This document shows positions 1 to 64,000 of a stretch of 64,000 nucleotides of DNA, in pieces. The notes beneath the pieces were generated by a model. It had not been told where the DNA came from and ran no database searches. It saw nothing but the letters and a program-made list of their open reading frames with translations. The stretch comes from Candidatus Aminicenantes bacterium (GTDB lineage: Bacteria; Acidobacteriota; Aminicenantia; Aminicenantales; Saccharicenantaceae), in the NCBI GenBank assembly GCA_963784525.1, contig CAWART010000015.1, forward strand, positions 1,672 through 65,671, in the 5' to 3' direction. Numbering within the stretch: the first letter of the stretch is position 1; every line of letters begins with the position of its first letter. Made by a program: the position numbers and the translations under genes.

Positions 1-2690
1 GGCCTACGCCCTGGGCGGCAAGGGCAGCGGCATCTCCCACGACCCGAAGGAGCTCCGCGAGGCGCTCGAGCGGGCCTTCGTCGGCGCGGGCCAGGTCCTC
101 GTCGAGGAGTACCTGGAAGGCTGGAAGGAGATCGAATACGAGGTCGTCCGCGACCGGGCCGACAACTGCGTCACGGTCTGCAACATGGAGAACTTCGACC
201 CCATGGGCATCCACACGGGCGAGAGCATCGTCATCGCCCCGTCGCAGACGCTGACCAACGCCGAGTACCACGGCCTCCGCGAGATCGCCATCCGGGCCGT
301 CCGCCACCTCGGCATCGTCGGCGAGTGCAACATCCAGTACGCCCTGAACCCGGCCGACGGCGACTACCGCATCATCGAGGTCAACGCGCGCCTGTCGCGG
401 AGCTCGGCCCTGGCCTCGAAGGCGACGGGCTATCCGCTGGCCTTCGTCGCGGCCAAGCTCATCCTCGGCCGGACCCTGCCGGAGCTCCGGAACTCCATCA
501 CCCGGGCCACGACGGCCTGCTTCGAGCCGGCCCTCGACTACCTCGTCGTCAAGATCCCGCGCTGGGACCTCAAGAAGTTCGGCCGGGTGTCCAAGAAGAT
601 CGGCTCGGAGATGAAATCGGTCGGCGAGGTCATGGCCATCGGCCGTTCGTTCGAGGAAGCGGTCCAGAAGGCCGCCCGGATGCTCCAGATCGGCGTGTAC
701 GGCCTCGTCGCCAACGCCAATTACTCGTTCGCCAGCCTCGAGCGGGAGCTCCGCCATCCGACCGACGAGCGGCTGTTCGGCGTCGCCGAGGCGTTCGCCA
801 AGGGCTGGTCGGTCGACCGGGTCCACGAGCTGACGCGGATCGATCGCTGGTTCCTCCATAAGATCAAGTCGGTCGTGGCCGTCGAGGCGAAGCTCAAGGA
901 GCACCGGCTGGCGACGCTCCCCGCGGAGCTCCTCCGCGAGGCCAAGCGGAAGGGGTTCTCCGACAAGCAGGTCGCCCTCTGCGTCCGCTCGAACGAGGCG
1001 GCGGTGCGCCGGGCGCGGAAGCGGGCCGGCATCGTGCCGTGCGTCAAGCAGATCGACACCCTGGCCGCCGAGTACCCCGCGAAGACCAATTACCTCTATA
1101 TGACGTACGGGGGCGACACGGACGACGTGGCGTTCCGGCCGGACAAGAACAAGGTCATGGTCCTCGGCTCGGGCTCCTACAGCATCGGCTCGTCGGTCGA
1201 GTTCGACTGGTGCTGCGTCAACGCCGCCGAGGCCCTCCGGCGGATGGGCGCGACGACCGTCATGGTCAACTACAACCCGGAGACCGTGTCGACCGACTAC
1301 GACATCTGCGACCGGCTGTACTTCGACGAGCTGAGCTTCGAGCGCGTCTGCGACATCTACGAGCGCGAGGACCCGCGCGGCGTCCTGCTGGCGATGGGCG
1401 GGCAGATCCCGAACAACATCGCCATGAAGTGCCGGCGGGCGGGGCTGCGCGTCCTGGGGACGGCGCCGGAGAGCATCGACCGGGCCGAGAACCGCTACAA
1501 GTTCTCGAAGCTCCTGGACGAGCTGGGCGTCGACCAGCCGGAATGGAAGGAGCTCCGGAGCGTCGCCGAGGCCGGGACCTTCGCCCGGTCCATCGGCTAC
1601 CCCGTCCTCATCCGGCCCTCCTACGTCCTGAGCGGCGCCGCGATGACCATCGTCTTCAACGGGCGGGACCTCGAGCGATACCTGAAGAAGGCGTCGCTCG
1701 TCTCTCCCGAGTACCCGGTCGTCATCTCGAAGTTCATCCTCAACGGCAAGGAGATCGAGATGGACGCCGTCGCCGACCGGGGCGAGGTCGTCGCCTCGGC
1801 CATCGTCGAGCACATCGAGAACGCCGGCGTCCACTCCGGCGACGCGACGATGGTCCTGCCGCCGCAGAAGCTCTACATCGAGACCATCCGCCGCATCCGC
1901 GGGATCGGCGGCCGCATCGCCAAGGCCCTCGATATCACCGGGCCGTTCAACATCCAGTTCATCGCCAAGGACAACGTCCTCAAGGTCATCGAGTGCAACC
2001 TCCGGGCGTCCCGGTCGTTCCCGTTCGTGTCGAAGGTCGCCAAGACCAACTTCATCGACGTCGCCGTCCGGGCGATGATGGGCGCGCCGGTCCGGAACCG
2101 GAAGACGACGCTCGACCTCAACTACGTCGGGGTCAAGGCGCCGCAGTTCTCGTTCTCCCGGCTCAAGGGCGCCGACCCGGCCCTGGGCGTCGAGATGGCC
2201 TCGACGGGCGAGGTCGCCTGCCTGGGCGAGGACGTCCACGAGGCCTTCCTCAAGGCGCTCATCTCGGCCGGGTTCAGCCTGCCGGAGCGGTCCATCCTGG
2301 TCAGCATCGGCGGCGAAGAGTCCAAGCACCGGTTCCTGCGGTCGGCGGAGCGGCTCCGGGACATGGGGCTGGCCCTGTACGCGACGGAGAGGACGAGCGC
2401 GTTCCTCAGGAAGAACGGCGTCCCCAACACGCGGGTCTTCAAGGTCCACGAGAACAAGGAGCCCAACATCCGCGACCTGATCGCCCGCCGCGCAGATCGA
2501 CTTCGTCATCTCCGTCCCGGATCCCGACCGGAAGCGCGAGTTCGACAGCGACTACCGGATGCGGCGGATGGCGGTGGATTTCGCCGTGCCCCTCCTGACC
2601 AACCTCCAGATCGCGGAGCTGTTCGCGTCCGCGCTCGCGGCCCGGAAGGTCGGCGACCTCAAGATCCGCCATTGGGCGGAGTACGAGTAG
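1..2690 (+). CDS. carB: Carbamoyl-phosphate synthase large subunit, 5'-truncated by the window edge; frameshift near 2490
   Basis: Frame open from base 2 ([10 protein letters not shown]...). Motifs [35 protein letters not shown] and [16 protein letters not shown]. The MGS-domain end continues in another frame ([17 protein letters not shown]) to TAG at 2688-2690. Confidence 0.96.
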
Positions 2691-2742
2691 CCGTGTCCCC
2701 CGTCGGCCGACGGGAGGGTTCGCTTCGTACACGGTTCTCCCT

Positions 2743-2765
2743 GTAGCCGCAGGCTTCAGCCTGCG
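2743..2765 (+). repeat. GTAG-type REP element
   Basis: GTAG-C followed by the palindrome CGCAGGCT-TC-AGCCTGCG, between convergent genes. Confidence 0.75.
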
Positions 2766-2791
2766 TCTTGCGGAGACTTCAGGAGCGCCGG

Positions 2792-4037
2792 TTAGAACCG
2801 GACGCGGATCCCGAACTTGAGCGACATGCCGTTGAGGTTGACGCGCGCCTCGCGGGCCTCGCTCACGCCGGGTCCGGACGGGAGGTCGCCGCGGATGAAG
2901 ACGAGCGGATAGCCGCCCTGGCCGGCGACCTCGGCCAGGAAATAGGTGAGGGTCCCCTGTTCCGTGTAGGATTCGCCCTCGGAGTTGATGGTGATGTCCT
3001 TGCCGGTAAAGCCGCCGAAGCGGGCGAACCGGAACTCGGCCTCGCCGACGAGGAAAAGGCCCGGATAGAGCTCGTACTCCCCGCCCGCCCCGACCGACGC
3101 CCCGATCCCGCGGGCCTGGGCGTCGCCCTGCCACTCCTGCCAGAAGAGGGACTTCTCGTAGCGGTAGAGATAGTTGACCGAGACGAAGTAATACTGGAGC
3201 CCGCCCTTGAGGTAAAGATAGGGAACGGGGTAATAGGCCAGCCCGAGCTTGACGGGGAGGGCCTGGATGCGCGGGCGCGTCAGGAGAGAGTCGGTGGCGG
3301 GGCCGGAGGCGAACTCCAGGAGGCTCGAGCGTCGCCCGGAGAAATAGTCCAGGCCGAGCGTCGCGAAGAGCCCGGGCATCAGGCTGTAGGAGATCTCGGC
3401 CCCCAGGATATAGGTCAGAGTGGAGTCCCCCGACGCCGCCCGTTTCGGTGATGCCCAGCGCTGCCCGATAATAGTCGGCCAGGCCCCGGGCGCCGGTGTT
3501 GAGGTCGCCGACCGCCGCGAAATTGGCGCCGGTGAGGAGCGAGAACCCGAAGGTCTTGGCCTCGGGGAGCGCGGCGGAGACGCGCCGGGGCGCGGGGCGC
3601 GGCGGCTCGGGACGGTCCTCGGCGCGCTCGGGTTCCCGGCGCGCGGGCACGACGGCGGCGGGCTCGGGCTTCTCCTCGACCTTCTTCACGGGCTCCCGCC
3701 GGACCTCTTCGACGGGCATGGCCGGCACGGCCTCGAGCTCCCGGACCAGGCTCTCATGGATGTAGCCCCGGGCGGCAAGTCCGTCGTCGCGGGTGAACCG
3801 GACGAGATACCATTCGCCCTGCTTCTTCTCGGCTTCGAGGATGGAGCCCTCGGGAAGCTGTTGGACGATGGGGCTGCCGATGTCCGGCGTATCCCGGATG
3901 TTGGCCTGCTCCGCGGTGACCAGGATCTTGAAGGTCGGGGCGGGCTTTTCCTGGGCCGCGGCGGGAAGCCCGGCGCGATCAGCCAGGGCCAGGACCGCGG
4001 CGACGACGGAGGACTTCGGCGCTTGCCGGATATTCAT
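2792..4037 (-). CDS. SH3-domain outer-membrane beta-barrel protein (frameshift near 3420)
   Basis: Signal peptide, SH3b-like segment (ANIRDTPDIGSPIV...GEWYLV...GYIHESLV), Pro/Glu-rich linker, then a beta-strand domain ending in GIRVRF (ORF 2792..3379). Confidence 0.75.
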
Positions 4038-4043
4038 GATGCT

Positions 4044-4792
4044 CTACTTAGTATAAACCAGGGAGGGGTCAGGTCCTAAGCATTTAGTTTTCAATGTCGG
4101 GGCCTGACCCCTCCTCAGGATGACGATGTGCTGGGCATGTATGCCGCGGAAGAGCGGATAGATCCTGTCGACGACGAAACCGGCTTCGGCGGCTTCGCGC
4201 TCGAAGGTCTCCTCCGCCATCATCCTGATGTCGCGGCGGCTCGGCTTGAGAAGGCGGCGGAGGCGGCGCTGGAGGGCGTGCAGGCCTCGGAACCGGTAGA
4301 AGGACATGACCACGCCGCCCGACGCGACGCGGGCAAACTCCCGAAGGACCGCGCGCCGGTCCTCGGGGCGTGGAGGTGATGGAAAAGGCGCATCGAGAAG
4401 ACGTAGTCGAAGGCGGCGGACTTGAACGGGAGTCCGCCGCGCAGATCCGCCGCGGCCCCGCCGAGATGACGGGCGCGGTCCCGTTCTTCGAGGGCGCGCT
4501 CGATCATCGGACGGGCGAGGTCGGCGGAAACGAGCCGGGCGCCCTCCCCGAGGATGAGCCCGGTGAACCGGCCGTAGCCGCAGGGCGCGTCGAGGACGAG
4601 GGGCCCGGCCGGGGCGGCCCAGGCGTCGGGATCCAGGGCCCGGAGCCGGGCGAACGCGCGGCGCAGGAGACGCCGTTCGCGGCGATCCACGAGCTTCTGA
4701 TCGAGGCCCCTGTACCGGCGCCTCTCGTAATCGGCGACGCCGGGGCGGTCGAAGGGCTTCGGGGACGAGGTTCTATTCTTCGAAGAGGACAT
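4044..4792 (-). CDS. Class I SAM-dependent methyltransferase (frameshift near 4365)
   Basis: VLDAPCGYGRF motif I and LPFKSAAFDYVFSMRLFHHL. The C-terminus lies in ORF 4044..4313. ATG at 4792. Confidence 0.85.
4062..4114. repeat. Inverted doublet of the GGGGTCAGG repeat family
   Basis: Arms ggaggggtcaggtcct (4062-4077) and ggggcctgacccctcc (4099-4114), 14/16 complementary, with an AT-rich spacer. Confidence 0.75.
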
Positions 4793-6130
4793 ATTTCGGG
4801 CTCCCGTCGACGACGATTTGCGAGGCGCCGCGGACGCGCGGGGGATCTCGCGGCCTTCGCGGTCCAGCACGGCGGCGACCGGCGCCGGCGGGACGAGCTC
4901 GGCGGGCCCCCCGCCGGGCGCCCAGCAGACCGCGAAGGCGCGCCCTTCCCTGCGGAAGCGGAAGACCTCGATGCCGGACGTCTCCGGCGCGCCGCCCCGG
5001 TCCGCCCCGCGCCCTTCGAAAACGCTTCCTTCGAGCCGGCGGCGGAGGTCCGCGAAGGCGCGGAAGGCCGGGCGCCGCCGCCAGGGGCTCTCGCGATCGT
5101 CCACAAGGCCGTAGCCGGGCGCGACGAGCTGCCACCAATAGACCCGCTCGGCGTGGCCCGAGGCCAGGCAAGGAACATAATAGCGGACGAGGAAATCGGC
5201 CTGTTCGTCCTCGCCGACGTTGGGCTTGCCCGAGGCCGGGGAGAACGCGCCCGTGCCGGCGAGGGGCCAGTTGACCTCGGTGATCCAAAGGCCCCGCCCC
5301 GCGCCGGGGCGGGCCGTGGTATCCACGGCGGCCTTGAGCAGGGCGAGCTTCTTCGCCGCGGTCCAGCCGAACTGGCCGTTCTCGGGCGCTCCCATCCGAT
5401 CGACGTAGAGAAGCGAGGTCACGGCGTCGAAAGGCAGTCGCGGCAGGGTCACGGGATAAAGATGGAACTCGAAGTCGATGACGGCCGGGCCGGCGAGCTT
5501 CGCGCCGAAGCGAGGGGCCAGCTCGAAGGCGGGTTCGGCGAGGCCGAGGTATTCCCGGTGGTCCCAGACACCCCACTTCGTCCGGTTCCAGGCATGGCCG
5601 ATCTCGAAGGCCGAGGCCAGGGGGGCAAAGCGGCCGAAGGCCTCCTCGAGGAAGGCGCGCCAGGAGCCGGGGTCAAGGACGTCGGCCCGGCGCTGGAGGA
5701 GGGAGAGGACGACGTCGACGCCGCGGGCGCGGAGGGCGCGGACGAAGGCCTCGCGCGCGGCGAGAACGCCGCTCCCACGCTCCCAGGAGGCGAGGCGGAC
5801 GAGGGCGCGCGAGGCGCCCGTCTCGCCGAACAGCTCGAGGACCTGGGCGTCGCCGGCGGCGGAGGGCAGGCGGCCGGGGACCGAACCGGGGACGGGCGCG
5901 GGCGAAACAGCGCAACCAAAGGCGCCGGGCGGGATGGCGACGGGCTCCCGATAGAGGCGCTTCATCGATCGGCGGTAACGGCACAGGCCGGGCACGAGGC
6001 GGCGGAGGTTCGCGCCGGCGATCTCGAAATAGCTTCCGGCGTGGCGGAGGTGATGCCGGAACCGCTCGGAGCGCGGGGCGACGTTATGCGGCTGGTCGGC
6101 CAGGGGGTTCCACTCGAACGCGAAGCTCAT
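4773..6130 (-). CDS. Glycoside-hydrolase clan A-like (TIM barrel) protein, frameshift near 4825
   Basis: Starts MSFAFEWN at 6130. Motifs EIGHAWNRTKWG, LWITEVNWP and ERVYWWQLVAPGYGL. C-terminus QIVVDGSPKYVLFEE lies in another frame. Confidence 0.65.
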
Positions 6131-6131
6131 G

Positions 6132-7001
6132 TCACTGGATCCCGAGGCGCTCGGCGAGGCGGCGGAGGCGGAGCTTCTTCTTGAGCGCGATGAGGCCGGA
6201 GTACCAGGCCTTGTTCGCCCGATACCACAGGACGAGGGCCCGCGAAGCACGCCCCTCGCCGAGGTAAAGGCGGAGGAAAAGGTCCTGGTAGGGCTGGGGA
6301 ACGCCCAGGCGGACGAGGTTCCGGAGACGTGCGAGGACGGGAATGGAGCGCCGGACGCGGATGCGGTTCGTGTCGATGAGGCAGAGGTCGTAGGCGCCCG
6401 GCCGGGGCGAGCGGACGAGGATATTCCCGTCCGAGAGGTCACGGTGGAGGATCCCCTCGTTGTGACAGAAGACGAGGAACTTCGCCAGCCCGGCCAGGAG
6501 GCGGGCGAGCTGGTCGGGCGGAAGCTCGCGGAGGAGCGACCGGATCTCGACGGCGTCGGGAAGATAGGCGGAGAGGTAATAGCCCTCGACGACAAGGCCG
6601 TGGGCGCGGCGCTCGAGGTAGGCCATGGGGAGGGGCGTCGGGACGGCACGGGCGCGGCAGGCCGCGGCGCCGCGCCAGGCGCGGGCGGCCTTGCCGGGGA
6701 CGAAGAGCGTTTTGAGGCGCTTGAAGCCCGAGGCCCGGAACATCTTGATGACGGCGTCCGCGCGGACGGAAGGAGCGACGGGAACGGAGGCGACCGCTAC
6801 GAGGTTGCGGCGGTCCAGGAGGACGCGGGCGGACGGGCCGGCGGCGAGGGCCCCGGGATCGGCGAGGGCCGAACGGAACTCGGGCGCGTCGAAGTCGGGA
6901 TTCAGGGCGCCGCGGTACGGACCGAGGGCGAGTTCGATGCCGGCGGAGCGGGCGGGCTCCGCCACGGGGAGGCCTGCGCTTGGTCTTTCTTCATAGCTCA
7001 T
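6132..7001 (-). CDS. Lipopolysaccharide kinase, Kdo/WaaP/InaA family
   Basis: VIKMF, VPTPLPMAYLE, catalytic loop HRDLSDGNIL and LIDTNR. Confidence 0.88.
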   Translation of the reverse strand: MSYEERPSAGLPVAEPARSAGIELALGPYRGALNPDFDAPEFRSALADPGALAAGPSARVLLDRRNLVAVASVPVAPSVRADAVIKMFRASGFKRLKTLFVPGKAARAWRGAAACRARAVPTPLPMAYLERRAHGLVVEGYYLSAYLPDAVEIRSLLRELPPDQLARLLAGLAKFLVFCHNEGILHRDLSDGNILVRSPRPGAYDLCLIDTNRIRVRRSIPVLARLRNLVRLGVPQPYQDLFLRLYLGEGRASRALVLWYRANKAWYSGLIALKKKLRLRRLAERLGIQ

Positions 7002-7095
7002 GGTCGGGCGAGGATCGCTCCTCGACCGTCATAATAATATATTTAACGGAACCCGGCAACGCCGCGGTTCGGCCTCGGGCTTCAACGTGAGCCGA

Positions 7096-8223
7096 CTAAA
7101 GCCCGCGGCGACGATCCGCGACCGCATCTCTCAGTGCGTCGGCCACGACGGCGGGCGTGAACCGCTCCTTGACCGTGCGATGACCGCCGGCGGCAAGGCG
7201 CTCGCGGAAGGCCGTATCGGCCTTCAGGCGGAGGACGGCGGCGGCAAGGGTCTCGGCATAAGGCTCATCGCACAGCCAGATGTTCTCGCCGTGGGTGAAG
7301 AACTCTTCGACGGCCGGCGTTCGGGCCGTGATCACGGGCCTGCGCATCCCGAGCGACTGGAAGACCTTGTGAGGGACGACGCGGCGGGCCTTGTCGGTCC
7401 GGCCGAAGATGCCGAGGGCGACGTCCGCGGAAGCGATAAGGGCCGGAAGAGCGGTGAGAGGGACCCATGGCTCGAACGAGCAGTTGGACGCGCCGAGTTC
7501 CGAGGCCAGGGCCCGGGCGCGGGCCCAGGTGTCGCCGGAGCCGATGAAGCGGAAACGGACCGCGGGGTCGCGGCGGAGGACCGCGCGGGCGGCTTCGACG
7601 ACGGCCTCCACGCCATGAAGCGGCAGAAAGGAGCCGAAGAAGAGGACCGTAAAGGCCGCCCCGGGGGTGGCCGGCGCGGACGCCCGGGTCGCGTCGGGAG
7701 CGGCGCGATCGGGGTCGAAGAGGGCGTCGTCGTATCCCACGGGGACGACGACCAGCTTCCGGGCGGGGACGCCGCAGGCGCTCTGATAGTAAGCGGCGTG
7801 AGCGGCCGTATCGGCAAGCACGATATCGGAGAGGCGGAAGGCCAGGGCGTCGATCCACCGGTTCCACCGGGCGGTGAGGGAATCCGCGGGCCGGCGGCCG
7901 CGGTCGATGATCTTGGTCTCGTACCGGGCGGCGAGCGGATCGAAGACGACCGGGCGCGCGACGAGAGTGGCCAGGAAACGGGCCAGCGGAACGTCCTTCT
8001 GGCAGAATGCGGGGACGTAGACGGCGTCGGCGCGGCGCAGGGAAGATCGAGACACGGAGTCCGCGGCGATCCGGGCCAAGAGCAGAGGATACCGGAGCCA
8101 GGCTTTGAACGACGGCTCGGCCGGGTATTCGGCGACGCCGTCGCCGTGAGCCGCGAGGCCCTTCCGGATCACCGCGTTGCGCGGATAGGCCGGATCATAG
8201 CCGCCGAGGAATAGGAAGTTCAC
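7096..8223 (-). CDS. Glycosyltransferase family 4
   Basis: FFGSFLPLHGVE, ADVALGIFG...VPHKVFQSLGMRRPVIT. GTG start. Confidence 0.88.
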   Translation of the reverse strand: MNFLFLGGYDPAYPRNAVIRKGLAAHGDGVAEYPAEPSFKAWLRYPLLLARIAADSVSRSSLRRADAVYVPAFCQKDVPLARFLATLVARPVVFDPLAARYETKIIDRGRRPADSLTARWNRWIDALAFRLSDIVLADTAAHAAYYQSACGVPARKLVVVPVGYDDALFDPDRAAPDATRASAPATPGAAFTVLFFGSFLPLHGVEAVVEAARAVLRRDPAVRFRFIGSGDTWARARALASELGASNCSFEPWVPLTALPALIASADVALGIFGRTDKARRVVPHKVFQSLGMRRPVITARTPAVEEFFTHGENIWLCDEPYAETLAAAVLRLKADTAFRERLAAGGHRTVKERFTPAVVADALRDAVADRRRGL

Positions 8224-8307
8224 CCTCTTATTATAAGCGATGCCGGGGAACGGGTCACGGGCCTCGTATCGCCCCCGGCTCCGGAGTCGCGGCTTGATCC
8301 GGCCGCC

Positions 8308-8336
8308 TTGACGGGGGGCCGACGGTCATATACGAT
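8308..8336 (+). promoter_or_regulatory. sigma70-type promoter for the Trm112/GT9 operon
   Basis: TTGACG-17 bp-TACGAT upstream of an AGGAG RBS and ATG 8358. Confidence 0.55.
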
Positions 8337-8357
8337 AATCTCAGAGAGGAGAACGCC

Positions 8358-8546
8358 ATGGCTTTGGACCCGGAACTTCTCGCCATCCTCGCCTGCCCCT
8401 ATTGCAAGGCCGACGTGAGGGAGACCGCCGACGGACAAGGCCTGAAGTGCGTCGAGTGCCACCGCGTCTATCCCATCGAGGACGAGATCCCGGTGATGCT
8501 CATCGACGAGGCCTCCATTGAGCCCGAGAGACGGATCAAGGACTGA
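8358..8546 (+). CDS. Trm112/YcaR-family protein
   Basis: LLAILACPYCK...C..C.RVYPIEDEIPVMLIDEA. Confidence 0.92.
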   Translation: MALDPELLAILACPYCKADVRETADGQGLKCVECHRVYPIEDEIPVMLIDEASIEPERRIKD

Positions 8547-9567
8547 TCCGTCCCGCTTCCGCAAGGTCCTCCTCATCCGGCTTCGGCGGATCGGCGACAT
8601 CATCCTGACGACCCCGGCCGTCAGGGCCCTGCGGACGGCCCTACCCCGGGCGGAGCTCGTCTACGTCGTCGAGGCGCCGTACCGGAAGCTCGTCGAAGGG
8701 AATCCCGACATCGACCGTGTCGTCGCGGTCCCGAAGGGCCAGTCGCGCAAAGAGTTCCTCACCCTCGTGCGCGCGATGCGGAAAGAAGGCTTCGACGCCG
8801 TCATCGACTTCCACGGCGGGCCGCGGGCGTCCCTGCTCGCGCTCCTGTCGGGAGCGAAGATCAAGGCGGGATACGCCGTAAAGTACCGGGGGCTCTTCTA
8901 CGACATCCGTATCCCGCGCGCGCCCGAACAGGGGCGGATCCACAGCGTCGAGAATCACGTCAACCTTGTCCGGGCGCTCGGCGTCGCGGTCGGGGAGATA
9001 CCGGGGCTTGTCCTGCCCAGGGGTCAGGCCTCGACGGTTCAACTTTCCGGCGACCCCTATATCGTCCTCCATATCGGCGCGGGCAACCGCTTCCGTTACT
9101 GGGGGACCGACAACCTGGTCCGCCTGGTACGCCTGCTCGGCGCGGCGCCGGGGGCGCGGGTCGCCCTCATCGGCGGCGCGGAGGACAAGGCGGCCGAAGC
9201 GGAGATCCTCGGGAAGGCGCCGGGGACATTATCCTATGTCGGCAAACTCGACCTGGCCGGGACGGCCGAGCTCATCCGGCAGGCGGCGGTTTTCGTCGGG
9301 CCGGACAGCGGTCCGATGCATATCGCCGCAGCGGTCGGGACGCCCATCGTCGCCTGGTTCGGGCCCACCCTGCCGGCGAACTTCGCCCCCTGGAAGCCCG
9401 CGGGCGGCGCCCGGATCATCGAGAAGGCCCTCAACTGCCGGCCGTGTCCTCAGCGGACATGCGTCCCCGGCGATTTTCGATGCCTCCAGCTCATCACCCC
9501 GGATGAGGTGAGGGATCAGGTCGCTGCTTCTCTGCTTTCCGTCGACGCCGGAAAGTTGAGAAGTTGA
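8518..9567 (+). CDS. Glycosyltransferase family 9 (LPS heptosyltransferase-like)
   Basis: KVLLIRLRRIGDIILTTP and FVGPDSGPMHIAAAVGTPIVAWFGPT. Confidence 0.92.
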   Translation: MSPRDGSRTDPSRFRKVLLIRLRRIGDIILTTPAVRALRTALPRAELVYVVEAPYRKLVEGNPDIDRVVAVPKGQSRKEFLTLVRAMRKEGFDAVIDFHGGPRASLLALLSGAKIKAGYAVKYRGLFYDIRIPRAPEQGRIHSVENHVNLVRALGVAVGEIPGLVLPRGQASTVQLSGDPYIVLHIGAGNRFRYWGTDNLVRLVRLLGAAPGARVALIGGAEDKAAEAEILGKAPGTLSYVGKLDLAGTAELIRQAAVFVGPDSGPMHIAAAVGTPIVAWFGPTLPANFAPWKPAGGARIIEKALNCRPCPQRTCVPGDFRCLQLITPDEVRDQVAASLLSVDAGKLRS

Positions 9568-9579
9568 GGCCCAGCCCCT
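9552..9579 (-). repeat. GGGGTCAGG-family repeat copy overlapping the GT9 stop codon
   Basis: Reverse complement aggggctgggcctcaacttctcaacttt; 21/28 identical to the copy at 9019-9046. Confidence 0.6.
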
Positions 9580-9600
9580 TTTCGGTTAGAATCATAGCCG

Positions 9601-10773
9601 ATGACGATCGAAACGGTTCCCATCAAGCCCGCCCGCCCTTGGGGCGCCCTGCCCGGCCAGGTCCTGGCCTTCAGCCTTCTCTTTTCGCTCATCTCGATAA
9701 GCCTGACGGAGGGCTTCTTCTTCCTGGCGGTCATTCTCTGGGCGGTCTGGCTGATCGTCGAAAAGCGCCGATTCGCCGCTCCGATGTTCCTCATCCCGCT
9801 CCTCGCCTACTCGGCGTTGTCCCTCCTGTCCTCGGCCTATTCGGTCAACGCGGCGGTCAGCTTCCGCGATTGCCGCGAGTTGGCCCTCTACCTCATGATC
9901 CCCGTCGCCTACATGTCCTTCCGCGGGCTCCGGGAGGTCCGTCGCGCCAATTACGCTGTCTTCGCGTCGGCGGCCGTGAGCGTTCTCTACGCCGTCTATC
10001 GCGAGCTCTTCAGGGCCGCGCCGGAGGAGCGGATCAGGGGATTCATGGGCCACTACATGACCCAGGCCGGACTGCTCGCCATGTTCGTGTCGCTGGCCCT
10101 GGCGATGGCCCTCTTCGGGAAAGGAAAAGCCCGGTACGTCTGGGGCGCCGGGGCGTTGGCCGCCGGCGCGGCGCTCGAGATGACCCTGACCCGGAGCGCC
10201 TGGATCGGCGTCGCTGCGGCCGCATGCGTCCTCGTCCTCATCCGGAAGCCGAAGTTCGTGCTGGTCGTCCCGGTCCTCGTCGTCGCTGTTTTCTTCGCCA
10301 GCCCGGCGGCGGTCAAGAAGAGGGCGCTCAGCATCTTCACGCTCCAGGGCTACTCGAACCGCATGCGTGTCGAGTACCTCCGGGCGGGCGCCGGGATCAT
10401 CCGCGATTATCCCCTGCTCGGGACGGGGCCGGACACGGTCGACATGGTCTTCCAGAACCCGAAGTACGGCCTGTCCGAAGAGGCCAAACGCAACGTCCAC
10501 CTCCACAACACGGCCGTTCAGATCGCGGCCGAACGGGGCCTCCCGGCCCTGGCCGCCTGGCTGGCGTTCATAGTCTGGGTGGGCCTGTCGCTCGTCAAGG
10601 TCGTGCGGGCGAGGGACCCCGACCGCCTGCCTCTCGCGGCGGGCGGGCTCGCGGCCCTGACCGTCATGGTCGTCGCCGGGTTCTTCGAGTACAATTTCGG
10701 GGATTCGGAGGTCGCGTTCCTGTTCCTCTATTTGATAACGATGCCGTTCGCGGGCCGGGAAGGCACGACCTGA
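9601..10773 (+). CDS. O-antigen ligase (WaaL)-family membrane protein
   Basis: Multi-TM. Motifs RIRGFMGHYMT, TLTRSAWIG, PLLGTGP and HLHNTAVQIAAERG. Confidence 0.88.
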   Translation: MTIETVPIKPARPWGALPGQVLAFSLLFSLISISLTEGFFFLAVILWAVWLIVEKRRFAAPMFLIPLLAYSALSLLSSAYSVNAAVSFRDCRELALYLMIPVAYMSFRGLREVRRANYAVFASAAVSVLYAVYRELFRAAPEERIRGFMGHYMTQAGLLAMFVSLALAMALFGKGKARYVWGAGALAAGAALEMTLTRSAWIGVAAAACVLVLIRKPKFVLVVPVLVVAVFFASPAAVKKRALSIFTLQGYSNRMRVEYLRAGAGIIRDYPLLGTGPDTVDMVFQNPKYGLSEEAKRNVHLHNTAVQIAAERGLPALAAWLAFIVWVGLSLVKVVRARDPDRLPLAAGGLAALTVMVVAGFFEYNFGDSEVAFLFLYLITMPFAGREGTT

Positions 10774-10851
10774 AGCGCACGGCCGGGGCGCGACCTGCCG
10801 TTCAGGGCGGCCCCGGGTCGAGCAGGATCACGGCTTAAGCAAAGAACCAGA

Positions 10852-12072
10852 ATGAAGCCCGGAAAAACGGTCCGCAAGGTCCTGCGAGCGGCCCTGGCCG
10901 TGCTGGCGCTCTACGCGGCCTGGCTAGGCTATTCCGAGCTCTCCTTCCGGAGATATAAGAATCCGGACGGGGCGACGACGAACTCCGGCGGCCGCGTCAC
11001 GCGCGAGCTCCAGGGCGTCTATCACGTCCATACGACCTTCTCCGACGGGCACGCGACGGTCGACGAGGTCGCCGCCCGGGCGGCGCGCGAGGGCGTCGAT
11101 TTCGTCATCCTGACCGACCACGGCAATCCGAACCACGCCAGCCTCCGGGCCGCCGGCCGGCGCAAGGGCGTGCTCGTCCTCGCCGGCTCCGAGCTCAACG
11201 TCAATCGGGGGCACCTCGTGGCCATGGGCTTCCGGCCGCCGCCCGGCGAGGGGAAGCTCCCGTCGAAGGCCGAGGACGCCGTCGCCGCGGTCCGGGCCCT
11301 CGGAGGGTTCACCGTCATCGCCCACCCCTACTCGAAGGTCCGGTGGTCGTGGGGCGACTGGGGCGAATCGTCCGATTACTCGGGCATCGAGATCATCAAC
11401 GCCGACACGATGTTCAAGAATAATTATCGGCGGATCCTCGCCTATGCCCCGCTCCTCCTCCTCGGGTCCCGCCTGCCCCTCGTCCGGATGCTCGAGCACC
11501 CCGCCGCGAACCTCAAGCGCTGGGACCAGCGCGGCGCGAACGCCGCCATCGCCGGCTATTTCAGCGCGGACGCGCACCTTTATTATCGGGGGATCTTCGC
11601 CCTGCTCCGGCTCCATGTCCTGGTCGACGGGCCGGGCGGAGCCGACCGGGCCGATGCCGGCGCCGAAGAGGCCGTCATCTGGGACGCCCTCCGTCACGGC
11701 CGCTTCTACAACGCGGTCGAGGCGGTCGCGGACGCGCGCGGCTTCCGCTTCGACGCGGAGACGGTCCCGGGCAAGGGCGCCGGGACCGGGTCCCGCCGCG
11801 GGCGCGCCTACAGGATGGGCGACACGATCGCGCCCGGCGCGGCCGCGGCAGGCGCCGTCCTCTTCAAGGCGCGGGCGCCCCGCCCCTTCCGCAGGGAGAT
11901 CCGCCTCCTCCGCGACGGCCGCGTCATCGCCTTGACGGCCGGGGACGCCCTCCGCGCGCCGTCCGAGGGCCCCGGCGTGTACCGGGTCGAGGTCTACCTC
12001 AAGGAGAGATCCCCGCTCCGCGCGGACATCCCGTGGATCGTCTCCAACCCCATCTACCTGAGAAAGGAATGA
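10852..12072 (+). CDS. Membrane-anchored PHP-domain metallohydrolase
   Basis: N-terminal TM. Motifs HVHTTFSDG, LTDH, IAHP and ADAH. Confidence 0.8.
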   Translation: MKPGKTVRKVLRAALAVLALYAAWLGYSELSFRRYKNPDGATTNSGGRVTRELQGVYHVHTTFSDGHATVDEVAARAAREGVDFVILTDHGNPNHASLRAAGRRKGVLVLAGSELNVNRGHLVAMGFRPPPGEGKLPSKAEDAVAAVRALGGFTVIAHPYSKVRWSWGDWGESSDYSGIEIINADTMFKNNYRRILAYAPLLLLGSRLPLVRMLEHPAANLKRWDQRGANAAIAGYFSADAHLYYRGIFALLRLHVLVDGPGGADRADAGAEEAVIWDALRHGRFYNAVEAVADARGFRFDAETVPGKGAGTGSRRGRAYRMGDTIAPGAAAAGAVLFKARAPRPFRREIRLLRDGRVIALTAGDALRAPSEGPGVYRVEVYLKERSPLRADIPWIVSNPIYLRKE

Positions 12073-12076
12073 CGCC

Positions 12077-13039
12077 ATGACGAAAGCCGGCCGCCTGGAG
12101 AGGATCGTCCGAGGATTCCGCAACCGCCGGGTGCTCGTCCTCGGCGACCTGATGCTCGATACGTATATCTGGGGCACCGTGTCCCGCATCTCGCCCGAGG
12201 CGCCGGTGCCGGTCGTCGAGGTCGGTCACGATACGAAGTGCCTCGGCGGCGCGGGGAACGTCAGCCGCAACCTCGAGAGCCTGGGCGCGGCCCCGGTCAC
12301 GGCGGGCGTCGTCGGCCGGGACCCGGAGGGGCGGTGGATCCGCCGGCACGTCGCCGACGGGCGCGGCGTGTTCATGGACCCGAACCGGCCGACAACGGTC
12401 AAGACGCGGGTCATCGCCGGCCACCAGCAGGTCGTGCGCTTCGACAAGGAGCGGCGGCGGGCCGTGTCGGACGCGATGCGGAAGCGGCTGGCCGGTTTCG
12501 TCCGCAAAGAGGGCTGCCGGGGCATCATCCTTTCGGATTACGGGAAGGGCATCCTGACGCCGGAGCTCCTCGCCGAGGTCCTGCCCGCGGCCGCGGCCGC
12601 GGGGGCGATGGTCTTCGTCGACCCCAAGAACTCGAATATCCGCCTCTTCTCGCCGGTGACGCTCCTGACGCCCAACCATTTGGAGGCCGAACGGATCGTC
12701 GGGCACGAGTGCCGGACCGACGCCCAGGTCGAGCGGGCGGGCGGCGAGATCCTGGAGCTCGTCCGGAGCCGCTACCTCATCCTCAAGAGGGGCGAGCAGG
12801 GGATGTCGGTCTTCGAGGGGGGGAAGGCCCCGGTCCACATCCCGACGGTGGCCCGCGAGGTGTTCGACGTCACCGGCGCGGGTGACACGGTCATCGCGAC
12901 GGCCGCCCTCGCCCTGCTCGCCGGGGCGACCCTCCTCGAGGCGGCGATCCTCGCCAACGCCGGGGCCGGGGTCGTCGTCGGCAAGATCGGGACGGCCGCG
13001 GTGACCCCCGAAGAGCTCCTGGGAGGGATCGGCTCCTGA
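12077..13039 (+). CDS. rfaE1: D-glycero-beta-D-manno-heptose-7-phosphate kinase (HldA/RfaE1)
   Basis: GDLMLD...RISPEAPVPV, SDYGKG and DVTGAGDTV. Confidence 0.93.
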   Translation: MTKAGRLERIVRGFRNRRVLVLGDLMLDTYIWGTVSRISPEAPVPVVEVGHDTKCLGGAGNVSRNLESLGAAPVTAGVVGRDPEGRWIRRHVADGRGVFMDPNRPTTVKTRVIAGHQQVVRFDKERRRAVSDAMRKRLAGFVRKEGCRGIILSDYGKGILTPELLAEVLPAAAAAGAMVFVDPKNSNIRLFSPVTLLTPNHLEAERIVGHECRTDAQVERAGGEILELVRSRYLILKRGEQGMSVFEGGKAPVHIPTVAREVFDVTGAGDTVIATAALALLAGATLLEAAILANAGAGVVVGKIGTAAVTPEELLGGIGS

Positions 13040-13089
13040 GGGCCGGCGCTCCCGTCCAAAGTTAGGGCCTGACCCCCCGGCCGGCTTTC

Positions 13090-13098
13090 TGCTATAAT
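13090..13098 (+). promoter_or_regulatory. Extended -10 promoter of purF (probably leaderless)
   Basis: TGcTATAAT 6 nt upstream of ATG 13105; no Shine-Dalgarno. Confidence 0.55.
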
Positions 13099-13104
13099 CA
13101 TCCC

Positions 13105-14573
13105 ATGTGCGGAGTCATCGGGATTTGGGCCAACGACCATATCGTCCGCGACATGTACCAGGGCCTGCTGGCCATGCAGCACCGGGGACAGGACGCGGCG
13201 GGGATCATCACCTTCGACGGCCGGTTCCACACGAAGAAGGGGAACGGGCTCGTCCGCGACATCTTCACGGCCGAGAACATCCAGCGCCTTCGGGGGAACG
13301 TCGGCATCGGCCACACCCGCTACCCGACGGTCGGCGGGGGCGGCGGCGAGGACGCCCAGCCCTTCCAGGTCAACTCGCCGTTCGGCATCATCATGGCCCA
13401 CAACGGGAACGTCACGAACTACAAGGAGCTCAAGGAAGAGCTCTTCGAGAAGTACCACCGCCTGCTCAATTCGGACTGCGACGTCGAGGTCATCCTCAAC
13501 GTCTTCGCCCAGGAGCTCGGCGAGCAGAAGACGCGGGACCTCCGGCCGGAGCACATCTTCAAGGCGGTCGAAGGCGTCTACCGGAAGGTTCGGGGAGCTA
13601 CTCGGTCGTCGTCTACGTCGCCGAGCAGGGGCTGGTCGCGTTCCGCGACCCGTTCGGCATCAAGCCGCTGGTCTACGGCACGCGGAATGACGGGCTCCTC
13701 CCCTCGGTCGCCGTGGCCTCCGAGACGGTCAGCCTGAACCTCATGAACTTCGGCAATATCAAGAGCATCGAGCCGGGCCAGGCCGTGTTCTTCGACAAGG
13801 ACCGGAAGGTCCATACGAAGCGCCTGTCCAACGGCCGCCACACCCCCTGCCTGTTCGAGTGGGTCTATTTCGCCCGGCCGGACTCCATCATCGACAACGC
13901 GAACGTCTACAAGGTCCGGGTCAATCTGGGCCGGTTCCTGGCGGCCGAGATCCGGCGGCGCAAGATCCCCATCGACGTCGTCGTGCCCGTGCCGGACTCG
14001 GCCCGCGACGCGGCCATCGAGATCGCCCGGAAGCTCGACCTGAAATACAGCGAGGCGCTGGTCAAGAACCGGTACGTCGGCCGGACGTTCATCATGCCCG
14101 CCGACGACAAGCGGAAGAGCTCGGTGCGCCAGAAGCTCAACCCCATCGCCTCCGAGGTCAAGGGCAAGCGCGTCCTCCTCGTCGACGACAGCATCGTCCG
14201 GGGCAACACGTCCCGGGCCATCATCGAGATGATCCGGGAGTGCGGTGCGAAGAAGGTCTACCTGGCGTCGTACTCGCCCCCGCTCCGGTTCCCCTGCGTC
14301 TACGGCATCGACATGCAGTCGAAGACCGAGTTCGTGGCCAGGAACGCCGACGAAGCGACGGTGGCGAAGCGGATCGGCGCGGACAAGGTCATCTACCAGA
14401 GCCTCGACGCCCTGAAGCGGGCCGTCATGCTCGAGAATCCCAAGCTCACCGAGTTCTGCGCCGCCTGCTTCGACGGCGTCTACCCGACCGGCGACATTTC
14501 GGCCGAGCTGCTGAACGAGATCGAGAAGGAGCGGGCCCACGCCCGGGACGACCAGCTGGAACTGAACATCTGA
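13105..14573 (+). CDS. purF: Amidophosphoribosyltransferase (frameshift near 13595)
   Basis: MCGVIG, QHRGQD, GHTRYPT, HNGN, CLFEWVYFARPDS and VLLVDDSIVRGNT, split over two ORFs. Confidence 0.95.
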
Positions 14574-14588
14574 GCCGAAGGAGGCGCG

Positions 14589-15545
14589 ATGCGCGTACTG
14601 ATCACCGGAATCACCGGGTTCGCCGGGAGCCACCTGGCGGAATATATCCTCGCCAATCATCCCGACGCCGAGGTCTTCGGCGTCGTTCGCTGGCGGAGCC
14701 GGATGGACAACATCGTTCAGATCCGGGACAAGGTCCGGCTCATCGAGGCCGACATCAAGGACATGGTCTCCCTCCGGGCCGCCCTGGCCGAATCGAAGCC
14801 CGACCGCATCTTCCACCTCGCCGCGCAGAGCTTCGTCCCCACATCGTGGACCTGCCCGGCCGAAACGTTCGCCATCAACGCCATCGGCGAGATCAACCTG
14901 TTCGAGGCCGCGCTGGCCCTCGACCTCAAGCCCAGGATCCAGGTCGCCGGCTCGAGCGAGGAGTACGGGCAGGTCTTTTCCGACGAGATCCCGATGAAGG
15001 AGACCAATCCCCTCCGGCCGCTGAGCCCGTACGCCGTGAGCAAGGTCGCCCAGGACCTTCTGGCCTTCCAATACTACAAGAGCTACGGGCTGAGGACGGT
15101 CCGAACGCGCGGTTTCAACCATACCGGGCCGCGGCGGGGCGAGGTCTTCGTCACCTCTTCGTTCGCCAAGCAGATCGCCGAGATCGAGAAGAAGAAGCGG
15201 CCGCCGGTCATCTACGTCGGCAACCTCGAGGCCAAACGCGACTTCACCGACGTCCGCGACATGGTCCGGGCCTACTGGCTGGCCCTGGAACGCGGGGTCG
15301 AAGGCGAGGTCTACAACATCGGGCGCGGCCAGGCCTTCTCGATGCAGGAGGTCCTCGACCTGCTGATGTCCCTCAGCCGGGCCAGGATGGAGGTCAAGGT
15401 CGACCCGGCGCGGCTCCGGCCGTCGGACGTGCCCGTCCTGCTCGCCGACAGCTCGAAGTTCATGGGACTGACCGGCTGGCGGCCGATGATCCCGTTCAAG
15501 CAGACGATCCTCGACCTGCTGAACTATTGGCGGGAGCGGGTCTAG
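14589..15545 (+). CDS. GDP-mannose 4,6-dehydratase / GDP-4-keto-6-deoxymannose reductase (Rmd)-like SDR
   Basis: ITGITGFAGSHL, HLAAQSFV, GSSEEYG, SPYAVSK and GNLEAKRDFTDVRD. Confidence 0.88.
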   Translation: MRVLITGITGFAGSHLAEYILANHPDAEVFGVVRWRSRMDNIVQIRDKVRLIEADIKDMVSLRAALAESKPDRIFHLAAQSFVPTSWTCPAETFAINAIGEINLFEAALALDLKPRIQVAGSSEEYGQVFSDEIPMKETNPLRPLSPYAVSKVAQDLLAFQYYKSYGLRTVRTRGFNHTGPRRGEVFVTSSFAKQIAEIEKKKRPPVIYVGNLEAKRDFTDVRDMVRAYWLALERGVEGEVYNIGRGQAFSMQEVLDLLMSLSRARMEVKVDPARLRPSDVPVLLADSSKFMGLTGWRPMIPFKQTILDLLNYWRERV

Positions 15546-15546
15546 T

Positions 15547-16557
15547 ATGAACGTTCTGATCACCGGCATCACGGGGTTCGTCGGGGGGCACCTCGCCAGG
15601 GCTCTTGACGCGACGCCGGAGGCGCCCGTCGTTTTCGGCACGACCTTCCCCCAGGCCTCGCCGGCCGGCGCCGGCAGCGTTCATTACCTCGACCTCCGGA
15701 TCGAATGCGACGTCCGCGCCCTCGTCCGCCGGATCCGCCCGGACCGGGTGTTCCATCTGGCGGCGGTTTCCAACGTCCGCAGTTCATGGCAGGCGCGGCA
15801 CGAGACCCTCGAAACCAACATCCTGGGCACGCACAACCTGCTCGAGGCCGTCCGGCTGGAGGCACCGCGGGCGCGCGTCCTGTTCGTCAGCTCGTCGGAC
15901 GTCTACGGCGTCGCCGCGGAGGGGGAAGCGCCCCTGTCCGAGGACCGGCAGGTCCGGGTCACCAATCCGTACGCCTACTCGAAGGCGGCCGGCGAGATGA
16001 TGTGCGGTTTCTACGAGAGGATCGAGGACCTGGATATCGTCGTCGCCCGTCCGTTCCCGCATACCGGGCCCGGACAGGCCCCGGATTTCGTCTGCGCCGA
16101 CTGGGCGCGGCAGATCGTCGGCATCGAGCGCGGCGAAGCGGAGCCGGTCCTGCGCGTCGGGAACCTCGACGTGAGGCGCGATTTCAGCGACGTCCGGGAC
16201 GTCGTCGAGGCCTATGCGGCCCTCATGCAGAAGGGAAGGCGCGGCGAGGTCTACAACGTCTGCTCCGGCAGGGCGCTCGCTTTGCGCGAGGTCCTGGATT
16301 TCCTGCTCGGCGAGGCGCGGCCGGAGGCGCAAGCGGCCGGTTCGGACACAGGAACGGGAAAGGGCAGGGGCTCCTCGGAGGCCTCCCCGATCCGCATCGA
16401 GGTCGATCCCGCCAAGCTCCGGAAGACCGATACCCCGCTTCTCATCGGCGACAACAGCAAGATCATCGCGGCGACCGGCTGGTCCCCCCGTATCCCCATC
16501 GCCCGGACCCTTCGGGACCTTCTCGGCCGCCCGGGCCCGGTAATGTTGAATAGTTGA
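15547..16557 (+). CDS. Second Rmd/Gmd-like SDR (tandem paralog)
   Basis: ITGITGFVGGHL, SSSDVYG, NPYAYSK and GNLDVRRDFSDVRD. Confidence 0.85.
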   Translation: MNVLITGITGFVGGHLARALDATPEAPVVFGTTFPQASPAGAGSVHYLDLRIECDVRALVRRIRPDRVFHLAAVSNVRSSWQARHETLETNILGTHNLLEAVRLEAPRARVLFVSSSDVYGVAAEGEAPLSEDRQVRVTNPYAYSKAAGEMMCGFYERIEDLDIVVARPFPHTGPGQAPDFVCADWARQIVGIERGEAEPVLRVGNLDVRRDFSDVRDVVEAYAALMQKGRRGEVYNVCSGRALALREVLDFLLGEARPEAQAAGSDTGTGKGRGSSEASPIRIEVDPAKLRKTDTPLLIGDNSKIIAATGWSPRIPIARTLRDLLGRPGPVMLNS

Positions 16558-16569
16558 GACCTGGCCCCT
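16542..16569 (-). repeat. GGGGTCAGG-family repeat copy between convergent genes
   Basis: Reverse complement aggggccaggtctcaactattcaacatt; it contains the stop codon of the 15547..16557 gene. Confidence 0.65.
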
Positions 16570-17579
16570 CAGCGGCGGTCCTTGTAGTAGTGCTCGTAGA
16601 AGGCCTTGAATTCGCCGTTGCGGTTCTTGATGGCTTCCCACCAGGAGCGATGGCCCTCGTACCAGCGGACGGTGGCCTCGAGGCCGGCGTCGAACGGCGT
16701 CTCCGGCGCCCAGCCCAGGGCGCGGATCTTCGTCCAGTCGACGGCGTAGCGGCGGTCGTGGCCGAGGCGGTCGGGGACGAGCCGGATGAGGTCGCGCGGC
16801 TTCCGGAGCAGGTCGCAGATGCGCCCGGCGACCTCGATGTTCCTCACCTCGTTGCCCGCGCCGATGTTGTACGCCTCGCCCGCCGCGCCCCGGCGCGCCG
16901 CGATCTCGATGGCCCGACAGTTGTCGACGACGTGAAGCCAGTCGCGGACGTTGGTCCCCTGCCCATAGAGCGGGAGCGCCTTCCCCTCCAGGGCGTTGGT
17001 CACGAACAGCGGGATGAACTTCTCCGGATACTGATAGGGCCCGTAGTTGTTGCTGGGCCGGACGACGACGATCGGCAGGCCGTAGGTCACGTGGTAGGCG
17101 TAGGCCAGGCGGTCGGCCCCGGCCTTGCTGGCGGCGTAGGGCGAGGACGGCGCGACCGGGTCGGTCTCGCGGAAGAAGCCCTCGTCGCGACTGCCGTAGA
17201 CCTCGTCGGTCGAGATGTGGACGAAGAATGCGACGTGCGGCGACGCCTTGAGCGCCTCGAACAGGACGTAGCTCCCGTGGACATCGGTCAGGACGAACTC
17301 CCCGGCGTCGACGATGGAGCGGTCGACGTGCGTCTCGGCGGCGAAATGGACGACCCCCTGGACGCGCGGAAAGAGGCGGGCGACGAGGTCGCGGTCGCGG
17401 ATGTCTCCGTGGACGAACTCGTAACGCGGGTCGGCCTCGACATCGCGCAGGTTCTCGAGGTTCCCGGCGTAGGTCAGCTTGTCGAGGTTGATGACGCGGA
17501 CCCCCGCGTGGCGCCCGAGGATGTGACGGATGAAGTTGCTGCCGATGAAGCCGGCGCCGCCCGTAACAAGGAGGGTCAT
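16569..17579 (-). CDS. rfbB: dTDP-glucose 4,6-dehydratase
   Basis: LVTGGAGFIGSNF, DKLTYAGN, AAETHVDRSI, STDEVYG and PYAASKA. Confidence 0.96.
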   Translation of the reverse strand: MTLLVTGGAGFIGSNFIRHILGRHAGVRVINLDKLTYAGNLENLRDVEADPRYEFVHGDIRDRDLVARLFPRVQGVVHFAAETHVDRSIVDAGEFVLTDVHGSYVLFEALKASPHVAFFVHISTDEVYGSRDEGFFRETDPVAPSSPYAASKAGADRLAYAYHVTYGLPIVVVRPSNNYGPYQYPEKFIPLFVTNALEGKALPLYGQGTNVRDWLHVVDNCRAIEIAARRGAAGEAYNIGAGNEVRNIEVAGRICDLLRKPRDLIRLVPDRLGHDRRYAVDWTKIRALGWAPETPFDAGLEATVRWYEGHRSWWEAIKNRNGEFKAFYEHYYKDRR

Positions 17580-17652
17580 GCTCAAATTGCGTTCGCTATA
17601 GGGTCTCCTAAATCGTCTCAGGCCTTGGCTGAGCTTCGGGCCCGGGATGACC

Positions 17653-18123
17653 TCAGCCGTCCTTCCTGGTCCAGTCGTACGGGATGCTCTTGTCATGGGC
17701 GTCGAGGCGCTGTTCGTCCGGCGCAGCGTGGACGTAGACCTCGGTCGGCACGTTGACGATGACCGCTTCCTCCGGGCTGACGCACATCCAGCCGTGGTGG
17801 ATGCCGGCCGGGATCTGGAGCAGGGCCGGGTTGTGGACGCCGATGTAGAACTGCTGGACCTGGCCGCGCGTCGGGGATTTCTCCCGCCCGTCGTAAAGGG
17901 CCACCTTGATCATCCCCGCGACGCAGGCGATGTTGTCCGTCTGCTTCATGTGCTTGTGCCAGGCCTTGACGACGCCGGGGTAGGTCGTCGTGACGTAGAC
18001 CTGACCGAATCCCAGGAACAGCTCATCGTCCTTCCGGAGGATCTCGGTCAGGCGGCCCCGTTCGTCGGGCATGACCCTGAGCTTCTTCAACCTGACGCCG
18101 TCGATCATGTTCGCCTCCGTCAT
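17653..18123 (-). CDS. rfbC: dTDP-4-dehydrorhamnose 3,5-epimerase family (cupin)
   Basis: PDERGRLTE, YPGVVKAWHKH and IPAGIHHG. Confidence 0.88.
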   Translation of the reverse strand: MTEANMIDGVRLKKLRVMPDERGRLTEILRKDDELFLGFGQVYVTTTYPGVVKAWHKHMKQTDNIACVAGMIKVALYDGREKSPTRGQVQQFYIGVHNPALLQIPAGIHHGWMCVSPEEAVIVNVPTEVYVHAAPDEQRLDAHDKSIPYDWTRKDG

Positions 18124-19187
18124 TTGATCCCGATCTCGCTCTTGTCCCCGACCATGAACCTGTAGGCCGAGGGCTTGGGCGGGCACTTGTAGATCCGCAC
18201 CCCGCGCCCGATGAGGCTTTCGTCGATCCGCGCGCCCACGTCCTCGATCGTGCTCCCTTCGAGCACGATGCTGTGCTCGATCTCCGTGCCGACGATGCGG
18301 CAACGGGGCTCGATCGACGTGAACGGCCCGACGTACGCGTCGCGGAGCTCCGTCCCGGCCCCGACGATCGCCGGCCCGCGGATGATGCTGTTCCGGACGA
18401 TCACCCCGGCCTCGAGGACCACGTTCCCGTTGATCCGCGACGCCTCGTCCACGTCGCCCTCGATCTTGCCCGCCATCCCCTCCAGGATCAGCCGGTTGGC
18501 CTCCAGGATGTCCTCGATCTTCCCCGTGTCCTTCCACCACCCCCGGACGAGGTGCGGTTGGACCTCGTAACCGTGGTCGACCAGGTATTGGATGGCGTCG
18601 GTGATCTCGAGCTCGCCCCTCGGCGACGGCTTGATGGCCTCGGCCGCCTCGAAGATGTGCTCGTCGAACATGTACACGCCGACCAGGGCCAGGTCGCTCT
18701 TCGGCGCGTCCGGCTTCTCGACGAGGCGGGCGACGCGCCCGTCCGCCCGCAGTTCCGCGACCCCGAACATCTTCGGGTCCGGCACGGGCGTCAGCAGGAT
18801 GAGCGAATTCGGCCGGCTCTCCCGGAACTTGGCAACAAGGGACGTGATGCCGCTTTTCAGGATGTTGTCCCCGAGGTACATGACGAAGGCGTCGCGCCCG
18901 AGGAACCCGCGGGCCGTCAGGACGGCGTGGGCCAGGCCGAGCGGCGCCTCCTGCTCGATGTACGTGATGCGCAGGCCCCAGCGCGACCCGTCCCCGCAGG
19001 CCGCCCGGATCTCGTCCCGGGTGTCCCCGACGATGATGCCCACCTCGGTGATACCGGCGTCGCGCAGGGCCTCGATCCCGTAGAAGAGGACCGGCTTGTT
19101 CGCGACCGGAACGAGCTGTTTGGCCTGGGTGAACGTCAGCGGCCTCAGCCGCGTGCCCTTGCCCCCGCTCAGGATCAAGCCTTTCAA
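18120..19187 (-). CDS. rfbA: Glucose-1-phosphate thymidylyltransferase (long form)
   Basis: GLILSGGKGTRLRPLT...KQLVPVANKP, YLGDN and RGELEITDA. Confidence 0.94.
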   Translation of the reverse strand: MKGLILSGGKGTRLRPLTFTQAKQLVPVANKPVLFYGIEALRDAGITEVGIIVGDTRDEIRAACGDGSRWGLRITYIEQEAPLGLAHAVLTARGFLGRDAFVMYLGDNILKSGITSLVAKFRESRPNSLILLTPVPDPKMFGVAELRADGRVARLVEKPDAPKSDLALVGVYMFDEHIFEAAEAIKPSPRGELEITDAIQYLVDHGYEVQPHLVRGWWKDTGKIEDILEANRLILEGMAGKIEGDVDEASRINGNVVLEAGVIVRNSIIRGPAIVGAGTELRDAYVGPFTSIEPRCRIVGTEIEHSIVLEGSTIEDVGARIDESLIGRGVRIYKCPPKPSAYRFMVGDKSEIGIK

Positions 19188-21443
19188 AATCCCAGCCCTC
19201 CCAGGAAATCCGTCGTCTTCCCGATGTTCCCCAACCCCAGCGAGAACTTGATCTGGGTCTCGGGCTTCGACCGAAAGTAGAATACCTTGAGCTCGAACTC
19301 GAAATCAAGGCATTGATAATGATAGACAGCGCTCGAGGCGAGGTACAGGAGCTTTCGCTCCTTGACGTTGTAGTCGCATTCCGCCAGCAGGTCGATCGGA
19401 AGCTTCGGGACCTTGATGCCCGCCGAGGCCCCGATCTGATGCCGGTTCCCGAACACGGAGCTGACCTCGTCGCGGTACCACGCCCTCGAGCTCTTGAACC
19501 AGCTCAGCGACGCGAACCGCCCCGACATCCGCGACCCCGCGTTCGCGCTCAGCCGCAGGCTCGTCAGGCGGCTGTAGTACGGGTTGTACTCGGCCGACAT
19601 GTCCAGGCTATACCGCCCCGCCGGGTAGATCCGCAGGCGCCCCTGGACCTCGGAGAAGCGCGGCACCTTCCCGTCGACCTTGAACAGGCTCAGCGGGCCC
19701 ACCTCGGGCGCGAGATAGAACGTTTCGCTCAGCCCCACCTGGACGAGCTCCCGCGGCTGGTCGTTGGCGTCCTTGACATAGAACCTGTTCGTGAGCCCGT
19801 ACTCGATCTGGTGATAACGGAAGAAATAGGCGTACGTCGTGATGATGCGCTGCGACTCCGGGATGGGGCTGTCGTAGCGATAGCTCGCGTACGGCTCGAT
19901 GCTGTGCTTGAAGATCGGGTCCCCCCGGCCGTTCCGGTAGACCTTCGCGAACACCGGCCCGATGACCTCGGCCGTGACCGAGGCGCTCTTGGTGAAGAGC
20001 GGCTCGTCGACGACCTTCGTCGTCCCCGGCGCGTAGCTCTCCGGGTAATAGACGAAATTCCCCGTGACGGCCGTGTTCACCGTCAGCCAGGGGATCGCCG
20101 TGAACGGGGCCGAAAGCGTCGGGGCGAACGACAGGCTCCCGGCCTTCCTCTGCTTCCCCTTGTCGTAGTCCTGCTGCCAGCCGTATTCCTGGCGGCTGTA
20201 GCCCGACGCGAAGGACGCATGCAGCGGCCCGAGGAGCTTGACCTTGAACATGCTGAAGTTGATCTGCGGCAGGCTCTTGCTGATGATCGACCGGCCGAGC
20301 CCAAGCTGGCCGAAATTGGTCTCGAACTTCGAGACGCGCGCGCTCAGATTGAAGTAGGACCACGACCTCTGGAGGTAGACCTGGGAGCGGCGGTTCGAGA
20401 CGATGGCCCGGCGGAAGTTGTTGTCGAACTCGCGGAGGAAGTCGTAGGACGACTGGAGGTCGACGTCCGCGACCAGGGTGAAGCCGAGCGGCAGGGGCTG
20501 GTTGTGGTTGAGGCGGAGGATATAGGCGTTCTCCTGCTTCTCCCCGGAGGCGTCGCGCTTGAACGTGAAGCCGTAGAGGTTGGCTTCGCCGCCCGTCCCG
20601 CCGCGGAAGAGGTACCGGAAGTCCAGCCCGCCGCCGACGCCGCGCGCCGCGTAGTAGTCCAGGTTGACCGTCGCGTCCATGTTGCGGGCGATGGCCCAGT
20701 AGAAGCCCTGCTGGTAGTTGAAGCCCTTCTGGTCCCGACCAGCCGATCCTGGGGATGAGGAAGCCGGTCGCCCGGTCCCGGCCGACGGGGTAGCGCATGT
20801 AGGGCATGTAGAAGACAGGGACCTTCTTGATGTGGAACACGGCGTTCCACATCTCGACGTAATCGTCCTTCCGGAAGTTCGCCCGGGAGGCGTCGAACCG
20901 CCAGCGCGGCACGGGCTGGGAGCAGGACGTGATCCGGGCCTCGAGGAGCCCGTAGAGGTTCCCCGCCTTCCGCTCGATCGACGCGGCGCGATAGAAGATG
21001 GTAGGGCTGGACCATGCCGTCCGCCTTGACCAGCGTTCCCTCCTTCGTCTCGAGGTTGATGCGGACCTCCTCGGCGGTCACCGACTCGTCGGGGAGCTGG
21101 ATCGTGACGTTGCCCGTGGCCAGGCAGTCCTTGGTCTCGGTGTCGATCTCGACCCTGTCCGCGAAGAGCCGGAGGTCCTTGTAGCGGATCTCGACGTTGC
21201 CGGCGAGGAAGATGCGGTCCTTCGTCTTCTCCTGGGTGCGGGCGTAGACGGTGATATCCTCCGCGCCCTTGGCGGGCTCGGCCTGGGGTGCGGCGGGCGG
21301 CGGAGGGGCCTCGACCGTCTGGGCCTCCGGGGTCTGGGCCGCGGAGGGGGCGGAAGACGACAAGAAGGAGAACGGCCGGAACGGCGCGCGCAGACCGCCT
21401 TCAGGGCCGCCGGGAACACCGCATATCGGGTCCGTCCTCGCAT
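19184..21443 (-). CDS. lptD: LPS-assembly protein LptD (several frameshifts)
   Basis: OstA-like N-domain (GNVEIRYKDLRLFADRV), PRWRF...PYMRYP...RATGFLIP, then a beta-barrel ending LGLGNIG...LGF, spread over ORFs 20344..21363, 19608..20912 and 19184..20680. Confidence 0.85.
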
Positions 21444-21538
21444 GGGGTTCATTATATCATCCGTATGTCAGATTCAACAGCCGGGCTCCCCCGTTGGTTG
21501 CGCTTGACAAGGCCGGGGCTGCGGGGCCTAAAAAGGAG

Positions 21539-21707
21539 CGTCCGTTTCGAGTTTTCAGGGTCGTTGAGAAGCGGGTTCCGCCGCGTCTCGCCTCGAGGAG
21601 CATCCGCCCGCCCGGCTTGGGCCTCGAACACGTGATCTCGTTCGAGGGGAGCCGATCGAGGACTACGGAGACGATCGTCCGACGTTGATCCGGCTGGAAA
21701 ACGGGCG
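21539..21707. ncRNA. Candidate structured RNA / long leader
   Basis: About seven nested helices found by eye (see findings); family not recognised. Confidence 0.35.
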
Positions 21708-21796
21708 ATCCGGCGCCATCATCTTTAGCTTTGCTCCCGCAACAGAATTGATTACAATGGTTTTGATCGAATGCGTGAACCATCCGAGGGGGGCTT

Positions 21797-22903
21797 ATGG
21801 AACCGTACGAAAACGAAGTCGACCTGATCGAATACCTCGAGACTCTCTGGAAACGACGGTGGCTCATCATCGTCCCGACCGTCATTATCGCTCTCCTCGC
21901 CGGCATCGTCAGCTACCTGATCCCGCCTCAATGGGAGGTCGATGCCATCATCCAGCCGAGCAAGTTCTTCGTCCAATCCGAGCAGGGGACGTTCACGGAA
22001 GTCGTGGTCATAGATCCCAACCTGCTCGCCGGACAGATCAATCAGGGATCCTACGACCGCATGATCGGCGCCAAGCTGAACCTGGACCCAAGGAAATTCC
22101 CGAAGCTGACGGCCACGAGCCTGAAGGACACCAAATTGGTCAGGGTGAGCCTCCGGACCGGGGACGGAGACAAGGACCGCCCGATCCTAAACGCTCTATT
22201 CGAGCTGATCAAGAGCGAGCTCGACCGGAAGATCGACGTCGAGATCAAGAGCATCGCGACACAGATCGCCTCGAAAGAAAACGATATCAAGGCCAGGGGA
22301 TTCGATATCCAATCCCTGGACATCGAGATCGAGAGGGCCCGGCAGGAGATCGTCGCCGCCGGGAACAAGCTGAAGATCTCGGAAGAGCGGTCCCGCGGCC
22401 TCGTCGAGGAAATGAAGGGCGTCAAGGCGCGCATCGACGAGATCGAGAAACAACAGAGATCGATGCTTGCCGAGAAACCGAGCGGGCTCGAGACCCTGGG
22501 GCTCCTCCTTTACTCCAACGAGGTCCAGCAGAACTTCCGTTACTACAATACTCTAGAGGAGAGCCTGAGCACGGAAAAGAACACCCAAGAGGACCTCCGG
22601 CTGTCCCTCCACGAGAAAGAGCAGATCATCAAGGGCATCAAAACCCAGATCGAGAAGGTCAACCAGGAGATCGTCGTACTGCGGAGCGACATGGATCTCG
22701 TGGAGGAAAGGAAGCAGCGCATCGATTACGCCCAGCTCGTCAAGGAGCCGACCGTATCGCTGAATCCGATCTTTCCGAAGAAGAGGGCGAACGTCGCGAT
22801 CGCCGGCATATTGGCGTTCTTCTCTTTCTCGATCCTGGCGCTCATCCTGGAATCCGTCAAAAGATGGAAGACCCGGCTCATATCCGGCTCCCGAAGCCAA
22901 TGA
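21797..22903 (+). CDS. Wzz-family polysaccharide chain-length determinant
   Basis: EVDLIEYLETLWKRRWLI, two terminal TM segments, a long coiled coil and P...PKK before TM2. Confidence 0.88.
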   Translation: MEPYENEVDLIEYLETLWKRRWLIIVPTVIIALLAGIVSYLIPPQWEVDAIIQPSKFFVQSEQGTFTEVVVIDPNLLAGQINQGSYDRMIGAKLNLDPRKFPKLTATSLKDTKLVRVSLRTGDGDKDRPILNALFELIKSELDRKIDVEIKSIATQIASKENDIKARGFDIQSLDIEIERARQEIVAAGNKLKISEERSRGLVEEMKGVKARIDEIEKQQRSMLAEKPSGLETLGLLLYSNEVQQNFRYYNTLEESLSTEKNTQEDLRLSLHEKEQIIKGIKTQIEKVNQEIVVLRSDMDLVEERKQRIDYAQLVKEPTVSLNPIFPKKRANVAIAGILAFFSFSILALILESVKRWKTRLISGSRSQ

Positions 22904-22940
22904 CGGGCAGATGTCCGAGCGGGGCTGTCCCTAATTTAAC

Positions 22941-22970
22941 TTGACACACAGACCCGTCGCTTCTTAGAAT
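22941..22970 (+). promoter_or_regulatory. sigma70 promoter upstream of the RAYT-like gene and polysaccharide operon
   Basis: TTGACA-18 bp-TAGAAT; a second TATAAT at 23060-23065. Confidence 0.65.
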
Positions 22971-23085
22971 TGGATAGGCGTTTAGCCTCGCGGCCGACGG
23001 ATGAGTGATGGAAACTGAGAATGGCAGGCCGTTTCCTCTTCCAAGAGTGGTAGCGTTCCTATAATAGCCGCCGTCCCTAATTAAT

Positions 23086-23751
23086 ATGCGCGCTTCACGT
23101 ACGGTCGCCCCGGGTCTCCCCCATCACGTGCTCCAGTACGGAAATTACGGCCACCGTGTGTTCGAGGACGCCGGCGATTATGAACATTATCTCGGCTGGC
23201 TCGCCGAATACTGCCGGCGTTTCGGCGTCGAGATCTGGGCCTATTGCTTGATGCCGAACCACGTCCATCACGTCTGCGTCCCGGGAACAGAAACCGGACT
23301 GGCCCGAACCTTCAATGCCCTGCATATGCGCTACGCACAGTACTTCAACCTGAAGCGCAATCTTCAGGGACATCTCTGGCAGGGGCGCTTCTATTCTTCC
23401 ATCCTCGACGACCGGCATGCTTATGAAGCCGTGCGCTTTGTCGAAACAAATCCCCTCCGCTGGCGCCTCGTCAACGAGGCCCAGGCTTATCCCTGGTCGA
23501 GCGCCCGGAGTCATGCCGCGGAGGCGGCCGATCCGGTGCTCCAGTCCGCCTGTCCGATCAAGGCCCGCGCGGGGGACTGGACCGTCTATCTGCAGGGGCC
23601 CGCCGATATCGCCGCGGTCGAGGCGCTCAGAAAGAACATGAAATCCGGAAAGCCCTGCGGGGACCGGGAGTTCGTCCGGGCTCTTGAAAGCATGTTGAGC
23701 CGGGACTTGACGGTCAGGCCCAGAGGAAGGCCGAGAAAGGTGGTCGCATGA
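23086..23751 (+). CDS. REP-associated tyrosine transposase (RAYT, Y1/HUH) homolog with apparent catalytic Tyr->Phe
   Basis: PGLPHHV, AYCLMPNHVH (HUH), GHLWQGRFYS, VRFVETNP (family form RY[IV]ExNP), YPWSS and C-terminal RGRPRK. Confidence 0.88.
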   Translation: MRASRTVAPGLPHHVLQYGNYGHRVFEDAGDYEHYLGWLAEYCRRFGVEIWAYCLMPNHVHHVCVPGTETGLARTFNALHMRYAQYFNLKRNLQGHLWQGRFYSSILDDRHAYEAVRFVETNPLRWRLVNEAQAYPWSSARSHAAEAADPVLQSACPIKARAGDWTVYLQGPADIAAVEALRKNMKSGKPCGDREFVRALESMLSRDLTVRPRGRPRKVVA

Positions 23752-25049
23752 TCAAGGAACGTGAGATCCTTTTATCCAAGATCGATTCCCGCCGGGCCAG
23801 GGTCGCCGTGATCGGCCTCGGCTATGTCGGCCTGCCGCTCGCCGTGGAATTCGCCAAGGCGGGCTTCCCGACGTTCGGCATCGACGTCGACGACCGCAAG
23901 GTCGCCGCGCTCAACGCCGGACGCTCCTATGTCCTCGACGTCCCCCAAAGCGATCTCGCGGGAGTGGTCCCCTCGGGGCATCTAAAGGCGACGTCGGATT
24001 TCGGCGTTCTGCGCGAGTGCGACGCCGTGTCCATCTGCGTCCCGACCCCCCTGTCGAAGACCCATGATCCGGACCTGTCCTATGTGGTCGCGGCCGTCGA
24101 TAAGGTCGCCCGGCACGTCCATCCCGGGATGCTGATCGTCCTTGAGAGCACTACTTACCCCGGTACGACCGACGAGATCATCATCCCGAAGGTCGTCCGG
24201 AGCGGCCATGAAGTGGGCCGGGACGTCTTCGTAGCGTTCTCGCCGGAGCGCACCGACCCCGGGCCGCAAGGACTTCACGCTGAAGACGACCCCGAAGATC
24301 GTCGGGGGGGCCACGCCGGCGTGCCTCGAGATCGCCACGGCGCTTTACTCCCATATCACCGGAAGGACCGTTCCGGTCAGCTCCGTCGCCGCCGCGGAGA
24401 TGGCTAAACTGCTCGAAAACACGTTCCGGGCGGTGAACATCGCCCTGGCGAACGAGACCCTTCTCATCTGTGACAAGCTGGGGCTCGACGCCTGGGAGGT
24501 CATCGAGGCCGCCGCTACGAAGCCGTACGGATTCATGAAGTTCACGCCCGGCCCCGGGGTCGGCGGCCACTGCATCCCGCTCGATCCCCAGTACCTCTCC
24601 TGGAAGCTGAGGACGCTGGATTACAACGCACGGTTCGTCCAGCTCGCGGAAGAGATCAACGGGCACATGCCGGCCTATTGGGTCGGCAAGGTCGTCGACG
24701 TCCTCAACGCCGCGAAGAAGGCCGCGAACGGCAGCCGGGTGCTGGTCCTGGGCGTGACCTACAAGCCCGATATCGACGACCTGCGAGAAAGTCCGGCTCT
24801 CGATATCATCAAGCTGTTGGTGAAATTGGGCGCCGCGGTGAGCTATCACGATCCGTTCGTGACCTCGTTGAAGCACGAGGGACTCGACGTCCCGTTCGCC
24901 GAGCTGACGGACGCGTCCCTGGACAAGGCCGATTGCGTGATGATCGTGACCGATCACGCCGCCTACGATTGGGACCGCCTGAGGCCCTCGGTCCGGGCCT
25001 TCGTCGATTGCCGGAACGCGCTGAAAAAAGTAGGGAGGTGGCCGCATGA
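23748..25049 (+). CDS. Nucleotide-sugar (UDP-GlcNAc-type) 6-dehydrogenase, frameshifted
   Basis: VIGLGYVGLPLA, ICVPTP, LESTTYPGTT, FSPER, KLLENTFRAVNIAL and PGPGVGGHCIP. The 3' end is approximate. Confidence 0.9.
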
Positions 25050-26100
25050 ACCGACGAGAGCTGACGGGACACGTTCAAGGGAAAGACCGTCCTCGTGACC
25101 GGGGGCACGGGAAGCTTCGGTCACCAGATCATCCGGGAGCTTCTGGCGCTCGACGCCGCCCGCATCCACGTCTACAGCCGGGACGAGAAGAAGCAGTACG
25201 ACATGGCCATGTCGTATCGCCGGCATCGGAACCTGCTGTTCAACATCGGCGACGTCCGGGACCTCGAGAGGACGCGCGACGCGATGCGCGGCGTCGACAT
25301 CGTCTTCAACGCGGCCGCCCTCAAACAGGTCCCGAACTGCGAGTACGCGCCGTTCGAGGCCGTCGCGACCAATGTCATCGGCGCCAACAACGTCCGGCGG
25401 GCCGCGATCGAGGCCGGCGTGAGCACCGTCGTCTCGATCAGCACGGACAAGGCCGTCAAGCCGGTCAACGTCATGGGCATGACCAAGGCGCTCCAGGAAC
25501 GGATCATGCTCGATCCGTCGTACAGCGGAGGGGCCACGAGGTTCGTGTGCGTCCGTTACGGGAACGTCCTGGGCAGTCGCGGAAGCGTCGTCCCCCTGTT
25601 CTTCGACACCATCAAAAAAGGCCTCCCGCTCCCGATCACCCACCCCGATATGACGCGGTTCCAGCTGACATTGAAGGAAGCCGTCCGGCTCGTCCTCTGG
25701 GCGACCGTCAAGGGCGAATCCGGCGATCTCTGGGTCCAAAAGATGCCCGCGGCGCGGATCCCCGACCTGGGGCTGGCGCTGGCCCATGGCCTCACCGGCC
25801 GGAAGGACTATCCCCTGGCCGTCATCGGGCTGCGGCCGGGCGAGAAGATGCACGAGGTCCTCGTCTCTGAAGAGGAAATGTGGCGCGCCACGGAGCTCAA
25901 GAACTATTTATGTGATCCCGTCCTGGGCGAGATCCCAGGACAAGAAGACCCCCGAGGGGGTCCGGGTCTCCGAATATTCCTCCGCGGGGACGCATCTTCT
26001 GACCCGGGAGGAGCTCCTGGCCCTGCTGAAGTCCGACGGCTGGTTCGGGCCCGACGCCCCGAGAATGGCCGCCAAAGGGATCGAGATCGATGAAGGCTGA
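25046..26100 (+). CDS. UDP-GlcNAc 4,6-dehydratase/5-epimerase (FnlA/CapE/PseB-like), frameshifted
   Basis: TGGTGSFG, SRDEKKQ, AAALKQVP, STDKAV..NVMGMTKA, RYGNVLGSRGSVVP and RPGEKMHE. Confidence 0.9.
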
Positions 26101-27196
26101 GCGCGCGCCCATTCCCCTGTTCAAGGTCTTCCTGGCCCCCGAGCGGGAGCTCATGCCGCGTCTCCGGGACGTCCTTTACAGCGGCCAGATCAGCGAGGGC
26201 GCGCCCGTCTATGAGTTCGAGAGGAGGTTCTCCGCCTTCGCCGGACTCCCCAACGTCCTTTCTTTCTACAGCGGCACGGCCGCCCTCCACGCCGCCCTGA
26301 TCCTTGCCGGCGTCGGGGCCGGGGATGAGGTCATCTCGACCCCGATGACCGCGGAGCCGACGAACATGGCTATCCGCCATGCCGGCGGCACGATCGTCTG
26401 GGCCGACGTGGACCCCGCCAACGGGAACCTCACGGCCGCGGCGATCGCCGACCGGGTCACCCCGCGAACGAAGGCCGTCATGGTCGTCCATTACGGCGGG
26501 ATCCCCGCCCCGATGGACGGCATCCGGGAGATCGCCGGGCGGGCCGGCGTGCCGGTCGTGGAGGACGCGGCCCATGCCCTCGGGGCGCGCTACGGCGACC
26601 TGCCGATCGGGGCCCTCTCCGCGTACGCCGTCTTTTCTTTCCAGGCCGTCAAGCACCTGACCACTGTGGACGGCGGCATGTTGGCCTGCCGGGATCCCGG
26701 CGATCTTCCGCGCGGGCGCGCCCTCCGCTGGTTCGGGATCGACCGTCAAGCCTCCCGGACCGAGGTGGACGTGACGACTGTCGGCTACAAGTATCACATG
26801 AACAATGTCAACGCGACGATCGGCCTGGTCCAGCTTGATCATGCCGCTTCCGTGATCGAACGGCATGTCGCCAACGGCCGCTTTTTCGATGCCGCTCTTC
26901 GGGGAATTCCCGGGCTGGACCTCTGCGGTTGGGAAGAAAAGGCCCGGCCCTCCTATTGGTTCTACACGGTCCTGGCGGAGCGGCGAGAGGAGCTCTCCCG
27001 ATACCTCACAGAGCACGGGATCGGGAATTCCCAGGCCCACAGACGCAACGATCTGCATTCCGTGTTCGCGTCCAGCCGCCGGGATCTTCCCGGCCTCGAT
27101 ATCTTCTATTCCCGCATGCTTCATATCCCATGCGGTTGGTGGGTAAGCGATGAGGACAGGGAATTCATCGTCGAAGCGATCCGGCGGGGATGGTGA
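26090..27196 (+). CDS. DegT/DnrJ/EryC1/StrS PLP-dependent sugar aminotransferase
   Basis: SGTAALH, EDAAHALG and FSFQAVKHLTTVDGG (catalytic Lys present). Confidence 0.92.
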   Translation: MKAERAPIPLFKVFLAPERELMPRLRDVLYSGQISEGAPVYEFERRFSAFAGLPNVLSFYSGTAALHAALILAGVGAGDEVISTPMTAEPTNMAIRHAGGTIVWADVDPANGNLTAAAIADRVTPRTKAVMVVHYGGIPAPMDGIREIAGRAGVPVVEDAAHALGARYGDLPIGALSAYAVFSFQAVKHLTTVDGGMLACRDPGDLPRGRALRWFGIDRQASRTEVDVTTVGYKYHMNNVNATIGLVQLDHAASVIERHVANGRFFDAALRGIPGLDLCGWEEKARPSYWFYTVLAERREELSRYLTEHGIGNSQAHRRNDLHSVFASSRRDLPGLDIFYSRMLHIPCGWWVSDEDREFIVEAIRRGW

Positions 27197-27257
27197 CCCC
27201 GTGCGCGCGGGCGCGCCGGGGGAGCTGCCCCGGGCGGATCGGAGAGTCCGGAAAGAC

Positions 27258-28367
27258 ATGATCCCGCTCTACAAGGTGCACATGCCGCCCGATATCGGGA
27301 GCCTCGTGTCCGGCGTTCTGCGCTCCGGGCGACTCTCCGGGGGGCCGTATGTCGACAGGTTCGAGGCCCTCCTCGGCGAATATCTCGGGAATCCGCTGGT
27401 CTCGGCGACAGGCGACGTCTCTTCGTCGCTGACCCTTTGCTTGCGCCAGGCCGGCGTCGGGCCCGGAGCCGAGGTCCTGATGTCTCCGCTCGTCTGCTTA
27501 TCGACGAGCAGTCCGGTGAAGAACCTCTTTGCCGATATCCGCTGGTGTGACGTCGATCCATTGACGGGGAATATCGACCCTGCCGAAATCGCGAAAAGGA
27601 TGACGCCGCGAGCCAAAGCGATCGTGGTCTATCACTGGGCCGGCAATCCCGCCGACCTTGCGGCGATCCATGCGGCAGCCCGGGATCACGGCCTCGCCGT
27701 CATCGAGGATGCCGGAGAGGCGCTCGGCGCCGAATACCACGGAAAGAAGATCGGCGCAACCGGTTCGGACTTTACGGTCTTTTCGTTCTATCCCAACCGT
27801 CACCTGACGACCATCGAAGGCGGAGCCATCGCCTGCGCGCATAAGGATGACTATGAAAAAGTGCGCCGGCTGAAGCGGTACGGAATCCATCGGGCCAGTT
27901 TCCGCGACGAAGACGGCGAAATCAATCCCGCATCCGATATCCCTGTTGCCGGTTGGAACTCCTACATGAATCACGTGGCGGCCACGGTCGGGGTCGCGCA
28001 GATGGAGCACCTCCCCCGGATCGTGGCCCGTCATCGGGAGAACGGCCTGTTCTACGATCATATGCTGGTGGATGCTCCTGGGGTAACGGTCTTACGAAGG
28101 CCTGCCGATTCATCCTCGGCCTACTGGGTCTACACGTTCCTCGCCCGGGAGCGCGACCGCCTTCTCGAGGCGCTCCGCCGGAACGGGGTTCAGGCCTCGA
28201 AGGTCCATCTCCGGAACGATCTTTATACGGCGTTCGGGAGCGGCCCGGAGGACCTTCCGGGCGTGAAGGAATTCTCGGACCACTGCCTGAGCGTCCCTTG
28301 CGGCTGGTGGGTGACCGACGAGGAGCGCTCCCGAATATCGGACCTCATCCGTCATGAAGCGCACTGA
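27258..28367 (+). CDS. DegT-family paralog with Arg at the Schiff-base Lys position
   Basis: EDAGEALG and FSFYPNRHLTTIEGG; C-terminal PCGWWV shared with the upstream paralog. Confidence 0.88.
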   Translation: MIPLYKVHMPPDIGSLVSGVLRSGRLSGGPYVDRFEALLGEYLGNPLVSATGDVSSSLTLCLRQAGVGPGAEVLMSPLVCLSTSSPVKNLFADIRWCDVDPLTGNIDPAEIAKRMTPRAKAIVVYHWAGNPADLAAIHAAARDHGLAVIEDAGEALGAEYHGKKIGATGSDFTVFSFYPNRHLTTIEGGAIACAHKDDYEKVRRLKRYGIHRASFRDEDGEINPASDIPVAGWNSYMNHVAATVGVAQMEHLPRIVARHRENGLFYDHMLVDAPGVTVLRRPADSSSAYWVYTFLARERDRLLEALRRNGVQASKVHLRNDLYTAFGSGPEDLPGVKEFSDHCLSVPCGWWVTDEERSRISDLIRHEAH

Positions 28368-29280
28368 CGCAGGCGTTGATGGCGCGGATATCCGCATCCG
28401 GCCGTGCGCGCCTTCGGACCTGCCCGCGGTCATCGCCGCCGTCGATCGGGAGTTCATCTTCGATAAGGGGCGATCGCTCTCCATGGCCCGCCGTTACCCG
28501 AACGTCCTGTCCCTCGATAACCTCGGACACATCCTCGTCGCCGGAAGCCGCCGCTCGATATGCGGCGCGCTGGGGATCAGGACCTTCGATTATGCCGACG
28601 GGCCCCGCGTCTGGCGGGGCGCGATGATCGGCATGGTCTGGGTCGATCCCCGCTGCAGGGGAAAAGGGCTCGGGAGGGCGCTGATGGCAGAGGCCGAGCG
28701 CGTCCTCAAGGAAGAGAGTCTGGACTTCGGCGTGCTGTGGACGGGGATCCCCGGATTCTATGAGCCGGGAGGCTGGTCCCCGAAGGATCCCAGCCTGTTC
28801 GGAGAAGCGCTCGCAGGTTCCCCGGCCCCGGGTGCGGCCCCGGCGGTCCCGATGCCCCTGAGTCCGGAGGATGCCGTGCGCCTGGAAAGGGCGAGGGCTT
28901 GCCTGGAATCCCGCCGCGTCATCCGAAAGCCCGCCGACTACAGGGTCATCCCGACGCCCGCCGTCGAGGTTCTCTGCTTTTGGGCTTCCGGAACGGGAGC
29001 CGAGGGGTATGCCCTTGCGGGCGAAGCGGATGGGGAGGGCTACTTATACGAGATGGTGGCGCCTCCGGAGCTTTGGGACGGATTGTGGTCCGGCCTGATG
29101 GGGCGTTTCAAGCGGCTCTGGGTCAACGGCCGGGCGGGCGATCCCTTCTCCCGATGGATTGCGGACAAAGGCTTTGCTCTTCTCCGGCCCCAGAGCAAGA
29201 CCATGTGGCATCGCCTGTCCCGCGTCGCGTCCCCGGCTCCCTGGGAGACCTGGCACATCCCCTACTTCGATCGGATCTGA
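28354..29280 (+). CDS. GNAT-family N-acyltransferase
   Basis: IGMVWVDPRCRGKGLGRALM acetyl-CoA motif and FYEPGGW. Confidence 0.8.
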   Translation: MKRTDAGVDGADIRIRPCAPSDLPAVIAAVDREFIFDKGRSLSMARRYPNVLSLDNLGHILVAGSRRSICGALGIRTFDYADGPRVWRGAMIGMVWVDPRCRGKGLGRALMAEAERVLKEESLDFGVLWTGIPGFYEPGGWSPKDPSLFGEALAGSPAPGAAPAVPMPLSPEDAVRLERARACLESRRVIRKPADYRVIPTPAVEVLCFWASGTGAEGYALAGEADGEGYLYEMVAPPELWDGLWSGLMGRFKRLWVNGRAGDPFSRWIADKGFALLRPQSKTMWHRLSRVASPAPWETWHIPYFDRI

Positions 29281-30804
29281 ATGATGATCAGACGGAACAT
29301 CGTGGCGAACATGATCGGCCGCGCCTGGGGGGTCCTATCGGTCTATTTATTCGTTCCGCTCTACCTGAAGTTCCTCGGGATCGAAGCCTTCGGCCTCGTC
29401 GGATTCTACTCCACGCTTCTCGGGGTGCTTGCCTTCGCGGACCTGGGGCTGACGGCGACGCTCAGCCGCGAAATGGCCCGCCTTGAGGCTCGCGAAGGCA
29501 CGGCCGGGGAGATGGGCGACCTTCTCCGGACGTATGAATCCATCTATCTCGGCATCTCTCTGGCCCTCGCTTCCGTGATATGGCTTCTGGCGCCGGTCAT
29601 CGCCGGGCGCTGGCTTCAAGCCAGCGCGCTTCCCCCGGCGGAGATCGCTTCGGCCATAAGGATCATGGGAATCGCCATCGCCTTCCAACTGCCGGCCACC
29701 CTGTATTCGGGCGGGCTTTTCGGCCTGCAAAGGCAGGTCATGGCCAATTTCCTTTCGATCGGCTGGAGCGTATTGCGCGGGGTGGGCTCGGTGCTGGTGT
29801 TATGGTTCGTGTCCCCAACGATCCTGGCTTTCGCTTTCTGGCAGCTCTTCTCGAATGCCGCTTATTGTTTCGCGGTTCGCTCCGGCCTTTGGCACTCCTT
29901 GCCCGCCCCGCCGGCCCGGCCGGGATTCAAGAGCGCGGTGCTCCGCAACACATGGCGTTACGCATCGGGGCTGGCCTGCCTGACCCTCTTATCGGGCATT
30001 CTGAAGCAGGCGGACAAGCTGGCGGTCAGCAAACTGATGCCTTTGGAGGTCTTTGGGTACTACACGCTTGCGGGCTCGCTGGCCATGGCGCCCCTCCTGC
30101 TCGCCAATCCTATCGCCATCGCCGTCTTCCCCCGCCTGACCGGACTTGTCTCCACGGGCGACGGAGCTCCGCTCAAGCGGATCTATCACAGGGCTTGTGC
30201 TCTGGTCAGCGTCGCCGTCTTCCCGGGGGCATTGACGCTGGCTCTCTATGCAGGCGATTTCATCTTTGCCTGGACGGGCTCCGTCGCCGCCGGCCATAAG
30301 GTAGGGACCGTCGCCGCCCTCCTGTTGGCCGGTCAGGCCATGCAAGCCATTACGGTCGTGCCGTATTATCTGGCCCTCGCGCACGGGAATATCAAGCTGA
30401 ACCTGTGGATCGGCACGGCTTCGGTGCTGATCATCACACCGCTCCTCATTCTCCTGATCAAGAGGTTCGGCGTCGTCGGCGGAGGGATCTCATGGCTGAT
30501 CCTGACCCTCTGCACATTGCCGCCCTATATGTATTTTCTACACCGCCGCTTCCTGCCCGGCGAGTCCCTCTCCTGGATCCTGCACGATATCGGGCGCCCC
30601 CTGCTGGCGTCCCTGCCCGCGATCATCCTGGCCTCACATCTATGGCCTCACTCATCGACCCGCGTGATCGTCTTCGCCCAGATCGGCCTGGTCTGGGGCG
30701 TCTCGCTCGTCTCCGCCGTAATGGCCATGCCCGAATTCCGCGGCGAGCTCATCCTGAGGGCGAGAAAGCTTCTGGGCGCGTCGATGGAGAGAAGGCCGGA
30801 TTGA
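29281..30804 (+). CDS. wzx: Wzx oligosaccharide flippase
   Basis: MOP-type multi-TM protein: RNIVAN..G, LGIEAFGLVG, DLGL, DKLAVSKL...FGYY. Confidence 0.88.
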   Translation: MMIRRNIVANMIGRAWGVLSVYLFVPLYLKFLGIEAFGLVGFYSTLLGVLAFADLGLTATLSREMARLEAREGTAGEMGDLLRTYESIYLGISLALASVIWLLAPVIAGRWLQASALPPAEIASAIRIMGIAIAFQLPATLYSGGLFGLQRQVMANFLSIGWSVLRGVGSVLVLWFVSPTILAFAFWQLFSNAAYCFAVRSGLWHSLPAPPARPGFKSAVLRNTWRYASGLACLTLLSGILKQADKLAVSKLMPLEVFGYYTLAGSLAMAPLLLANPIAIAVFPRLTGLVSTGDGAPLKRIYHRACALVSVAVFPGALTLALYAGDFIFAWTGSVAAGHKVGTVAALLLAGQAMQAITVVPYYLALAHGNIKLNLWIGTASVLIITPLLILLIKRFGVVGGGISWLILTLCTLPPYMYFLHRRFLPGESLSWILHDIGRPLLASLPAIILASHLWPHSSTRVIVFAQIGLVWGVSLVSAVMAMPEFRGELILRARKLLGASMERRPD

Positions 30805-30805
30805 C

Positions 30806-31787
30806 ATGAGGATCGCCGCCGTCACGATCGCCTATAACGACCATTACAAGATCAGGGAGTGGCGTTCGCATTACGAAGAATATAGGAACGAGATCTTTCG
30901 GCATATCATTGTCGACAACGGCTCCGACCCTGATTTTTCCCGGCTTCTCGATACTCTATTCCCCGACTCGATCATCATCAAAAGAGATACGAACATGGGG
31001 ACCACGGCCGCCTACAACGAGGGGATCAGATACGCCCTGGAAAACAACGAGGTCGATTCCCTCCTCCTGATCGGAAACGACATTCGCCTGCCTTCCGGAA
31101 ATCTCTCGATCCTCCACAAGGCCCTTTTCGATCGCGAGTCCTGCGGCGCCATCATGCCGATCCTCTTTTCCAAAGACTCCGACCTCATCGAGAGCTACGG
31201 GGCCGAGATCAATAGGGTGCTGTTCCTGAGCCAGGCGCACAGGAACGAAAAGGTTCGCGATGCGCTGCCCGAGATCCGCGAGGTGGGAGCCGTCGGCGGG
31301 CGGTATTCACCTGGCCAAAAGGGGGACCTACGAGACCATCGGACTCCAGGACGAGAGCCTGTTCATGTACGGAGACGAGATCGATATGGGAATCAGAATG
31401 GCCGCAACCGACATCAAGGCGATGGCCACGAGGCGGGCCGTCGCCTGGCATCAGCACATTTCGCCGACCGGCTCGTCGTGCCGCGAGCGATATGCCGTAT
31501 TCCTCATCCGAAGGAACAACATCTATCTGGCTTATAAGCACTTCGGGTTCCCGCGGGCGCTGGCCGTATTCTTCACTCTGATGGCGAGGACGCCGGTCAT
31601 GGCCGCCGCTTTCCTGAAAAAACGGGCCCCGGGTCATCTCCGTTACTATTGGCTCGGCTGCATTTGCGGAATATGCCGGATTCAAAAGAACTTTCGCTTC
31701 ATTGTCGATAATTTGGGGGATGAGGGACGCCGAAGGCGTGAGGCCCGTTCCCAAGCCGCCCCCCCGGCGCCGCGGAAAGTCCGATGA
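30806..31787 (+). CDS. Glycosyltransferase family 2 (frameshift near 31300)
   Basis: IIVDNGSD, NMGTTAAYNEG and FMYGDEIDMGIR, in two ORFs. Confidence 0.82.
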
Positions 31788-33085
31788 TCGAGCCTGACGT
31801 TACGAAAACGGCCGTGAGCGGGACCCGAAAGCTCCTGAGCCGGGCGCTGTTCCTGACCGCTCTGGGGCCGCTATACAACGACATCCTTCTATTCCGCGTC
31901 GCCGGATTCGCGGTGACGCCGGTGCATCTGATGCTCGTCGTGACGGTCATCGCCGCCCTCATGAGCCCTCGACACGTCAACGGGCCGCTCGCCCTGATCG
32001 TCCTCTCCATGCTCCTCCTCGAGGTCTCCCACGCCCTGTTGTTCGGGTCCCTCTTCCGGGCGGACTGGGTGAGGTCCTTCGCACAATATCTCGTCTACGC
32101 GACCGCTTTTGTCCTGGTCGCGGGAGTGGCGTTGGAACGTGAGGATCTGCTGGGCATCGCGCCCTGGCTCCGAAGATGTGCGGTCTTTTTCTCTGGTCTG
32201 GGCATCATTCAATTCGTCCTGAACAACTCCGGCTTTGCCCTGTCGTTGCCCGCATACCTTCGCGTCAAGGCTTACGATCCCTTTGCCGAAGCCCGGACCG
32301 GGGGCTTCGTTCCGGCCCAGGGCCTGGCCATGGAACCGTCCTATTACGCCATCGGTCTCGTCATGCTGCTGGCGCTCGTTCTGTTCTTCGATACCGTCGT
32401 GCCCCCCCATCATAAAGGCCTTTCCCGCGCCGCCGTTCTGATGCTCCTTGCCGGGATCGCGACCTCTTTCTCCATGACGGGCATAATTTCGGCGGGCCTC
32501 GTCATTTTCGTACATCTTGCGTCCTCCGGCCCGACTAAAAGGATCAGGAATATTATCATGCTCGGCGTGCTCCTTTTGATCCTTGTCGCGAGCGGGGTCG
32601 TCCGGCCCATCGGGTCACGGCTGAACAGCATCGCCCGGGGCGCCGACAACTCGGCCTTGGTCAGGGTCGAGCTGGCCGTTCGGGTGTTCTTCGCTCCGGC
32701 GAGGGACCTGGAGACGTTCTTTCTGGGCACGGGTCTGGGGCTGGAGGCGCGCAATGCCGATGATTACTTCCGCCTCTACCATGATGTGGCCCTGATCGCC
32801 CCGGAAAGCGACACGGTCAGGATCCACAACATCCTGACGGCGCTCAGGTATCTCCAGGGCTGGTTGGGGGTCCTCCTGTATGGGATCCTGATGGGAACGA
32901 TGCTCCTGGTCACGAAGGGAGAATGGCGTCCGTTCGCCGTCCTGCTGAGCTTCCTCATCCTCTTCCACTTCGCCGTGGGCTTATACCTGGCGCCGGGCAC
33001 CTGGGCCGCATTCGCCCTATGGGCCGTTCTGCGGCGCTCCCAGCTATCCATGTCCAAACTTCCCGAAGAGGCCTTCTCCTCATGA
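31784..33085 (+). CDS. Probable Wzy O-antigen polymerase
   Basis: About 10 TM segments, GLAMEPSYY, FLGTGLG...IHN; located inside the wzx cluster. Confidence 0.7.
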   Translation: MIEPDVTKTAVSGTRKLLSRALFLTALGPLYNDILLFRVAGFAVTPVHLMLVVTVIAALMSPRHVNGPLALIVLSMLLLEVSHALLFGSLFRADWVRSFAQYLVYATAFVLVAGVALEREDLLGIAPWLRRCAVFFSGLGIIQFVLNNSGFALSLPAYLRVKAYDPFAEARTGGFVPAQGLAMEPSYYAIGLVMLLALVLFFDTVVPPHHKGLSRAAVLMLLAGIATSFSMTGIISAGLVIFVHLASSGPTKRIRNIIMLGVLLLILVASGVVRPIGSRLNSIARGADNSALVRVELAVRVFFAPARDLETFFLGTGLGLEARNADDYFRLYHDVALIAPESDTVRIHNILTALRYLQGWLGVLLYGILMGTMLLVTKGEWRPFAVLLSFLILFHFAVGLYLAPGTWAAFALWAVLRRSQLSMSKLPEEAFSS

Positions 33086-33095
33086 CGGATCAGCC

Positions 33096-34322
33096 GTGAG
33101 CCCACGACGCCGCTTGCCCCTTCTCTTCCTTTCCTGGGAAAGCCTCTGGCCCGCCCACAGCGGCGCGGCCCTGAGAAGGCTGGGGTTGTTCACGGAGCTC
33201 AGTAAAACCTGTTCCGTCGACCTTATCGTGTTGACGCGCCAGCCGCTCCCCTTGGAGGGATCGGCCTTTCTCGGCGCCCGCGCGCAAAACGTCACCTGGC
33301 TCCCATTGCGCGACGTCGCGATAAGGGACAGGTTGCGGGCGCTCGGCCGGATGTTGCGCCGAGGCTATCCGTACCACAGCGCGGTCCTTGAATGTTCTCT
33401 CGCCGAACATCCCGAGATCAGGCGCAGGATCGCCGATTTCCCGGGGATCGTATTCACGAGCACGGGTCATTGGGGGACGCTGATCCGTGACCGCCCGTCG
33501 CCCAACTGGATCCTGAACCAATGCGACGCCGACGTAGACCTCTGGAGGGTCTACGCGAATCAAGCGACGCATCCCCTTTCGCGCTGGGCCGCGCGCCTGA
33601 ACTATCGCCTCGCGCGCCGTCACTATCCGCGGATCTACGCCAATGTCGGCCGCATCATCTCGGTTTGCGAAGAGGATCGGCTCCAGACCCTTTCCCTGGC
33701 CCCTCGAGCCCGGGTGGACGTAATCGAGAATGGCGTCGATTGTTCGTACTATGCCCCCCACAAGGCGCCGCGGACCGGCCCGCCCCGGCTCCTCTTCACC
33801 GGCACCTCCGCCGCCCGTAATGTGACGGCGCTTCGGGGATTCGTGAAGAACGTTCTGCCTCTGATCCGGTCAAAGGTCCCTGAATCGGAGCTTCTCGTGG
33901 GGGGCGACTTCAGCGCCAAGGCCCAGGCCGGGTTCGCGGGAATCCCCGGCCTGCGCTTCACCGGACGCGTCGACGATATGCGGCCGGTCTTCGAGCAAAG
34001 CGATGTCTTCGTGGCCCCTTTCGAGGAGACCCACGGCTCGAAGCTCAAGGTCGCGGAGGCGATGGCCATGGGGATGGCCATCGTGACGACGCCCGCCGGC
34101 ATTCGGGGATTCTCGCTCATCGACGGGGAATCGGTCCTGGTCGCCCGGGACGACGAGCGATTTGCCGCCCTGGTCACGCGGCTGCTCCGGGATCCCCTCG
34201 AGCGGGAGCGGCTCGGCGCCGCGGCCAGGCACGCGGCCCTCGCGACGATCGATTGGGCCGTCCTGGGGAAGAGATTGACGCACATCGTCGAAAGCGCACG
34301 CGCTCAAAGGAGCCGGCCGTGA
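33096..34322 (+). CDS. Glycosyltransferase family 4
   Basis: NGVD, FTGRVDD and GSKLKVAEAMAMG. Confidence 0.88.
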   Translation: MSPRRRLPLLFLSWESLWPAHSGAALRRLGLFTELSKTCSVDLIVLTRQPLPLEGSAFLGARAQNVTWLPLRDVAIRDRLRALGRMLRRGYPYHSAVLECSLAEHPEIRRRIADFPGIVFTSTGHWGTLIRDRPSPNWILNQCDADVDLWRVYANQATHPLSRWAARLNYRLARRHYPRIYANVGRIISVCEEDRLQTLSLAPRARVDVIENGVDCSYYAPHKAPRTGPPRLLFTGTSAARNVTALRGFVKNVLPLIRSKVPESELLVGGDFSAKAQAGFAGIPGLRFTGRVDDMRPVFEQSDVFVAPFEETHGSKLKVAEAMAMGMAIVTTPAGIRGFSLIDGESVLVARDDERFAALVTRLLRDPLERERLGAAARHAALATIDWAVLGKRLTHIVESARAQRSRP

Positions 34323-34331
34323 GCCTGTGAA

Positions 34332-35603
34332 ATGCGGATATTATATCTTCATCAATACTTCACCCTGCCGTCCGGGGCCGGCGGCACGCGCTCCTACGAG
34401 ATGTCCCGCCGCCTCGCCGCGGCCGGGCATCGGGTGACCGTGATCACATCCACGGCCAACCTGGGGGAGATCTTTCCGCCGGCGGCGGGTTGGCAGGCCC
34501 GGGATGTCGAAGGGATTCATTTGGAAGCCGTCGGCGTGCCCTACGACAACGCGATGTCGTTCATCGAGCGCATCAGGGCCTTCGTCCGATTCGCCGCCCG
34601 CGCGTCCTGGCATGCCGCGAAATTCGACCCCGACGTCGTCTTCGCTACCAGTACGCCGCTGACGATCATCATCCCGGCCCTCGCGGCGCGCCTGCGGCGC
34701 CGCGTTCCGCTGGTTTTCGAAGTGCGCGATCTGTGGCCGGACCTGCCCATCGCCGTGGGGGCGCTCCGCCATCCCCTGGCCAAGGCGGCCGCCCGATGCC
34801 TGGAATGGATCGCCTATCGCGCGTCGACCCATGTCGTGGCGCTCTCTCCCGGCATGGCCCGCGGCGTCATGCGGCGCGGCATACCCGCTTCGAAAGTGAC
34901 CGTCATTCCCAACGGCTGCGACGTCGCCCTTTTCGAGGTTCCCGCCGTGGACGGGGAATGGGTCCGTCAGCGGCTGGGAATGACGCCCGGACAGCCGCTG
35001 GTCGTCTATGCCGGGGCCTTCGGCCTTGTCAACGGATTGGGCTATCTGGTGGACCTGGCCGCCTCCATGAGAGCCATCGCCCCGGAGATCCGCTTTCTGC
35101 TCGTGGGGAGCGGCGCCGAAGCCGACGAATTGAAAGCCCAGGCCGAGCGCGCGGGGATCCTCGATCGCACCCTGTGGATCTGGCCGCCGGTCCCGAAATC
35201 CCAGGTCCCGGGGCTGATGGCCGCCGCGACGACCGCGGTTTCCGTGGTCATCCCTCTGAAGGCCCTGGAGGATAATTCCGCGAACAAGTTCTTCGACGCG
35301 CTGGCGGCCGGGAAGCCGGTGGCCGTGAATCACGAAGGCTGGCAGGCCGATATCCTTCGGGAGAGCGCCGCGGGCATCGTCCTCCCGGCGGACGACGCCG
35401 CGATGGCGGCCGGCCTGTTATCGGATTTCCTCCATGATCCGGACCGCCTGGATAAGGCTTCGGCGGCTTCCCGGCGATTGGCCCACGATGTGTTCTCCCG
35501 AGATCTTCTCGCCGCCCGGTTGGCGCACGTCCTGGAAGCGGCGGTCGGGAAGCGACCGGCGGGAAACGCCGGGAGCCCTATGGGAACGCGAGGCCCGCGG
35601 TGA
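34332..35603 (+). CDS. Glycosyltransferase family 4, WbuB-like
   Basis: YLHQYF..P..AGGTRSYE, FEVRDLWP and NKFFDALAAGKP. Confidence 0.88.
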   Translation: MRILYLHQYFTLPSGAGGTRSYEMSRRLAAAGHRVTVITSTANLGEIFPPAAGWQARDVEGIHLEAVGVPYDNAMSFIERIRAFVRFAARASWHAAKFDPDVVFATSTPLTIIIPALAARLRRRVPLVFEVRDLWPDLPIAVGALRHPLAKAAARCLEWIAYRASTHVVALSPGMARGVMRRGIPASKVTVIPNGCDVALFEVPAVDGEWVRQRLGMTPGQPLVVYAGAFGLVNGLGYLVDLAASMRAIAPEIRFLLVGSGAEADELKAQAERAGILDRTLWIWPPVPKSQVPGLMAAATTAVSVVIPLKALEDNSANKFFDALAAGKPVAVNHEGWQADILRESAAGIVLPADDAAMAAGLLSDFLHDPDRLDKASAASRRLAHDVFSRDLLAARLAHVLEAAVGKRPAGNAGSPMGTRGPR

Positions 35604-36257
35604 ACGATCGCGCCAGGGACGTCGGACACCGGGAAGAGGGGCTTTACCGGCGCCTCGGTAAGCGCCTGCTCGACATCGCCCTGGCGCTTCCGGCCCTGGT
35701 CATCCTGGCGCCCTTCATGGGCGTGCTGGCCGTGCTCGCAGGCCTGATCCTCGGCCCTCCCGTTCTATTCCGCCAGCGGAGGCCTGGATGGCGGGCCAAG
35801 GCCGTTCACCCTGGTCAAGTTCCGCACGATGGTCGAAGCCCGGGACGGTGAGAACCCCTGTTCATCGGACGCCGATCGCTTGACGCCTTTCGGGCGGGTC
35901 CTCCGCGGGCTCAGCCTGGACGAGCTGCCCGAGCTCCTGAACGTCCTGAGGGGCGACATGAGCCTCGTAGGTCCCCGTCCCTTGTTGATGCAATATCTCG
36001 AGCGGTACACTCCGGAACAGGCAAGGAGACACGAGGTCAAGCCTGGGATAACCGGCTGGGCCCAGGTGAACGGCCGGAACGCGCTGACTTGGGAAGAACG
36101 ATTCGAGCTGGACGTCTGGTACGTGGACCATGTCTCTTTGCGGCTCGACATCCTGATCCTGGCGCGGACCATGTGGAAGGTGCTGAAGCGCGAGGGCATC
36201 AATCAGCCGGAGCATGCGACGATGAAAGAATTCATGGGAAGCGGAGAGCACGAATGA
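35600..36257 (+). CDS. Monotopic phosphoglycosyl transferase (PglC-like), frameshift near 35795
   Basis: KRLLDI, PVLFRQ.RPG, SLDELPEL.NVLRGDMSLVGPRP and KPGITGWAQVNGR. Confidence 0.92.
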
Positions 36258-36892
36258 GCAAACGCGTGTACATTTATGGTTCGGGCGGGCATGCCAGGGT
36301 CATCGCAGATATCCTCGTCGCCGAAAGAAAGGAAGTCCTGGGCTTCATCGATGACGACCCGTCGAAATGGAGGAAGGACGGGCCGGGCCCTGAGGTCATC
36401 GGCTTTGAGGCGTTCCCGGGGAAGGAAGCGGATTTCTGGGTGATCATAGGCATAGGCGACAACGGGGCCCGGAAGCGGGTCGCCGCAAAGATGGAGGCGG
36501 CCGGAAGGCCGCGATTCGATACGGCCGTTCATCCGTCGGCCGTCATCAGCGGCAACACGAGCCTCGGTCAGGGGACGGTCGTCATGGCCGGCGCCGTGAT
36601 CAATTGCGGCTCAACGATCGGACGGCATGTGATCATCAACACGGGGGCGTGTATCGATCACGATTGCCGAATCGACGATTTCGTCCATATCTCCCCGGGG
36701 GCCCGCCTCGGAGGCGGGGTCTCGGTCGGGGCCGGAAGCTGGATCGGGCTGGGCGCCTCGATCATCAATAATTGCCGGATCGGCAGGAACGTCATCGTGG
36801 GAATGGGAGCGGTCGTGATCAAGGACATACCGGATTCCTGGGTGGTGGCCGGCAATCCGGCGCGCTTCCTCAGGATGAACGAGGAAGACTGA
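36254..36892 (+). CDS. Sugar N-acetyltransferase (PglD/NeuD-like)
   Basis: GSGGHA, IGIGDN..R and hexapeptide repeats with IDHDC. Confidence 0.9.
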   Translation: MSKRVYIYGSGGHARVIADILVAERKEVLGFIDDDPSKWRKDGPGPEVIGFEAFPGKEADFWVIIGIGDNGARKRVAAKMEAAGRPRFDTAVHPSAVISGNTSLGQGTVVMAGAVINCGSTIGRHVIINTGACIDHDCRIDDFVHISPGARLGGGVSVGAGSWIGLGASIINNCRIGRNVIVGMGAVVIKDIPDSWVVAGNPARFLRMNEED

Positions 36893-36893
36893 C

Positions 36894-38023
36894 ATGCCGC
36901 GCATCTATCTCTCCCCTCCCCACATGTCCGGCGAGGAGCAGGCGTTCGTCGCCGAGGCGTTCCGGTCGAACTGGATCGCGCCGCTCGGGCCGATGGTGGA
37001 CGCCTTCGAGACGGAGGTGTGCGCGCGCGTCGGCGTCGCCCACGGCGCGGCGCTGTCCTCGGGGACGGCGGCCCTGCATCTGGCGATGCTGCTCCTCGAT
37101 ATCCGGGCCGGCCAGGAGGTTCTCTGCGCGACCCTGACCTTCAGCGCGACGGCGAACGCGATCACCTATGTCGGCGCGCGGCCCGTGTTCATCGACAGCG
37201 ACAGGGAGACATGGAACCTGGACCCGGACCTTCTCGAGGAGGAGCTGGCGGGGCTCGCGAAGAACGGCCGCCGGCCCGGGGCGGTCATTGCCGTCGACCT
37301 TTACGGGCAATGCGCCGATTACGGGCGCATCGAGGAGATCTGCCGGGCCCATGGCGTGCCTCTCATCGAGGACTCGGCCGAGGCCCTGGGCGCGACCTGC
37401 GGCGGGAAACAGGCCGGAGCTTTCGGCAAGATGGCCGTCTTTTCGTTCAACGGGAACAAGATCATCACGACCTCCGGCGGAGGAATGCTGGTTTCCTCCG
37501 ATGGGGATCTCGTCCGCAGGGCCCGCTTTCTGGCCACGCAGGCCCGGGACCCGGCCCCGCATTATCAGCACTCCCGCATCGGCTACAATTACCGGATGAG
37601 CAACATCCTGGCCGCGATCGGGAGGGGACAGCTCAGGGCGCTGGATGAGCGGATCGCGGCGAGACGCCGCAACTTTGAGCATTATCGGGCCGCCCTGTCG
37701 GGGCTCCCGGGCATCGAATTCATGCCCGTCGCTTCCTACGGGAAGCCGAACTATTGGCTGACCGTCATTTTGATCTCTCCGGAGGAGTTCGGCGCGGACC
37801 GTGAAGGGGTGCGGCGGCCCTCGAGGCCGAAGATATCGAAGCCCGGCCGATCTGGAAGCCGATGCACCTTCAGCCGGTCTTCGCCGGATGCCGCGTTCGG
37901 GGCGGGGATATTTCCGCGGATCTTTTCGCGCGCGGATTGTGTTTGCCCTCGGGCAGCCGGATGAGCTATGATGATCTGGACCGCGTGGTGGGAACCGTCA
38001 AGAGCTGTCGGGGGACAGCGTGA
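36894..38023 (+). CDS. PglE-like sugar aminotransferase (frameshift near 37820)
   Basis: RIYLSPPHM, SNWIAPLGP and SFNGNKIITTSGGG. The C-terminus (RPIWKPMHLQP...LCLPSG) is in another frame, ending at TGA 38021-38023. Confidence 0.92.
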
Positions 38024-38083
38024 TCGGCGCGATCGGAGAAGCGCCCCTGGGGAGGGGTATATTTTATTGATGGGAACCGAAGC

Positions 38084-39967
38084 ATGAATTCATTTATCAA
38101 GCTCCTATTCCGCAAGTTCCGACAGGGCCTCATCGACCTCGTTATCTTCGCTTTGTCCCTGGCTGCCGCCTATGTCATCCGTTTCGAGGGGGCGATCCCG
38201 GCGAACTTCCTCAAGCAGATCCCCGTCCTTCTGCCCTATATCATCATTGCCCGTTCCTTGTCCTTCCAGGCATTTTCCGTCTACAGGATCGCTTGGCGCT
38301 ACATCTCAATCCACGACGCTTTCCGGATCTTTAAAGCCATCCTGCCGGTGACCGCGCTGTTGGTCCTGGTCCGTTATCACGCGCCTTCTCACCTCGCCCT
38401 GTTGCGCATCCCGATCAGCATCATCGCCCTGGAGTTCCTGCTGGTGACCCTGGGAACGGCGGGAATCCGCATGGTCCGCAGGGTTCTTGTCGAGATGGCG
38501 CAGCGCGACACCTTGACGCGTCGGCGGGCTGGCACGGCCAAGAGGGTCCTGCTGGTCGGGGCCGGCGACGCGGGAAACATGGTGGCCAAGGAATTGGGCC
38601 TGCGAACCGATTTGGGCCTGGAGGTTGCCGGCTTCGTCGACGATAATCCCAATAAGGTCGATAGTGTCATCCAAGGGATCAGGATACTCGGGGGTACGGC
38701 CCAGATCCCCGAGATCGTCCGGCAGGCGAATATCGACGAGGTCATCATCACCATCGTCAACGCCTCCTCCCGAGAGATCCGCCGGATCGTCGAGTTGTGC
38801 GAAGAAGCGGGGGTCAAGGTCAGAATCGTCCCCGGGCTGTTCGAGATGCTCGACGACAGGGTCAAGATCACGAAGGTCCGGGAGATCAATATCGACGACC
38901 TCCTGGGCCGGAGTGTCGTCGATATCGAGGCGCACCAGCCCGACGTCGAGAAGCATTATCGGGGGAAGCGCATCCTCGTGACGGGGGCCGGAGGGTCCAT
39001 CGGAAGCGAGCTGTGCCGGCAGCTGTGCACGTATTGGCCCAAGGAGCTCATCCTCATCGATAAGGACGAGAACAGCATCTTCGAGATCGACAGCGAGCTC
39101 GGGAGCAATGCCAAGGGCCTGCGGGTGACGCCCATCATCTCCAACATCAAGAACGCCAAGAGGCTGGAGACCATCTTCGCCTCATTCATGCCCGATGTCG
39201 TCTTCCACGCGGCAGCCCATAAGCACGTCCCGCTCATGGAATGCAACGTCAGCGAGGCCGTCCTCAACAATGTCCAAGGGACGATGAACCTGGCCCGGGC
39301 GGCGGACCGCCACGGCGTTGAGCGCTTCATCTCCATCTCCTCGGACAAGGCCGTGAATCCGACGAGCGTCATGGGGGCCACCAAGAAGATCGGCGAGATC
39401 GTCGTCCAGGACATCGCGGCCCGGAGCGCGACGAAGTTCACCTGCGTCCGTTTCGGAAACGTCCTGGGAAGCCGGGGAAGCGTCGTCCCGCTGTTCCAAA
39501 GACAGATCGCCCGGGGCGGGCCCGTGACGGTGACCCACCCGGACGTCGAGCGGTACTTCATGTCCCTCGGGGAAGCGGTCGCCCTCATCATCCAGGCGGG
39601 GTCGATCGGCGCGAACGGCGAGATCTTCGTCCTCGATATGGGGAATATGGTGAAGATCAACGACCTGGCAAGGGACCTCATCCGGCTCTCGGGGTTCAAG
39701 GACGGCGACATCGAGATCAAATACACGGGACTGCGTCCGGGCGAGAAGCTCTTCGAAGAGATCCTGATCGACAAGGAGCGGAACAAGGTCACGCAATTCG
39801 ACAAGATCTTCGTCGCGCCGCCGGTGGAGTATGCCGGCGGCGACCTGGAGAAGAGGCTTGAAGACCTGATCACGGACGCGGAAAAGGGACAGGACGCGGA
39901 GATCATCCGCCATTTCCGGGACATGGGCATCGGCTACCAGGGGGATTGGCGCGGCAGCGAGCGGTAA
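38084..39967 (+). CDS. Membrane-bound UDP-GlcNAc 4,6-dehydratase (PglF/CapD/WbpM)
   Basis: Four N-terminal TMs, TGAGGSIGSEL, HAAAHKHVP, SSDKAVNP and RFGNVLGSRGSV. Confidence 0.94.
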   Translation: MNSFIKLLFRKFRQGLIDLVIFALSLAAAYVIRFEGAIPANFLKQIPVLLPYIIIARSLSFQAFSVYRIAWRYISIHDAFRIFKAILPVTALLVLVRYHAPSHLALLRIPISIIALEFLLVTLGTAGIRMVRRVLVEMAQRDTLTRRRAGTAKRVLLVGAGDAGNMVAKELGLRTDLGLEVAGFVDDNPNKVDSVIQGIRILGGTAQIPEIVRQANIDEVIITIVNASSREIRRIVELCEEAGVKVRIVPGLFEMLDDRVKITKVREINIDDLLGRSVVDIEAHQPDVEKHYRGKRILVTGAGGSIGSELCRQLCTYWPKELILIDKDENSIFEIDSELGSNAKGLRVTPIISNIKNAKRLETIFASFMPDVVFHAAAHKHVPLMECNVSEAVLNNVQGTMNLARAADRHGVERFISISSDKAVNPTSVMGATKKIGEIVVQDIAARSATKFTCVRFGNVLGSRGSVVPLFQRQIARGGPVTVTHPDVERYFMSLGEAVALIIQAGSIGANGEIFVLDMGNMVKINDLARDLIRLSGFKDGDIEIKYTGLRPGEKLFEEILIDKERNKVTQFDKIFVAPPVEYAGGDLEKRLEDLITDAEKGQDAEIIRHFRDMGIGYQGDWRGSER

Positions 39968-39998
39968 GAGGCAAGAAGCGAACGGCCGGGAAGAACCC

Positions 39999-42070
39999 AT
40001 GCCCGCCAGGACCAAGCTGTCCGTCCTCTCTCTCTCTGGCGATCTATGGCGCGGGTCTCTATATATTTTTCGTCAAGTACGTCCCCCTGGTCGGCCCGTT
40101 CCAGGCGGCCTTCTTCCCGTCCTGACGGCCGTCCTTTTCATCACCCTCGTCGACGCCCGCAAGGGCACTCTGCTCTTCATCGCCCTCTTCCCCCTCGTCA
40201 ATAGCTTGCCCTATTTCTTCAAGCTCTACGAGCCCCTGCCCATGGCGCCGGCGGCGCTCGTCCTCTTCCTGTTCTTTTTCGGCGGCTGGCTCGGGTCGCT
40301 TCTCCTGCGGAACCGGGAGCTTTACCGGGACGCCCCGCTCTTCAGGCCGCTCGGGCTGTTCGCCGCCCTCGTGGTCCTTTCGGGACTGATCACCTTCTGG
40401 CGGTACGCCAATTTCGTTCCCTTCCGGAGTTCGCACATCTATGAACTGGTCACCAACGCCCACGGCGTGACCGCGGGCGGCGCCCTCATGAGCGTCGTCT
40501 TCTGCTCCCTGAACTATCTGACCGGGATCGCCTTCCTGCTCATCGCCTATAACGCGATCAGGTCCGGGAGGGATATCGGCCCCGTCCTGGTCGCCGTTCT
40601 CATCGGCGTTTACGCTTCCGTCTCCTTCGGCCTCATCCAGCATTTCGGACACCTGGGCCTCGGAAACAATCCCATCAGCGTCCGCCAGGGCCTCGTGAAC
40701 GGCACGCTCAAGGATGCGCTCTCTTTCGGGACGTACCTGGCCATGGTCATCCCTCTCCTCCTGGGGATCGTCCTGGCCCACCGGGGAGCGTTCCGGTTTC
40801 TGGCGTTCGCGATCCTCGTCCCCGCCGCCTGTATCCTCCTGTTCACGGGATCGAAGAGCGGCCTGCTGGGCCTCCCGGTATCCCTGGGCGTTTTCGCCCT
40901 CCTGAACGTCCGGGCCGTCAAACCCGTCCTTCGGGCACGGCCCAGGTCCTGGAAGAGGATTTCATGGTCTTCGCGCGCCGTCGTACTGATGATCCTGGCC
41001 TTCGTCATCGGCGGCGTCATCTTCCGGGAAGCCCTTTTCGAAAAGGCGACCTCGTCCAAGGCATCCGCCCGCCTCAAGGGGATGTTCCTTCAGGAGACGA
41101 TGGATGGCGTCTTTCGGGGACGGACCGACGTCCTCTGGAAGCTTGCCCTCCCCATGATCCGCGACTATCCCCTGACGGGGCTGGGGACGGGGAGCTTCAT
41201 CATCGAGGTCTCGAACTATGCGAAGGCGCGCGGTGTCCATAAGCCGACGCCGGAATCGGCGGAGAATTATTTCCTTCAGGTCGGCACGGAAATGGGATTC
41301 ATCGGAATGGCCCTGGTCCTCTGGGTCTTCTGGCTGCTCGTGAAACAGATGAAGCGGAGCGTTTCGGCCTCCCCCCGGCCTCCGGGAACCGGTGGATCGT
41401 CTCGGGCGCGATCGCGGGGATCGTCTCCTATCTCCTCGCGCTCCAGGTCCACACCTTCATCGGCAGTTACGAGATCAAGTATCTCTTCTGGCTGTTCGTC
41501 GCGATCGTCCTGGCCGCCGGGCGGGTCCCGTCCTCCCCCGAGGGTCCGGCGACCCCTGGGGGCCCGGCGGGACCCTGGGTCCGGCGACTGTTCATCGCCG
41601 GATTCGCCCTCTACGGAGGCGTCCTCCTCTGGCATTCGACCCATGCGCTCTCCCTTGAGAGCCGGACCCGGGAATTCGGGCTCCGCCAGGATTTCGGGTT
41701 CTCCCGGCAGGAGAAGGCGAAGGACGGCGCGTCCTTCCGGTGGACCGGCCGCCGCGCAGGCACGGCCCTCCGCGTCGATAAGCCCTTGATCCGGATCCCC
41801 CTGCACGCCGCCCATCCGGACATCGGCCGGAACCCGGTGAAAGCCAGGGTCTTCGCGGTCCGGGGTCTTTTCAGACACAAGCGTCTCATCGGCGAAGAGA
41901 TCCTCCGCGACGCGGATTGGAAAACCTTCGAATATTCGCTCGCGGACGAGCTCGGACAGGACATCATCCTCCTCATCGAGGTCGACAGGACCTGGAATCC
42001 CTGGAAAACGCAGAGGGTCCAGGATTCCCGCGATCTCGGCGTCGCCTTAGGGAAGATCGCCTTCCGCTGA
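39999..42070 (+). CDS. O-antigen ligase / O-oligosaccharyltransferase-like protein with C-terminal periplasmic domain (frameshifted)
   Basis: Multi-TM; TGSKSG, R..LW, PLTGLGTGSF and AENYFLQVGTEMG. C-terminus ...DSRDLGVALGKI in ORF 41786..42070. Confidence 0.72.
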
Positions 42071-42362
42071 TCCTCTCCCGCCGGCCGACAGCCCCCCAAT
42101 TTCTTCCCCGGTCGTTCCTCCATGGGAGGCTCTGCGTCCTCCGGCGAGGATGGGACGGCCGGGCCCCGGGTCTCGCCCGCCAGGGGAAGGCTCGTTCGCA
42201 GCAACGACGAAATAACCCTCGAGAAGTGAGAATTTTTCGACGCCCCCGCCGTTATTAATCAATAAAGCCTCTATGATGCGACCCATCGGGGCCGGGTCGC
42301 GGGCCTCCGGGGCGTCTGATACCCCGCCCGGTTGGAGCCGGCGACCACGGGAAGGAGGGTGC

Positions 42363-42743
42363 GTGACGACGGAATTCGTCCTGAAGTTCGCCGGCGTCTT
42401 CTTCGGGGTCCTGTCCAGGACCCTTCTCCCCTGGCTGAGAAAGCTGCGGGAGGGCCAGGACCTGAAGTTCGACAAGCGTTACATTCAAGCGACCGCGGCC
42501 TCGCTCGCCGTCGGAGTCCTCCTGACGCTCGTCATCTTCCCCCAGTTGCCCGACTCCTCCGGCGGGGGGCCCGGGTTCGAGGCCTATTTCAAGCTTTTCT
42601 GCCTGGCGTTCGGGTTCGGGTTCGGATGGAACGGGCTCGTCCTCGAGGGTGGGCAGTGGGCGAGGCCGAACGAAATGAAGAAGAACGCGGGCATGGGTTC
42701 GACCGGCACGAATGCGGCCGCGGGGCTCGGGAGGCGAGAATGA
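42363..42743 (+). CDS. Small 3-TM membrane protein of unknown function
   Basis: AGGAGG RBS before GTG 42363; three hydrophobic segments; stop overlaps the protease start (ATGA). Confidence 0.7.
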   Translation: MTTEFVLKFAGVFFGVLSRTLLPWLRKLREGQDLKFDKRYIQATAASLAVGVLLTLVIFPQLPDSSGGGPGFEAYFKLFCLAFGFGFGWNGLVLEGGQWARPNEMKKNAGMGSTGTNAAAGLGRRE

Positions 42744-43642
42744 ACGAGGGCTTCGGGCACGGAATGGGTTGGCTCCCTGATCATCCGGATCTCCGCGACT
42801 ATACGACGGAAACGGCGGAGGTCAGGGCGATCTTCACGGGACGAAAGGGCGCGGCGCCGGGGCGGGGGCCCCGGAAGCGGGCCTCGGCGCCCCCCGCATC
42901 CGTCGACATCCGCGAGTGGTGCTCGCCCGTGGAGGACCAGGGGCGGCTCGGGTCGTGCACCGCCAACGCCGGGGTAGGGGTCATCGAGTATTACGAGAGG
43001 CGGGCTTTCGGCCGACATGTCGAGGCCTCGCGGCTCTTCCTCTACAAGGTCAGCCGGAACCTCATGAAGCTGAAGGGGGACACCGGCGCCACCCTCCGGA
43101 CGACCATGGGAGCGATGGTCCTCTTCGGCGTCCCGCCCGAGGAGCACTGGCCCTATTCCGACGCCGGAGAGGTGTTCGACCGCGAGCCGTCGGCCTTTTG
43201 CTACGCATTCGCCCAGAACTGCCAGACCATTAAATATTACCGGCACGACCCTCCGGGGAGCCCGGCGGAGCAGGTCCTCGCCCGCGTTAAATCGGGCCTC
43301 GCGGCCGGCCACCCCGCCATGTTCGGATTCACGGTCCACGATTCCATCGGGCAGGCAGACGCGACGGGCCGGATCCCCTTCCCCGGCCCGCGGGAGCGGG
43401 TCGAAGGCGGGCATGCCGTGGCCGCGGTCGGCTACGACGACGGGATGCGCATCGAGAACGCCGGGGGCGGGACGGAATCCCTCCGAACCGAGGGCGCCTT
43501 CCTCATCCGGAACTCCTGGGGCGCGGCCTGGGGCGAGAGCGGCTACGGCTGGCTGCCGTACGCCTATGTCCTCCGCGGCCTCGCCGAGGACTTCTGGAGC
43601 GTCCTCAAGAAGGAATGGATCGACACGGGCGAATTCACCTGA
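42740..43642 (+). CDS. Papain-like C1A cysteine protease
   Basis: GWLPDHPDLRD, DQGRLGSCTANA (Gln and Cys), GGHAV (His) and IRNSWG (Asn); no signal peptide. Confidence 0.93.
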   Translation: MNEGFGHGMGWLPDHPDLRDYTTETAEVRAIFTGRKGAAPGRGPRKRASAPPASVDIREWCSPVEDQGRLGSCTANAGVGVIEYYERRAFGRHVEASRLFLYKVSRNLMKLKGDTGATLRTTMGAMVLFGVPPEEHWPYSDAGEVFDREPSAFCYAFAQNCQTIKYYRHDPPGSPAEQVLARVKSGLAAGHPAMFGFTVHDSIGQADATGRIPFPGPRERVEGGHAVAAVGYDDGMRIENAGGGTESLRTEGAFLIRNSWGAAWGESGYGWLPYAYVLRGLAEDFWSVLKKEWIDTGEFT

Positions 43643-43709
43643 GCGGTCCGGCCCCGACTTTTAACTTTATTTTCCTCTTCAAATGGGTTAAAAGTTAAGA
43701 CCTGACCCC
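43643..43709. repeat. Degenerate inverted doublet of the GGGGTCAGG family
   Basis: Left gcggtccggccccgacttttaac vs reverse complement of right ggggtcaggtcttaacttttaac. It fills the whole intergenic gap between stop 43642 and ATG 43710. Confidence 0.65.
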
Positions 43710-45110
43710 ATGTCGACCGAAAAAAGGCCTCTGGTAACGGTCGTGATACCGTGCTTCAACGCGCAGGGGTATGTCGGACGCGCCCTGCGGAGCCTGTTCG
43801 ACGATTGGTCGATCAAGGCCTGCGAGTTCCTGGTCGTCGATGGCGGGAGCACGGACTTAACGCGGAAGGAGGTCGGGGACCTGATAAATCCCCCCCTACC
43901 CCCCTTTTACAAAGGGGGGTCTCCCTCTCCCCCCATACCTCCCTTTAACAAAGGGGGGATTCCTTCTCCCCCTCTACCCCCGTTTATAAAGAGGGGACAG
44001 GGGCAAGACAGTCACCACCCTTTGGAAAGGAAGCGCTGGGGACAAGTCCGTTACCCCCCTTTGGAAAGGAAAGGTCGGGAGCAGAGCCGTTATCCCCCTT
44101 TGGAAAAGAGGGGCCTGGGGCAGGACCGTTACCCCCCTGTGGAAAAGAGGTGCCTTGGGAGGGAACCGTTACCCCCCTTTGTAAAAGGGGGGCCTGGGGG
44201 GGATTTCTCTCCCGACGACGTTCTCTGGTTCGCGCCGTCGCGCGGGACCTGGGTGCGCCAGCCCCGGGAGAGCGACCGCTACGAGTGGAACCCTCCTGTC
44301 GGAGGGCGGCGGCGGCCGGTCATCCGCGTCGTCGACAATCCCTTCCGATATGATTCACGCGGCCTGAATATCGGGATCCTGGAGGCCCGGGGCGCCTATA
44401 TCGCCCGGGCGGACGCCCGGGCGACCTACGCGCCCGGCTACTTGAGGCGCTGCGTCGAGCTTCTCGAACAGAAGGAAGCCGCCAACGCGGGCGGCATCGA
44501 GGTCCCCGTGGCCGGGAAGGGGCGGCAGGGGGAAGCCGTCGCCCTGGCCCTCTGCCATCCCCTGGCCGGCCGCTCCGCGAAGTCCGGATATTCCGGATAT
44601 GCCGCGAGCGCCGAGTCAGGGACGTACCGGAGGAAGCTCTTCGACGAACTCGGCATGTTCGACGCCAAGGCGAAGGCCGACGAGGCCTTCGAAATGAACG
44701 TCCGCATCGTCCTGGCCGGACGGAAGATCTGGGTGGACGGCGGCCTGAAGGTATTCCGCGAAGTCCCGGCGACCTTCGGAGAGCTGGCCCGGTTGTATTT
44801 CCGGTATGGAAGGGGGCGCGCCCGGACGGCCAAGCGGCACGGGATGTTCACGAGCTGGCGGCAGATCGCGGCGCCTTTCCTCATCGCCATGATGGGCTTC
44901 TCCATCGTCCGAAGCTTCAAGGCCCCGTTCCATCTCCTGTTCTTCGCGGCCTACGCGGCGGCGGTGCTCGCGGCTGCCCTCGTCGGGCCCGCGACGGAAG
45001 GCTCGGATGCCGCGGGTCTCGCGACGCGCGTCGTCGCGGCCGCGGCCCTCATGACCATGCATGTGGCCTGGGGCGCCGGATTCCTCTGGGGCCTCGCGGC
45101 CGATTGGTGA
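43710..45110 (+). CDS. Glycosyltransferase family 2 (ExoA-like) carrying a large in-frame repeat insertion
   Basis: VVIPCFNA, VVDGGSTD, [insertion], VVDNP...GLNIGI..ARG, LARLYFRYGRGRA and C-terminal TMs. Confidence 0.82.
   Translation: MSTEKRPLVTVVIPCFNAQGYVGRALRSLFDDWSIKACEFLVVDGGSTDLTRKEVGDLINPPLPPFYKGGSPSPPIPPFNKGGIPSPPLPPFIKRGQGQDSHHPLERKRWGQVRYPPLERKGREQSRYPPLEKRGLGQDRYPPVEKRCLGREPLPPFVKGGPGGDFSPDDVLWFAPSRGTWVRQPRESDRYEWNPPVGGRRRPVIRVVDNPFRYDSRGLNIGILEARGAYIARADARATYAPGYLRRCVELLEQKEAANAGGIEVPVAGKGRQGEAVALALCHPLAGRSAKSGYSGYAASAESGTYRRKLFDELGMFDAKAKADEAFEMNVRIVLAGRKIWVDGGLKVFREVPATFGELARLYFRYGRGRARTAKRHGMFTSWRQIAAPFLIAMMGFSIVRSFKAPFHLLFFAAYAAAVLAAALVGPATEGSDAAGLATRVVAAAALMTMHVAWGAGFLWGLAADW
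43886..44206. repeat. 321-bp palindromic element: 8 x 39-bp units bounded by ~35-bp terminal inverted repeats
   Basis: Left end aaatcccccccta-ccccccttttacaaagggggg vs reverse complement of right end aaatcccccccaggccccccttttacaaagggggg; 13-aa periodicity in the translation. Confidence 0.9.
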
Positions 45111-45111
45111 C

Positions 45112-46208
45112 ATGGGTTCCAAAAAGAAGCGAACTCCCCGGGAGCGAACGCGGCGAACGCTCGCCGTCATCATCGCCGCGGGATTCACGGCCCTCGCCCT
45201 GTGGATAAGCCTCCGGGGCGTCGATTGGGCGGCGGTCGGCAAGGCCCTTGCCGGGGCCGACTATCTGCTCGTCGCGGCGGCCGTCGCGCTTTCTCTCTTC
45301 GGGGTCAACGTCCTCGGCTGGCGCTGGCGCATCCTGCTGTCCCCGAGGATCCGCCCGTCGCTCGGGCGGCTCTATCGTTGGAACATCCTATCGCAGTTCG
45401 CGAACATCCTCGTTCCGGCCCGGACGAACGAGCTCCTGCGTCTGGCTGACGAGCGTCGAGGGCGGGACGGAGGCCGGCTTCGCCCTGGGAACCCTCGCCG
45501 TGGAGCGGGTCTTCGATTTCGCGGTCTTCGCGGCCGCGCTGATAGCGGGCCCGCGGTTTTCGGCCTGGGGAGAGGGATCTTCCCGCCGGCCGCGGGATCT
45601 GCGGTCGGCGTCCTGGCGCTGGCGAGCCTGGCCGTGCTCGTGGGACTCGTCGTCCGGCCCGCCGTATTCCTCAGGATGGCGGAGGTCGTCTCCCGGTTCC
45701 TGCCGTCTGCCTGGCGGACCAAGGTGAACGCGTTTCTCGGGCACGCCGCCGACGCCTTCACGCCTCTCCGGGACGTCAGGGTCGCGGCGGCGGTTTCCCT
45801 CTATTCGGTGTTCATCCTCTTCCTCCAGCTCGTGATGATGGTCATCATGTTCCGCGCCTTTCACCTCGATCTCGCCTTCGGGGCCGCGCTGTTCACGACC
45901 TTCGCCCGGTCGATCGCGAACTTACCGCCCGCCGCCCCCGGCAGGATCGGTATCTTCGAAGTCTCGATCATCACCGCCCTGGCCGCTTTCGGCGTGCCCA
46001 GGAGCGAGGCGCTCGGCCTGGCGATCGTCCTTCACCTCGTCGCCCATATTCCAGGATCGCGCTGGGCGCGATATTCCTGAGCGTGGAGCCGGTCCCGCTC
46101 TTCGCGCCTTCCAGGGTCGCGAAGGAGGTCCGCGCGGCCCGGGAAGAGGACGCGGGCAAAGGCCCCCGGCCGGAGCAAGGGTCCCCCGGAGACGGGCGGA
46201 ATCCCTGA
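45112..46208 (+). CDS. YbhN / lysylphosphatidylglycerol-synthase TM (flippase-like) protein, frameshifted
   Basis: WRWRILL, FANILVPAR.NELLR, VERVFD (other frame) and PAAPGRIGIFE. Confidence 0.78.
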
Positions 46209-46262
46209 ACCGGCTTAACACGCGGAGGGATTCGTGTTATAAAACCCGGGGAAGGGGCAGAT

Positions 46263-47126
46263 ATGAACGTCGCGATCATCGGGGCCAGGGGGCAGTTGGG
46301 CCGGGAGCTGGTCAAGGTCTTCGGCCCGGGCTGTATCCCGCTCGATGTCGGGGAAGTCGACATCTGCGATCCCGTCCGCCTGCGCGATGCCCTGGGCGCC
46401 TGCCGGCCGGACGTCGTCATCAACACGGCCGCCTTCCACAACGTTCCGGAATGCGAGAGGCAGGCGGACCGGGCCTTCGCCGTCAACGCCGTCGGGGTCA
46501 AGAACCTTCGCGACGCCTGCCAGGGGATCGGGTCGGCGCTGGCCCAGATCAGCACGGATTACGTCTTCGACGGAACGAAGGGCGTCCCTTACACCGAAGA
46601 GGACTCCCCCAATCCCCTCAACACCTACGGCATCAGCAAGCTCGCCGGCGAGTAATTCGCCCGCCAGGTTCCCGGGCACCTCATCGTCCGCCTCTCGAGC
46701 CTGTTCGGGATCACGGGTTCTGTGGCCAAGGGCGGGACGAACTTCGTCAAGCTGATGCTCGAAGCCGCCCGGACGAAGGACCGGATCGCCGTCTCGTCCA
46801 ACATCGTGTCGAGCCCCACATACGCCGTCGACGCCGCGGTCCGGATCCGGGAGATCCTCGAGTCCGGAGCCCCTGCGGGCGTTTACCACGTCTCGAACGC
46901 CGGCGCCTGCAGTTGGCACGACTTCGCGGCCGAGATCTTCCGCCGGACCGGGGCCCCGATCCGGCTGGAGAAGCGCATCGAGACTCCGGAGCTCGAGGGC
47001 GGCCTGCGGCGGCCGCTCAATACGGCGCTCCGGAGCCTCCGGACACCGCCCCTCAGGACATGGCAGGAGGCCCTCTCGGACTATCTCGAGGAAGAAGGGG
47101 GCCGACTTCCGTCCCGGACGGGGTGA
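46263..47126 (+). CDS. rfbD: dTDP-4-dehydrorhamnose reductase; in-frame TAA at 46653-46655
   Basis: GARGQLG, INTAA, ISTDYVFDG and YGISKLAGE*; the same frame continues with NFVKLM...SPTY...GVYH. Confidence 0.88.
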
Positions 47127-47138
47127 GAGGGGGACGAC

Positions 47139-47357
47139 ATGCGCCTTCTGGGCGACAAAGGCGTCGACTTCCGGAAGCTCGCCGAAGTGAGCTCGGTCGG
47201 GCTCATCCTGCCCTCGTCCATCGCCGTGGGCCTTTTTTTCGGCTACATGCTCGACAAATGGCTGCACACCGCGCCGTGGATGCTGTTGATATTCCTGGTG
47301 TTGGGCGTCATTTCGGGCCTGTTGAGCCTGTACCGCGCGATGAAAAAATACATGTGA
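47139..47357 (+). CDS. AtpZ/AtpI-family protein
   Basis: Two TMs, GYMLDKWLHTAPW; first gene of the Fo cluster. Confidence 0.88.
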   Translation: MRLLGDKGVDFRKLAEVSSVGLILPSSIAVGLFFGYMLDKWLHTAPWMLLIFLVLGVISGLLSLYRAMKKYM

Positions 47358-47430
47358 GGCCCGCTTGGCCCGCCCGTCTCGCAAGTCTCGCCCTCCTGGT
47401 ATATACTATTCCCTGACGAAAGCCCTGACC

Positions 47431-47823
47431 ATGAACATACGATCCGCTCGAAGAAAAAATCCTCCGCCGGATCCCGATGGAGATCGCGGCGGCCGGGGCC
47501 GTCATGGGGCTCCTGGCCCTGCCGTTCTTCGGCGCGCCTACGGCGCTTTTCGTCTTCGCCGGGGGCGTCCTGGCCGCCCTGGGTTTCCTCGGGATGAAGG
47601 CCGCCCTGACCCGGCTCCTCGCCCGGGACCGGAAGGAGGCCGTCCGGTCCGGGGCGCTTCTTTACGCCGTCCGGCTCATCTTGATTCTGGCCGTTTTTTC
47701 TTTTATAATTTTCTTCTTTCCGCGGAGGATTCTTGCTTTCGCGGCGGGTTTTTCCGTCCTGGTGCCGGTATTTTTGGCCGAGGGCGCCTCGCCCTCCTGC
47801 GAATGAAGACATGGAAGAATTAG
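47431..47823 (+). CDS. ATP synthase subunit I-like membrane protein (frameshifted, ends approximate)
   Basis: Hydrophobic 4-TM ORF 47477..47806 between atpZ and atpB. Confidence 0.6.
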   Translation: MNIRSARRKNPPPDPDGDRGGRGRHGAPGPAVLRRAYGAFRLRRGRPGRPGFPRDEGRPDPAPRPGPEGGRPVRGASLRRPAHLDSGRFFFYNFLLSAEDSCFRGGFFRPGAGIFGRGRLALLRMKTWKN

Positions 47824-48552
47824 AGCACAGTCTGGTCCTCGTCGAGCTGTTCAACAGAGTCTTCGGGAAGCCTCTGGCGGCGCTGCTCGGGCTGTTCGGG
47901 ATCCGGGTCGCGGACCCGTCCCGGCTCGTGCCCGACTACATCGTCATGAGCCTGATCGTGGTCATCCTCCTGGCCCTCGTCTTCGGGCTCTTCCTCGGCC
48001 GCTCGACCTCGTCCCTACGACGCCAGAGCGTCCTGGAGATCATCGTCGGGCTCTTCGAAGGGCTCGTCATGGACACGATCGGCCCGGAGGGGAGGAAGTT
48101 CCTGCCCGTGATCGGGACGGTCGGGATCTTCATCTTCACTGCAACATGCTGGGGCTCGTCCCCGGACTCATGTCCCCCACCAGCAAGCTCAACGTGACGC
48201 TCGGCTGCGCCATGGTCGTCTTCGTCTACTACCATTGGCAGGGCATCAAGGCCCAGGGTGTCTTCAAGTACCTGAAGACGTTCGCCGGCCCGATCCCGGC
48301 GATGGCCCCCCTGATGTTCCCCATCGAGCTCATCAGCCACTTTTCGCGGCCCGTGTCGCTTCGATGCGTCTTTTCGGCAACATCTTCGCCGAGGACCTTC
48401 TCATCGTCATCATCGCCTCCATCATCCCGTTGGTCCTTCCCCTGCCGTTCATGGCCGTGGCCATATTCACGGCCGTGATCCAGTCCTTCGTTTTCGTCCT
48501 GCTCTCCTGCATCTACATCGCAGGAGCCGTGTCCCACGAAGGAGAACATTAA
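47811..48552 (+). CDS. atpB: ATP synthase Fo subunit a (frameshifted)
   Basis: QSVLE, GLVPGLMSPT, PIELISHFSRPVSL/MRLFGNIFA and IQSFVFVLLSCIYI. Confidence 0.9.
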
Positions 48553-48572
48553 TCCACCAAGGAGAAATCAAG

Positions 48573-48915
48573 ATCGACAAAAATTAAAGCCTTCGGACTC
48601 CTGCTTTTTTCATGGCGCTCGCGAGCGCTCCGCTCCTCGCCCAGGAAGGGACTCTCGATCGGCCGGCGAACCTGTTCAAGGTGTCCATCATCGTCGGCGG
48701 GGCCGTCATCGCCCTGGCCGTGGCCGCGGGCGCCTTCGGCCAGGCCAAGGTCATCAGCGCGGGCTGCGAAGGCATTTCCAGGAATCCCAACAGCGCCCCC
48801 CACATCCGCTTTCTGCTCTATTTTCGGGCTGGTCCTCATCGAAACGCTGGTCATCTACGCGCTCCTGATCACCATCATCATCCTCATGGTCCAGTGGGGC
48901 AAATACCGGGTCTGA
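48573..48915 (+). CDS. atpE: ATP synthase Fo subunit c (frameshifted, start uncertain)
   Basis: GAFGQAK...EGISRNP, then GLVLIETLVIYALL in another frame to TGA 48913-48915. Confidence 0.85.
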
Positions 48916-48942
48916 CGGCGCGATCGCCCGGCCAACCGCACG

Positions 48943-49793
48943 ATGATGCCGCCCTTCTTGGATCGTCGTCACGTCCGTCAAAAGGTTCAATGACGACAAG
49001 TGCTGGACCTGGGCGATCGTCATCTCCTACTTCACGTTCCTCTGCGCCGTCCCCCTGTCCCTGTTCGCCTACGTCTCGGCCAAGGTCCTGGGCAACCCCG
49101 AGATCGCGGCCCGCAGCCTGAACATCTTCTCGGAGGAGTTTTTCTCCAAAATGTCGACCGGGCTTCTTCCAGACGATTCAGGGGCTCGGCGACAGCGTCA
49201 ACCTGGGCTGGTTCGGCCTCGGCGGATCGTTCGTATCGGCGAGCTTTCTATTCTCCAACCTGATCGCCGCCATGAACCAGATCTTCCGGACGAAGTATCA
49301 CAAGTCTTTTTTCTACAACCGGCTGATGGAATACATCATCATGTTCATCATCGGCATCCTGATGTTCCTGTCGCTTCGATCACGGCGGTCTGGACGGCGC
49401 TCCAGCGGAGCCTCCGCGAGAGCGACCTCATCGCCGACTACATCAATCCCAAGGCGCTCGGCCTGATCAACAACTTTTTCATCCAGTACCTCATGCCCTA
49501 CGCCCTGACCTTCATGGTCTTTTTCACGCTCTACAAGTACATCCCCGAGGTCAAGGTCCATTCGAAGAGCGCCGCGATCGCCGCGGCCGTCGGCGCCTGT
49601 TCTGGGAGGGGTTCAAGCGGGTGTTCGTCTTCTACGTCGCCAATTTTTCGGCCATCGGCATCGTCCTCTCCAAGCTGTTGGCCGGGACGCTGACCTCGAT
49701 CATCTTCTTCCTCCTCTGGATCTCATTCTCGCTGACCATCATGCTCTGGGGCGCGGAGCTGGCCGCGGTCCTGAATGAAAGGGAGGAGCCCGA

Positions 49794-49804
<11 letters not shown>
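48943..49804 (+). CDS. YihY/BrkB-family membrane protein (multiple frameshifts)
   Basis: [21 protein letters not shown] and FLLWISFS...LWGAEL. Confidence 0.72.
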
Positions 49805-50819
<1,015 letters not shown>

Positions 50820-50830
<11 letters not shown>

Positions 50831-53139
50831 GCGGGACGGCGCCGGCAGGGCGATGCCCTTTTGTGCGTATTCGTCGGATAGCGCTGCGTTCCCCAGGCGG
50901 CTGTAAAGGTCGGCAAGGAGAAAATAGCCGAGGGGGAGCTCGGCCTTGTCCGGCTTCAGGTCGATCCCCTTCTTGACCAGCTCGACGGCTTCCTCCTAGC
51001 GCTCTCCCCGGTTGAGATAGATGCGGGCGAGGTAGAAATACGTGAGCGGGAAGCCCGGGTCGGCCTCCAGGCAGGCCTTCAGATATTCGTATTCCCTCTT
51101 CTCGTCCCCGACCTCCCGATAGAGGCGGGAGAGGTTGTACATGGATTTGAAGTGCTTGGGGGAGATCTCGAGCTCCTTCAGGTATTCGGCTTCCGCCTCC
51201 GCCGTCCGCCCCGTCTTTTCGAAGACCTGGGCCCGGTTGTAATGGGCGTTGGCGAGCTTGGGATTGAGCCGGAGGGCCTCCTCGATATGGCGCTCGGCGC
51301 CGTCGAGGTCGTCCCTGACGATGGCGATGGCGGCGAGCATGTTGTGGGAGCCCGCGGATTCCGCGTTGAGGGAGATGCACTTCTCGAAATAGGGAACGGC
51401 TTTGTCGTACTTCTTCTGGAGGAAATTCATGTTCCCGAGCATGAAGTAGAACTGGGGGTCCACGACTCCCTTGGCCATATAGTCCAGGAGGAACCGCTCG
51501 GCCTCGTCGAACGTCCCCATCCCTTCGTAGGCCAGCGTGACGTTGATGGCCGCGAACGTGTCGTCGGGCTTCCGGCCGAGGACCTGGCGGAAATAGTCGA
51601 TGGCCTCGCGGTACTTCTGCTGCTGGAAATAGATGTTGCCGATGGAGAAATACGCGTCGGTGATGTCCGGATCGGACCTGATGATGCCCCGGATGACCTC
51701 GATGGCCTCGTCCGGCTTTCCCCCCATCCCCATCTCCCGGGCCCGGGACAGCTCGTTGAAGACGACGATCTTGTCCTTGGGATCGGCCAGCTTCTTGCCC
51801 GCGAGCTTCGCCGGGTCGGTGAACGATCCGACGTAGCCGAGAGCGGAAAGCTTCTCCCGGGTCTCCTCGTCGACCTTGGACAGGTCGGTCTCATAGGCGT
51901 TCTGGCCGGACTTCCGGATGAAGGACTCGGCCTCCGCGGAAATCCTGGCGTAAACCCCCTTTCGAGGTAGACGAGATTCTTCTCTTCGCGCGGGTCCGCG
52001 GCGACGTCGTAGAGCTCGGGCACCGGGGCCAGGATGAGCTTGTATCTTTCGTCCTGGACGCTCTTGAGGTCCGACCAGCCGTAGTGGAACCGGGGATAAT
52101 AGGTCTCGCTGTAGGCCGGGCCCGGGGCCTTCCGGCGGCCGGTGAAGGCCGGGACCAGGCTATGCCCCTGGACCTCGGCCGGGACGGGCAATCCCGCCAT
52201 TTCACAGACCGTCGGCAGGACGTCGGCCAGGCTCGCCACCTCGGAGCGACGACGCCCCTGAACTTCGAAAACGGCGAGACGACGATCAGGGGGACGTGGA
52301 TGGCCCCCTGATAGATGAAGAAACCGTGGGATTGCTCGGCGTGCTCGCCGAGGCTTTCCCCGTGGTCGCCGGCGAAGACGATGACGGTGTTGCGATCGAG
52401 GCCGTTCGCCGCGAGGAGATCCCAGAGCCGGCGGAGCTGGGAATCGGCGAAGGCGATCTCGCCGAGATACGGGTGGTCGGCGTACAGCTTGTCATAGGGA
52501 GGAGGCGGGTCGTAGGGCGAATGGGGGTCGTAGAGATGGATCCAGGCAAAGAACTTCCCGCCCTTGTTCTTCTCGAGCCAGGGGAGCGCCTCGGCCATGA
52601 CCTCGTTGGCCGGCCGCTGGACCGTCCCCAGGGATATCCTCTTGAACTTTCCCAGGTCGAACTTGTCGAAGTACGTGTCGAACCCCTGGTCGAGGCCCCA
52701 CTTGGAATCCAGGACATAGGCGGCGATGAAGGCCCCGGTCGCGTAGCCCTTATCCTTGAAAAGCTCGGCCATCGTCTTCAGCTGGGACGGGACGACGAAT
52801 CCCCCGTTGTCCCGGACGCCATGGAAAGCGGGAGCGTGCCGGTCATGAGCGTCGTGTGGGACGGGAGGGTCAGAGGCGTCTGGGCGTAACAGCGCTCGAA
52901 GCGGACCCCGCGTTTGGCGAAAAGGTCGATCGTCGGGGTCTCGATGCTCTGAAAGCCGTAACAGCCGAGCCTGTCGGCTCGGGTCGTGTCCAGCGTGACG
53001 AGGATGACGTTGAGGTCCCGGCCGCCCCGGAGCCGGGCGAGATCCGGCCCGCCGCGGGAAAGGGCAGATAGCCTCCGACGGCGGCGACGGCCAGCGCAAC
53101 GGCCGCCGCCGCGATGATGAACCAGCGCTTTGCTTTCAT
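50820..53139 (-). CDS. Alkaline-phosphatase-superfamily sulfatase-like protein with C-terminal TPR repeats (frameshifts; internal TAG at 50996)
   Basis: [40 protein letters not shown] and [10 protein letters not shown]; TPR block in ORF 50996..51733. The 3' end is approximate. Confidence 0.85.
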
Positions 53140-53204
53140 GGGAAACGATGGATTTTATCACAGAACGGGCCCGGCGTCTCGAGAGCGCATGCCGGGCGCC
53201 CCGT

Positions 53205-53245
53205 AAAAAAAGGGGGGCGGCGGGCCGTTCCCGGCCCCCGCCCCC
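53205..53245 (-). terminator. Rho-independent terminator after the TonB receptor gene
   Basis: GC-rich hairpin followed by T7 on the minus strand (plus strand aaaaaaa-ggggggcggcgggccg-ttcc-cggcccccgccccc). Confidence 0.8.
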
Positions 53246-53280
53246 GTCTCGTCCTTCAGAATTCTCCGGTATGCCGTCTC

Positions 53281-56109
53281 CTAGAAAATTAGCCGGATAC
53301 CGAGCCGCGCCCGTCGCGGCATAACGAGGCCATAAAGGTCGTGGCCCTGGGTCGAGGGTCCGTACGTCGGATCGCCGCTGACCCAGTCATAGTCGATCCG
53401 CGTCCCCCAGTCATTGATGGTGTCGTCATTGAAGACGTTGAAGACGTCGAAGATGAGGCCGAGCCTGTACTTCGAGGCCAGTGTGAAGACCTTCTCGAGC
53501 CTGATGTCGAGCGACTTGGCCATCGCGTAATGGTGGGCGCCCGCCGGCTCCGTGTTGAACGTGACCCGGCCCTGATCGAAGGCCCGGCTCGAGGTCCGGA
53601 AGCGCTGCTGCCAGGCGTCGCCCGTGATCCCCTTCAAATAGACGTTGAAGGAGATGCCCAGGGGCAGGACGTAGGTCCCCTGGACCTTGATCATGTGGGT
53701 GGGATCGTTCACGACGTGGCCGTCATTGTTGACCCAGGGGTTCGGGTCGGCCATCTGGCGCCCCCAGCCGATGTCCTCGCTCGAGCTGTTGTTGACGGTC
53801 CCCTTGCACTGCGAATAGACGTAGGAGGCCAGGAACTGCCATTTGTTGGAGAAACGCTTGTTGAAGAGGAATTCGAGGCCCCAATATTTCCGATAGGGAT
53901 TGAGCGTCAGCCCGATCGAGTCCGCGTAGATATCCTTGATCGATTCCAGATTCGTCAGGCGCCAATCGGCCGCGTCGCCGGAAGTGAGGTTGTAGAGCGT
54001 GAAGTCCCTGTTGACGACGCCGGCGACGTCGTCGTCGATGTGGTAGGGGACCGCTTCGTACGTGGCCGCGGCGTTATACGCCGCGATGAAGTTGTGGTAG
54101 CTGCGGTTGATGTACGTGACCGAGAAGGAGGCGTCCTTGAACAGCTCCCGTTCGATCCCGAGCGTGTATTGGCGCATGAACGGCTGCTTTATCCCCGGGT
54201 CGATGGCATAGTTCCCCGTACGGATGCGATAGTCCTCGTACCAGTATTGGCCCTCCGGGTCCCAATACATCAGGATCCAGTCATAGAAGTCCGGGCACAG
54301 GCGGTCGAAGTTGTAGGAATAGACGCCGTCCGTGAATTCGCCGAAATGGGCCTTGAGGACGGTCGTCTTGTCTCCGAGCAGGTCGAAGGTGAAGCCGAGG
54401 CGCGGCGCCACCCGGGACGTCTTATAGGTCGTGTCCGGTCTCGCATCCGGCTGGCCCCGGAGCACGCTGGCCCGGACGCCGAGGCTGACGTTCAGGCGGC
54501 TCGTGACCTGCCAGGAATCCTGGGCGAACCCTTCCAGGCGGGTCATGGTCGTCTTGATGTTGTAGCCTTCGTACTGATAGGCGCTGTAGTTGCCGTAATA
54601 GCCGTAGCCCCAGTAGTCATAGTAGCGCATATGGTTCGCGCCCGTGTAGGCGAACGTGTCCCGGACATGGGAGCGCTCGAACTCGACGCCGAACTTGAAG
54701 TCGTGGCTTCCCTTGATGAAGTCCTCGACGTAATGGGTCAGGCTGGCGTTGGCCTGGAACCGCCACCGGGGATGTTCGGCCCAACTGCCCCAGTTGTAAT
54801 ATTTCCAACCCTTCTGGTTTCCAGGAATGTCGGGGTTGTCGTTGAGGAAGTAATGCATGTACGTGTCCCGGCCCGTCCGCGGCTCGAGGTTGTAATAGCC
54901 GTTGAAATAGGACGCCTTGAAGTCGAAGAACGTCTTCGGGCTCAGGATGTGGTTCAGGGTGAGGTTGAGCACGAATTCGGGATCGATCTGGTCGCGCGTG
55001 GCGTCCGGCATGACCTTGGCCGAGGCGCCCCGGTAGGTCCCGTTGTAATTGTCGTACTCGAAGAAGGCGCTCCCGTTCGTCTTGGGCGACAGTTGGGAGG
55101 ACAGTTTCAGGAAGAAGCGGGGCTGCTTATAATTCTGGGCGTAGGGGAATCCCGTCACCCAATCCTTGGAGTTGTACCACTGCGCCCCGGCGAAGAACCA
55201 GAGCTTGTCCTTGACGATGGGCCCGCCGAGATGGGCGTTCGCGTCCACCAGGGCGGAGAGGGGCGACGTGATCTCCGGCCAATCGTCGACGTAGGCGCTG
55301 TTGTTCTCCGTCCCCCAGAACGAGCCTCCCGGGAACGCGCCCTTCAGCTCGGCGGCCTCGCGGGCCGGGTGCCCCTGGTAATCGACCTCGAAATGCCCGG
55401 AGAACTGGTTGCCGCCGGACTTCGTGACGGTATTGAAGATGACGCCCGTGAAGTTCCCGTATTCGGCCGGCAGGCCGATGCCCATGACCTTGGCTTCCTC
55501 GATGATATTGTAATCGAGGAAGACCCAGGCCGTCCCGCCGGCGGGATCGCCGACGCCGACGCCGTCCATCTGCCAGGAGACGCCGCGGCCCGAGCCGGCG
55601 CCGTAGGCGACGTCGTTATTGACGCCGGGGGCGAGATTGACGATATCCACGGAGAACTGGCTGTTCGGGATGTTCCGCAGGATCTCGCTGCTGAGCGTCA
55701 CGGACGCGGTTTCCGTGGACTTGATGTCCACGGTCGGGACCTTGGCGGTGACCGTGACCTGCTCCTGGACCGCCGAAGGCGTCAGGACCAGGTCCACCGT
55801 CAGTGTCGTCGTGGTCGTCAGGCGGATGTTCTCGCTGACGACCGTGCCGAATCCCTGCAGTTCCGCCTTGAGCGCATAGGCGCCCGGCGGCAGGGCCGGG
55901 AACCGGAACAGGCCCTGCCCGTCCGAAACGCCGGTTCGAACGCCCATCAGCTTTTCGCTGGTGAGCGTCAGCGTAACGCCGGGGAGAGCGTTGGCCTCTT
56001 CGTCCGTCACCTTCCCGATGATGGCGCCGGTCTCCCGGGATTGGGAGAACAGGGCCGGGGCAAGGACGAGGAAGAGCGCCGCGATGGCGATGATCGATTT
56101 TACCCTCAC
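53281..56109 (-). CDS. TonB-dependent receptor, Oar/CarboxypepD_reg type
   Basis: AGGAGG RBS and GTG 56109; signal peptide; G.V.D...LPGVT, LPAEYGNFTG...NTVTKSGGN; ends RLGIRLIF. Confidence 0.92.
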   Translation of the reverse strand: MRVKSIIAIAALFLVLAPALFSQSRETGAIIGKVTDEEANALPGVTLTLTSEKLMGVRTGVSDGQGLFRFPALPPGAYALKAELQGFGTVVSENIRLTTTTTLTVDLVLTPSAVQEQVTVTAKVPTVDIKSTETASVTLSSEILRNIPNSQFSVDIVNLAPGVNNDVAYGAGSGRGVSWQMDGVGVGDPAGGTAWVFLDYNIIEEAKVMGIGLPAEYGNFTGVIFNTVTKSGGNQFSGHFEVDYQGHPAREAAELKGAFPGGSFWGTENNSAYVDDWPEITSPLSALVDANAHLGGPIVKDKLWFFAGAQWYNSKDWVTGFPYAQNYKQPRFFLKLSSQLSPKTNGSAFFEYDNYNGTYRGASAKVMPDATRDQIDPEFVLNLTLNHILSPKTFFDFKASYFNGYYNLEPRTGRDTYMHYFLNDNPDIPGNQKGWKYYNWGSWAEHPRWRFQANASLTHYVEDFIKGSHDFKFGVEFERSHVRDTFAYTGANHMRYYDYWGYGYYGNYSAYQYEGYNIKTTMTRLEGFAQDSWQVTSRLNVSLGVRASVLRGQPDARPDTTYKTSRVAPRLGFTFDLLGDKTTVLKAHFGEFTDGVYSYNFDRLCPDFYDWILMYWDPEGQYWYEDYRIRTGNYAIDPGIKQPFMRQYTLGIERELFKDASFSVTYINRSYHNFIAAYNAAATYEAVPYHIDDDVAGVVNRDFTLYNLTSGDAADWRLTNLESIKDIYADSIGLTLNPYRKYWGLEFLFNKRFSNKWQFLASYVYSQCKGTVNNSSSEDIGWGRQMADPNPWVNNDGHVVNDPTHMIKVQGTYVLPLGISFNVYLKGITGDAWQQRFRTSSRAFDQGRVTFNTEPAGAHHYAMAKSLDIRLEKVFTLASKYRLGLIFDVFNVFNDDTINDWGTRIDYDWVSGDPTYGPSTQGHDLYGLVMPRRARLGIRLIF

Positions 56110-56349
56110 TCTTTTCCTCCTTCGCTTTATGGGATGATCGAAAATAGGGTACGCGGATGACACGACAGGGCTTTCATTATCACCCCCTCTCGGATCGATA
56201 TGGGCCATTTCAACCGCGCCTTCCCGATGATTTTATCAACAGTAGCGATGAATATACAAGCACAATTCTATAAGTACGGAAATCTGCTGAACCGATCTCG
56301 AGACCGGCGTTCGGCCGGGACCCGAGAGCGGGCCCCGGCCGGCGATGCC

Positions 56350-56676
56350 CTAGACGTGCTTCGCGATCATCTCGTCGAGCTTCGCCTTGGGGACGACGCC
56401 GACGACCGTTTCCTTTGCCTCGCCGCCCTTGAACAGGATGAGGGTCGGGATGCCCATGATGCCGTACTTCTGCGGCGTCGCCGGGTTGTCGTCGACGTTG
56501 AGCTTGACGACCCTGAGCTTGCCCGCCCGCTCGGCGGCAAGGGCCTCGACAGCGGGGGCGATCATCCGGCACGGCCCGCACCACGGCGCCCAGAAATCGA
56601 CAAGGACGGGGACTTCGGACTTCAGCACATCCTGCTCGAACGTCGCGTCCGAGCCCTGCAGGATCTCATCGGACAT
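56350..56676 (-). CDS. trxA: Thioredoxin
   Basis: VLVDFWAPWCGPC and GIPTL. Confidence 0.96.
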   Translation of the reverse strand: MSDEILQGSDATFEQDVLKSEVPVLVDFWAPWCGPCRMIAPAVEALAAERAGKLRVVKLNVDDNPATPQKYGIMGIPTLILFKGGEAKETVVGVVPKAKLDEMIAKHV

Positions 56677-58153
56677 GGCCTTCTCCTCTCTGCGAATTCC
56701 GGCTCCTGGCATAGAGCTTGAGGTAATTCCCGGCGGACGGCCCCCAGGAAAAGTCCTTGCGAAAGCCCGCGTTCATGACCCGGCGCCAGCTCTTCGGGTG
56801 GGCATACAGGTCCAACGCCTCCGTCAGGCATTCCGTCAGGGCGAACGGCGTGAATTCATCGAAAACGAAACCGTCGCCGCGCGGCGGAGAGGCCCCGACC
56901 GGTTCGACCGTCTCCCTGAGCCCGCCGGTCCCCCGGACGACGGGCACCGTCCCGTAGCGGAACGCGTAGAGCTGGGTCAGGCCGCACGGCTCGTAGAGCG
57001 ACGGCGCGAGCAGGATGTCGGAGCCGGCGATGACCTTATGGCTGAGCGCCGGGCTGATCTCGAAGCGGGTCGCGACCCGGTCCGGACGGCCGGCGCGGAG
57101 CGCGCGAAAAACATCCTCGTACGCTTCGTCACCCCGCCCCTGGACCACCAGGCCGAAGTCGAGCTCCCGGAGGGCCGGGGCGGCCTCCCGGATGAGGTCG
57201 AATCCCTTGTGCCGGGTGAGGTAGGACGAGATCCCGACGACGGGCGTTCGCTCCGGCAGGGGAAGGCGAAATTCCTTGAGCAGGTCGCGGCGGCATTCCT
57301 TCTTCCCGTCGGGCGCGGCGGGCGTGTAGTTGGCCGTGATGAACGGATCGGTCGCGGGGTCCCACTCTTCCGTGTCGATGCCATTGCGGATGGCGTGGAG
57401 AGCCAGGTCCTGGCTCTTCAGGATCTCCGCGAGGCCCGGGCCCTGCTCGCCGGCGAGGATCTCCTTCCGGTACTCCCGGCTGACGGTGTTGACGGCGTCG
57501 GCGAAGAGGACGCCGGCCTTGAGAAAATTGAACTTCCCGTCGAACGCGACACGGCAGGACGCGAAGTCGTTCCACGTCAGCCCGGCGAGGGACATGGAAT
57601 CCGCCGGGAACTCGCCCTGGTAGGCGACATTGTGGAGGGTCAGGACCGAGGCGGTCGCCTTGAACAGCGCCCGGCCCGCGAAGCGCGTCTTGAGGAGGAC
57701 GGGGATGAGGGCGGACGGCCAGTTGTTGCAGTGGATGACGTCCGGCGCCGTCCGGGCACGGGACATGTATTCGAGGACCGCCCGGCCGAAGAAGGCGAAG
57801 CGCTCGTCGTTGTCGAGGTAGGCCCCCTTGGACGGCCCGTAAATGTGCTCCCGATGGAAGAATCGCGGACAGTCGATGAGGTAGAGATCGGCCCAGCCGA
57901 GCTCGGCCCTGTGGACGGCGGCCCTCACCTTATCGCGGCCGAGGGGGACGGAAAGATCGGCGAGGACGGGTACTTTCGACAGGGACTCGACGCCCGGCTG
58001 GCGATACATGGGCATGAACAGGGAGACTTCGGCCCCGCGTCCGGCGAGGGCTTTGGGCAGGGACGCGGCGACGTCGGCCAATTCCCCGGACTTGGCATAG
58101 GGCGCGACCTCCGGGGTCACGAAGGCTACGCGCAGTTTCCGCTTCGCCATCAC
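56666..58153 (-). CDS. glgA: Glycogen synthase (GT5) homolog with altered catalytic residues
   Basis: E..PYAKSGELADV, DNDERF, TLHNVAYQG, NGID..EWDPATD and PSLYEPCGLTQ. Confidence 0.85.
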   Translation of the reverse strand: MMAKRKLRVAFVTPEVAPYAKSGELADVAASLPKALAGRGAEVSLFMPMYRQPGVESLSKVPVLADLSVPLGRDKVRAAVHRAELGWADLYLIDCPRFFHREHIYGPSKGAYLDNDERFAFFGRAVLEYMSRARTAPDVIHCNNWPSALIPVLLKTRFAGRALFKATASVLTLHNVAYQGEFPADSMSLAGLTWNDFASCRVAFDGKFNFLKAGVLFADAVNTVSREYRKEILAGEQGPGLAEILKSQDLALHAIRNGIDTEEWDPATDPFITANYTPAAPDGKKECRRDLLKEFRLPLPERTPVVGISSYLTRHKGFDLIREAAPALRELDFGLVVQGRGDEAYEDVFRALRAGRPDRVATRFEISPALSHKVIAGSDILLAPSLYEPCGLTQLYAFRYGTVPVVRGTGGLRETVEPVGASPPRGDGFVFDEFTPFALTECLTEALDLYAHPKSWRRVMNAGFRKDFSWGPSAGNYLKLYARSRNSQRGEGHVR

Positions 58154-58159
58154 GGCCCG

Positions 58160-58188
58160 ATGATAAAGGCGACGGGCCGAAATGTCAA
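58160..58188 (-). promoter_or_regulatory. sigma70 promoter of glgA-trxA (probably leaderless)
   Basis: TTGACA (58188-58183), 17 bp, TATCAT (58165-58160), 6 nt before GTG 58153. Confidence 0.7.
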
Positions 58189-58206
58189 TTTATGAGGAGC
58201 CGGCGC

Positions 58207-59055
58207 CTATTCCGCCCAGCCGAGCTTTTCCTTGACGACGTCGAAGTAGCCGCGGGCGGGCGAGGAGACGAGCCCGAGCTCGAGGGGCGAAGAGCGGACG
58301 GTGATCTCATCGCCCTCTTCGAGAGGAGCGCCGCGCTGACCGTCGAGGCTCATATAGACCTCCTCGCCGTCGGTCAGCAGGCGAAGCCCGATGACCGAAT
58401 CCGCCGCGACGACCATCGGCCGGAAGGTCAGCGTGTGCGGGCAAATCGGGGACAGGGCGAGGGCCGGGACGTTGGGATGGACAATGGGCCCGCCCGCCGA
58501 GAGGGAATAGGCCGTCGAGCCGGTCGGCGTCGAGACGACGAGGCCGTCGCCCTTGAGGACCGCGACCTCGTGGCCGTCGATGCGGATGGCGATCTGGATC
58601 ATCCGGGCCAGGGCGCCTTTGTTGATGACGACGTCGTTGAGGCAGTGATGGACGGCCCGGCCGCGGCGCACCTGGATGAACCGCCGCTTGCCGATGAACC
58701 CGTCCGCGCCGCCGAGCAGGGCCTCGAGCATCTGGCGGGCCTCGGCGACGGGGATCTCCGTCAGGAATCCGAGCCGGCCGAGGTTGACGCCCATCACGGG
58801 AACGCCCGCGACGGCCGCCGGCGGAGCGATGCTGAGAAGGGTCCCGTCGCCGCCGAGGACGACGACGAGGTCCGCTTTCAAGGGGAGCTTCCCCCGGGGG
58901 ATGCCGCCCCGGCGGCCGAGCTTTTCCGCCGCGGCGCCCTCGAGGACACAGGCGACGCCCCGGCCCTCGAGGAACCCGACGAGGTCCCGGAGGATGTCCG
59001 CGACGCCCGGGGCGTGCGGCTTGATGACGAAACCCACCCTGCGGATCTTATTCAT
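58207..59055 (-). CDS. nadK: NAD kinase
   Basis: LGGDGTLL, GVNLGRLGFL and GDGLVVSTPTGSTAYSLSAGGP. Confidence 0.95.
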   Translation of the reverse strand: MNKIRRVGFVIKPHAPGVADILRDLVGFLEGRGVACVLEGAAAEKLGRRGGIPRGKLPLKADLVVVLGGDGTLLSIAPPAAVAGVPVMGVNLGRLGFLTEIPVAEARQMLEALLGGADGFIGKRRFIQVRRGRAVHHCLNDVVINKGALARMIQIAIRIDGHEVAVLKGDGLVVSTPTGSTAYSLSAGGPIVHPNVPALALSPICPHTLTFRPMVVAADSVIGLRLLTDGEEVYMSLDGQRGAPLEEGDEITVRSSPLELGLVSSPARGYFDVVKEKLGWAE

Positions 59056-59833
59056 CGGCAACGACCTCCCTGATGAGCGCGGCCAGGGCCTCCGGCCCGG
59101 GTCCGGTGCCTTTCCGCGAGAACCGGGCGAGGAACTCGACGTTCCCCGTCCGGCCCCGGGTGGAACAGCGGACGAGCCCGCCGAGGACGAACCCCGAATC
59201 CGCCGCCCCCCGGATGACCCGCTCGAGGACCTCCGCCCGGACGGCCGGATCCCGGACGATGCCCCCCTTCCCCACCTGGGACGGCAGGGCCTCGAACTGC
59301 GGCTTGATGAGGACCACCAGGACGCCGCGCGGAGCAAGGACGGCCCCGAGAGCGGGGAGGATCTTCAGGACGGAGATGAACGAAACGTCCATGGAGACGA
59401 TCTTTGGGGCCCGGGAGAAGTCCTCCGGGACGAGCGCCCGGGCGTTCTTCTCGATCATGACGACGCGCGGGTCGCCCCGAAGCTTCCAGTCGAGCTGTTT
59501 GGTGTCCACGTCGACGGCATAGACGAGGCGGGCGCCGCGGCCGAGGAGGCAGTCCGTGAAGCCCCCGGTCGACGCCCCGATATCGGCCGCGACCTTGCCG
59601 GCCGGATCGATGCCGAAGGCGTCCAGGGCCTGGGCGAGCTTCGGGCCGGCCCGGCTGACGAACGGCGGGGTAGCCCTTACGGAAAGGGCCTTCGCGGCGT
59701 CCATGGGAATTCCGGGCTTGTCGACCCGCTCCTCGCCCGAATAGACGAGCCCGGCCATGATCAGCCGGCGGGCCTGGTCCAGAGTCGGCGACAGGCCTCG
59801 ATCGACAAGCAGCTTATCAGCTCGTTCTTTCAT
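59048..59833 (-). CDS. tlyA: TlyA-family rRNA 2'-O-methyltransferase
   Basis: S4 domain, FVSRAGPKL, DIGASTGGFTD, DVSFIS and LIKPQFE. Confidence 0.94.
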   Translation of the reverse strand: MKERADKLLVDRGLSPTLDQARRLIMAGLVYSGEERVDKPGIPMDAAKALSVRATPPFVSRAGPKLAQALDAFGIDPAGKVAADIGASTGGFTDCLLGRGARLVYAVDVDTKQLDWKLRGDPRVVMIEKNARALVPEDFSRAPKIVSMDVSFISVLKILPALGAVLAPRGVLVVLIKPQFEALPSQVGKGGIVRDPAVRAEVLERVIRGAADSGFVLGGLVRCSTRGRTGNVEFLARFSRKGTGPGPEALAALIREVVADE

Positions 59834-59933
59834 GTCGTCCCGGTCGTGTCTTCGTCTCGGGCGCGCATGCGACTGGGCGTCTTCTCCCGAAGCGCAGGCT
59901 CGAGCCTACGTCAGTCATTCCCAGGCTGCCAGC

Positions 59934-61803
59934 CTACTTCCCGTAAAACTCCTTATCTTTTAACGAGGCCGGGAACGTCGAGCCCGAACATCGCCTTGAT
60001 CTCCGCCGGCTTGCCGCACGGGTAGATCTCGAGGGGCAGGCCGAGGGCGAGGAAACGGACGTCGAACCTCTTCTCGCGGTCGAGGACCTCGCGCACGGCG
60101 CTGCCGAATCCGCCCGCGACGACGCCCTCCTCGGCGGTGATGATGACGCGCCCCGGACCGGCGTAACGAAGAAGGGCCTCCTCGTCGAGCGGCTTGACGA
60201 ACCGCGCGTCGACGACGGCGAGCGAAAGGCCCTCCTTCTCCAGTTCCCGGGCCGCCTCGAGGGCGGGCCCGACCATGCTTCCCAGGGCAAAGAAAAGGTC
60301 CTTCCCCTCTTTGAGAAGAGCGCTCTTCCCGAGCGGGATCTCTCCGGGTTCCGCGTCCACGGGAACGCCGGGGCCGCGCCCCTTGGGGAAACGGATCGCG
60401 ACGGGACGGCCGTATCGGAAGGCCGAATGGACCATGTGCCGGAGCTCGTTCTCGTCGCTCGGGGCCATCAGGACGAGGTTCGGCATATGCCGGAGATAGG
60501 CGATGTCGTTGATCCCCTGGTGGGTCGGTCCGTCGTCGGGGACGATTCCCGACCTGTCCAGGGCGAAGACGACGGGAAGGTTCTGGAGGCAGACGTCGTG
60601 ATAGACCTGGTCGTAGGCCCGCTGGAGGAACGTCGAGTAGATGGCGACGACCGGCTTGAAGCCGGAAACGGCCAGGCCGGCGGCGAAGATGACCGCGTGC
60701 TGTTCGGCGATGCCGACGTCGAACGCCCGCCCGGGGTACTTCGCGGCGAACGCGTGAAGCCCCGTCCCCTCGGTCATGGCCGCCGTGACGGACAGGATCC
60801 GGGGATCGGCCCCGGCTTCGGCGAGCACGGCGTCGCCAAAGACCGACGAATAGGACGGGGCCTTTTCGTGATTTATCGGCTCGCCGGTCGCCACGTCGAA
60901 CGGCCCGGCGCCGTGGAAGCGCTCGGGATTGCTCTGGGCGGGGGCGTAGCCCCGGCCCTTCTGCGTGACGCAGTGGAGCATGATCGGCCCCTCGTACTTC
61001 TTGGCCTGCTCGAAGACCTCGATGAGCGAGGGGAGGCTGTGGCCCTGGACAGGCCCGATGTACCGGATGCCGAGCTCCTCGAAGACGAGGCCGGGGAAGA
61101 ACGTCTTCTTGATAAGCTCTTCGAAGGCCCGGCCGGCCTTGATGAGCGGCCAGCCGACCTTGGGAATGCTTTTGAGGATGGACTTGGCCTGGTCCTTCAT
61201 CTTGAGGTAGTGCTGGCCCGAGGCCAGGTAGGACAGATACTTGGACCAGGCGCCCACGTTGGCCGAGATGGACATCTCGTTGTAGTTGAGGACGATGATG
61301 AGCCGCTCCCGCATGTGGCCGATCTGATTGAGGGCTTCCAGGGCCGCTCCGCCGGTCAGGCTCCCGTCGCCCACGATGGCGACGACGTGATAGTCCTCCT
61401 TCTTCTTGTCCCGGGCCACGGCCATGCCCAGGGCGGCCGAGAGGGCCGTCGAGGCGTGGCCGGTGTTGAAGGCGTCGTGCGGGCTCTCCTCGCGGCAGGG
61501 GAATCCGAGCAGGCCGTCCATGAGGCGGAGGCCGCGGAACCGGTCCCGACGGCCGGTGATGAGCTTGTGGGTGTAACACTGGTGGCCGACGTCCCAGATG
61601 AACTTGTCCCGGGGCGAGTCGAAGACGCAGTGGAGGGCCAGGGTCAGCTCGACGACCCCGAGGTTCGAGGCCAGGTGGCCGCCGTTCTTCGCGACCGTGG
61701 AGACGATCTCGGCCCGGATCTCGGTCGCCAGCCGCTGGAGGTCCTTCAGCGGGAGCTTCCGGATGTCCTCCGGCCGCTCTATCGAATCTATCAGCTTGCT
61801 CAT
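59934..61803 (-). CDS. dxs: 1-deoxy-D-xylulose-5-phosphate synthase (ORF stops at 59953; probable true end 59934)
   Basis: GGHLASNLG, WDVGHQ, GDGSLTGG, FDVGIAEQH and STFLQRAYDQ. Confidence 0.96.
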
Positions 61804-61812
61804 GATCGCGTC

Positions 61813-62670
61813 CTATTCCCGGGTGTCGAGGCCGGAAGCCAGGGCCCGAAGCTCGATCGACCGTACGCCGGCGGCGGAGAGCGCATCGAGGGCGTCGCCG
61901 ACGGCCCGGCGTAAACGCGCCCTCGTCCCCTCCGGCCCGAACAGGGCCACGGCGTTCGGACGGGTCCCCGCCTTCCCTTCGGCCTTCTTCCCCGCGTCGA
62001 GCAGGTCGTCCCGGAGCTGGAAGGCGAGGCCGACACCGCGCCCGTATCGGTCGATCTCCGGCAGGACGGCGTCCGGCGCCCCGCCCATGATCGCCCCCGC
62101 CCGGACCGACGCCAGGATCAGGGCGCCCGTCTTCAGGGACAAGAGCTCGAGGAGCGCTTCCGCGTCCGCCATTTCCGGATCGTAGCCGACGTCCAGCCAC
62201 TGCCCGGCGATCATGCCCCTGACCCCCGCCCCCTCGGCGATGGCCCTGACCGCCCGGTCCTTGCGTCCGGCGCCCGCGGCTCCCGCCCCCGCATCGGCGA
62301 GGGCCTCGAAGGCGAGGGTCAACAGGCCGTCTCCCGCAAGAAGGGCCCCGGACTCCCCGAACGCCTTGTGGCAGGAAGGCTTCCCCCGCCGGAGGGCGTC
62401 GTCGTCCATGCAGGGAAGGTCGTCGTGCACGAGCGAGTAGGAATGGATGAGCTCGACGGCGAAGGCGAAGGGAAGGAGCGTCCTGCGGTCGCCGCCGAAG
62501 GCCTCGCCGGCCGCAAGAAGGAGGAGCGGCCGGAACCGTTTTCCCCCGCTCAGGACGGCATAGCGCAGGGCCTCGTAAAGGCGCGACTCCCCCGCGAGAA
62601 GACGGGCGAGGCCGGCCTCGACCTCCGCCTTCATCTCGACAAGGGAAGCCGTCGCGCTCGAGTTATCCAT
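61813..62670 (-). CDS. ispA: Polyprenyl (farnesyl) diphosphate synthase
   Basis: GGKRFRP, HSYSLVHDDLPCMDDD.LRRG, LKTG and FQLRDDLLD. Confidence 0.92.
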   Translation of the reverse strand: MDNSSATASLVEMKAEVEAGLARLLAGESRLYEALRYAVLSGGKRFRPLLLLAAGEAFGGDRRTLLPFAFAVELIHSYSLVHDDLPCMDDDALRRGKPSCHKAFGESGALLAGDGLLTLAFEALADAGAGAAGAGRKDRAVRAIAEGAGVRGMIAGQWLDVGYDPEMADAEALLELLSLKTGALILASVRAGAIMGGAPDAVLPEIDRYGRGVGLAFQLRDDLLDAGKKAEGKAGTRPNAVALFGPEGTRARLRRAVGDALDALSAAGVRSIELRALASGLDTRE

Positions 62671-62676
62671 GGCCGA

Positions 62677-63048
62677 CTAGAAGAGCTTCCCCCCCTTGTC
62701 GTCCGTATCCTCGGTGTCTTCGCCGGCGTCGTCCTCCGCGTCCGTTCCGTCTTCCTTTTCGACCTCGACCTTCGGCCGGGCCTTGGCCTTCGGCCTGGCC
62801 GCGGGCCCGGCCTCGTCGCCCTCTTCTCCGGGCTCGAAGTCCTCGGCGTGCACGACGCCCTTCTCGTCCTTGAGGAGGATCTCGACCTTCCGCTCGGCCT
62901 TGTCGAGCTCGCCGCGGAGGAATCGGGCCAGCTTGACGCCCTTTTCAAAGAGGGCCAGGGACTCGTTGAGGGGCGTCCCTCCCTTCTCGAGCTTCGCGAC
63001 GACCTCTTCGAGGTCGGACAGCGCCTTTTCGAAACCGGTGTTCGTCAT
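62677..63048 (-). CDS. xseB: Exodeoxyribonuclease VII small subunit with a long acidic tail
   Basis: FEKALSDLEEVVAKLE.G..PLNESLALFEKG; located between xseA and ispA. Confidence 0.92.
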   Translation of the reverse strand: MTNTGFEKALSDLEEVVAKLEKGGTPLNESLALFEKGVKLARFLRGELDKAERKVEILLKDEKGVVHAEDFEPGEEGDEAGPAARPKAKARPKVEVEKEDGTDAEDDAGEDTEDTDDKGGKLF

Positions 63049-64000
63049 GAGCCCTCCTTGTCCAGCCTGGATTCGATGGTCCTGTCAGCGTCGACGCGCC
63101 TGACCTCGCAGGCCAGCTCGCCGCGGGCGAAGGACACGACGACCCCCTCGCCGGGTCCCACTTCGCCGGCCGCCCTGATGAGCCGGAAACCCTCTTCCTT
63201 CCAACAGAGCGTGTAGCCCTTTCCCAATATGTTGAGGGGGCTGTGGGCGTGCAATCCGACCGACAGGCTGTCCCAGCGGGCGCCGAGTTCCCGGAGCCGC
63301 GCGGTCACGAGGTTCCGGAGCCGCTCGGCGGCAAGGGCCGCGGCGGCCCGCCGCTCGGCCAGGTCCTGTTTTCCGGTCCGGAGGACCTTCGCCGCCCGGC
63401 CTTCGAGATCGTCCACGCGCTGGCCGATATTGAGGAGGCGGATCCGGAATCCCTCGAAGACGCGGCGTCCGGCCAGGTCCGCGACCCGGCCCTCGGTCTC
63501 CCGGAGGGAATATTTCACGGCCCGGGCCGCCCGCTCGGCGAGGGCCGCGATGCGTTCGGCGAAGGCCGCTTCCTTCTCGATGACCATCTCGGCCGCGGCC
63601 GAGGGGGTCGAGGCGCGGATGTCCGCCACGAAATCGGCGATGGTGAAGTCCACCTCGTGGCCGACGGCCGCGATGATGGGCACGGGGCACCGGGCGATGG
63701 CCCGGGCGACCTTCTCCTCGTTGAAGGCCCAGAGGTCCTCGATGGAGCCGCCGCCCCGGCCGACGATCATGACGTCGATGCCGCCCATCGAACCGAGGTG
63801 GTCGATGCCCTCGACGATCTCCCCGGCCGCCCCTTCGCCCTGGACCTTCACGGGGTAGATGACGATGCGGAGCCGGGCGTAGCGGCGCTCGAGGATGCGG
63901 AGGATGTCGGCGATGGCCGCACCGCGGGGGGACGTGACGACCCCGATCGTCCGGGGCCTGAGCGGCAGGGGCTTCTTGCGGGCCGCGTCGAACAGGCCCT
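63045..64000 (-). CDS. xseA: Exodeoxyribonuclease VII large subunit (5' part outside the window)
   Basis: GRGGGSIEDLWAFNEE, AVGHEVDFTIADFVADIRASTPSAAAE and SPLNILGKGY. Confidence 0.96.
   Translation of the reverse strand, partial: GLFDAARKKPLPLRPRTIGVVTSPRGAAIADILRILERRYARLRIVIYPVKVQGEGAAGEIVEGIDHLGSMGGIDVMIVGRGGGSIEDLWAFNEEKVARAIARCPVPIIAAVGHEVDFTIADFVADIRASTPSAAAEMVIEKEAAFAERIAALAERAARAVKYSLRETEGRVADLAGRRVFEGFRIRLLNIGQRVDDLEGRAAKVLRTGKQDLAERRAAAALAAERLRNLVTARLRELGARWDSLSVGLHAHSPLNILGKGYTLCWKEEGFRLIRAAGEVGPGEGVVVSFARGELACEVRRVDADRTIESRLDKEGS

Follow-up and report, generated by a model that had tools for sequence, protein, structure and literature searches.

A Tyr-less Y1 transposase-like protein retained by selection at the head of surface-glycan operons in sediment bacteria

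The window analyzed here, a stretch of 64,000 nucleotides, belongs to an uncultured Aminicenantes MAG. A gene for a protein hereafter called P0001 lies in it between a chain-length determinant gene and a polysaccharide gene cluster, and the features considered below are all on the forward strand:

21797..22903, + strand: Wzz-type chain-length determinant gene, directly upstream of P0001 (Pfam Wzz, E 4.8e-14)
22924..22936, + strand: box copy 1, GCTGTCCCTAATT, 5 nt ahead of the -35 hexamer (repeat search)
22941..22970, + strand: sigma-70-type promoter TTGACA-18-TAGAAT (consensus score 11/12)
23046..23055, + strand: ops-like element, variant AGTGGTAGCG (in relatives CGGCGGTAGC; leader alignment A2)
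23070..23082, + strand: box copy 2, GCCGTCCCTAATT, ending 3 nt before the ATG, at the expected ribosome-binding-site position (repeat search)
23086..23751, + strand: P0001, a Tyr-less TnpA-Y1 (subclass 2.1/TIRYT-like) protein of 221 amino acids (Pfam Y1_Tnp)
23260..23268, + strand: HUH motif H59-V60-H61, intact (sequence)
23437..23439, + strand: Phe118 (TTT) at the catalytic-Tyr position, F-x3-NP, in VRFVETNP (alignments, contigs)
23716..23742, + strand: AT-hook-like basic tail RPRGRPRKV, residues 211-219 (alignment A1)
23748..25098, + strand: UDP-sugar (ManNAc/GlcNAc-type) dehydrogenase, two ORFs in the window (Pfam, NCBIfam)
25095..41789, + strand: remainder of a Wzx/Wzy-type glycan cluster (family scan)

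A first-pass annotation had described the gene as encoding a catalytically dead RAYT transposase coupled to a polysaccharide operon. The sequence features behind that description (a 221-residue ORF, an intact HVH, Phe118 and the N-terminal segment HHVLQYGNYGH) were all reproduced, as was the overlap of the P0001 TGA with the dehydrogenase ATG in the ATGA at 23748-23751. Both this overlap coupling and the wzz-then-P0001 arrangement recur at the closest orthologous locus, L035. The dehydrogenase gene is split into two ORFs by assembly indels, since short-read contigs are one base shorter at each of three places, namely near 24257-24264 and at positions 25024 and 25070; the L035 orthologue is unbroken at 427 amino acids. 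The remaining cluster encodes 4,6-dehydratases, three DegT aminotransferases, GNAT and PglD-like acetyltransferases, a Wzx flippase, two GT1 proteins and a Wzy_C protein.

The same annotation had cautioned that the Phe codon might be a single-base error in an error-prone assembly. The window does contain indel errors, but the TTT itself was identical in short-read contigs of three runs (X2, X3 and X4) over 23437-39, and orthologues of 72-95% identity carry Phe or Leu at position 118. Because the contigs and the closest orthologues agree, Phe118 is confirmed as a true residue, neither an assembly error nor a singleton. A further proposal, that the Tyr five residues upstream could compensate, did not survive alignment: the four commonest residues of column 113 in the clade described below are F (39), L (23), R (17) and H (15), so no conserved compensation can come from Tyr113.

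P0001 matched Pfam Y1_Tnp (PF01797) over residues 14-119 at 45.9 bits against a gathering score of 23, and the NCBIfam RAYT model NF047646 at 51.6 bits, under its cut-off of 80. The RAYT identification therefore stands insofar as the protein is a Y1_Tnp/HUH transposase relative; in the strict sense it does not, the protein being TIRYT-like instead. On sequence grounds P0001 is assigned to TnpA-Y1 subclass 2.1 (RAYT group 1, "TIRYT"), within one clade, and is nearer to this subclass than to the REP-associated RAYTs. As TIRYTs are described in the published accounts (Di Nocera 2013; Quentin 2018; Bertels 2017), P0001 shares with them a length of about 220-240 amino acids, the NHVH, W-Q and x-x3-NP motifs, the SS motif (P-W-S138-S139), the lack of REP hairpins and a GGGGWSAS-type motif near the gene. 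The motif table for subclass 2.1 lists NHVH, W[EQ], Y[IV]xLNP and SS in proteins of ~238 amino acids (PMC6006769), and P0001 has every one of these motifs but the Y.

The AlphaFold2 model of P0001 (pLDDT 90.7) had as its best Foldseek match in the PDB the E. coli TnpA-REP structure (4er8_A; E 2.4e-8, target-normalized TM 0.70), with which it shares the HUH and Asn metal site, followed by the TnpA proteins of IS608 and ISDra2. Base-specific recognition of single-stranded DNA is a known activity of the TnpA-REP family. P0001 differs from TnpA-REP in having 17% identity, no Tyr, no REP or BIME near its gene, and a different set of C-terminal 80 residues, modelled as a helical domain with an AT-hook-like tail. 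Searched as a single sequence with phmmer, P0001 gave only chance matches to PDB sequences, and the profile of alignment A1 was needed for an alignment. In that profile alignment, with the position counted by hand, Phe118 is aligned with Y115 of TnpA-REP, identified in PMC6006769 as the Tyr in the Y---NP motif of class 2. The segment F118-V-E-T-N122-P123 thus lacks the nucleophilic Tyr of helix alpha-D; the Asn of the motif, N119 in TnpA-REP, is described as a metal ligand in PMC6006769 and PMC3479197. By its PDB title, the structure of ISDra2 TnpA with its cleavage site was crystallized with the Y132F mutant. In the tail, G214, R215 and P216 are invariant in alignment A1; the Pfam AT_hook match is sub-threshold (13.8 bits against 17.4, E 0.053) and is found in 28 of 117 members. 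A family scan of these 117 members found no helix-turn-helix in the C-terminal half, no HTH-like domain (Bac_DnaA_C, HTH_23, HTH_28) being among the 25 families listed of 36 matched at E <=1, and residues 138-221 had no match of at least 0.9 in the Protein Atlas.

In a tree computed with column 118 excluded, the branch splitting 55 clade rows from 50 others had an SH-aLRT of 89.7, and the trees called for at least 13-15 changes between Y and non-Y at this position. The signature HHQYN (H59/H61/Q99/Y118/N122) is whole in 7 of 109 clade sequences compared with 176 of 180 outside. Position 118 in the clade is F in 77, Y in 20, L in 6, H in 5 and N in 1, and outside it is Y in 177 of 180. H59 is retained in 108 of the 109 clade members and H61 in 102, with Q in the other seven; Q99 is retained in just 30. 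Glu114 is present in all 109, whereas outside the clade this position is mostly Ala; alignment A1 has 25 invariant columns. The ORFs are unbroken in about 30 loci, and dN/dS was 0.12-0.14 between P0001 and its orthologues, 0.12-0.19 among the window, L035, L036 and L037, and 0.21 in the median of 201 pairs. The tree and these values show the Tyr-lacking variants, as the annotation had proposed to check, as a clade under strong purifying selection. Some clade members may still be enzymes, since seven keep the whole signature.

The expected link to glycan loci was also borne out. Sugar or polysaccharide genes lie on the same strand at +1/+2 in 22 of 23 evaluable clade loci, whereas outside the clade such a gene lies at -1, +1 or +2 in 9 of 87 loci; family scans covered contexts other than those of GTDB loci L096-L134 and a single L095 neighbour. 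These counts are not independent, as a large share of the loci come from metagenomes and are likely to be related to one another, and ORF calling at related loci was crude (GC3-based). The metagenome scan gave only relatives of at most 55% identity, so that the context comparison does not extend to the relatives of 76-95% identity (P0002-P0012). The genes downstream differ among loci, with dehydrogenase, flippase, GDP-fucose or rml genes. Gene order shows a fixed position for the clade, as the first ORF of predicted nucleotide-sugar/polysaccharide operons.

The near-consensus promoter that had been noted ahead of the gene was recovered, with TTGACA at 22941, an 18-nt spacer and TAGAAT at 22970 (two promoter-like sites in 2.4 kb, 0.7 expected), and the same hexamers occur in other clade loci. 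The two "REP-like remnants" around it fared differently. No REP hairpins or REPINs flank P0001; the remnants are instead two direct 13-mers, GCTGTCCCTAATT and GCCGTCCCTAATT, identical at 12 of 13 positions, in the same orientation and both upstream. These were the only box matches in the 64-kb window (0.19 expected; 2 of 100 shuffles reach two), so that none lies 3' of the gene, in keeping with the earlier statement that nothing REP-like follows it. The leader RNA is not unusually structured (z = +1.14, with 175 of 200 shuffles equally or more stable). Copy 2 is kept as YGTCCCTAWT before the start codon in L035, L036 and L037, the closest relatives, in which the promoter regular expression found no match. 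Across the clade the promoter box reads GCTGTCCC(C/T) plus an A/T tract plus TTGACA, and 21 of 32 loci have GTCCC(C/T) with an A/T tract abutting TTGACA-N16-19-TAnAAT; in L143 the box is farther upstream. It was not found at the five flippase operons in this genus that have an ops leader and no P0001-type gene. In the organism's own genome, GTCCC(C/T) lies 7-12 nt before TTGAC at seven other sites (control 2), one of them a tRNA 3' end; GTCCCTAATT occurs four times in 2.88 Mb, and the genes 3' of the other GTCCCYAWT sites had, judged by eye, no evident theme.

Reverse-complemented, the TIRYT motif GGGGWSAS (PMC3733652) reads CTGTCCCC. Outside the clade this motif was found forward upstream in 56 of 123 loci, reverse-complemented downstream in 41 of 124 and as a both-ends pair in 29 of 108; in the clade the corresponding counts were 1 of 29, 0 of 32 and 0 of 29, and the reverse complement was upstream in 20 of 29. 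By these counts the clade no longer has the inverted repeats found on either side of the Tyr-bearing genes related to it. Relative to TIRYTs as described in the literature, the clade has its catalytic Tyr replaced, Q99 relaxed, the flanking pair absent, the motif opposite in orientation and at the promoter, and a fixed place at the head of glycan operons.

The leader between promoter and gene carries AGTGGTAG, which matches the ops core GGCGGTAG (as given in PMC2871177) at 6 of 8 positions on the same strand, a 2-mismatch variant relative to RfaH ops; contigs of X1 and X3 confirmed it. The columns G-GGTAGC are invariant in all 30 leaders of alignment A2, and of 33 evaluable clade loci 31 have GG[CT]GGTAG upstream, compared with 1 of about 130 others. 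Many of the genes start only ~10-15 nt past the motif and have no obvious Shine-Dalgarno sequence. Genome-wide counts of the 12-mer CGGCGGTAGCYT in 25 relatives were not above the reversed control, so that only its position is informative. Rfam returned no family at E <=1 for the window leader and 11 related leaders, and JUMPstart was accordingly not matched in these 12; RNAalifold on 30 leaders gave just a 3-pair ops mini-hairpin, with no compensatory change. The genome (G000) also encodes an RfaH-like NusG paralogue, a 171-residue NGN protein whose best model is TIGR01955 RfaH (66 bits, cut-off 144.5), and most relatives have a second NGN gene. The same leader heads flippase operons without a P0001-type gene on contig C23 of G000 and in three further genomes, G002, G004 and G005, the last two of which (92-93% complete) yielded no clade member. 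With its leader, its paralogue and a regulator-like first glycan gene the locus resembles RfaH/ops and UpxY/UpxZ systems, from which it differs in that the first gene encodes an HUH protein and not a NusG paralogue; RfaH itself is ~95% proteobacterial according to PMC7593976. Since the ops-like leader and the paralogue are both present, and the leader also heads operons without the gene, the antitermination that had been suggested for P0001 would be assigned more simply to the RfaH-like protein.

We consider it moderately probable that P0001 has been domesticated as a sequence-specific DNA binder without cleavage activity, acting as a regulator of the glycan operon that it heads. It would be unable to cut DNA and would still recognize the family end motif GGGGWSAS, the proposed target being the reverse-complemented motif just 5' of the -35 hexamer (22924-36) and, in the window's sub-clade, a second copy over its own translation start (23070-82). 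The AT-hook-like tail would touch the adjoining A/T tract, and the bound protein would adjust how its operon is transcribed or translated, either to regulate itself or to switch the glycan genes, with elongation control via the ops-like site left to the RfaH-like paralogue. Of the nuclease-dead, hairpin-binding regulator first envisaged, the lost Tyr, the selection and the glycan linkage hold and the REP hairpins do not; the transcription-factor role we infer only because the box is conserved and resembles the family end motif, and the box could serve as the operator of another factor.

P0001 might be domesticated and selected for some other role, its position a historical accident, for example as a binder of single-stranded DNA or RNA that acts in replication, in repair or in the exchange of genes at glycan loci, or as a leader ORF that, when translated, links ribosomes to ops-modified polymerase. 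This is possible but rather unlikely. Selection and conserved position are what the comparison establishes, function being a step further, and both the varied downstream genes and the start codons set close behind the ops-like motif would fit; against it, a mere leader ORF would not be expected to hold 25 columns invariant and all 221 residues at a dN/dS of about 0.13-0.2, and it is these promoters, not those of other ops operons, that carry a box matching the family end motif. It is distinctly unlikely, in our estimate, that a nuclease-dead HUH protein reads single-stranded DNA in transcription complexes in a sequence-specific way, either at the promoter box once melted or at GTAG in an ops-paused bubble, and so gates RfaH-like loading on glycan operons. 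That P0001 reads the GTAG of the ops-like element, as non-template DNA or RNA, and aids or competes with the RfaH-like factor seems quite improbable. TnpA-REP shows base-specific binding to a 5' GTAG in single-stranded DNA (PMC3479197), and the element is common at clade loci and rare at the others compared, in many clade loci at the ribosome-binding position; but the same leader serves operons without the gene, an RfaH-like candidate is at hand and the 12-mer is no more frequent than its control.

Continued enzymatic activity, as a nuclease or strand transferase with water or another residue as nucleophile, is very improbable. The metal ligands (HUH and N122) are kept, the invariant Glu114 lies one helical turn before position 118, and seven clade proteins have the full signature; yet position 118 varies among five residues, Q99 and in part H61 are relaxed, Tyr113 is unconserved, the flanking repeats that would be substrates are gone and the gene is single-copy in its genome. 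Members without core motifs are treated as probably non-functional, and filtered, by Quentin et al. (PMC6006769), which together with the indels in the window would favour a functionless, decaying remnant or an erroneous Phe. We regard this as extremely improbable and largely refuted by the orthologue residues, the dN/dS values, the unbroken ORFs and the agreement of three contigs.

HUH/Y1 transposases and RAYTs are often termed "domesticated", and we know of no established cellular function for them. The clade offers a concrete and testable case: catalytic residues lost with strong selection on the protein, transposon ends gone with the end motif surviving at a conserved promoter, and a fixed place before surface-glycan operons with an ops-like leader. 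Our literature search found no glycan-linked or Tyr-less Y1/RAYT protein, although the supplementary alignments of PMC6006769 and PMC3733652 might show Tyr-less members; in the published TIRYT/RAYT surveys, Tyr is reported as conserved in the samples or Tyr-less sequences were filtered out. This carries a warning for annotation, in that the main survey presumed such members to be non-functional and discarded them (PMC6006769). By an analogy of our own, and with regulation by the clade still presumed, the clade resembles the TldR proteins, TnpB-like nuclease-dead repressors that are unrelated, of RuvC fold and RNA-guided, in that a nuclease of transposon origin gave up catalysis and took on gene regulation; if P0001 does read single strands, it would be a protein-only, transposon-derived counterpart of these repressors. 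The comparative data indicate that a largely Tyr-less clade is retained by selection as the leading gene of surface-sugar operons among certain sediment bacteria. If P0001 binds the box, it would show a single-stranded DNA transposase turning into a transcription factor, and would add a new type of regulator to polysaccharide control outside the Proteobacteria.

The Tyr-less TnpA-Y1/HUH protein of the window, P0001, and its leader comprise the following features.

22924-36, + strand: box copy 1, GCTGTCCCTAATT, ending 5 nt ahead of the -35 hexamer
22941-22970, + strand: near-consensus promoter, TTGACA-18-TAGAAT
23046-55, + strand: ops-like leader motif, variant AGTGGTAGCG, confirmed by short-read contigs
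23070-82, + strand: box copy 2, GCCGTCCCTAATT, ending 3 nt ahead of the P0001 ATG
23086-23751, + strand: P0001 ORF, 221 aa
23260-23268, + strand: intact HUH motif, codons CAC GTC CAT
23437-39, + strand: codon 118, TTT (Phe), within VRFVETNP
23748-51, + strand: ATGA, the P0001 stop overlapping the start of the next gene

The promoter, the intact HUH motif, the Phe and the ATGA overlap named in the first-pass annotation are all present in the window sequence; the N-terminal segment of P0001 is PHHVLQYGNYGH. That annotation had also warned that the Phe codon might be an assembly error. Positions 22850-25150 were compared with Logan contigs of four runs (X1-X4), all from freshwater sediment and from a single study; one of the runs may be the source sample. 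Covering contigs from X2, X3 and X4 are identical to the window at codon 118, and F or L also occupies that codon's position in orthologues at 95, 82, 81, 75 and 72% identity. The worry about assembly quality was justified downstream, where the X2, X3 and X4 contigs are one base short near 24257-24264, at 25024 and at 25070, but the Phe codon is unaffected. The UDP-sugar dehydrogenase, read as two ORFs in the window (23748-24407 and 24400-25098) and unbroken in its 427-aa orthologue at locus L035, is therefore split by assembly indels and not by pseudogenisation, and its 3' end in the window is probably misread. Two ORFs that overlap in different frames (30806-31537 and 31260-31787), flanked by the flippase and a 433-aa membrane protein, look like another frameshifted gene, possibly for a glycosyltransferase; a Pfam scan of ORF 30806-31534 at 1e-6 gave no match.

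P0001 matched Pfam Y1_Tnp with 45.9 bits (cut-off 23) and scored just 51.6 against NCBIfam REP_Tyr_transpos, below the cut-off of 80. A profile of 117 homologues matched TnpA-REP (4er8_A) with an E-value of 5e-6 and aligned F118 with Y115 and N122-P123 with N119-P120 (counted by hand); in excerpts of PMC6006769 and PMC3479197, Y---NP is the catalytic motif of class 2 and N119 a metal ligand. A fold comparison with an AlphaFold2 model (pLDDT 90.7) likewise gave 4er8_A as the best match (E 2.4e-8, target-normalised TM 0.70), followed by the IS608 and ISDra2 transposases. In its motifs (NHVH, W-Q, x-x3-NP and P-W-S-S), its length and its lack of REPs, P0001 matches subclass 2.1 as excerpted in PMC6006769; this subclass of Quentin et al. 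is Bertels' group 1 and probably also Di Nocera's TIRYTs (PMC6006769 and PMC3733652, in excerpt). This is a very large family: a cut-off of E <=1e-3 gives 26,945 representative clusters, and one of E <=1e-30 gives 403.

Among the best 120 homologues, column 118 holds F in 56, Y in 55, L in 5, H in 2, and N and R in one each. P0001 falls within a Tyr-less-rich clade of 109 tips (FastTree, 289 sequences). In a quick IQ-TREE search of 105 rows with column 118 excluded, a branch with SH-aLRT 89.7 separated the 55 clade rows from all others. The catalytic signature H59/H61/Q99/Y118/N122 reads HHQYN in 7 of 109 clade members versus 176 of 180 outside. Within the clade, Tyr118 gives way to F (77), L (6), H (5) or N (1); in most members Gln99 gives way to R, K or H, and in 7 His61 to Gln. 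All Tyr-keeping clade loci carry K or R at position 99. The trees require at least 13-15 changes between Tyr and non-Tyr. Glu114, one helical turn ahead of position 118, is invariant inside the clade and mostly Ala outside. Tyr113, suggested earlier as a substitute nucleophile, is a poor candidate: its column is unconserved, the four commonest clade residues being F, L, R and H. By the Nei-Gojobori method, the window compared with L035, L036 and L037 gave dN/dS 0.12-0.14, and the median over 201 pairs (dS 0.05-1.5) was 0.21. Variants without Tyr form a clade that is under purifying selection, the pattern proposed earlier as a check. The protein overall is thus under constraint, and it is catalysis that is relaxed. 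A sub-clade at 61-66% identity to P0001 (P0020-P0036) keeps Tyr118 in R-Y-D-E-T-N-P, and in six of its members His61 has become Gln (HVQ); the catalytic residue that is lost thus differs between branches.

The P0001 gene is single-copy in its own genome (74% complete) and leads a Wzx/Wzy-type cluster of 18 kb, all on one strand; Wzz lies directly upstream. The cluster encodes the dehydrogenase, 4,6-dehydratases, three DegT aminotransferases, GNAT and PglD-like acetyltransferases, a flippase, two GT1 glycosyltransferases and a Wzy_C protein. The proposed link to glycan loci held across the clade: with neighbouring ORFs called by a crude GC3-based rule, position +1 or +2 is occupied by a same-strand nucleotide-sugar, flippase or glycosyltransferase gene in 22 of 23 loci with enough flank (the window, L035-L039, L041-L043, L138, L139, L141, L143, L146, L150, L151, L165, L166, L175, L181, L184 and L191; L148, L156 and L176, a duplicate of L175, excluded). 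The exception is L040 (= L059), where two downstream ORFs have no assigned family and the fucose-activating gene upstream runs divergently. Of 87 loci outside the clade, 9 had a glycan-family gene at -1, +1 or +2 (paralogues in relatives 0/9, GTDB loci 3/38 with L096-L134 excluded, metagenome loci 6/40).

The two motifs described earlier as REP-like remnants are real, and are the sole such matches in the 64-kb window (0.19 expected; two reached in 2 of 100 shuffles). They are direct repeats, however, and the leader RNA is no more structured than shuffles (z = +1.14). The first is a conserved promoter box. TTGACA-N16-19-TAnAAT occurs within 600 nt upstream at 21 of 32 clade loci, the 11 misses including four with <320 nt of upstream sequence, and at all 21 a (G)CTGTCCC(C/T) motif followed by 8-10 A/T-rich bases precedes the -35 hexamer; at L143 the same promoter type lies farther upstream. 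Box copy 2 is common to the window, L035, L036 and L037. Reverse-complemented, CTGTCCCC reads GGGGACAG, a match to the TIRYT end motif GGGGWSAS. Outside the clade this motif is laid out as in a TIR-flanked element: forward upstream at 56 of 123 loci, peaking 50-150 nt ahead of the start, reverse-complemented within 300 nt downstream at 41 of 124, and paired at 29 of 108. In the clade there is no pair (0/29) and no downstream copy (0/32); upstream, the forward motif occurs at 1 of 29 loci and the reverse complement at 20 of 29. At L039, L041-L043, L141, L144, L146, L150 and L166, the stretch from the ops-like element to the HUH gene contains one to several long inverted repeats of the type GGGGACAWG...CGTGTCCCC (in tandem in L042 and L150); these REP-like hairpins, made from the same motif, are missing from the window. 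The own genome also carries five copies of a repeat, GGAAACGGGTATTGTGTCCCYAAT, that includes GTGTCCCC, the reverse complement of GGGGWSAS (C4:14299(-), C12:9716(-), C12:21098(-), C18:19138(-) and C18:19195(+), the C18 copies inverted with 57 nt between); it may be a relic TIR or REPIN-like set cognate to this protein family.

The clade thus combines a Tyr-less HUH protein under selection, lost transposon ends, a fixed position at the operon head and a conserved box and leader. We lean modestly towards a reading in which P0001 would recognise the box as its ancestral end motif and, bound there, would control its own operon. The box was not found at five ops-led flippase operons without an HUH gene in the same genus. 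In the C-terminal tail PRGRPRK, G214, R215 and P216 are invariant; 28 of 117 members match Pfam AT_hook there, below its threshold, and A/T tracts lie next to the boxes. Alternatively, and less probably, P0001 may be selected for a non-regulatory role, which would fit the constraint and the operon position and would leave the accompanying box to be explained. A residual enzyme, an unlikely reading, would accord with the intact HUH motif and the clade members that keep the full signature, and would have to tolerate the broken signature of the others. A decaying remnant, or a Phe arising from assembly error, is least likely: it would suit the indels downstream, and sits poorly with the low dN/dS, the contigs and the orthologues. 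Available text of one published survey reports the Tyr as conserved (PMC3733652), and excerpts of another describe sequences without HuH/Y motifs as removed, being probably non-functional (PMC6006769). Polysaccharide loci are not mentioned in Bertels et al. (0 occurrences of the word), and a literature search on a glycan-linked or nuclease-dead Y1 protein found no paper.

P0001 might instead, though this is unlikely, read the GTAG of the ops-like element. This motif, GG[CT]GGTAG on the coding strand within 350 nt upstream, occurs at 31 of 33 evaluable clade loci versus 1 of about 130 others (at L143 it precedes an inserted methyltransferase gene); the ops core is GGCGGTAG in the excerpted PMC2871177. 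The leaders matched no Rfam family and no covariation was found in them. The same leader also precedes Polysacc_synt flippase operons without an HUH gene in the own genome (contig C23) and in the related genomes G002, G004 and G005, and an unclassified ORF in G007; no clade members were found in G004 or G005. Given these operons and genomes, the element appears to be a general feature of the glycan operons of this genus, and would most simply be read by an RfaH-like factor rather than by P0001. In the own genome, a NusG paralogue of 171 aa (L214:1279-1791, - strand) has RfaH as its best match (66 bits, below cut-off), and a second NGN gene with a weaker score is present in most relatives. An ops-like CA[AT]CGGCGGTAGCYTG leader was seen ahead of flippase operons in several genomes of the genus (C23:135467-135478(-), L216, L218, L220 and L221). 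An AAA_14/DUF4143 ATPase gene lies behind an ops-like leader and poly-T tract at L217 (G005) and L219 (G007), and this ATPase family is found directly upstream of Tyr-bearing family members at L062 and L071. As RfaH is about 95% proteobacterial according to excerpts of PMC7593976, a candidate ops/RfaH-type circuit in this Aminicenantes genus would be noteworthy and, if real, of interest by itself.

Follow-up and report, generated by a model that had tools for sequence, protein, structure and literature searches.

An in-frame palindromic repeat array within a family-2 glycosyltransferase gene of a Candidatus Aminicenantes bacterium

A stretch of 64,000 nucleotides from the genome of a Candidatus Aminicenantes bacterium (G000), referred to as the window, was analysed at a glycosyltransferase gene in which a palindromic mini-element had been proposed from the DNA letters alone (the original prediction). 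The features of the locus are listed in Table 1. The host protein belongs to Glycosyltransferase family 2 (GT2), as PF00535 of Pfam scores 56.4 bits against a cut-off of 23.3, with residues 10-59 matching profile positions 1-49. PF13632 was found on residues 241-419 with 25.6 bits, under its cut-off of 27, and none of the NCBIfam equivalogs reached its cut-off, the best being MftF with 44 bits versus 280. Syntenic orthologues of the gene are present in four congeners (G001, G003, G007 and G006). In all four a papain-family peptidase gene lies upstream of it, and in G001 and G003 a membrane-protein gene lies downstream.

Table 1. Coordinates of the glycosyltransferase gene and its insert in the window.
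Feature	Coordinates	Strand	Basis
Family-2 glycosyltransferase gene with C-terminal membrane part	43710..45110	+	ORF, 466 aa including the insert
Palindromic in-frame array of eight 39-bp units (three forward, five reverse), 107 codons, residues 59-166	43886..44206	+	ORF, repeat finders, unit model
Left terminal unit, forward: AAAT-C7 (third block), TA, CCCCCCTTT, loop, AAAGGGGGG	43886..43919	+	nhmmer 41.5 bits against the unit model
Six inner decayed units, two forward and four reverse, 13-residue register kept	43920..44171	+	nhmmer 10-22 bits; period 39
Right terminal unit, reverse: CCCCCCTTT, GT, AAAAGGGGGG, CCT, G7-ATTT (third block)	44172..44206	+	nhmmer 40.7 bits, minus strand

The insert had been claimed to consist of eight 39-bp units over 321 bp and to add 107 codons without a stop. 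Both claims hold: the translation shows the eight 13-residue blocks, and the open reading frame runs through the whole insert. Tandem Repeats Finder reports a period of 39 at 43889-43998 (2.8 copies, 80% matches) and at 43988-44199 (5.4 copies, 77% matches), and the centre of the palindrome is located at about 43995-44015. When all six frames of the insert were checked, the host frame alone was free of stops, the other five holding 1, 2, 5, 2 and 3. The core motif CCCCCCTTTNNAAAGGGGGG, allowing up to 2 mismatches, has 5 matches in the window, all of them within the insert, against a mean of 0.00 in 100 shuffles. Seven of the eight units are recovered by the unit model at 10 bits or more (42, 22 and 11 bits forward; 11, 16, 10 and 41 bits reverse), in agreement with the claim that the outer units are intact and the inner ones decayed. 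The 'two subtypes' of the original prediction are one and the same unit in opposite orientations, with three forward copies followed by five reverse ones. Its near-perfect terminal inverted repeats were confirmed as to the arms, 34 and 35 nt long, and not as to an identity of 34/35; since the arms differ in the 2-3-nt spacer alone (TA versus AGG), 32 positions match, and an ungapped repeat-finder score gives 76% over 37 nt.

A search of the genome bore out that the array is a member of a dispersed palindromic family, here named C6T3. Using nhmmer we obtained 427 non-overlapping hits in G000, of which 321 reach 20 bits and 229 reach 30 bits; they form 109 clusters, and the genome has about 220-320 units at these loci. 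The 321 units at 20 bits or more are divided between the strands as 173 '+' and 148 '-'. Clusters were placed relative to the ORFs of a crude gene caller, covering 85% of the genome. By this measure 83 of the 109 are intergenic, 14 lie over a gene edge and 12 inside ORFs, which provides the count of coding against intergenic copies that had been proposed as a check. The insert at 43886-44206 is the only locus clearly within a recognised domain. In the other 11 ORFs carrying units, Pfam locates the repeat upstream of all domains, downstream of all domains, or between two domain sets, as is the case for three units in one ORF (L017); the terminal positions, which account for most of these units, probably reflect over-extension of the ORF. 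Four unit-bearing ORFs (L015, L016, L018 and L019) gave no Pfam domain.

The unit has three parts, which follow each other as a pyrimidine block CCCCCCTTT, a loop of 2-3 nt, a purine block AAA(A)GGGGGG, a loop of 2-4 nt and a third block GGGGGGATTT. Among 218 parsed units the first block occurs in 166, a first loop of 2-3 nt in 207, a second loop of 2-4 nt in 197 and the third block in 146, and the G-runs of the purine and third blocks are equal in length (6,6) in 151. A one-sided tail was found on 208 of 287 hairpins. Via G·G-C and T/A·A-T triads, the third block could fold back onto the purine block. Arrays are polar throughout the genome, outer units scoring 34 bits on average (n=68) and inner units 26 bits (n=173). 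Units also bound blocks of other tandem repeats, and some copies have 250-720 bp between inverted ends. Selection for the 39-bp period has no genome-wide support, as unit spacings divisible by 3 are not enriched (41/134) and 16/134 spacings equal 39 bp. Counts of the exact pattern are 190 in G000, 120 in G001, 31 in G003, 31 in G006 and 47 in G007, and 0 in each of G002, G004 and G005, assemblies of 240-500 contigs each. Outside the genus, the 32-nt unit occurs in bacteria labelled as at least a dozen phyla among the 80 stretches looked at of at least 128 that matched.

Judged by its sequence, the C6T3 unit has the architecture of the BoxC/PIT/TMECO 'intrastrand triplex motif' in a different sequence, and may be able to form a triplex. 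Holder et al. (2015, PMC4666352), citing Hoyne et al. (2000), describe BoxC/PIT/TMECO as G/C-rich class II purine motifs of E. coli and other Proteobacteria, and give for TMECO a 9 / 3-6 / 9 / 3 / 9 layout and the consensus CCCTCNCCC N3-6 GGGNGAGGG N3 GGGNGAGGG. C6T3 likewise has three consecutive blocks allowing purine-motif triads (218 units): 9 nt of pyrimidines and, after a short loop, the complementary purines, with a G-rich mirror block following beyond a second loop of about 3 nt. Like these motifs it is multi-copy, mainly intergenic, present in both orientations and frequently in inverted pairs, with a patchy distribution and variable copy number among close relatives. It is not the TMECO sequence family itself, as C6T3 / A3-4G6 / G6AT3 is found here instead of CCCTCNCCC / GGGNGAGGG, and the first loop of 2-3 nt is one base shorter than the published 3-6 nt. 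A further difference is that C6T3 forms long polar tandem arrays, one of which sits in frame in a gene, whereas TMECO in MG1655 is reported by Holder et al. to be 'always located intergenically'. Stable triplexes in vivo were, according to the same authors, not found even for TMECO.

The original prediction spoke of a REP/MITE array. The dispersed palindromic array stands; the unit is not a GTAG-type REP and probably not a classic MITE; it combines a hairpin with a third mirror block. Its ends read AAAT / ATTT, and an alignment of 224 units gave a column profile with no GTAG; true GTAG-REPs form a family of their own, present in 27 strict copies, against 0 for the control. GTAG/CGTC REPs are described by Di Nocera, De Gregorio and Rocco (2013, PMC3733652) as small palindromes, mostly downstream of genes, some of which, in dimers or groups, are wholly intragenic and code for 20-30 residues. 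In G006 the same GT2 loop does contain a true GTAG-REP, but C6T3 has neither the GTAG nor the CGTC tag and its insert adds 107 residues; the strings CCCCCC and GGGGGG have no occurrence in PMC3733652. As to mobilisation by a RAYT, the sole PF01797 (Y1_Tnp) gene, at 23086-23751 of the window, has no C6T3 unit in the surrounding 1.7 kb; since the G000 genome is 74% complete, another copy of a Y1 transposase could be missing.

With MITEs the insert shares terminal inverted repeats of about 34 nt, a lack of coding capacity and many copies. By eye, no target-site duplication was seen at the flanks of 13 C6T3 elements, and a search by PF01797 found no parent IS or transposase-bearing copy. Unlike in MITEs, the only gene found between units is that of a DUF559 endonuclease, with the units reversed (third blocks towards the gene). 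The Rickettsia palindromic elements (RPEs) are, as summarised in PMC3733652, palindromic repeats lying in frame in genes that seemingly still function, to which they add a peptide. The insert at 43886-44206 is such a coding palindromic insertion by description, being in frame, free of stops and situated in a gene under purifying selection that is apparently functional. RPEs are single elements of an intracellular alphaproteobacterium, whereas here an eight-unit triplex-type array is found in a free-living sediment bacterium and its unit number changes between species. In the literature searched, which includes few subscription journals, no description was found of the C6T3 unit, of in-frame triplex-type arrays or of a link to DUF559. 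The insert shows that triplex-type repeats, in print intergenic orphans, can also lie in frame within a gene.

It was confirmed that the insert follows the DGGSTD motif and precedes VVDNP in a GT2 enzyme. Residues 4-52 and 205-239 can be aligned with the solved GT2 structure 6P61, in which 9 residues lie between the two stretches, against 152 here, and the insert would be situated between strands beta2 and beta3 of the GT-A fold. An AlphaFold2 model from a five-sequence alignment reached a mean pLDDT of 36.7, too low for use, and the term surface loop is therefore based on the sequence alignment together with textbook GT-A topology. The 107 residues encoded by the array separate two core strands of the enzyme's Rossmann-like fold and most likely form a floppy loop rich in Pro and Gly (PPxPPFxKGG...), which is probably disordered.

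The G001 orthologue (77-78% identity) has an insert at identical junctions; its 5 units take up 204 bp (68 codons) and keep to the 13-residue register seen in G000. The orthologue of G003 (68-69% identity) has one double-tailed unit, in frame, at this site. The orthologues of G007 and G006 (46-48% identity) are without the unit and have a variable loop there, which in G006 carries the GTAG-REP in frame. We regard this loop as a recurrent landing pad, since repeats of two unrelated families are found in it, depending on the congener. The array itself persists through speciation while its number of units changes. Tolerance as a Pro/Gly-rich loop, one of the options given in the original prediction, is almost certain: two congeners keep an in-frame insert at the site (5 units or 1), and the flanks evolve with a dN/dS of 0.28.

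Substitution rates were estimated according to Nei and Gojobori. For the comparison of G000 and G001, dN/dS is 0.28 in the flanks of the insert (dS 0.38) and 0.69 in the insert; among G000, G001 and G003 the values for the flanks are 0.28-0.40 (dS 0.38-0.47). No stop or frameshift was seen in the five GT2 orthologues, and their five-way alignment has 168 invariant columns, the part upstream of the insert included. The GT2 enzyme stays under purifying selection. These figures, and an insert length divisible by 3 in G000 as well as in G001, make it very unlikely that the gene was inactivated by the array and owes its open frame to luck, and the simple pseudogene named as a possible refutation of the original prediction is likewise contradicted by the flanks and by the in-frame inserts of the congeners. 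An open frame by luck is, for this repeat, not especially unlikely: stops occur in the NPP frame of 68/214 other units and in the PPF frame of 28/214, so that about 0.16 of random three-forward/five-reverse arrays would be open in the relevant frames, and stop avoidance in the insert is weak (P about 0.16). A dead gene would also fit with the usual DxD motif, which reads D-A-R, D-A-G or D-A-H in these orthologues, and with a deletion of 1 nt at 44164, within the insert, in one Logan contig (run X2, depth 3.6), which breaks the frame if real.

Logan contigs were used for evaluating the assembly. The left junction is bridged by contigs of run X3 (226 nt) and of run X5 (151 nt, from another study), and the right junction by a contig of run X2 (242 nt). 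No contig in the four runs has a joint that skips the insert and none covers the whole array, parts of the inner units being uncovered; among these partial contigs no variants of unit number were seen. A collapsed or chimeric repeat would be conceivable in that short-read contigs break at the terminal units, where many contigs from other copies pile up. Both junctions are nevertheless bridged by contigs of other runs, identical junctions are seen in the independent genome G001, a unit is also present here in G003, and we consider an assembly artefact, the other refutation that had been foreseen, to be exceedingly improbable.

It had further been suggested that the insert is removed at the DNA or RNA level. 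If the insert is cut out precisely at its AAAT...ATTT ends, an Ile codon and the frame are regained, and the sequence without 43886-44206 (...CTG AT/C TCT CCC GAC GAC GTT) reads DLISPDDV, as the original prediction stated. In a calculation of hairpin folding only, the RNA of the insert folds as one long hairpin (-173 kcal/mol, z -3.7), and a nuclease gene is associated with the C6T3 family. All this would suit site-specific excision of the DNA in part of the cells, processing of the RNA, or splicing of the protein before it works. Such removal is nonetheless hardly to be believed. In none of the four runs does a contig join the two flanks directly, the best Rfam intron or ribozyme match in 43000-45500 reaches 24 bits against thresholds of 45-59 (E-values up to 1 considered), and no intein or other Pfam domain is found in residues 59-166. 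Frame and absence of stops are kept in two species, which also argues against removal, since removal needs neither.

An adaptive role, in which the length-variable Pro/Gly-rich loop tunes the enzyme or acts as a contingency switch toggling it, is unlikely. The insert peptide is under little constraint, as its dN/dS indicates. The unit equals 13 codons, so a change of unit number (8 versus 5) keeps the frame and never switches it, and the contigs, partial as they are, do not vary in unit number. The longest homopolymer runs are C7 and G7, and runs of 6-7 nt are short for phase variation; with the one low-depth deletion of 1 nt, they are too little for the phase-variable contingency locus that had been suspected. 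What speaks for such a role is the difference in unit number between species (8, 5 and 1), the hypervariability of the same loop with a different repeat in G006, the presence of the C7 and G7 runs themselves, and the association of TM motifs with local instability in E. coli noted by Holder et al. (PMC4666352).

We conclude that the insert is probably a non-autonomous array of a selfish BoxC/PIT-type repeat, of a C6T3 subfamily, read through as a tolerated loop of the GT2 enzyme. C6T3 units fill the intergenic DNA of the genus as polar palindromic arrays with intact outer and decaying inner units, and one array probably entered the beta2-beta3 segment in an ancestor of G000 and G001. With its units 13 codons (39 bp) apart and no stop in the host frame, the array would be read through, yielding a Pro/Gly-rich loop in a segment already long and variable among the orthologues. 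Whole units would be gained or lost without breaking the frame, presumably by slippage or by recombination between units. For annotation this means that 'PPFxKGG' stretches rich in Pro and Gly, when met in proteins predicted from such genomes, stem from read-through of repeat DNA and are not protein motifs.

To our knowledge, BoxC/PIT repeats have been orphans since the 1990s, and a search of the literature for DUF559 or YcjD together with BoxC or triplex terms found no paper joining them. We put forward, tentatively and as a possibility that is rather doubtful at present, that C6T3 and BoxC/TMECO units are the ends of a pan-bacterial selfish element with a candidate DUF559 (Vsr-like, PD-(D/E)XK) endonuclease. 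The putative nuclease would cleave the DNA at the folded unit or close to it, with copies of the unit then reaching new sites through repair; DUF559 cassettes would move between phyla. Arrays without the gene, such as the one in GT2, would be non-autonomous offspring, surviving in genes when their period is a whole number of codons. If this is true, BoxC/PIT repeats gain a mobilising enzyme. The presence of the unit beside DUF559 genes makes the question of what spreads BoxC-type repeats directly testable at the bench.

In G000 the sole DUF559 gene, encoding 115 residues, has one of the larger C6T3 arrays on either side; arrays within 100 nt on both sides occur at 6 of the 2176 predicted genes of this genome. 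The DUF559 genes of G006 and G007 have the same '- gene +' arrangement of units, and G001 has 120 units yet a DUF559 fragment alone. In three genomes of other phyla, chosen for carrying the unit, a triplex-type unit lies beside 6 of 6 DUF559 loci, four being C6T3 and two TMECO-like, the latter in two of the genomes (L160 and L161). Among seven DUF559 proteins (G000 left out), too few for a firm comparison, those with the same repeat type across hosts are 51-57% identical, versus 45-49% for two types within a host. Adjoining of units and a DUF559 gene is a likeness that extends to E. coli K-12, in which a TMECO is found 165 nt past the 3' end of ycjD.

The insert at window positions 43886-44206 was confirmed as real, and is best read as a selfish repeat array of the triplex type (BoxC/PIT/TM-like), tolerated in frame as a loop of a functional family-2 glycosyltransferase (GT2). 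A Pfam search matched PF00535 to residues 10-59 of the host ORF (profile positions 1-49) at 56.4 bits (cut-off 23.3), and PF13632 to residues 241-419 as a second, sub-threshold match. As originally noted, the 321 bases make up 107 codons without a stop; among the six frames, this holds for the host frame only. A period of 39 was found across the full insert using Tandem Repeats Finder, and all five matches to the core motif in the window fall within the insert (shuffles, 0.00). The terminal arms of 34 and 35 nt are near-perfect inverted repeats, with the correction that their sole difference is a 2-3-nt spacer. An exact cut at AAAT...ATTT gives back DLISPDDV, also as noted. The two proposed unit subtypes do exist as classes, but the classes are two orientations of one unit, 3 forward and then 5 reverse. 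The contrast between intact outer and decayed inner units is seen in the unit-model scores, which are 41-42 bits for the outer two and 10-22 bits for the inner ones. The RNA fold of the whole insert is a single long hairpin (-173 kcal/mol, z -3.7).

Residues 4-52 (through GSTD) and 205-239 (IRVVDN...RADA) align with the solved GT2 structure 6P61, and the aligned stretches end and resume as expected for an insert between DGGSTD and VVDNP. The gap between them is 9 residues in 6P61 versus 152 in the protein studied here (107 from the array and about 45 others). We take the insert site to be the helix-loop segment that links strands beta2 and beta3 in the GT-A topology, away from the nucleotide-sugar site. 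An AlphaFold model of the protein had a pLDDT of 36.7, too poor for checking the loop position. Rickettsia palindromic elements and intragenic REPs are known precedents for this kind of event; within the literature searched, a 107-residue coding array between GT-A core strands is new.

Parts of the window are present in six sequencing runs, none of the six recorded as RNA, and the contigs of four runs were compared. The left junction is spanned by a 226-nt contig (run X3) and by a 151-nt contig from a different study (run X5), the right junction by a 242-nt contig (run X2). An assembly artefact was ruled out by these independent contigs across both junctions. The X2 contig (depth 3.6) is missing a base at 44164, a deletion that, if genuine, would disrupt the reading frame. 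The suggested excision variants did not appear in the contigs of the four runs, among which none either bypasses the insert or reads through the whole array.

Protein matches at E <=1e-20 were found in 9 of 61 related genomes, the source genome (G000) counted. Four of the loci examined have a common neighbourhood, with a papain-family peptidase gene upstream in all four and, in the congeners G001 and G003, an LPG_synthase_TM / flippase-like membrane-protein gene downstream of GT2. Alignment with orthologues, proposed as a check, placed an array at identical junctions in G001 (77-78% identity; CTGAT/AAATCC...GGGGATTT/CT), which comprises 5 units (204 bp, 68 codons) and keeps to the 13-residue register of the G000 array. 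The palindrome centre and the end units of the two arrays correspond, and G000 has three additional inner reverse units. The G003 orthologue (68-69%) carries a single double-tailed unit, in frame, amid other loop residues. These insert positions in G001 and G003 were also picked by the unit-pattern search. In the congeners G007 and G006 (46-48%) the C6T3 unit, the genome-wide repeat unit described below, is absent from the GT2 loop, which is variable in length; the loop of G006 contains an in-frame exact GTAG-headed REP (GTAGCC-hairpin; locus L005). From these alignments, the array is best read as having been passed down across species, with length changing by whole units. Outside the insert, dN/dS (Nei-Gojobori) is 0.28 for G000-G001 (dS 0.38), 0.37 for G000-G003 and 0.40 for G001-G003; the insert itself gives 0.69. 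Across the five aligned orthologues 168 columns are invariant, and they occur both before and after the insert. Judged from sequence comparison, the insert is an old one, in frame within a live gene.

The assembly has 2.88 Mb in 23 contigs, with 65% G+C and 74% completeness, and the window corresponds to G000:C15:1672-65671. A unit profile made from 224 oriented units gave 427 non-overlapping matches, of which 321 score at least 20 bits and 229 at least 30 bits. The C6T3 units form 109 clusters, which together occupy 25.5 kb (0.89% of the genome). Against a gene set from a crude codon-usage gene caller (2176 genes, 85% of the genome covered), 83 clusters fall between genes, 14 overlap the edge of one and 12 are contained in an ORF. 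Apart from GT2, there are 11 such ORFs; in a Pfam scan the repeat stands outside the domains in most of them, preceding the first or following the last, which probably reflects ORF over-extension, and 4 of the 11 have no Pfam domain. This placement leaves the GT2 array as the one clear case within a recognised domain. In one of the 11, the 930-aa open frame at locus L017 (G000:C23:247668-250463), three units at 248915-249026 separate a DAO+BFD part from a Pyr_redox_2 part; here the repeat may occupy a short spacer in frame, or may have joined two adjacent genes into one.

Coordinates of the features (window positions unless a contig is named)
Feature	Position	Strand	Remarks
GT2 host ORF	43710..45110	+	466 aa; uninterrupted across 43886-44206
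Y1 transposase gene	23086-23751	+	IS200-like, RAYT-like (PF01797); single in assembly
DUF559 gene with bracketing arrays	G000:C1:42076-43424 (L155 1101-2449)		two of the larger C6T3 arrays

A typical cluster consists of a run of forward units followed by a run of reverse units, with outermost units scoring 34 bits on average (n=68) and inner units 26 bits (n=173); the GT2 array has exactly this polar anatomy. Other clusters have one forward and one reverse unit flanking 100-700 bp of element-specific tandem repeats (e.g. C1:102570-102946, C1:375333-375684, C9:133252-133513, C9:205406-205659 and C23:195237-195793), which differ between elements and have periods of roughly 25-50 bp by eye. An unusually array-dense region of 57 kb (G000:C1:10000-67000) holds 12 of the 109 clusters, mostly as whole intergenic spacers directly after gene ends.

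Among other parsed units, stops occur in 68/214 in the forward (NPP) frame and in 28/214 in the reverse (PPF) frame, and from these rates about 16% of random arrays of 3 forward and 5 reverse units would be open. Spacings of 33-42 nt between neighbouring units are multiples of 3 in 41 of 134 cases and exactly 39 in 16. The repeat is thus intrinsically easy to read through, and selection would be the filter deciding which array stays in a gene, not the designer of the array.

In a parse of 218 units, the first block CCCCCCTTT was found in 166, followed by a loop of 2-3 nt (207/218), a middle purine block AAA(A)GGGGGG, a second loop of 2-4 nt (197/218, mode 3) and the third block GGGGGGATTT (146/218). 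This third block forms a one-sided tail on 208 of 287 hairpins. In purine-motif triplexes the triads G*G-C and A/T*A-T are established, and by these rules the third block, antiparallel on the purine block, can be predicted to form six G*G-C triads plus A/T*A-T triads. No GTAG or CGTC tag was present in the 224 aligned units. The architecture has a known precedent in BoxC/TMECO (also named PIT), given in the accessible text of Holder et al. (2015, PMC4666352) as CCCTCNCCC N3-6 GGGNGAGGG N3 GGGNGAGGG, a 9 / 3-6 / 9 / 3 / 9 layout of a class II purine-motif intrastrand triplex. According to the same text, E. coli MG1655 has 23 copies, 'always located intergenically' and often in inverted pairs, with function and mobilising enzyme both unknown. 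The geometry of the C6T3 unit is alike, whereas its sequence is different and does not match the TMECO consensus. In the accessible text of Di Nocera et al. (2013, PMC3733652), CCCCCC / GGGGGG has 0 occurrences and the unit is not described.

Exact unit-pattern copies number 190 in G000, 120 in G001, 31 in G003, 31 in G006 and 47 in G007, with 0 in three fragmented congeners, 0 in 53 genomes from other genera of the same order, and 0 for the reversed pattern in all genomes searched. When one genome per species was scanned, at least 128 stretches with the exact pattern emerged. In 80 of these, the labels name some dozen phyla, among them Desulfobacterota/Deltaproteobacteria, Nitrospirota, Beta- and Gammaproteobacteria, Chloroflexota, Methylomirabilota, Planctomycetota and Deinococcota; among the 80 are the isolates Chromatium okenii, Lysobacter sp. 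Root916, Iodobacter arcticus and Thiorhodococcus mannitoliphagus. Within the literature searched, the C6T3 subfamily is new, as is its spread across phyla.

The only DUF559 (PF04480) gene in G000 (115 aa, 123 bits) is similar to PDB 3HRL, an 'endonuclease-like protein'. Upstream, reverse units stop 68 nt short of the gene; downstream, forward units begin after 15 nt, and in both arrays the third blocks point towards it. Of the 2176 predicted genes, only 6 are flanked on each side by arrays at a distance of 100 nt or less. Three tandem third-block copies lie immediately upstream. In G006 and G007, whose DUF559 genes are full-length, the units are arranged in the same way, G001 has only a DUF559 fragment, without units, and no match was found in G003 or in a further congener, G005. 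In three genomes of other phyla, selected for carrying the C6T3 unit and hence not an independent sample, a triplex-type unit adjoins 6 of 6 DUF559 loci at E <=1e-10 (C6T3 in 4, TMECO-like in 2). In E. coli K-12, TMECO lies 165 nt past the 3' end of ycjD (DUF559), with a second DUF559 3'-end fragment in between. At this locus (L166, MG1655, 16200-16430), which holds the TMECO and the duplicate fragment of the ycjD 3' end, a TM-like hairpin overlaps the ycjD stop. The association of DUF559 with triplex-type units was re-tested here and held, and DUF559 is a candidate enzyme for the repeat family. A literature search for DUF559/YcjD together with BoxC or triplex terms found no paper, and within the literature searched the association is new.

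By translation, the neighbours of the Y1 transposase gene are a chain-length-determinant-like gene and a nucleotide-sugar dehydrogenase-like gene, and no C6T3 unit or REP was seen in its flanks. This transposase may serve a separate GTAG-REP family, whose members (GTAGCC plus a GCAGGC-N4-GCCTGC hairpin) have 27 strict copies in G000 and 0 in the reversed control. C6T3 units and the GTAG-headed REP are both present in a 'Candidatus Aminicenantes' MAG from a public collection (L093). One REP copy lies at about position 2743 of the window, and 11 of the 27 copies have a C6T3 cluster no more than 300 bp away.
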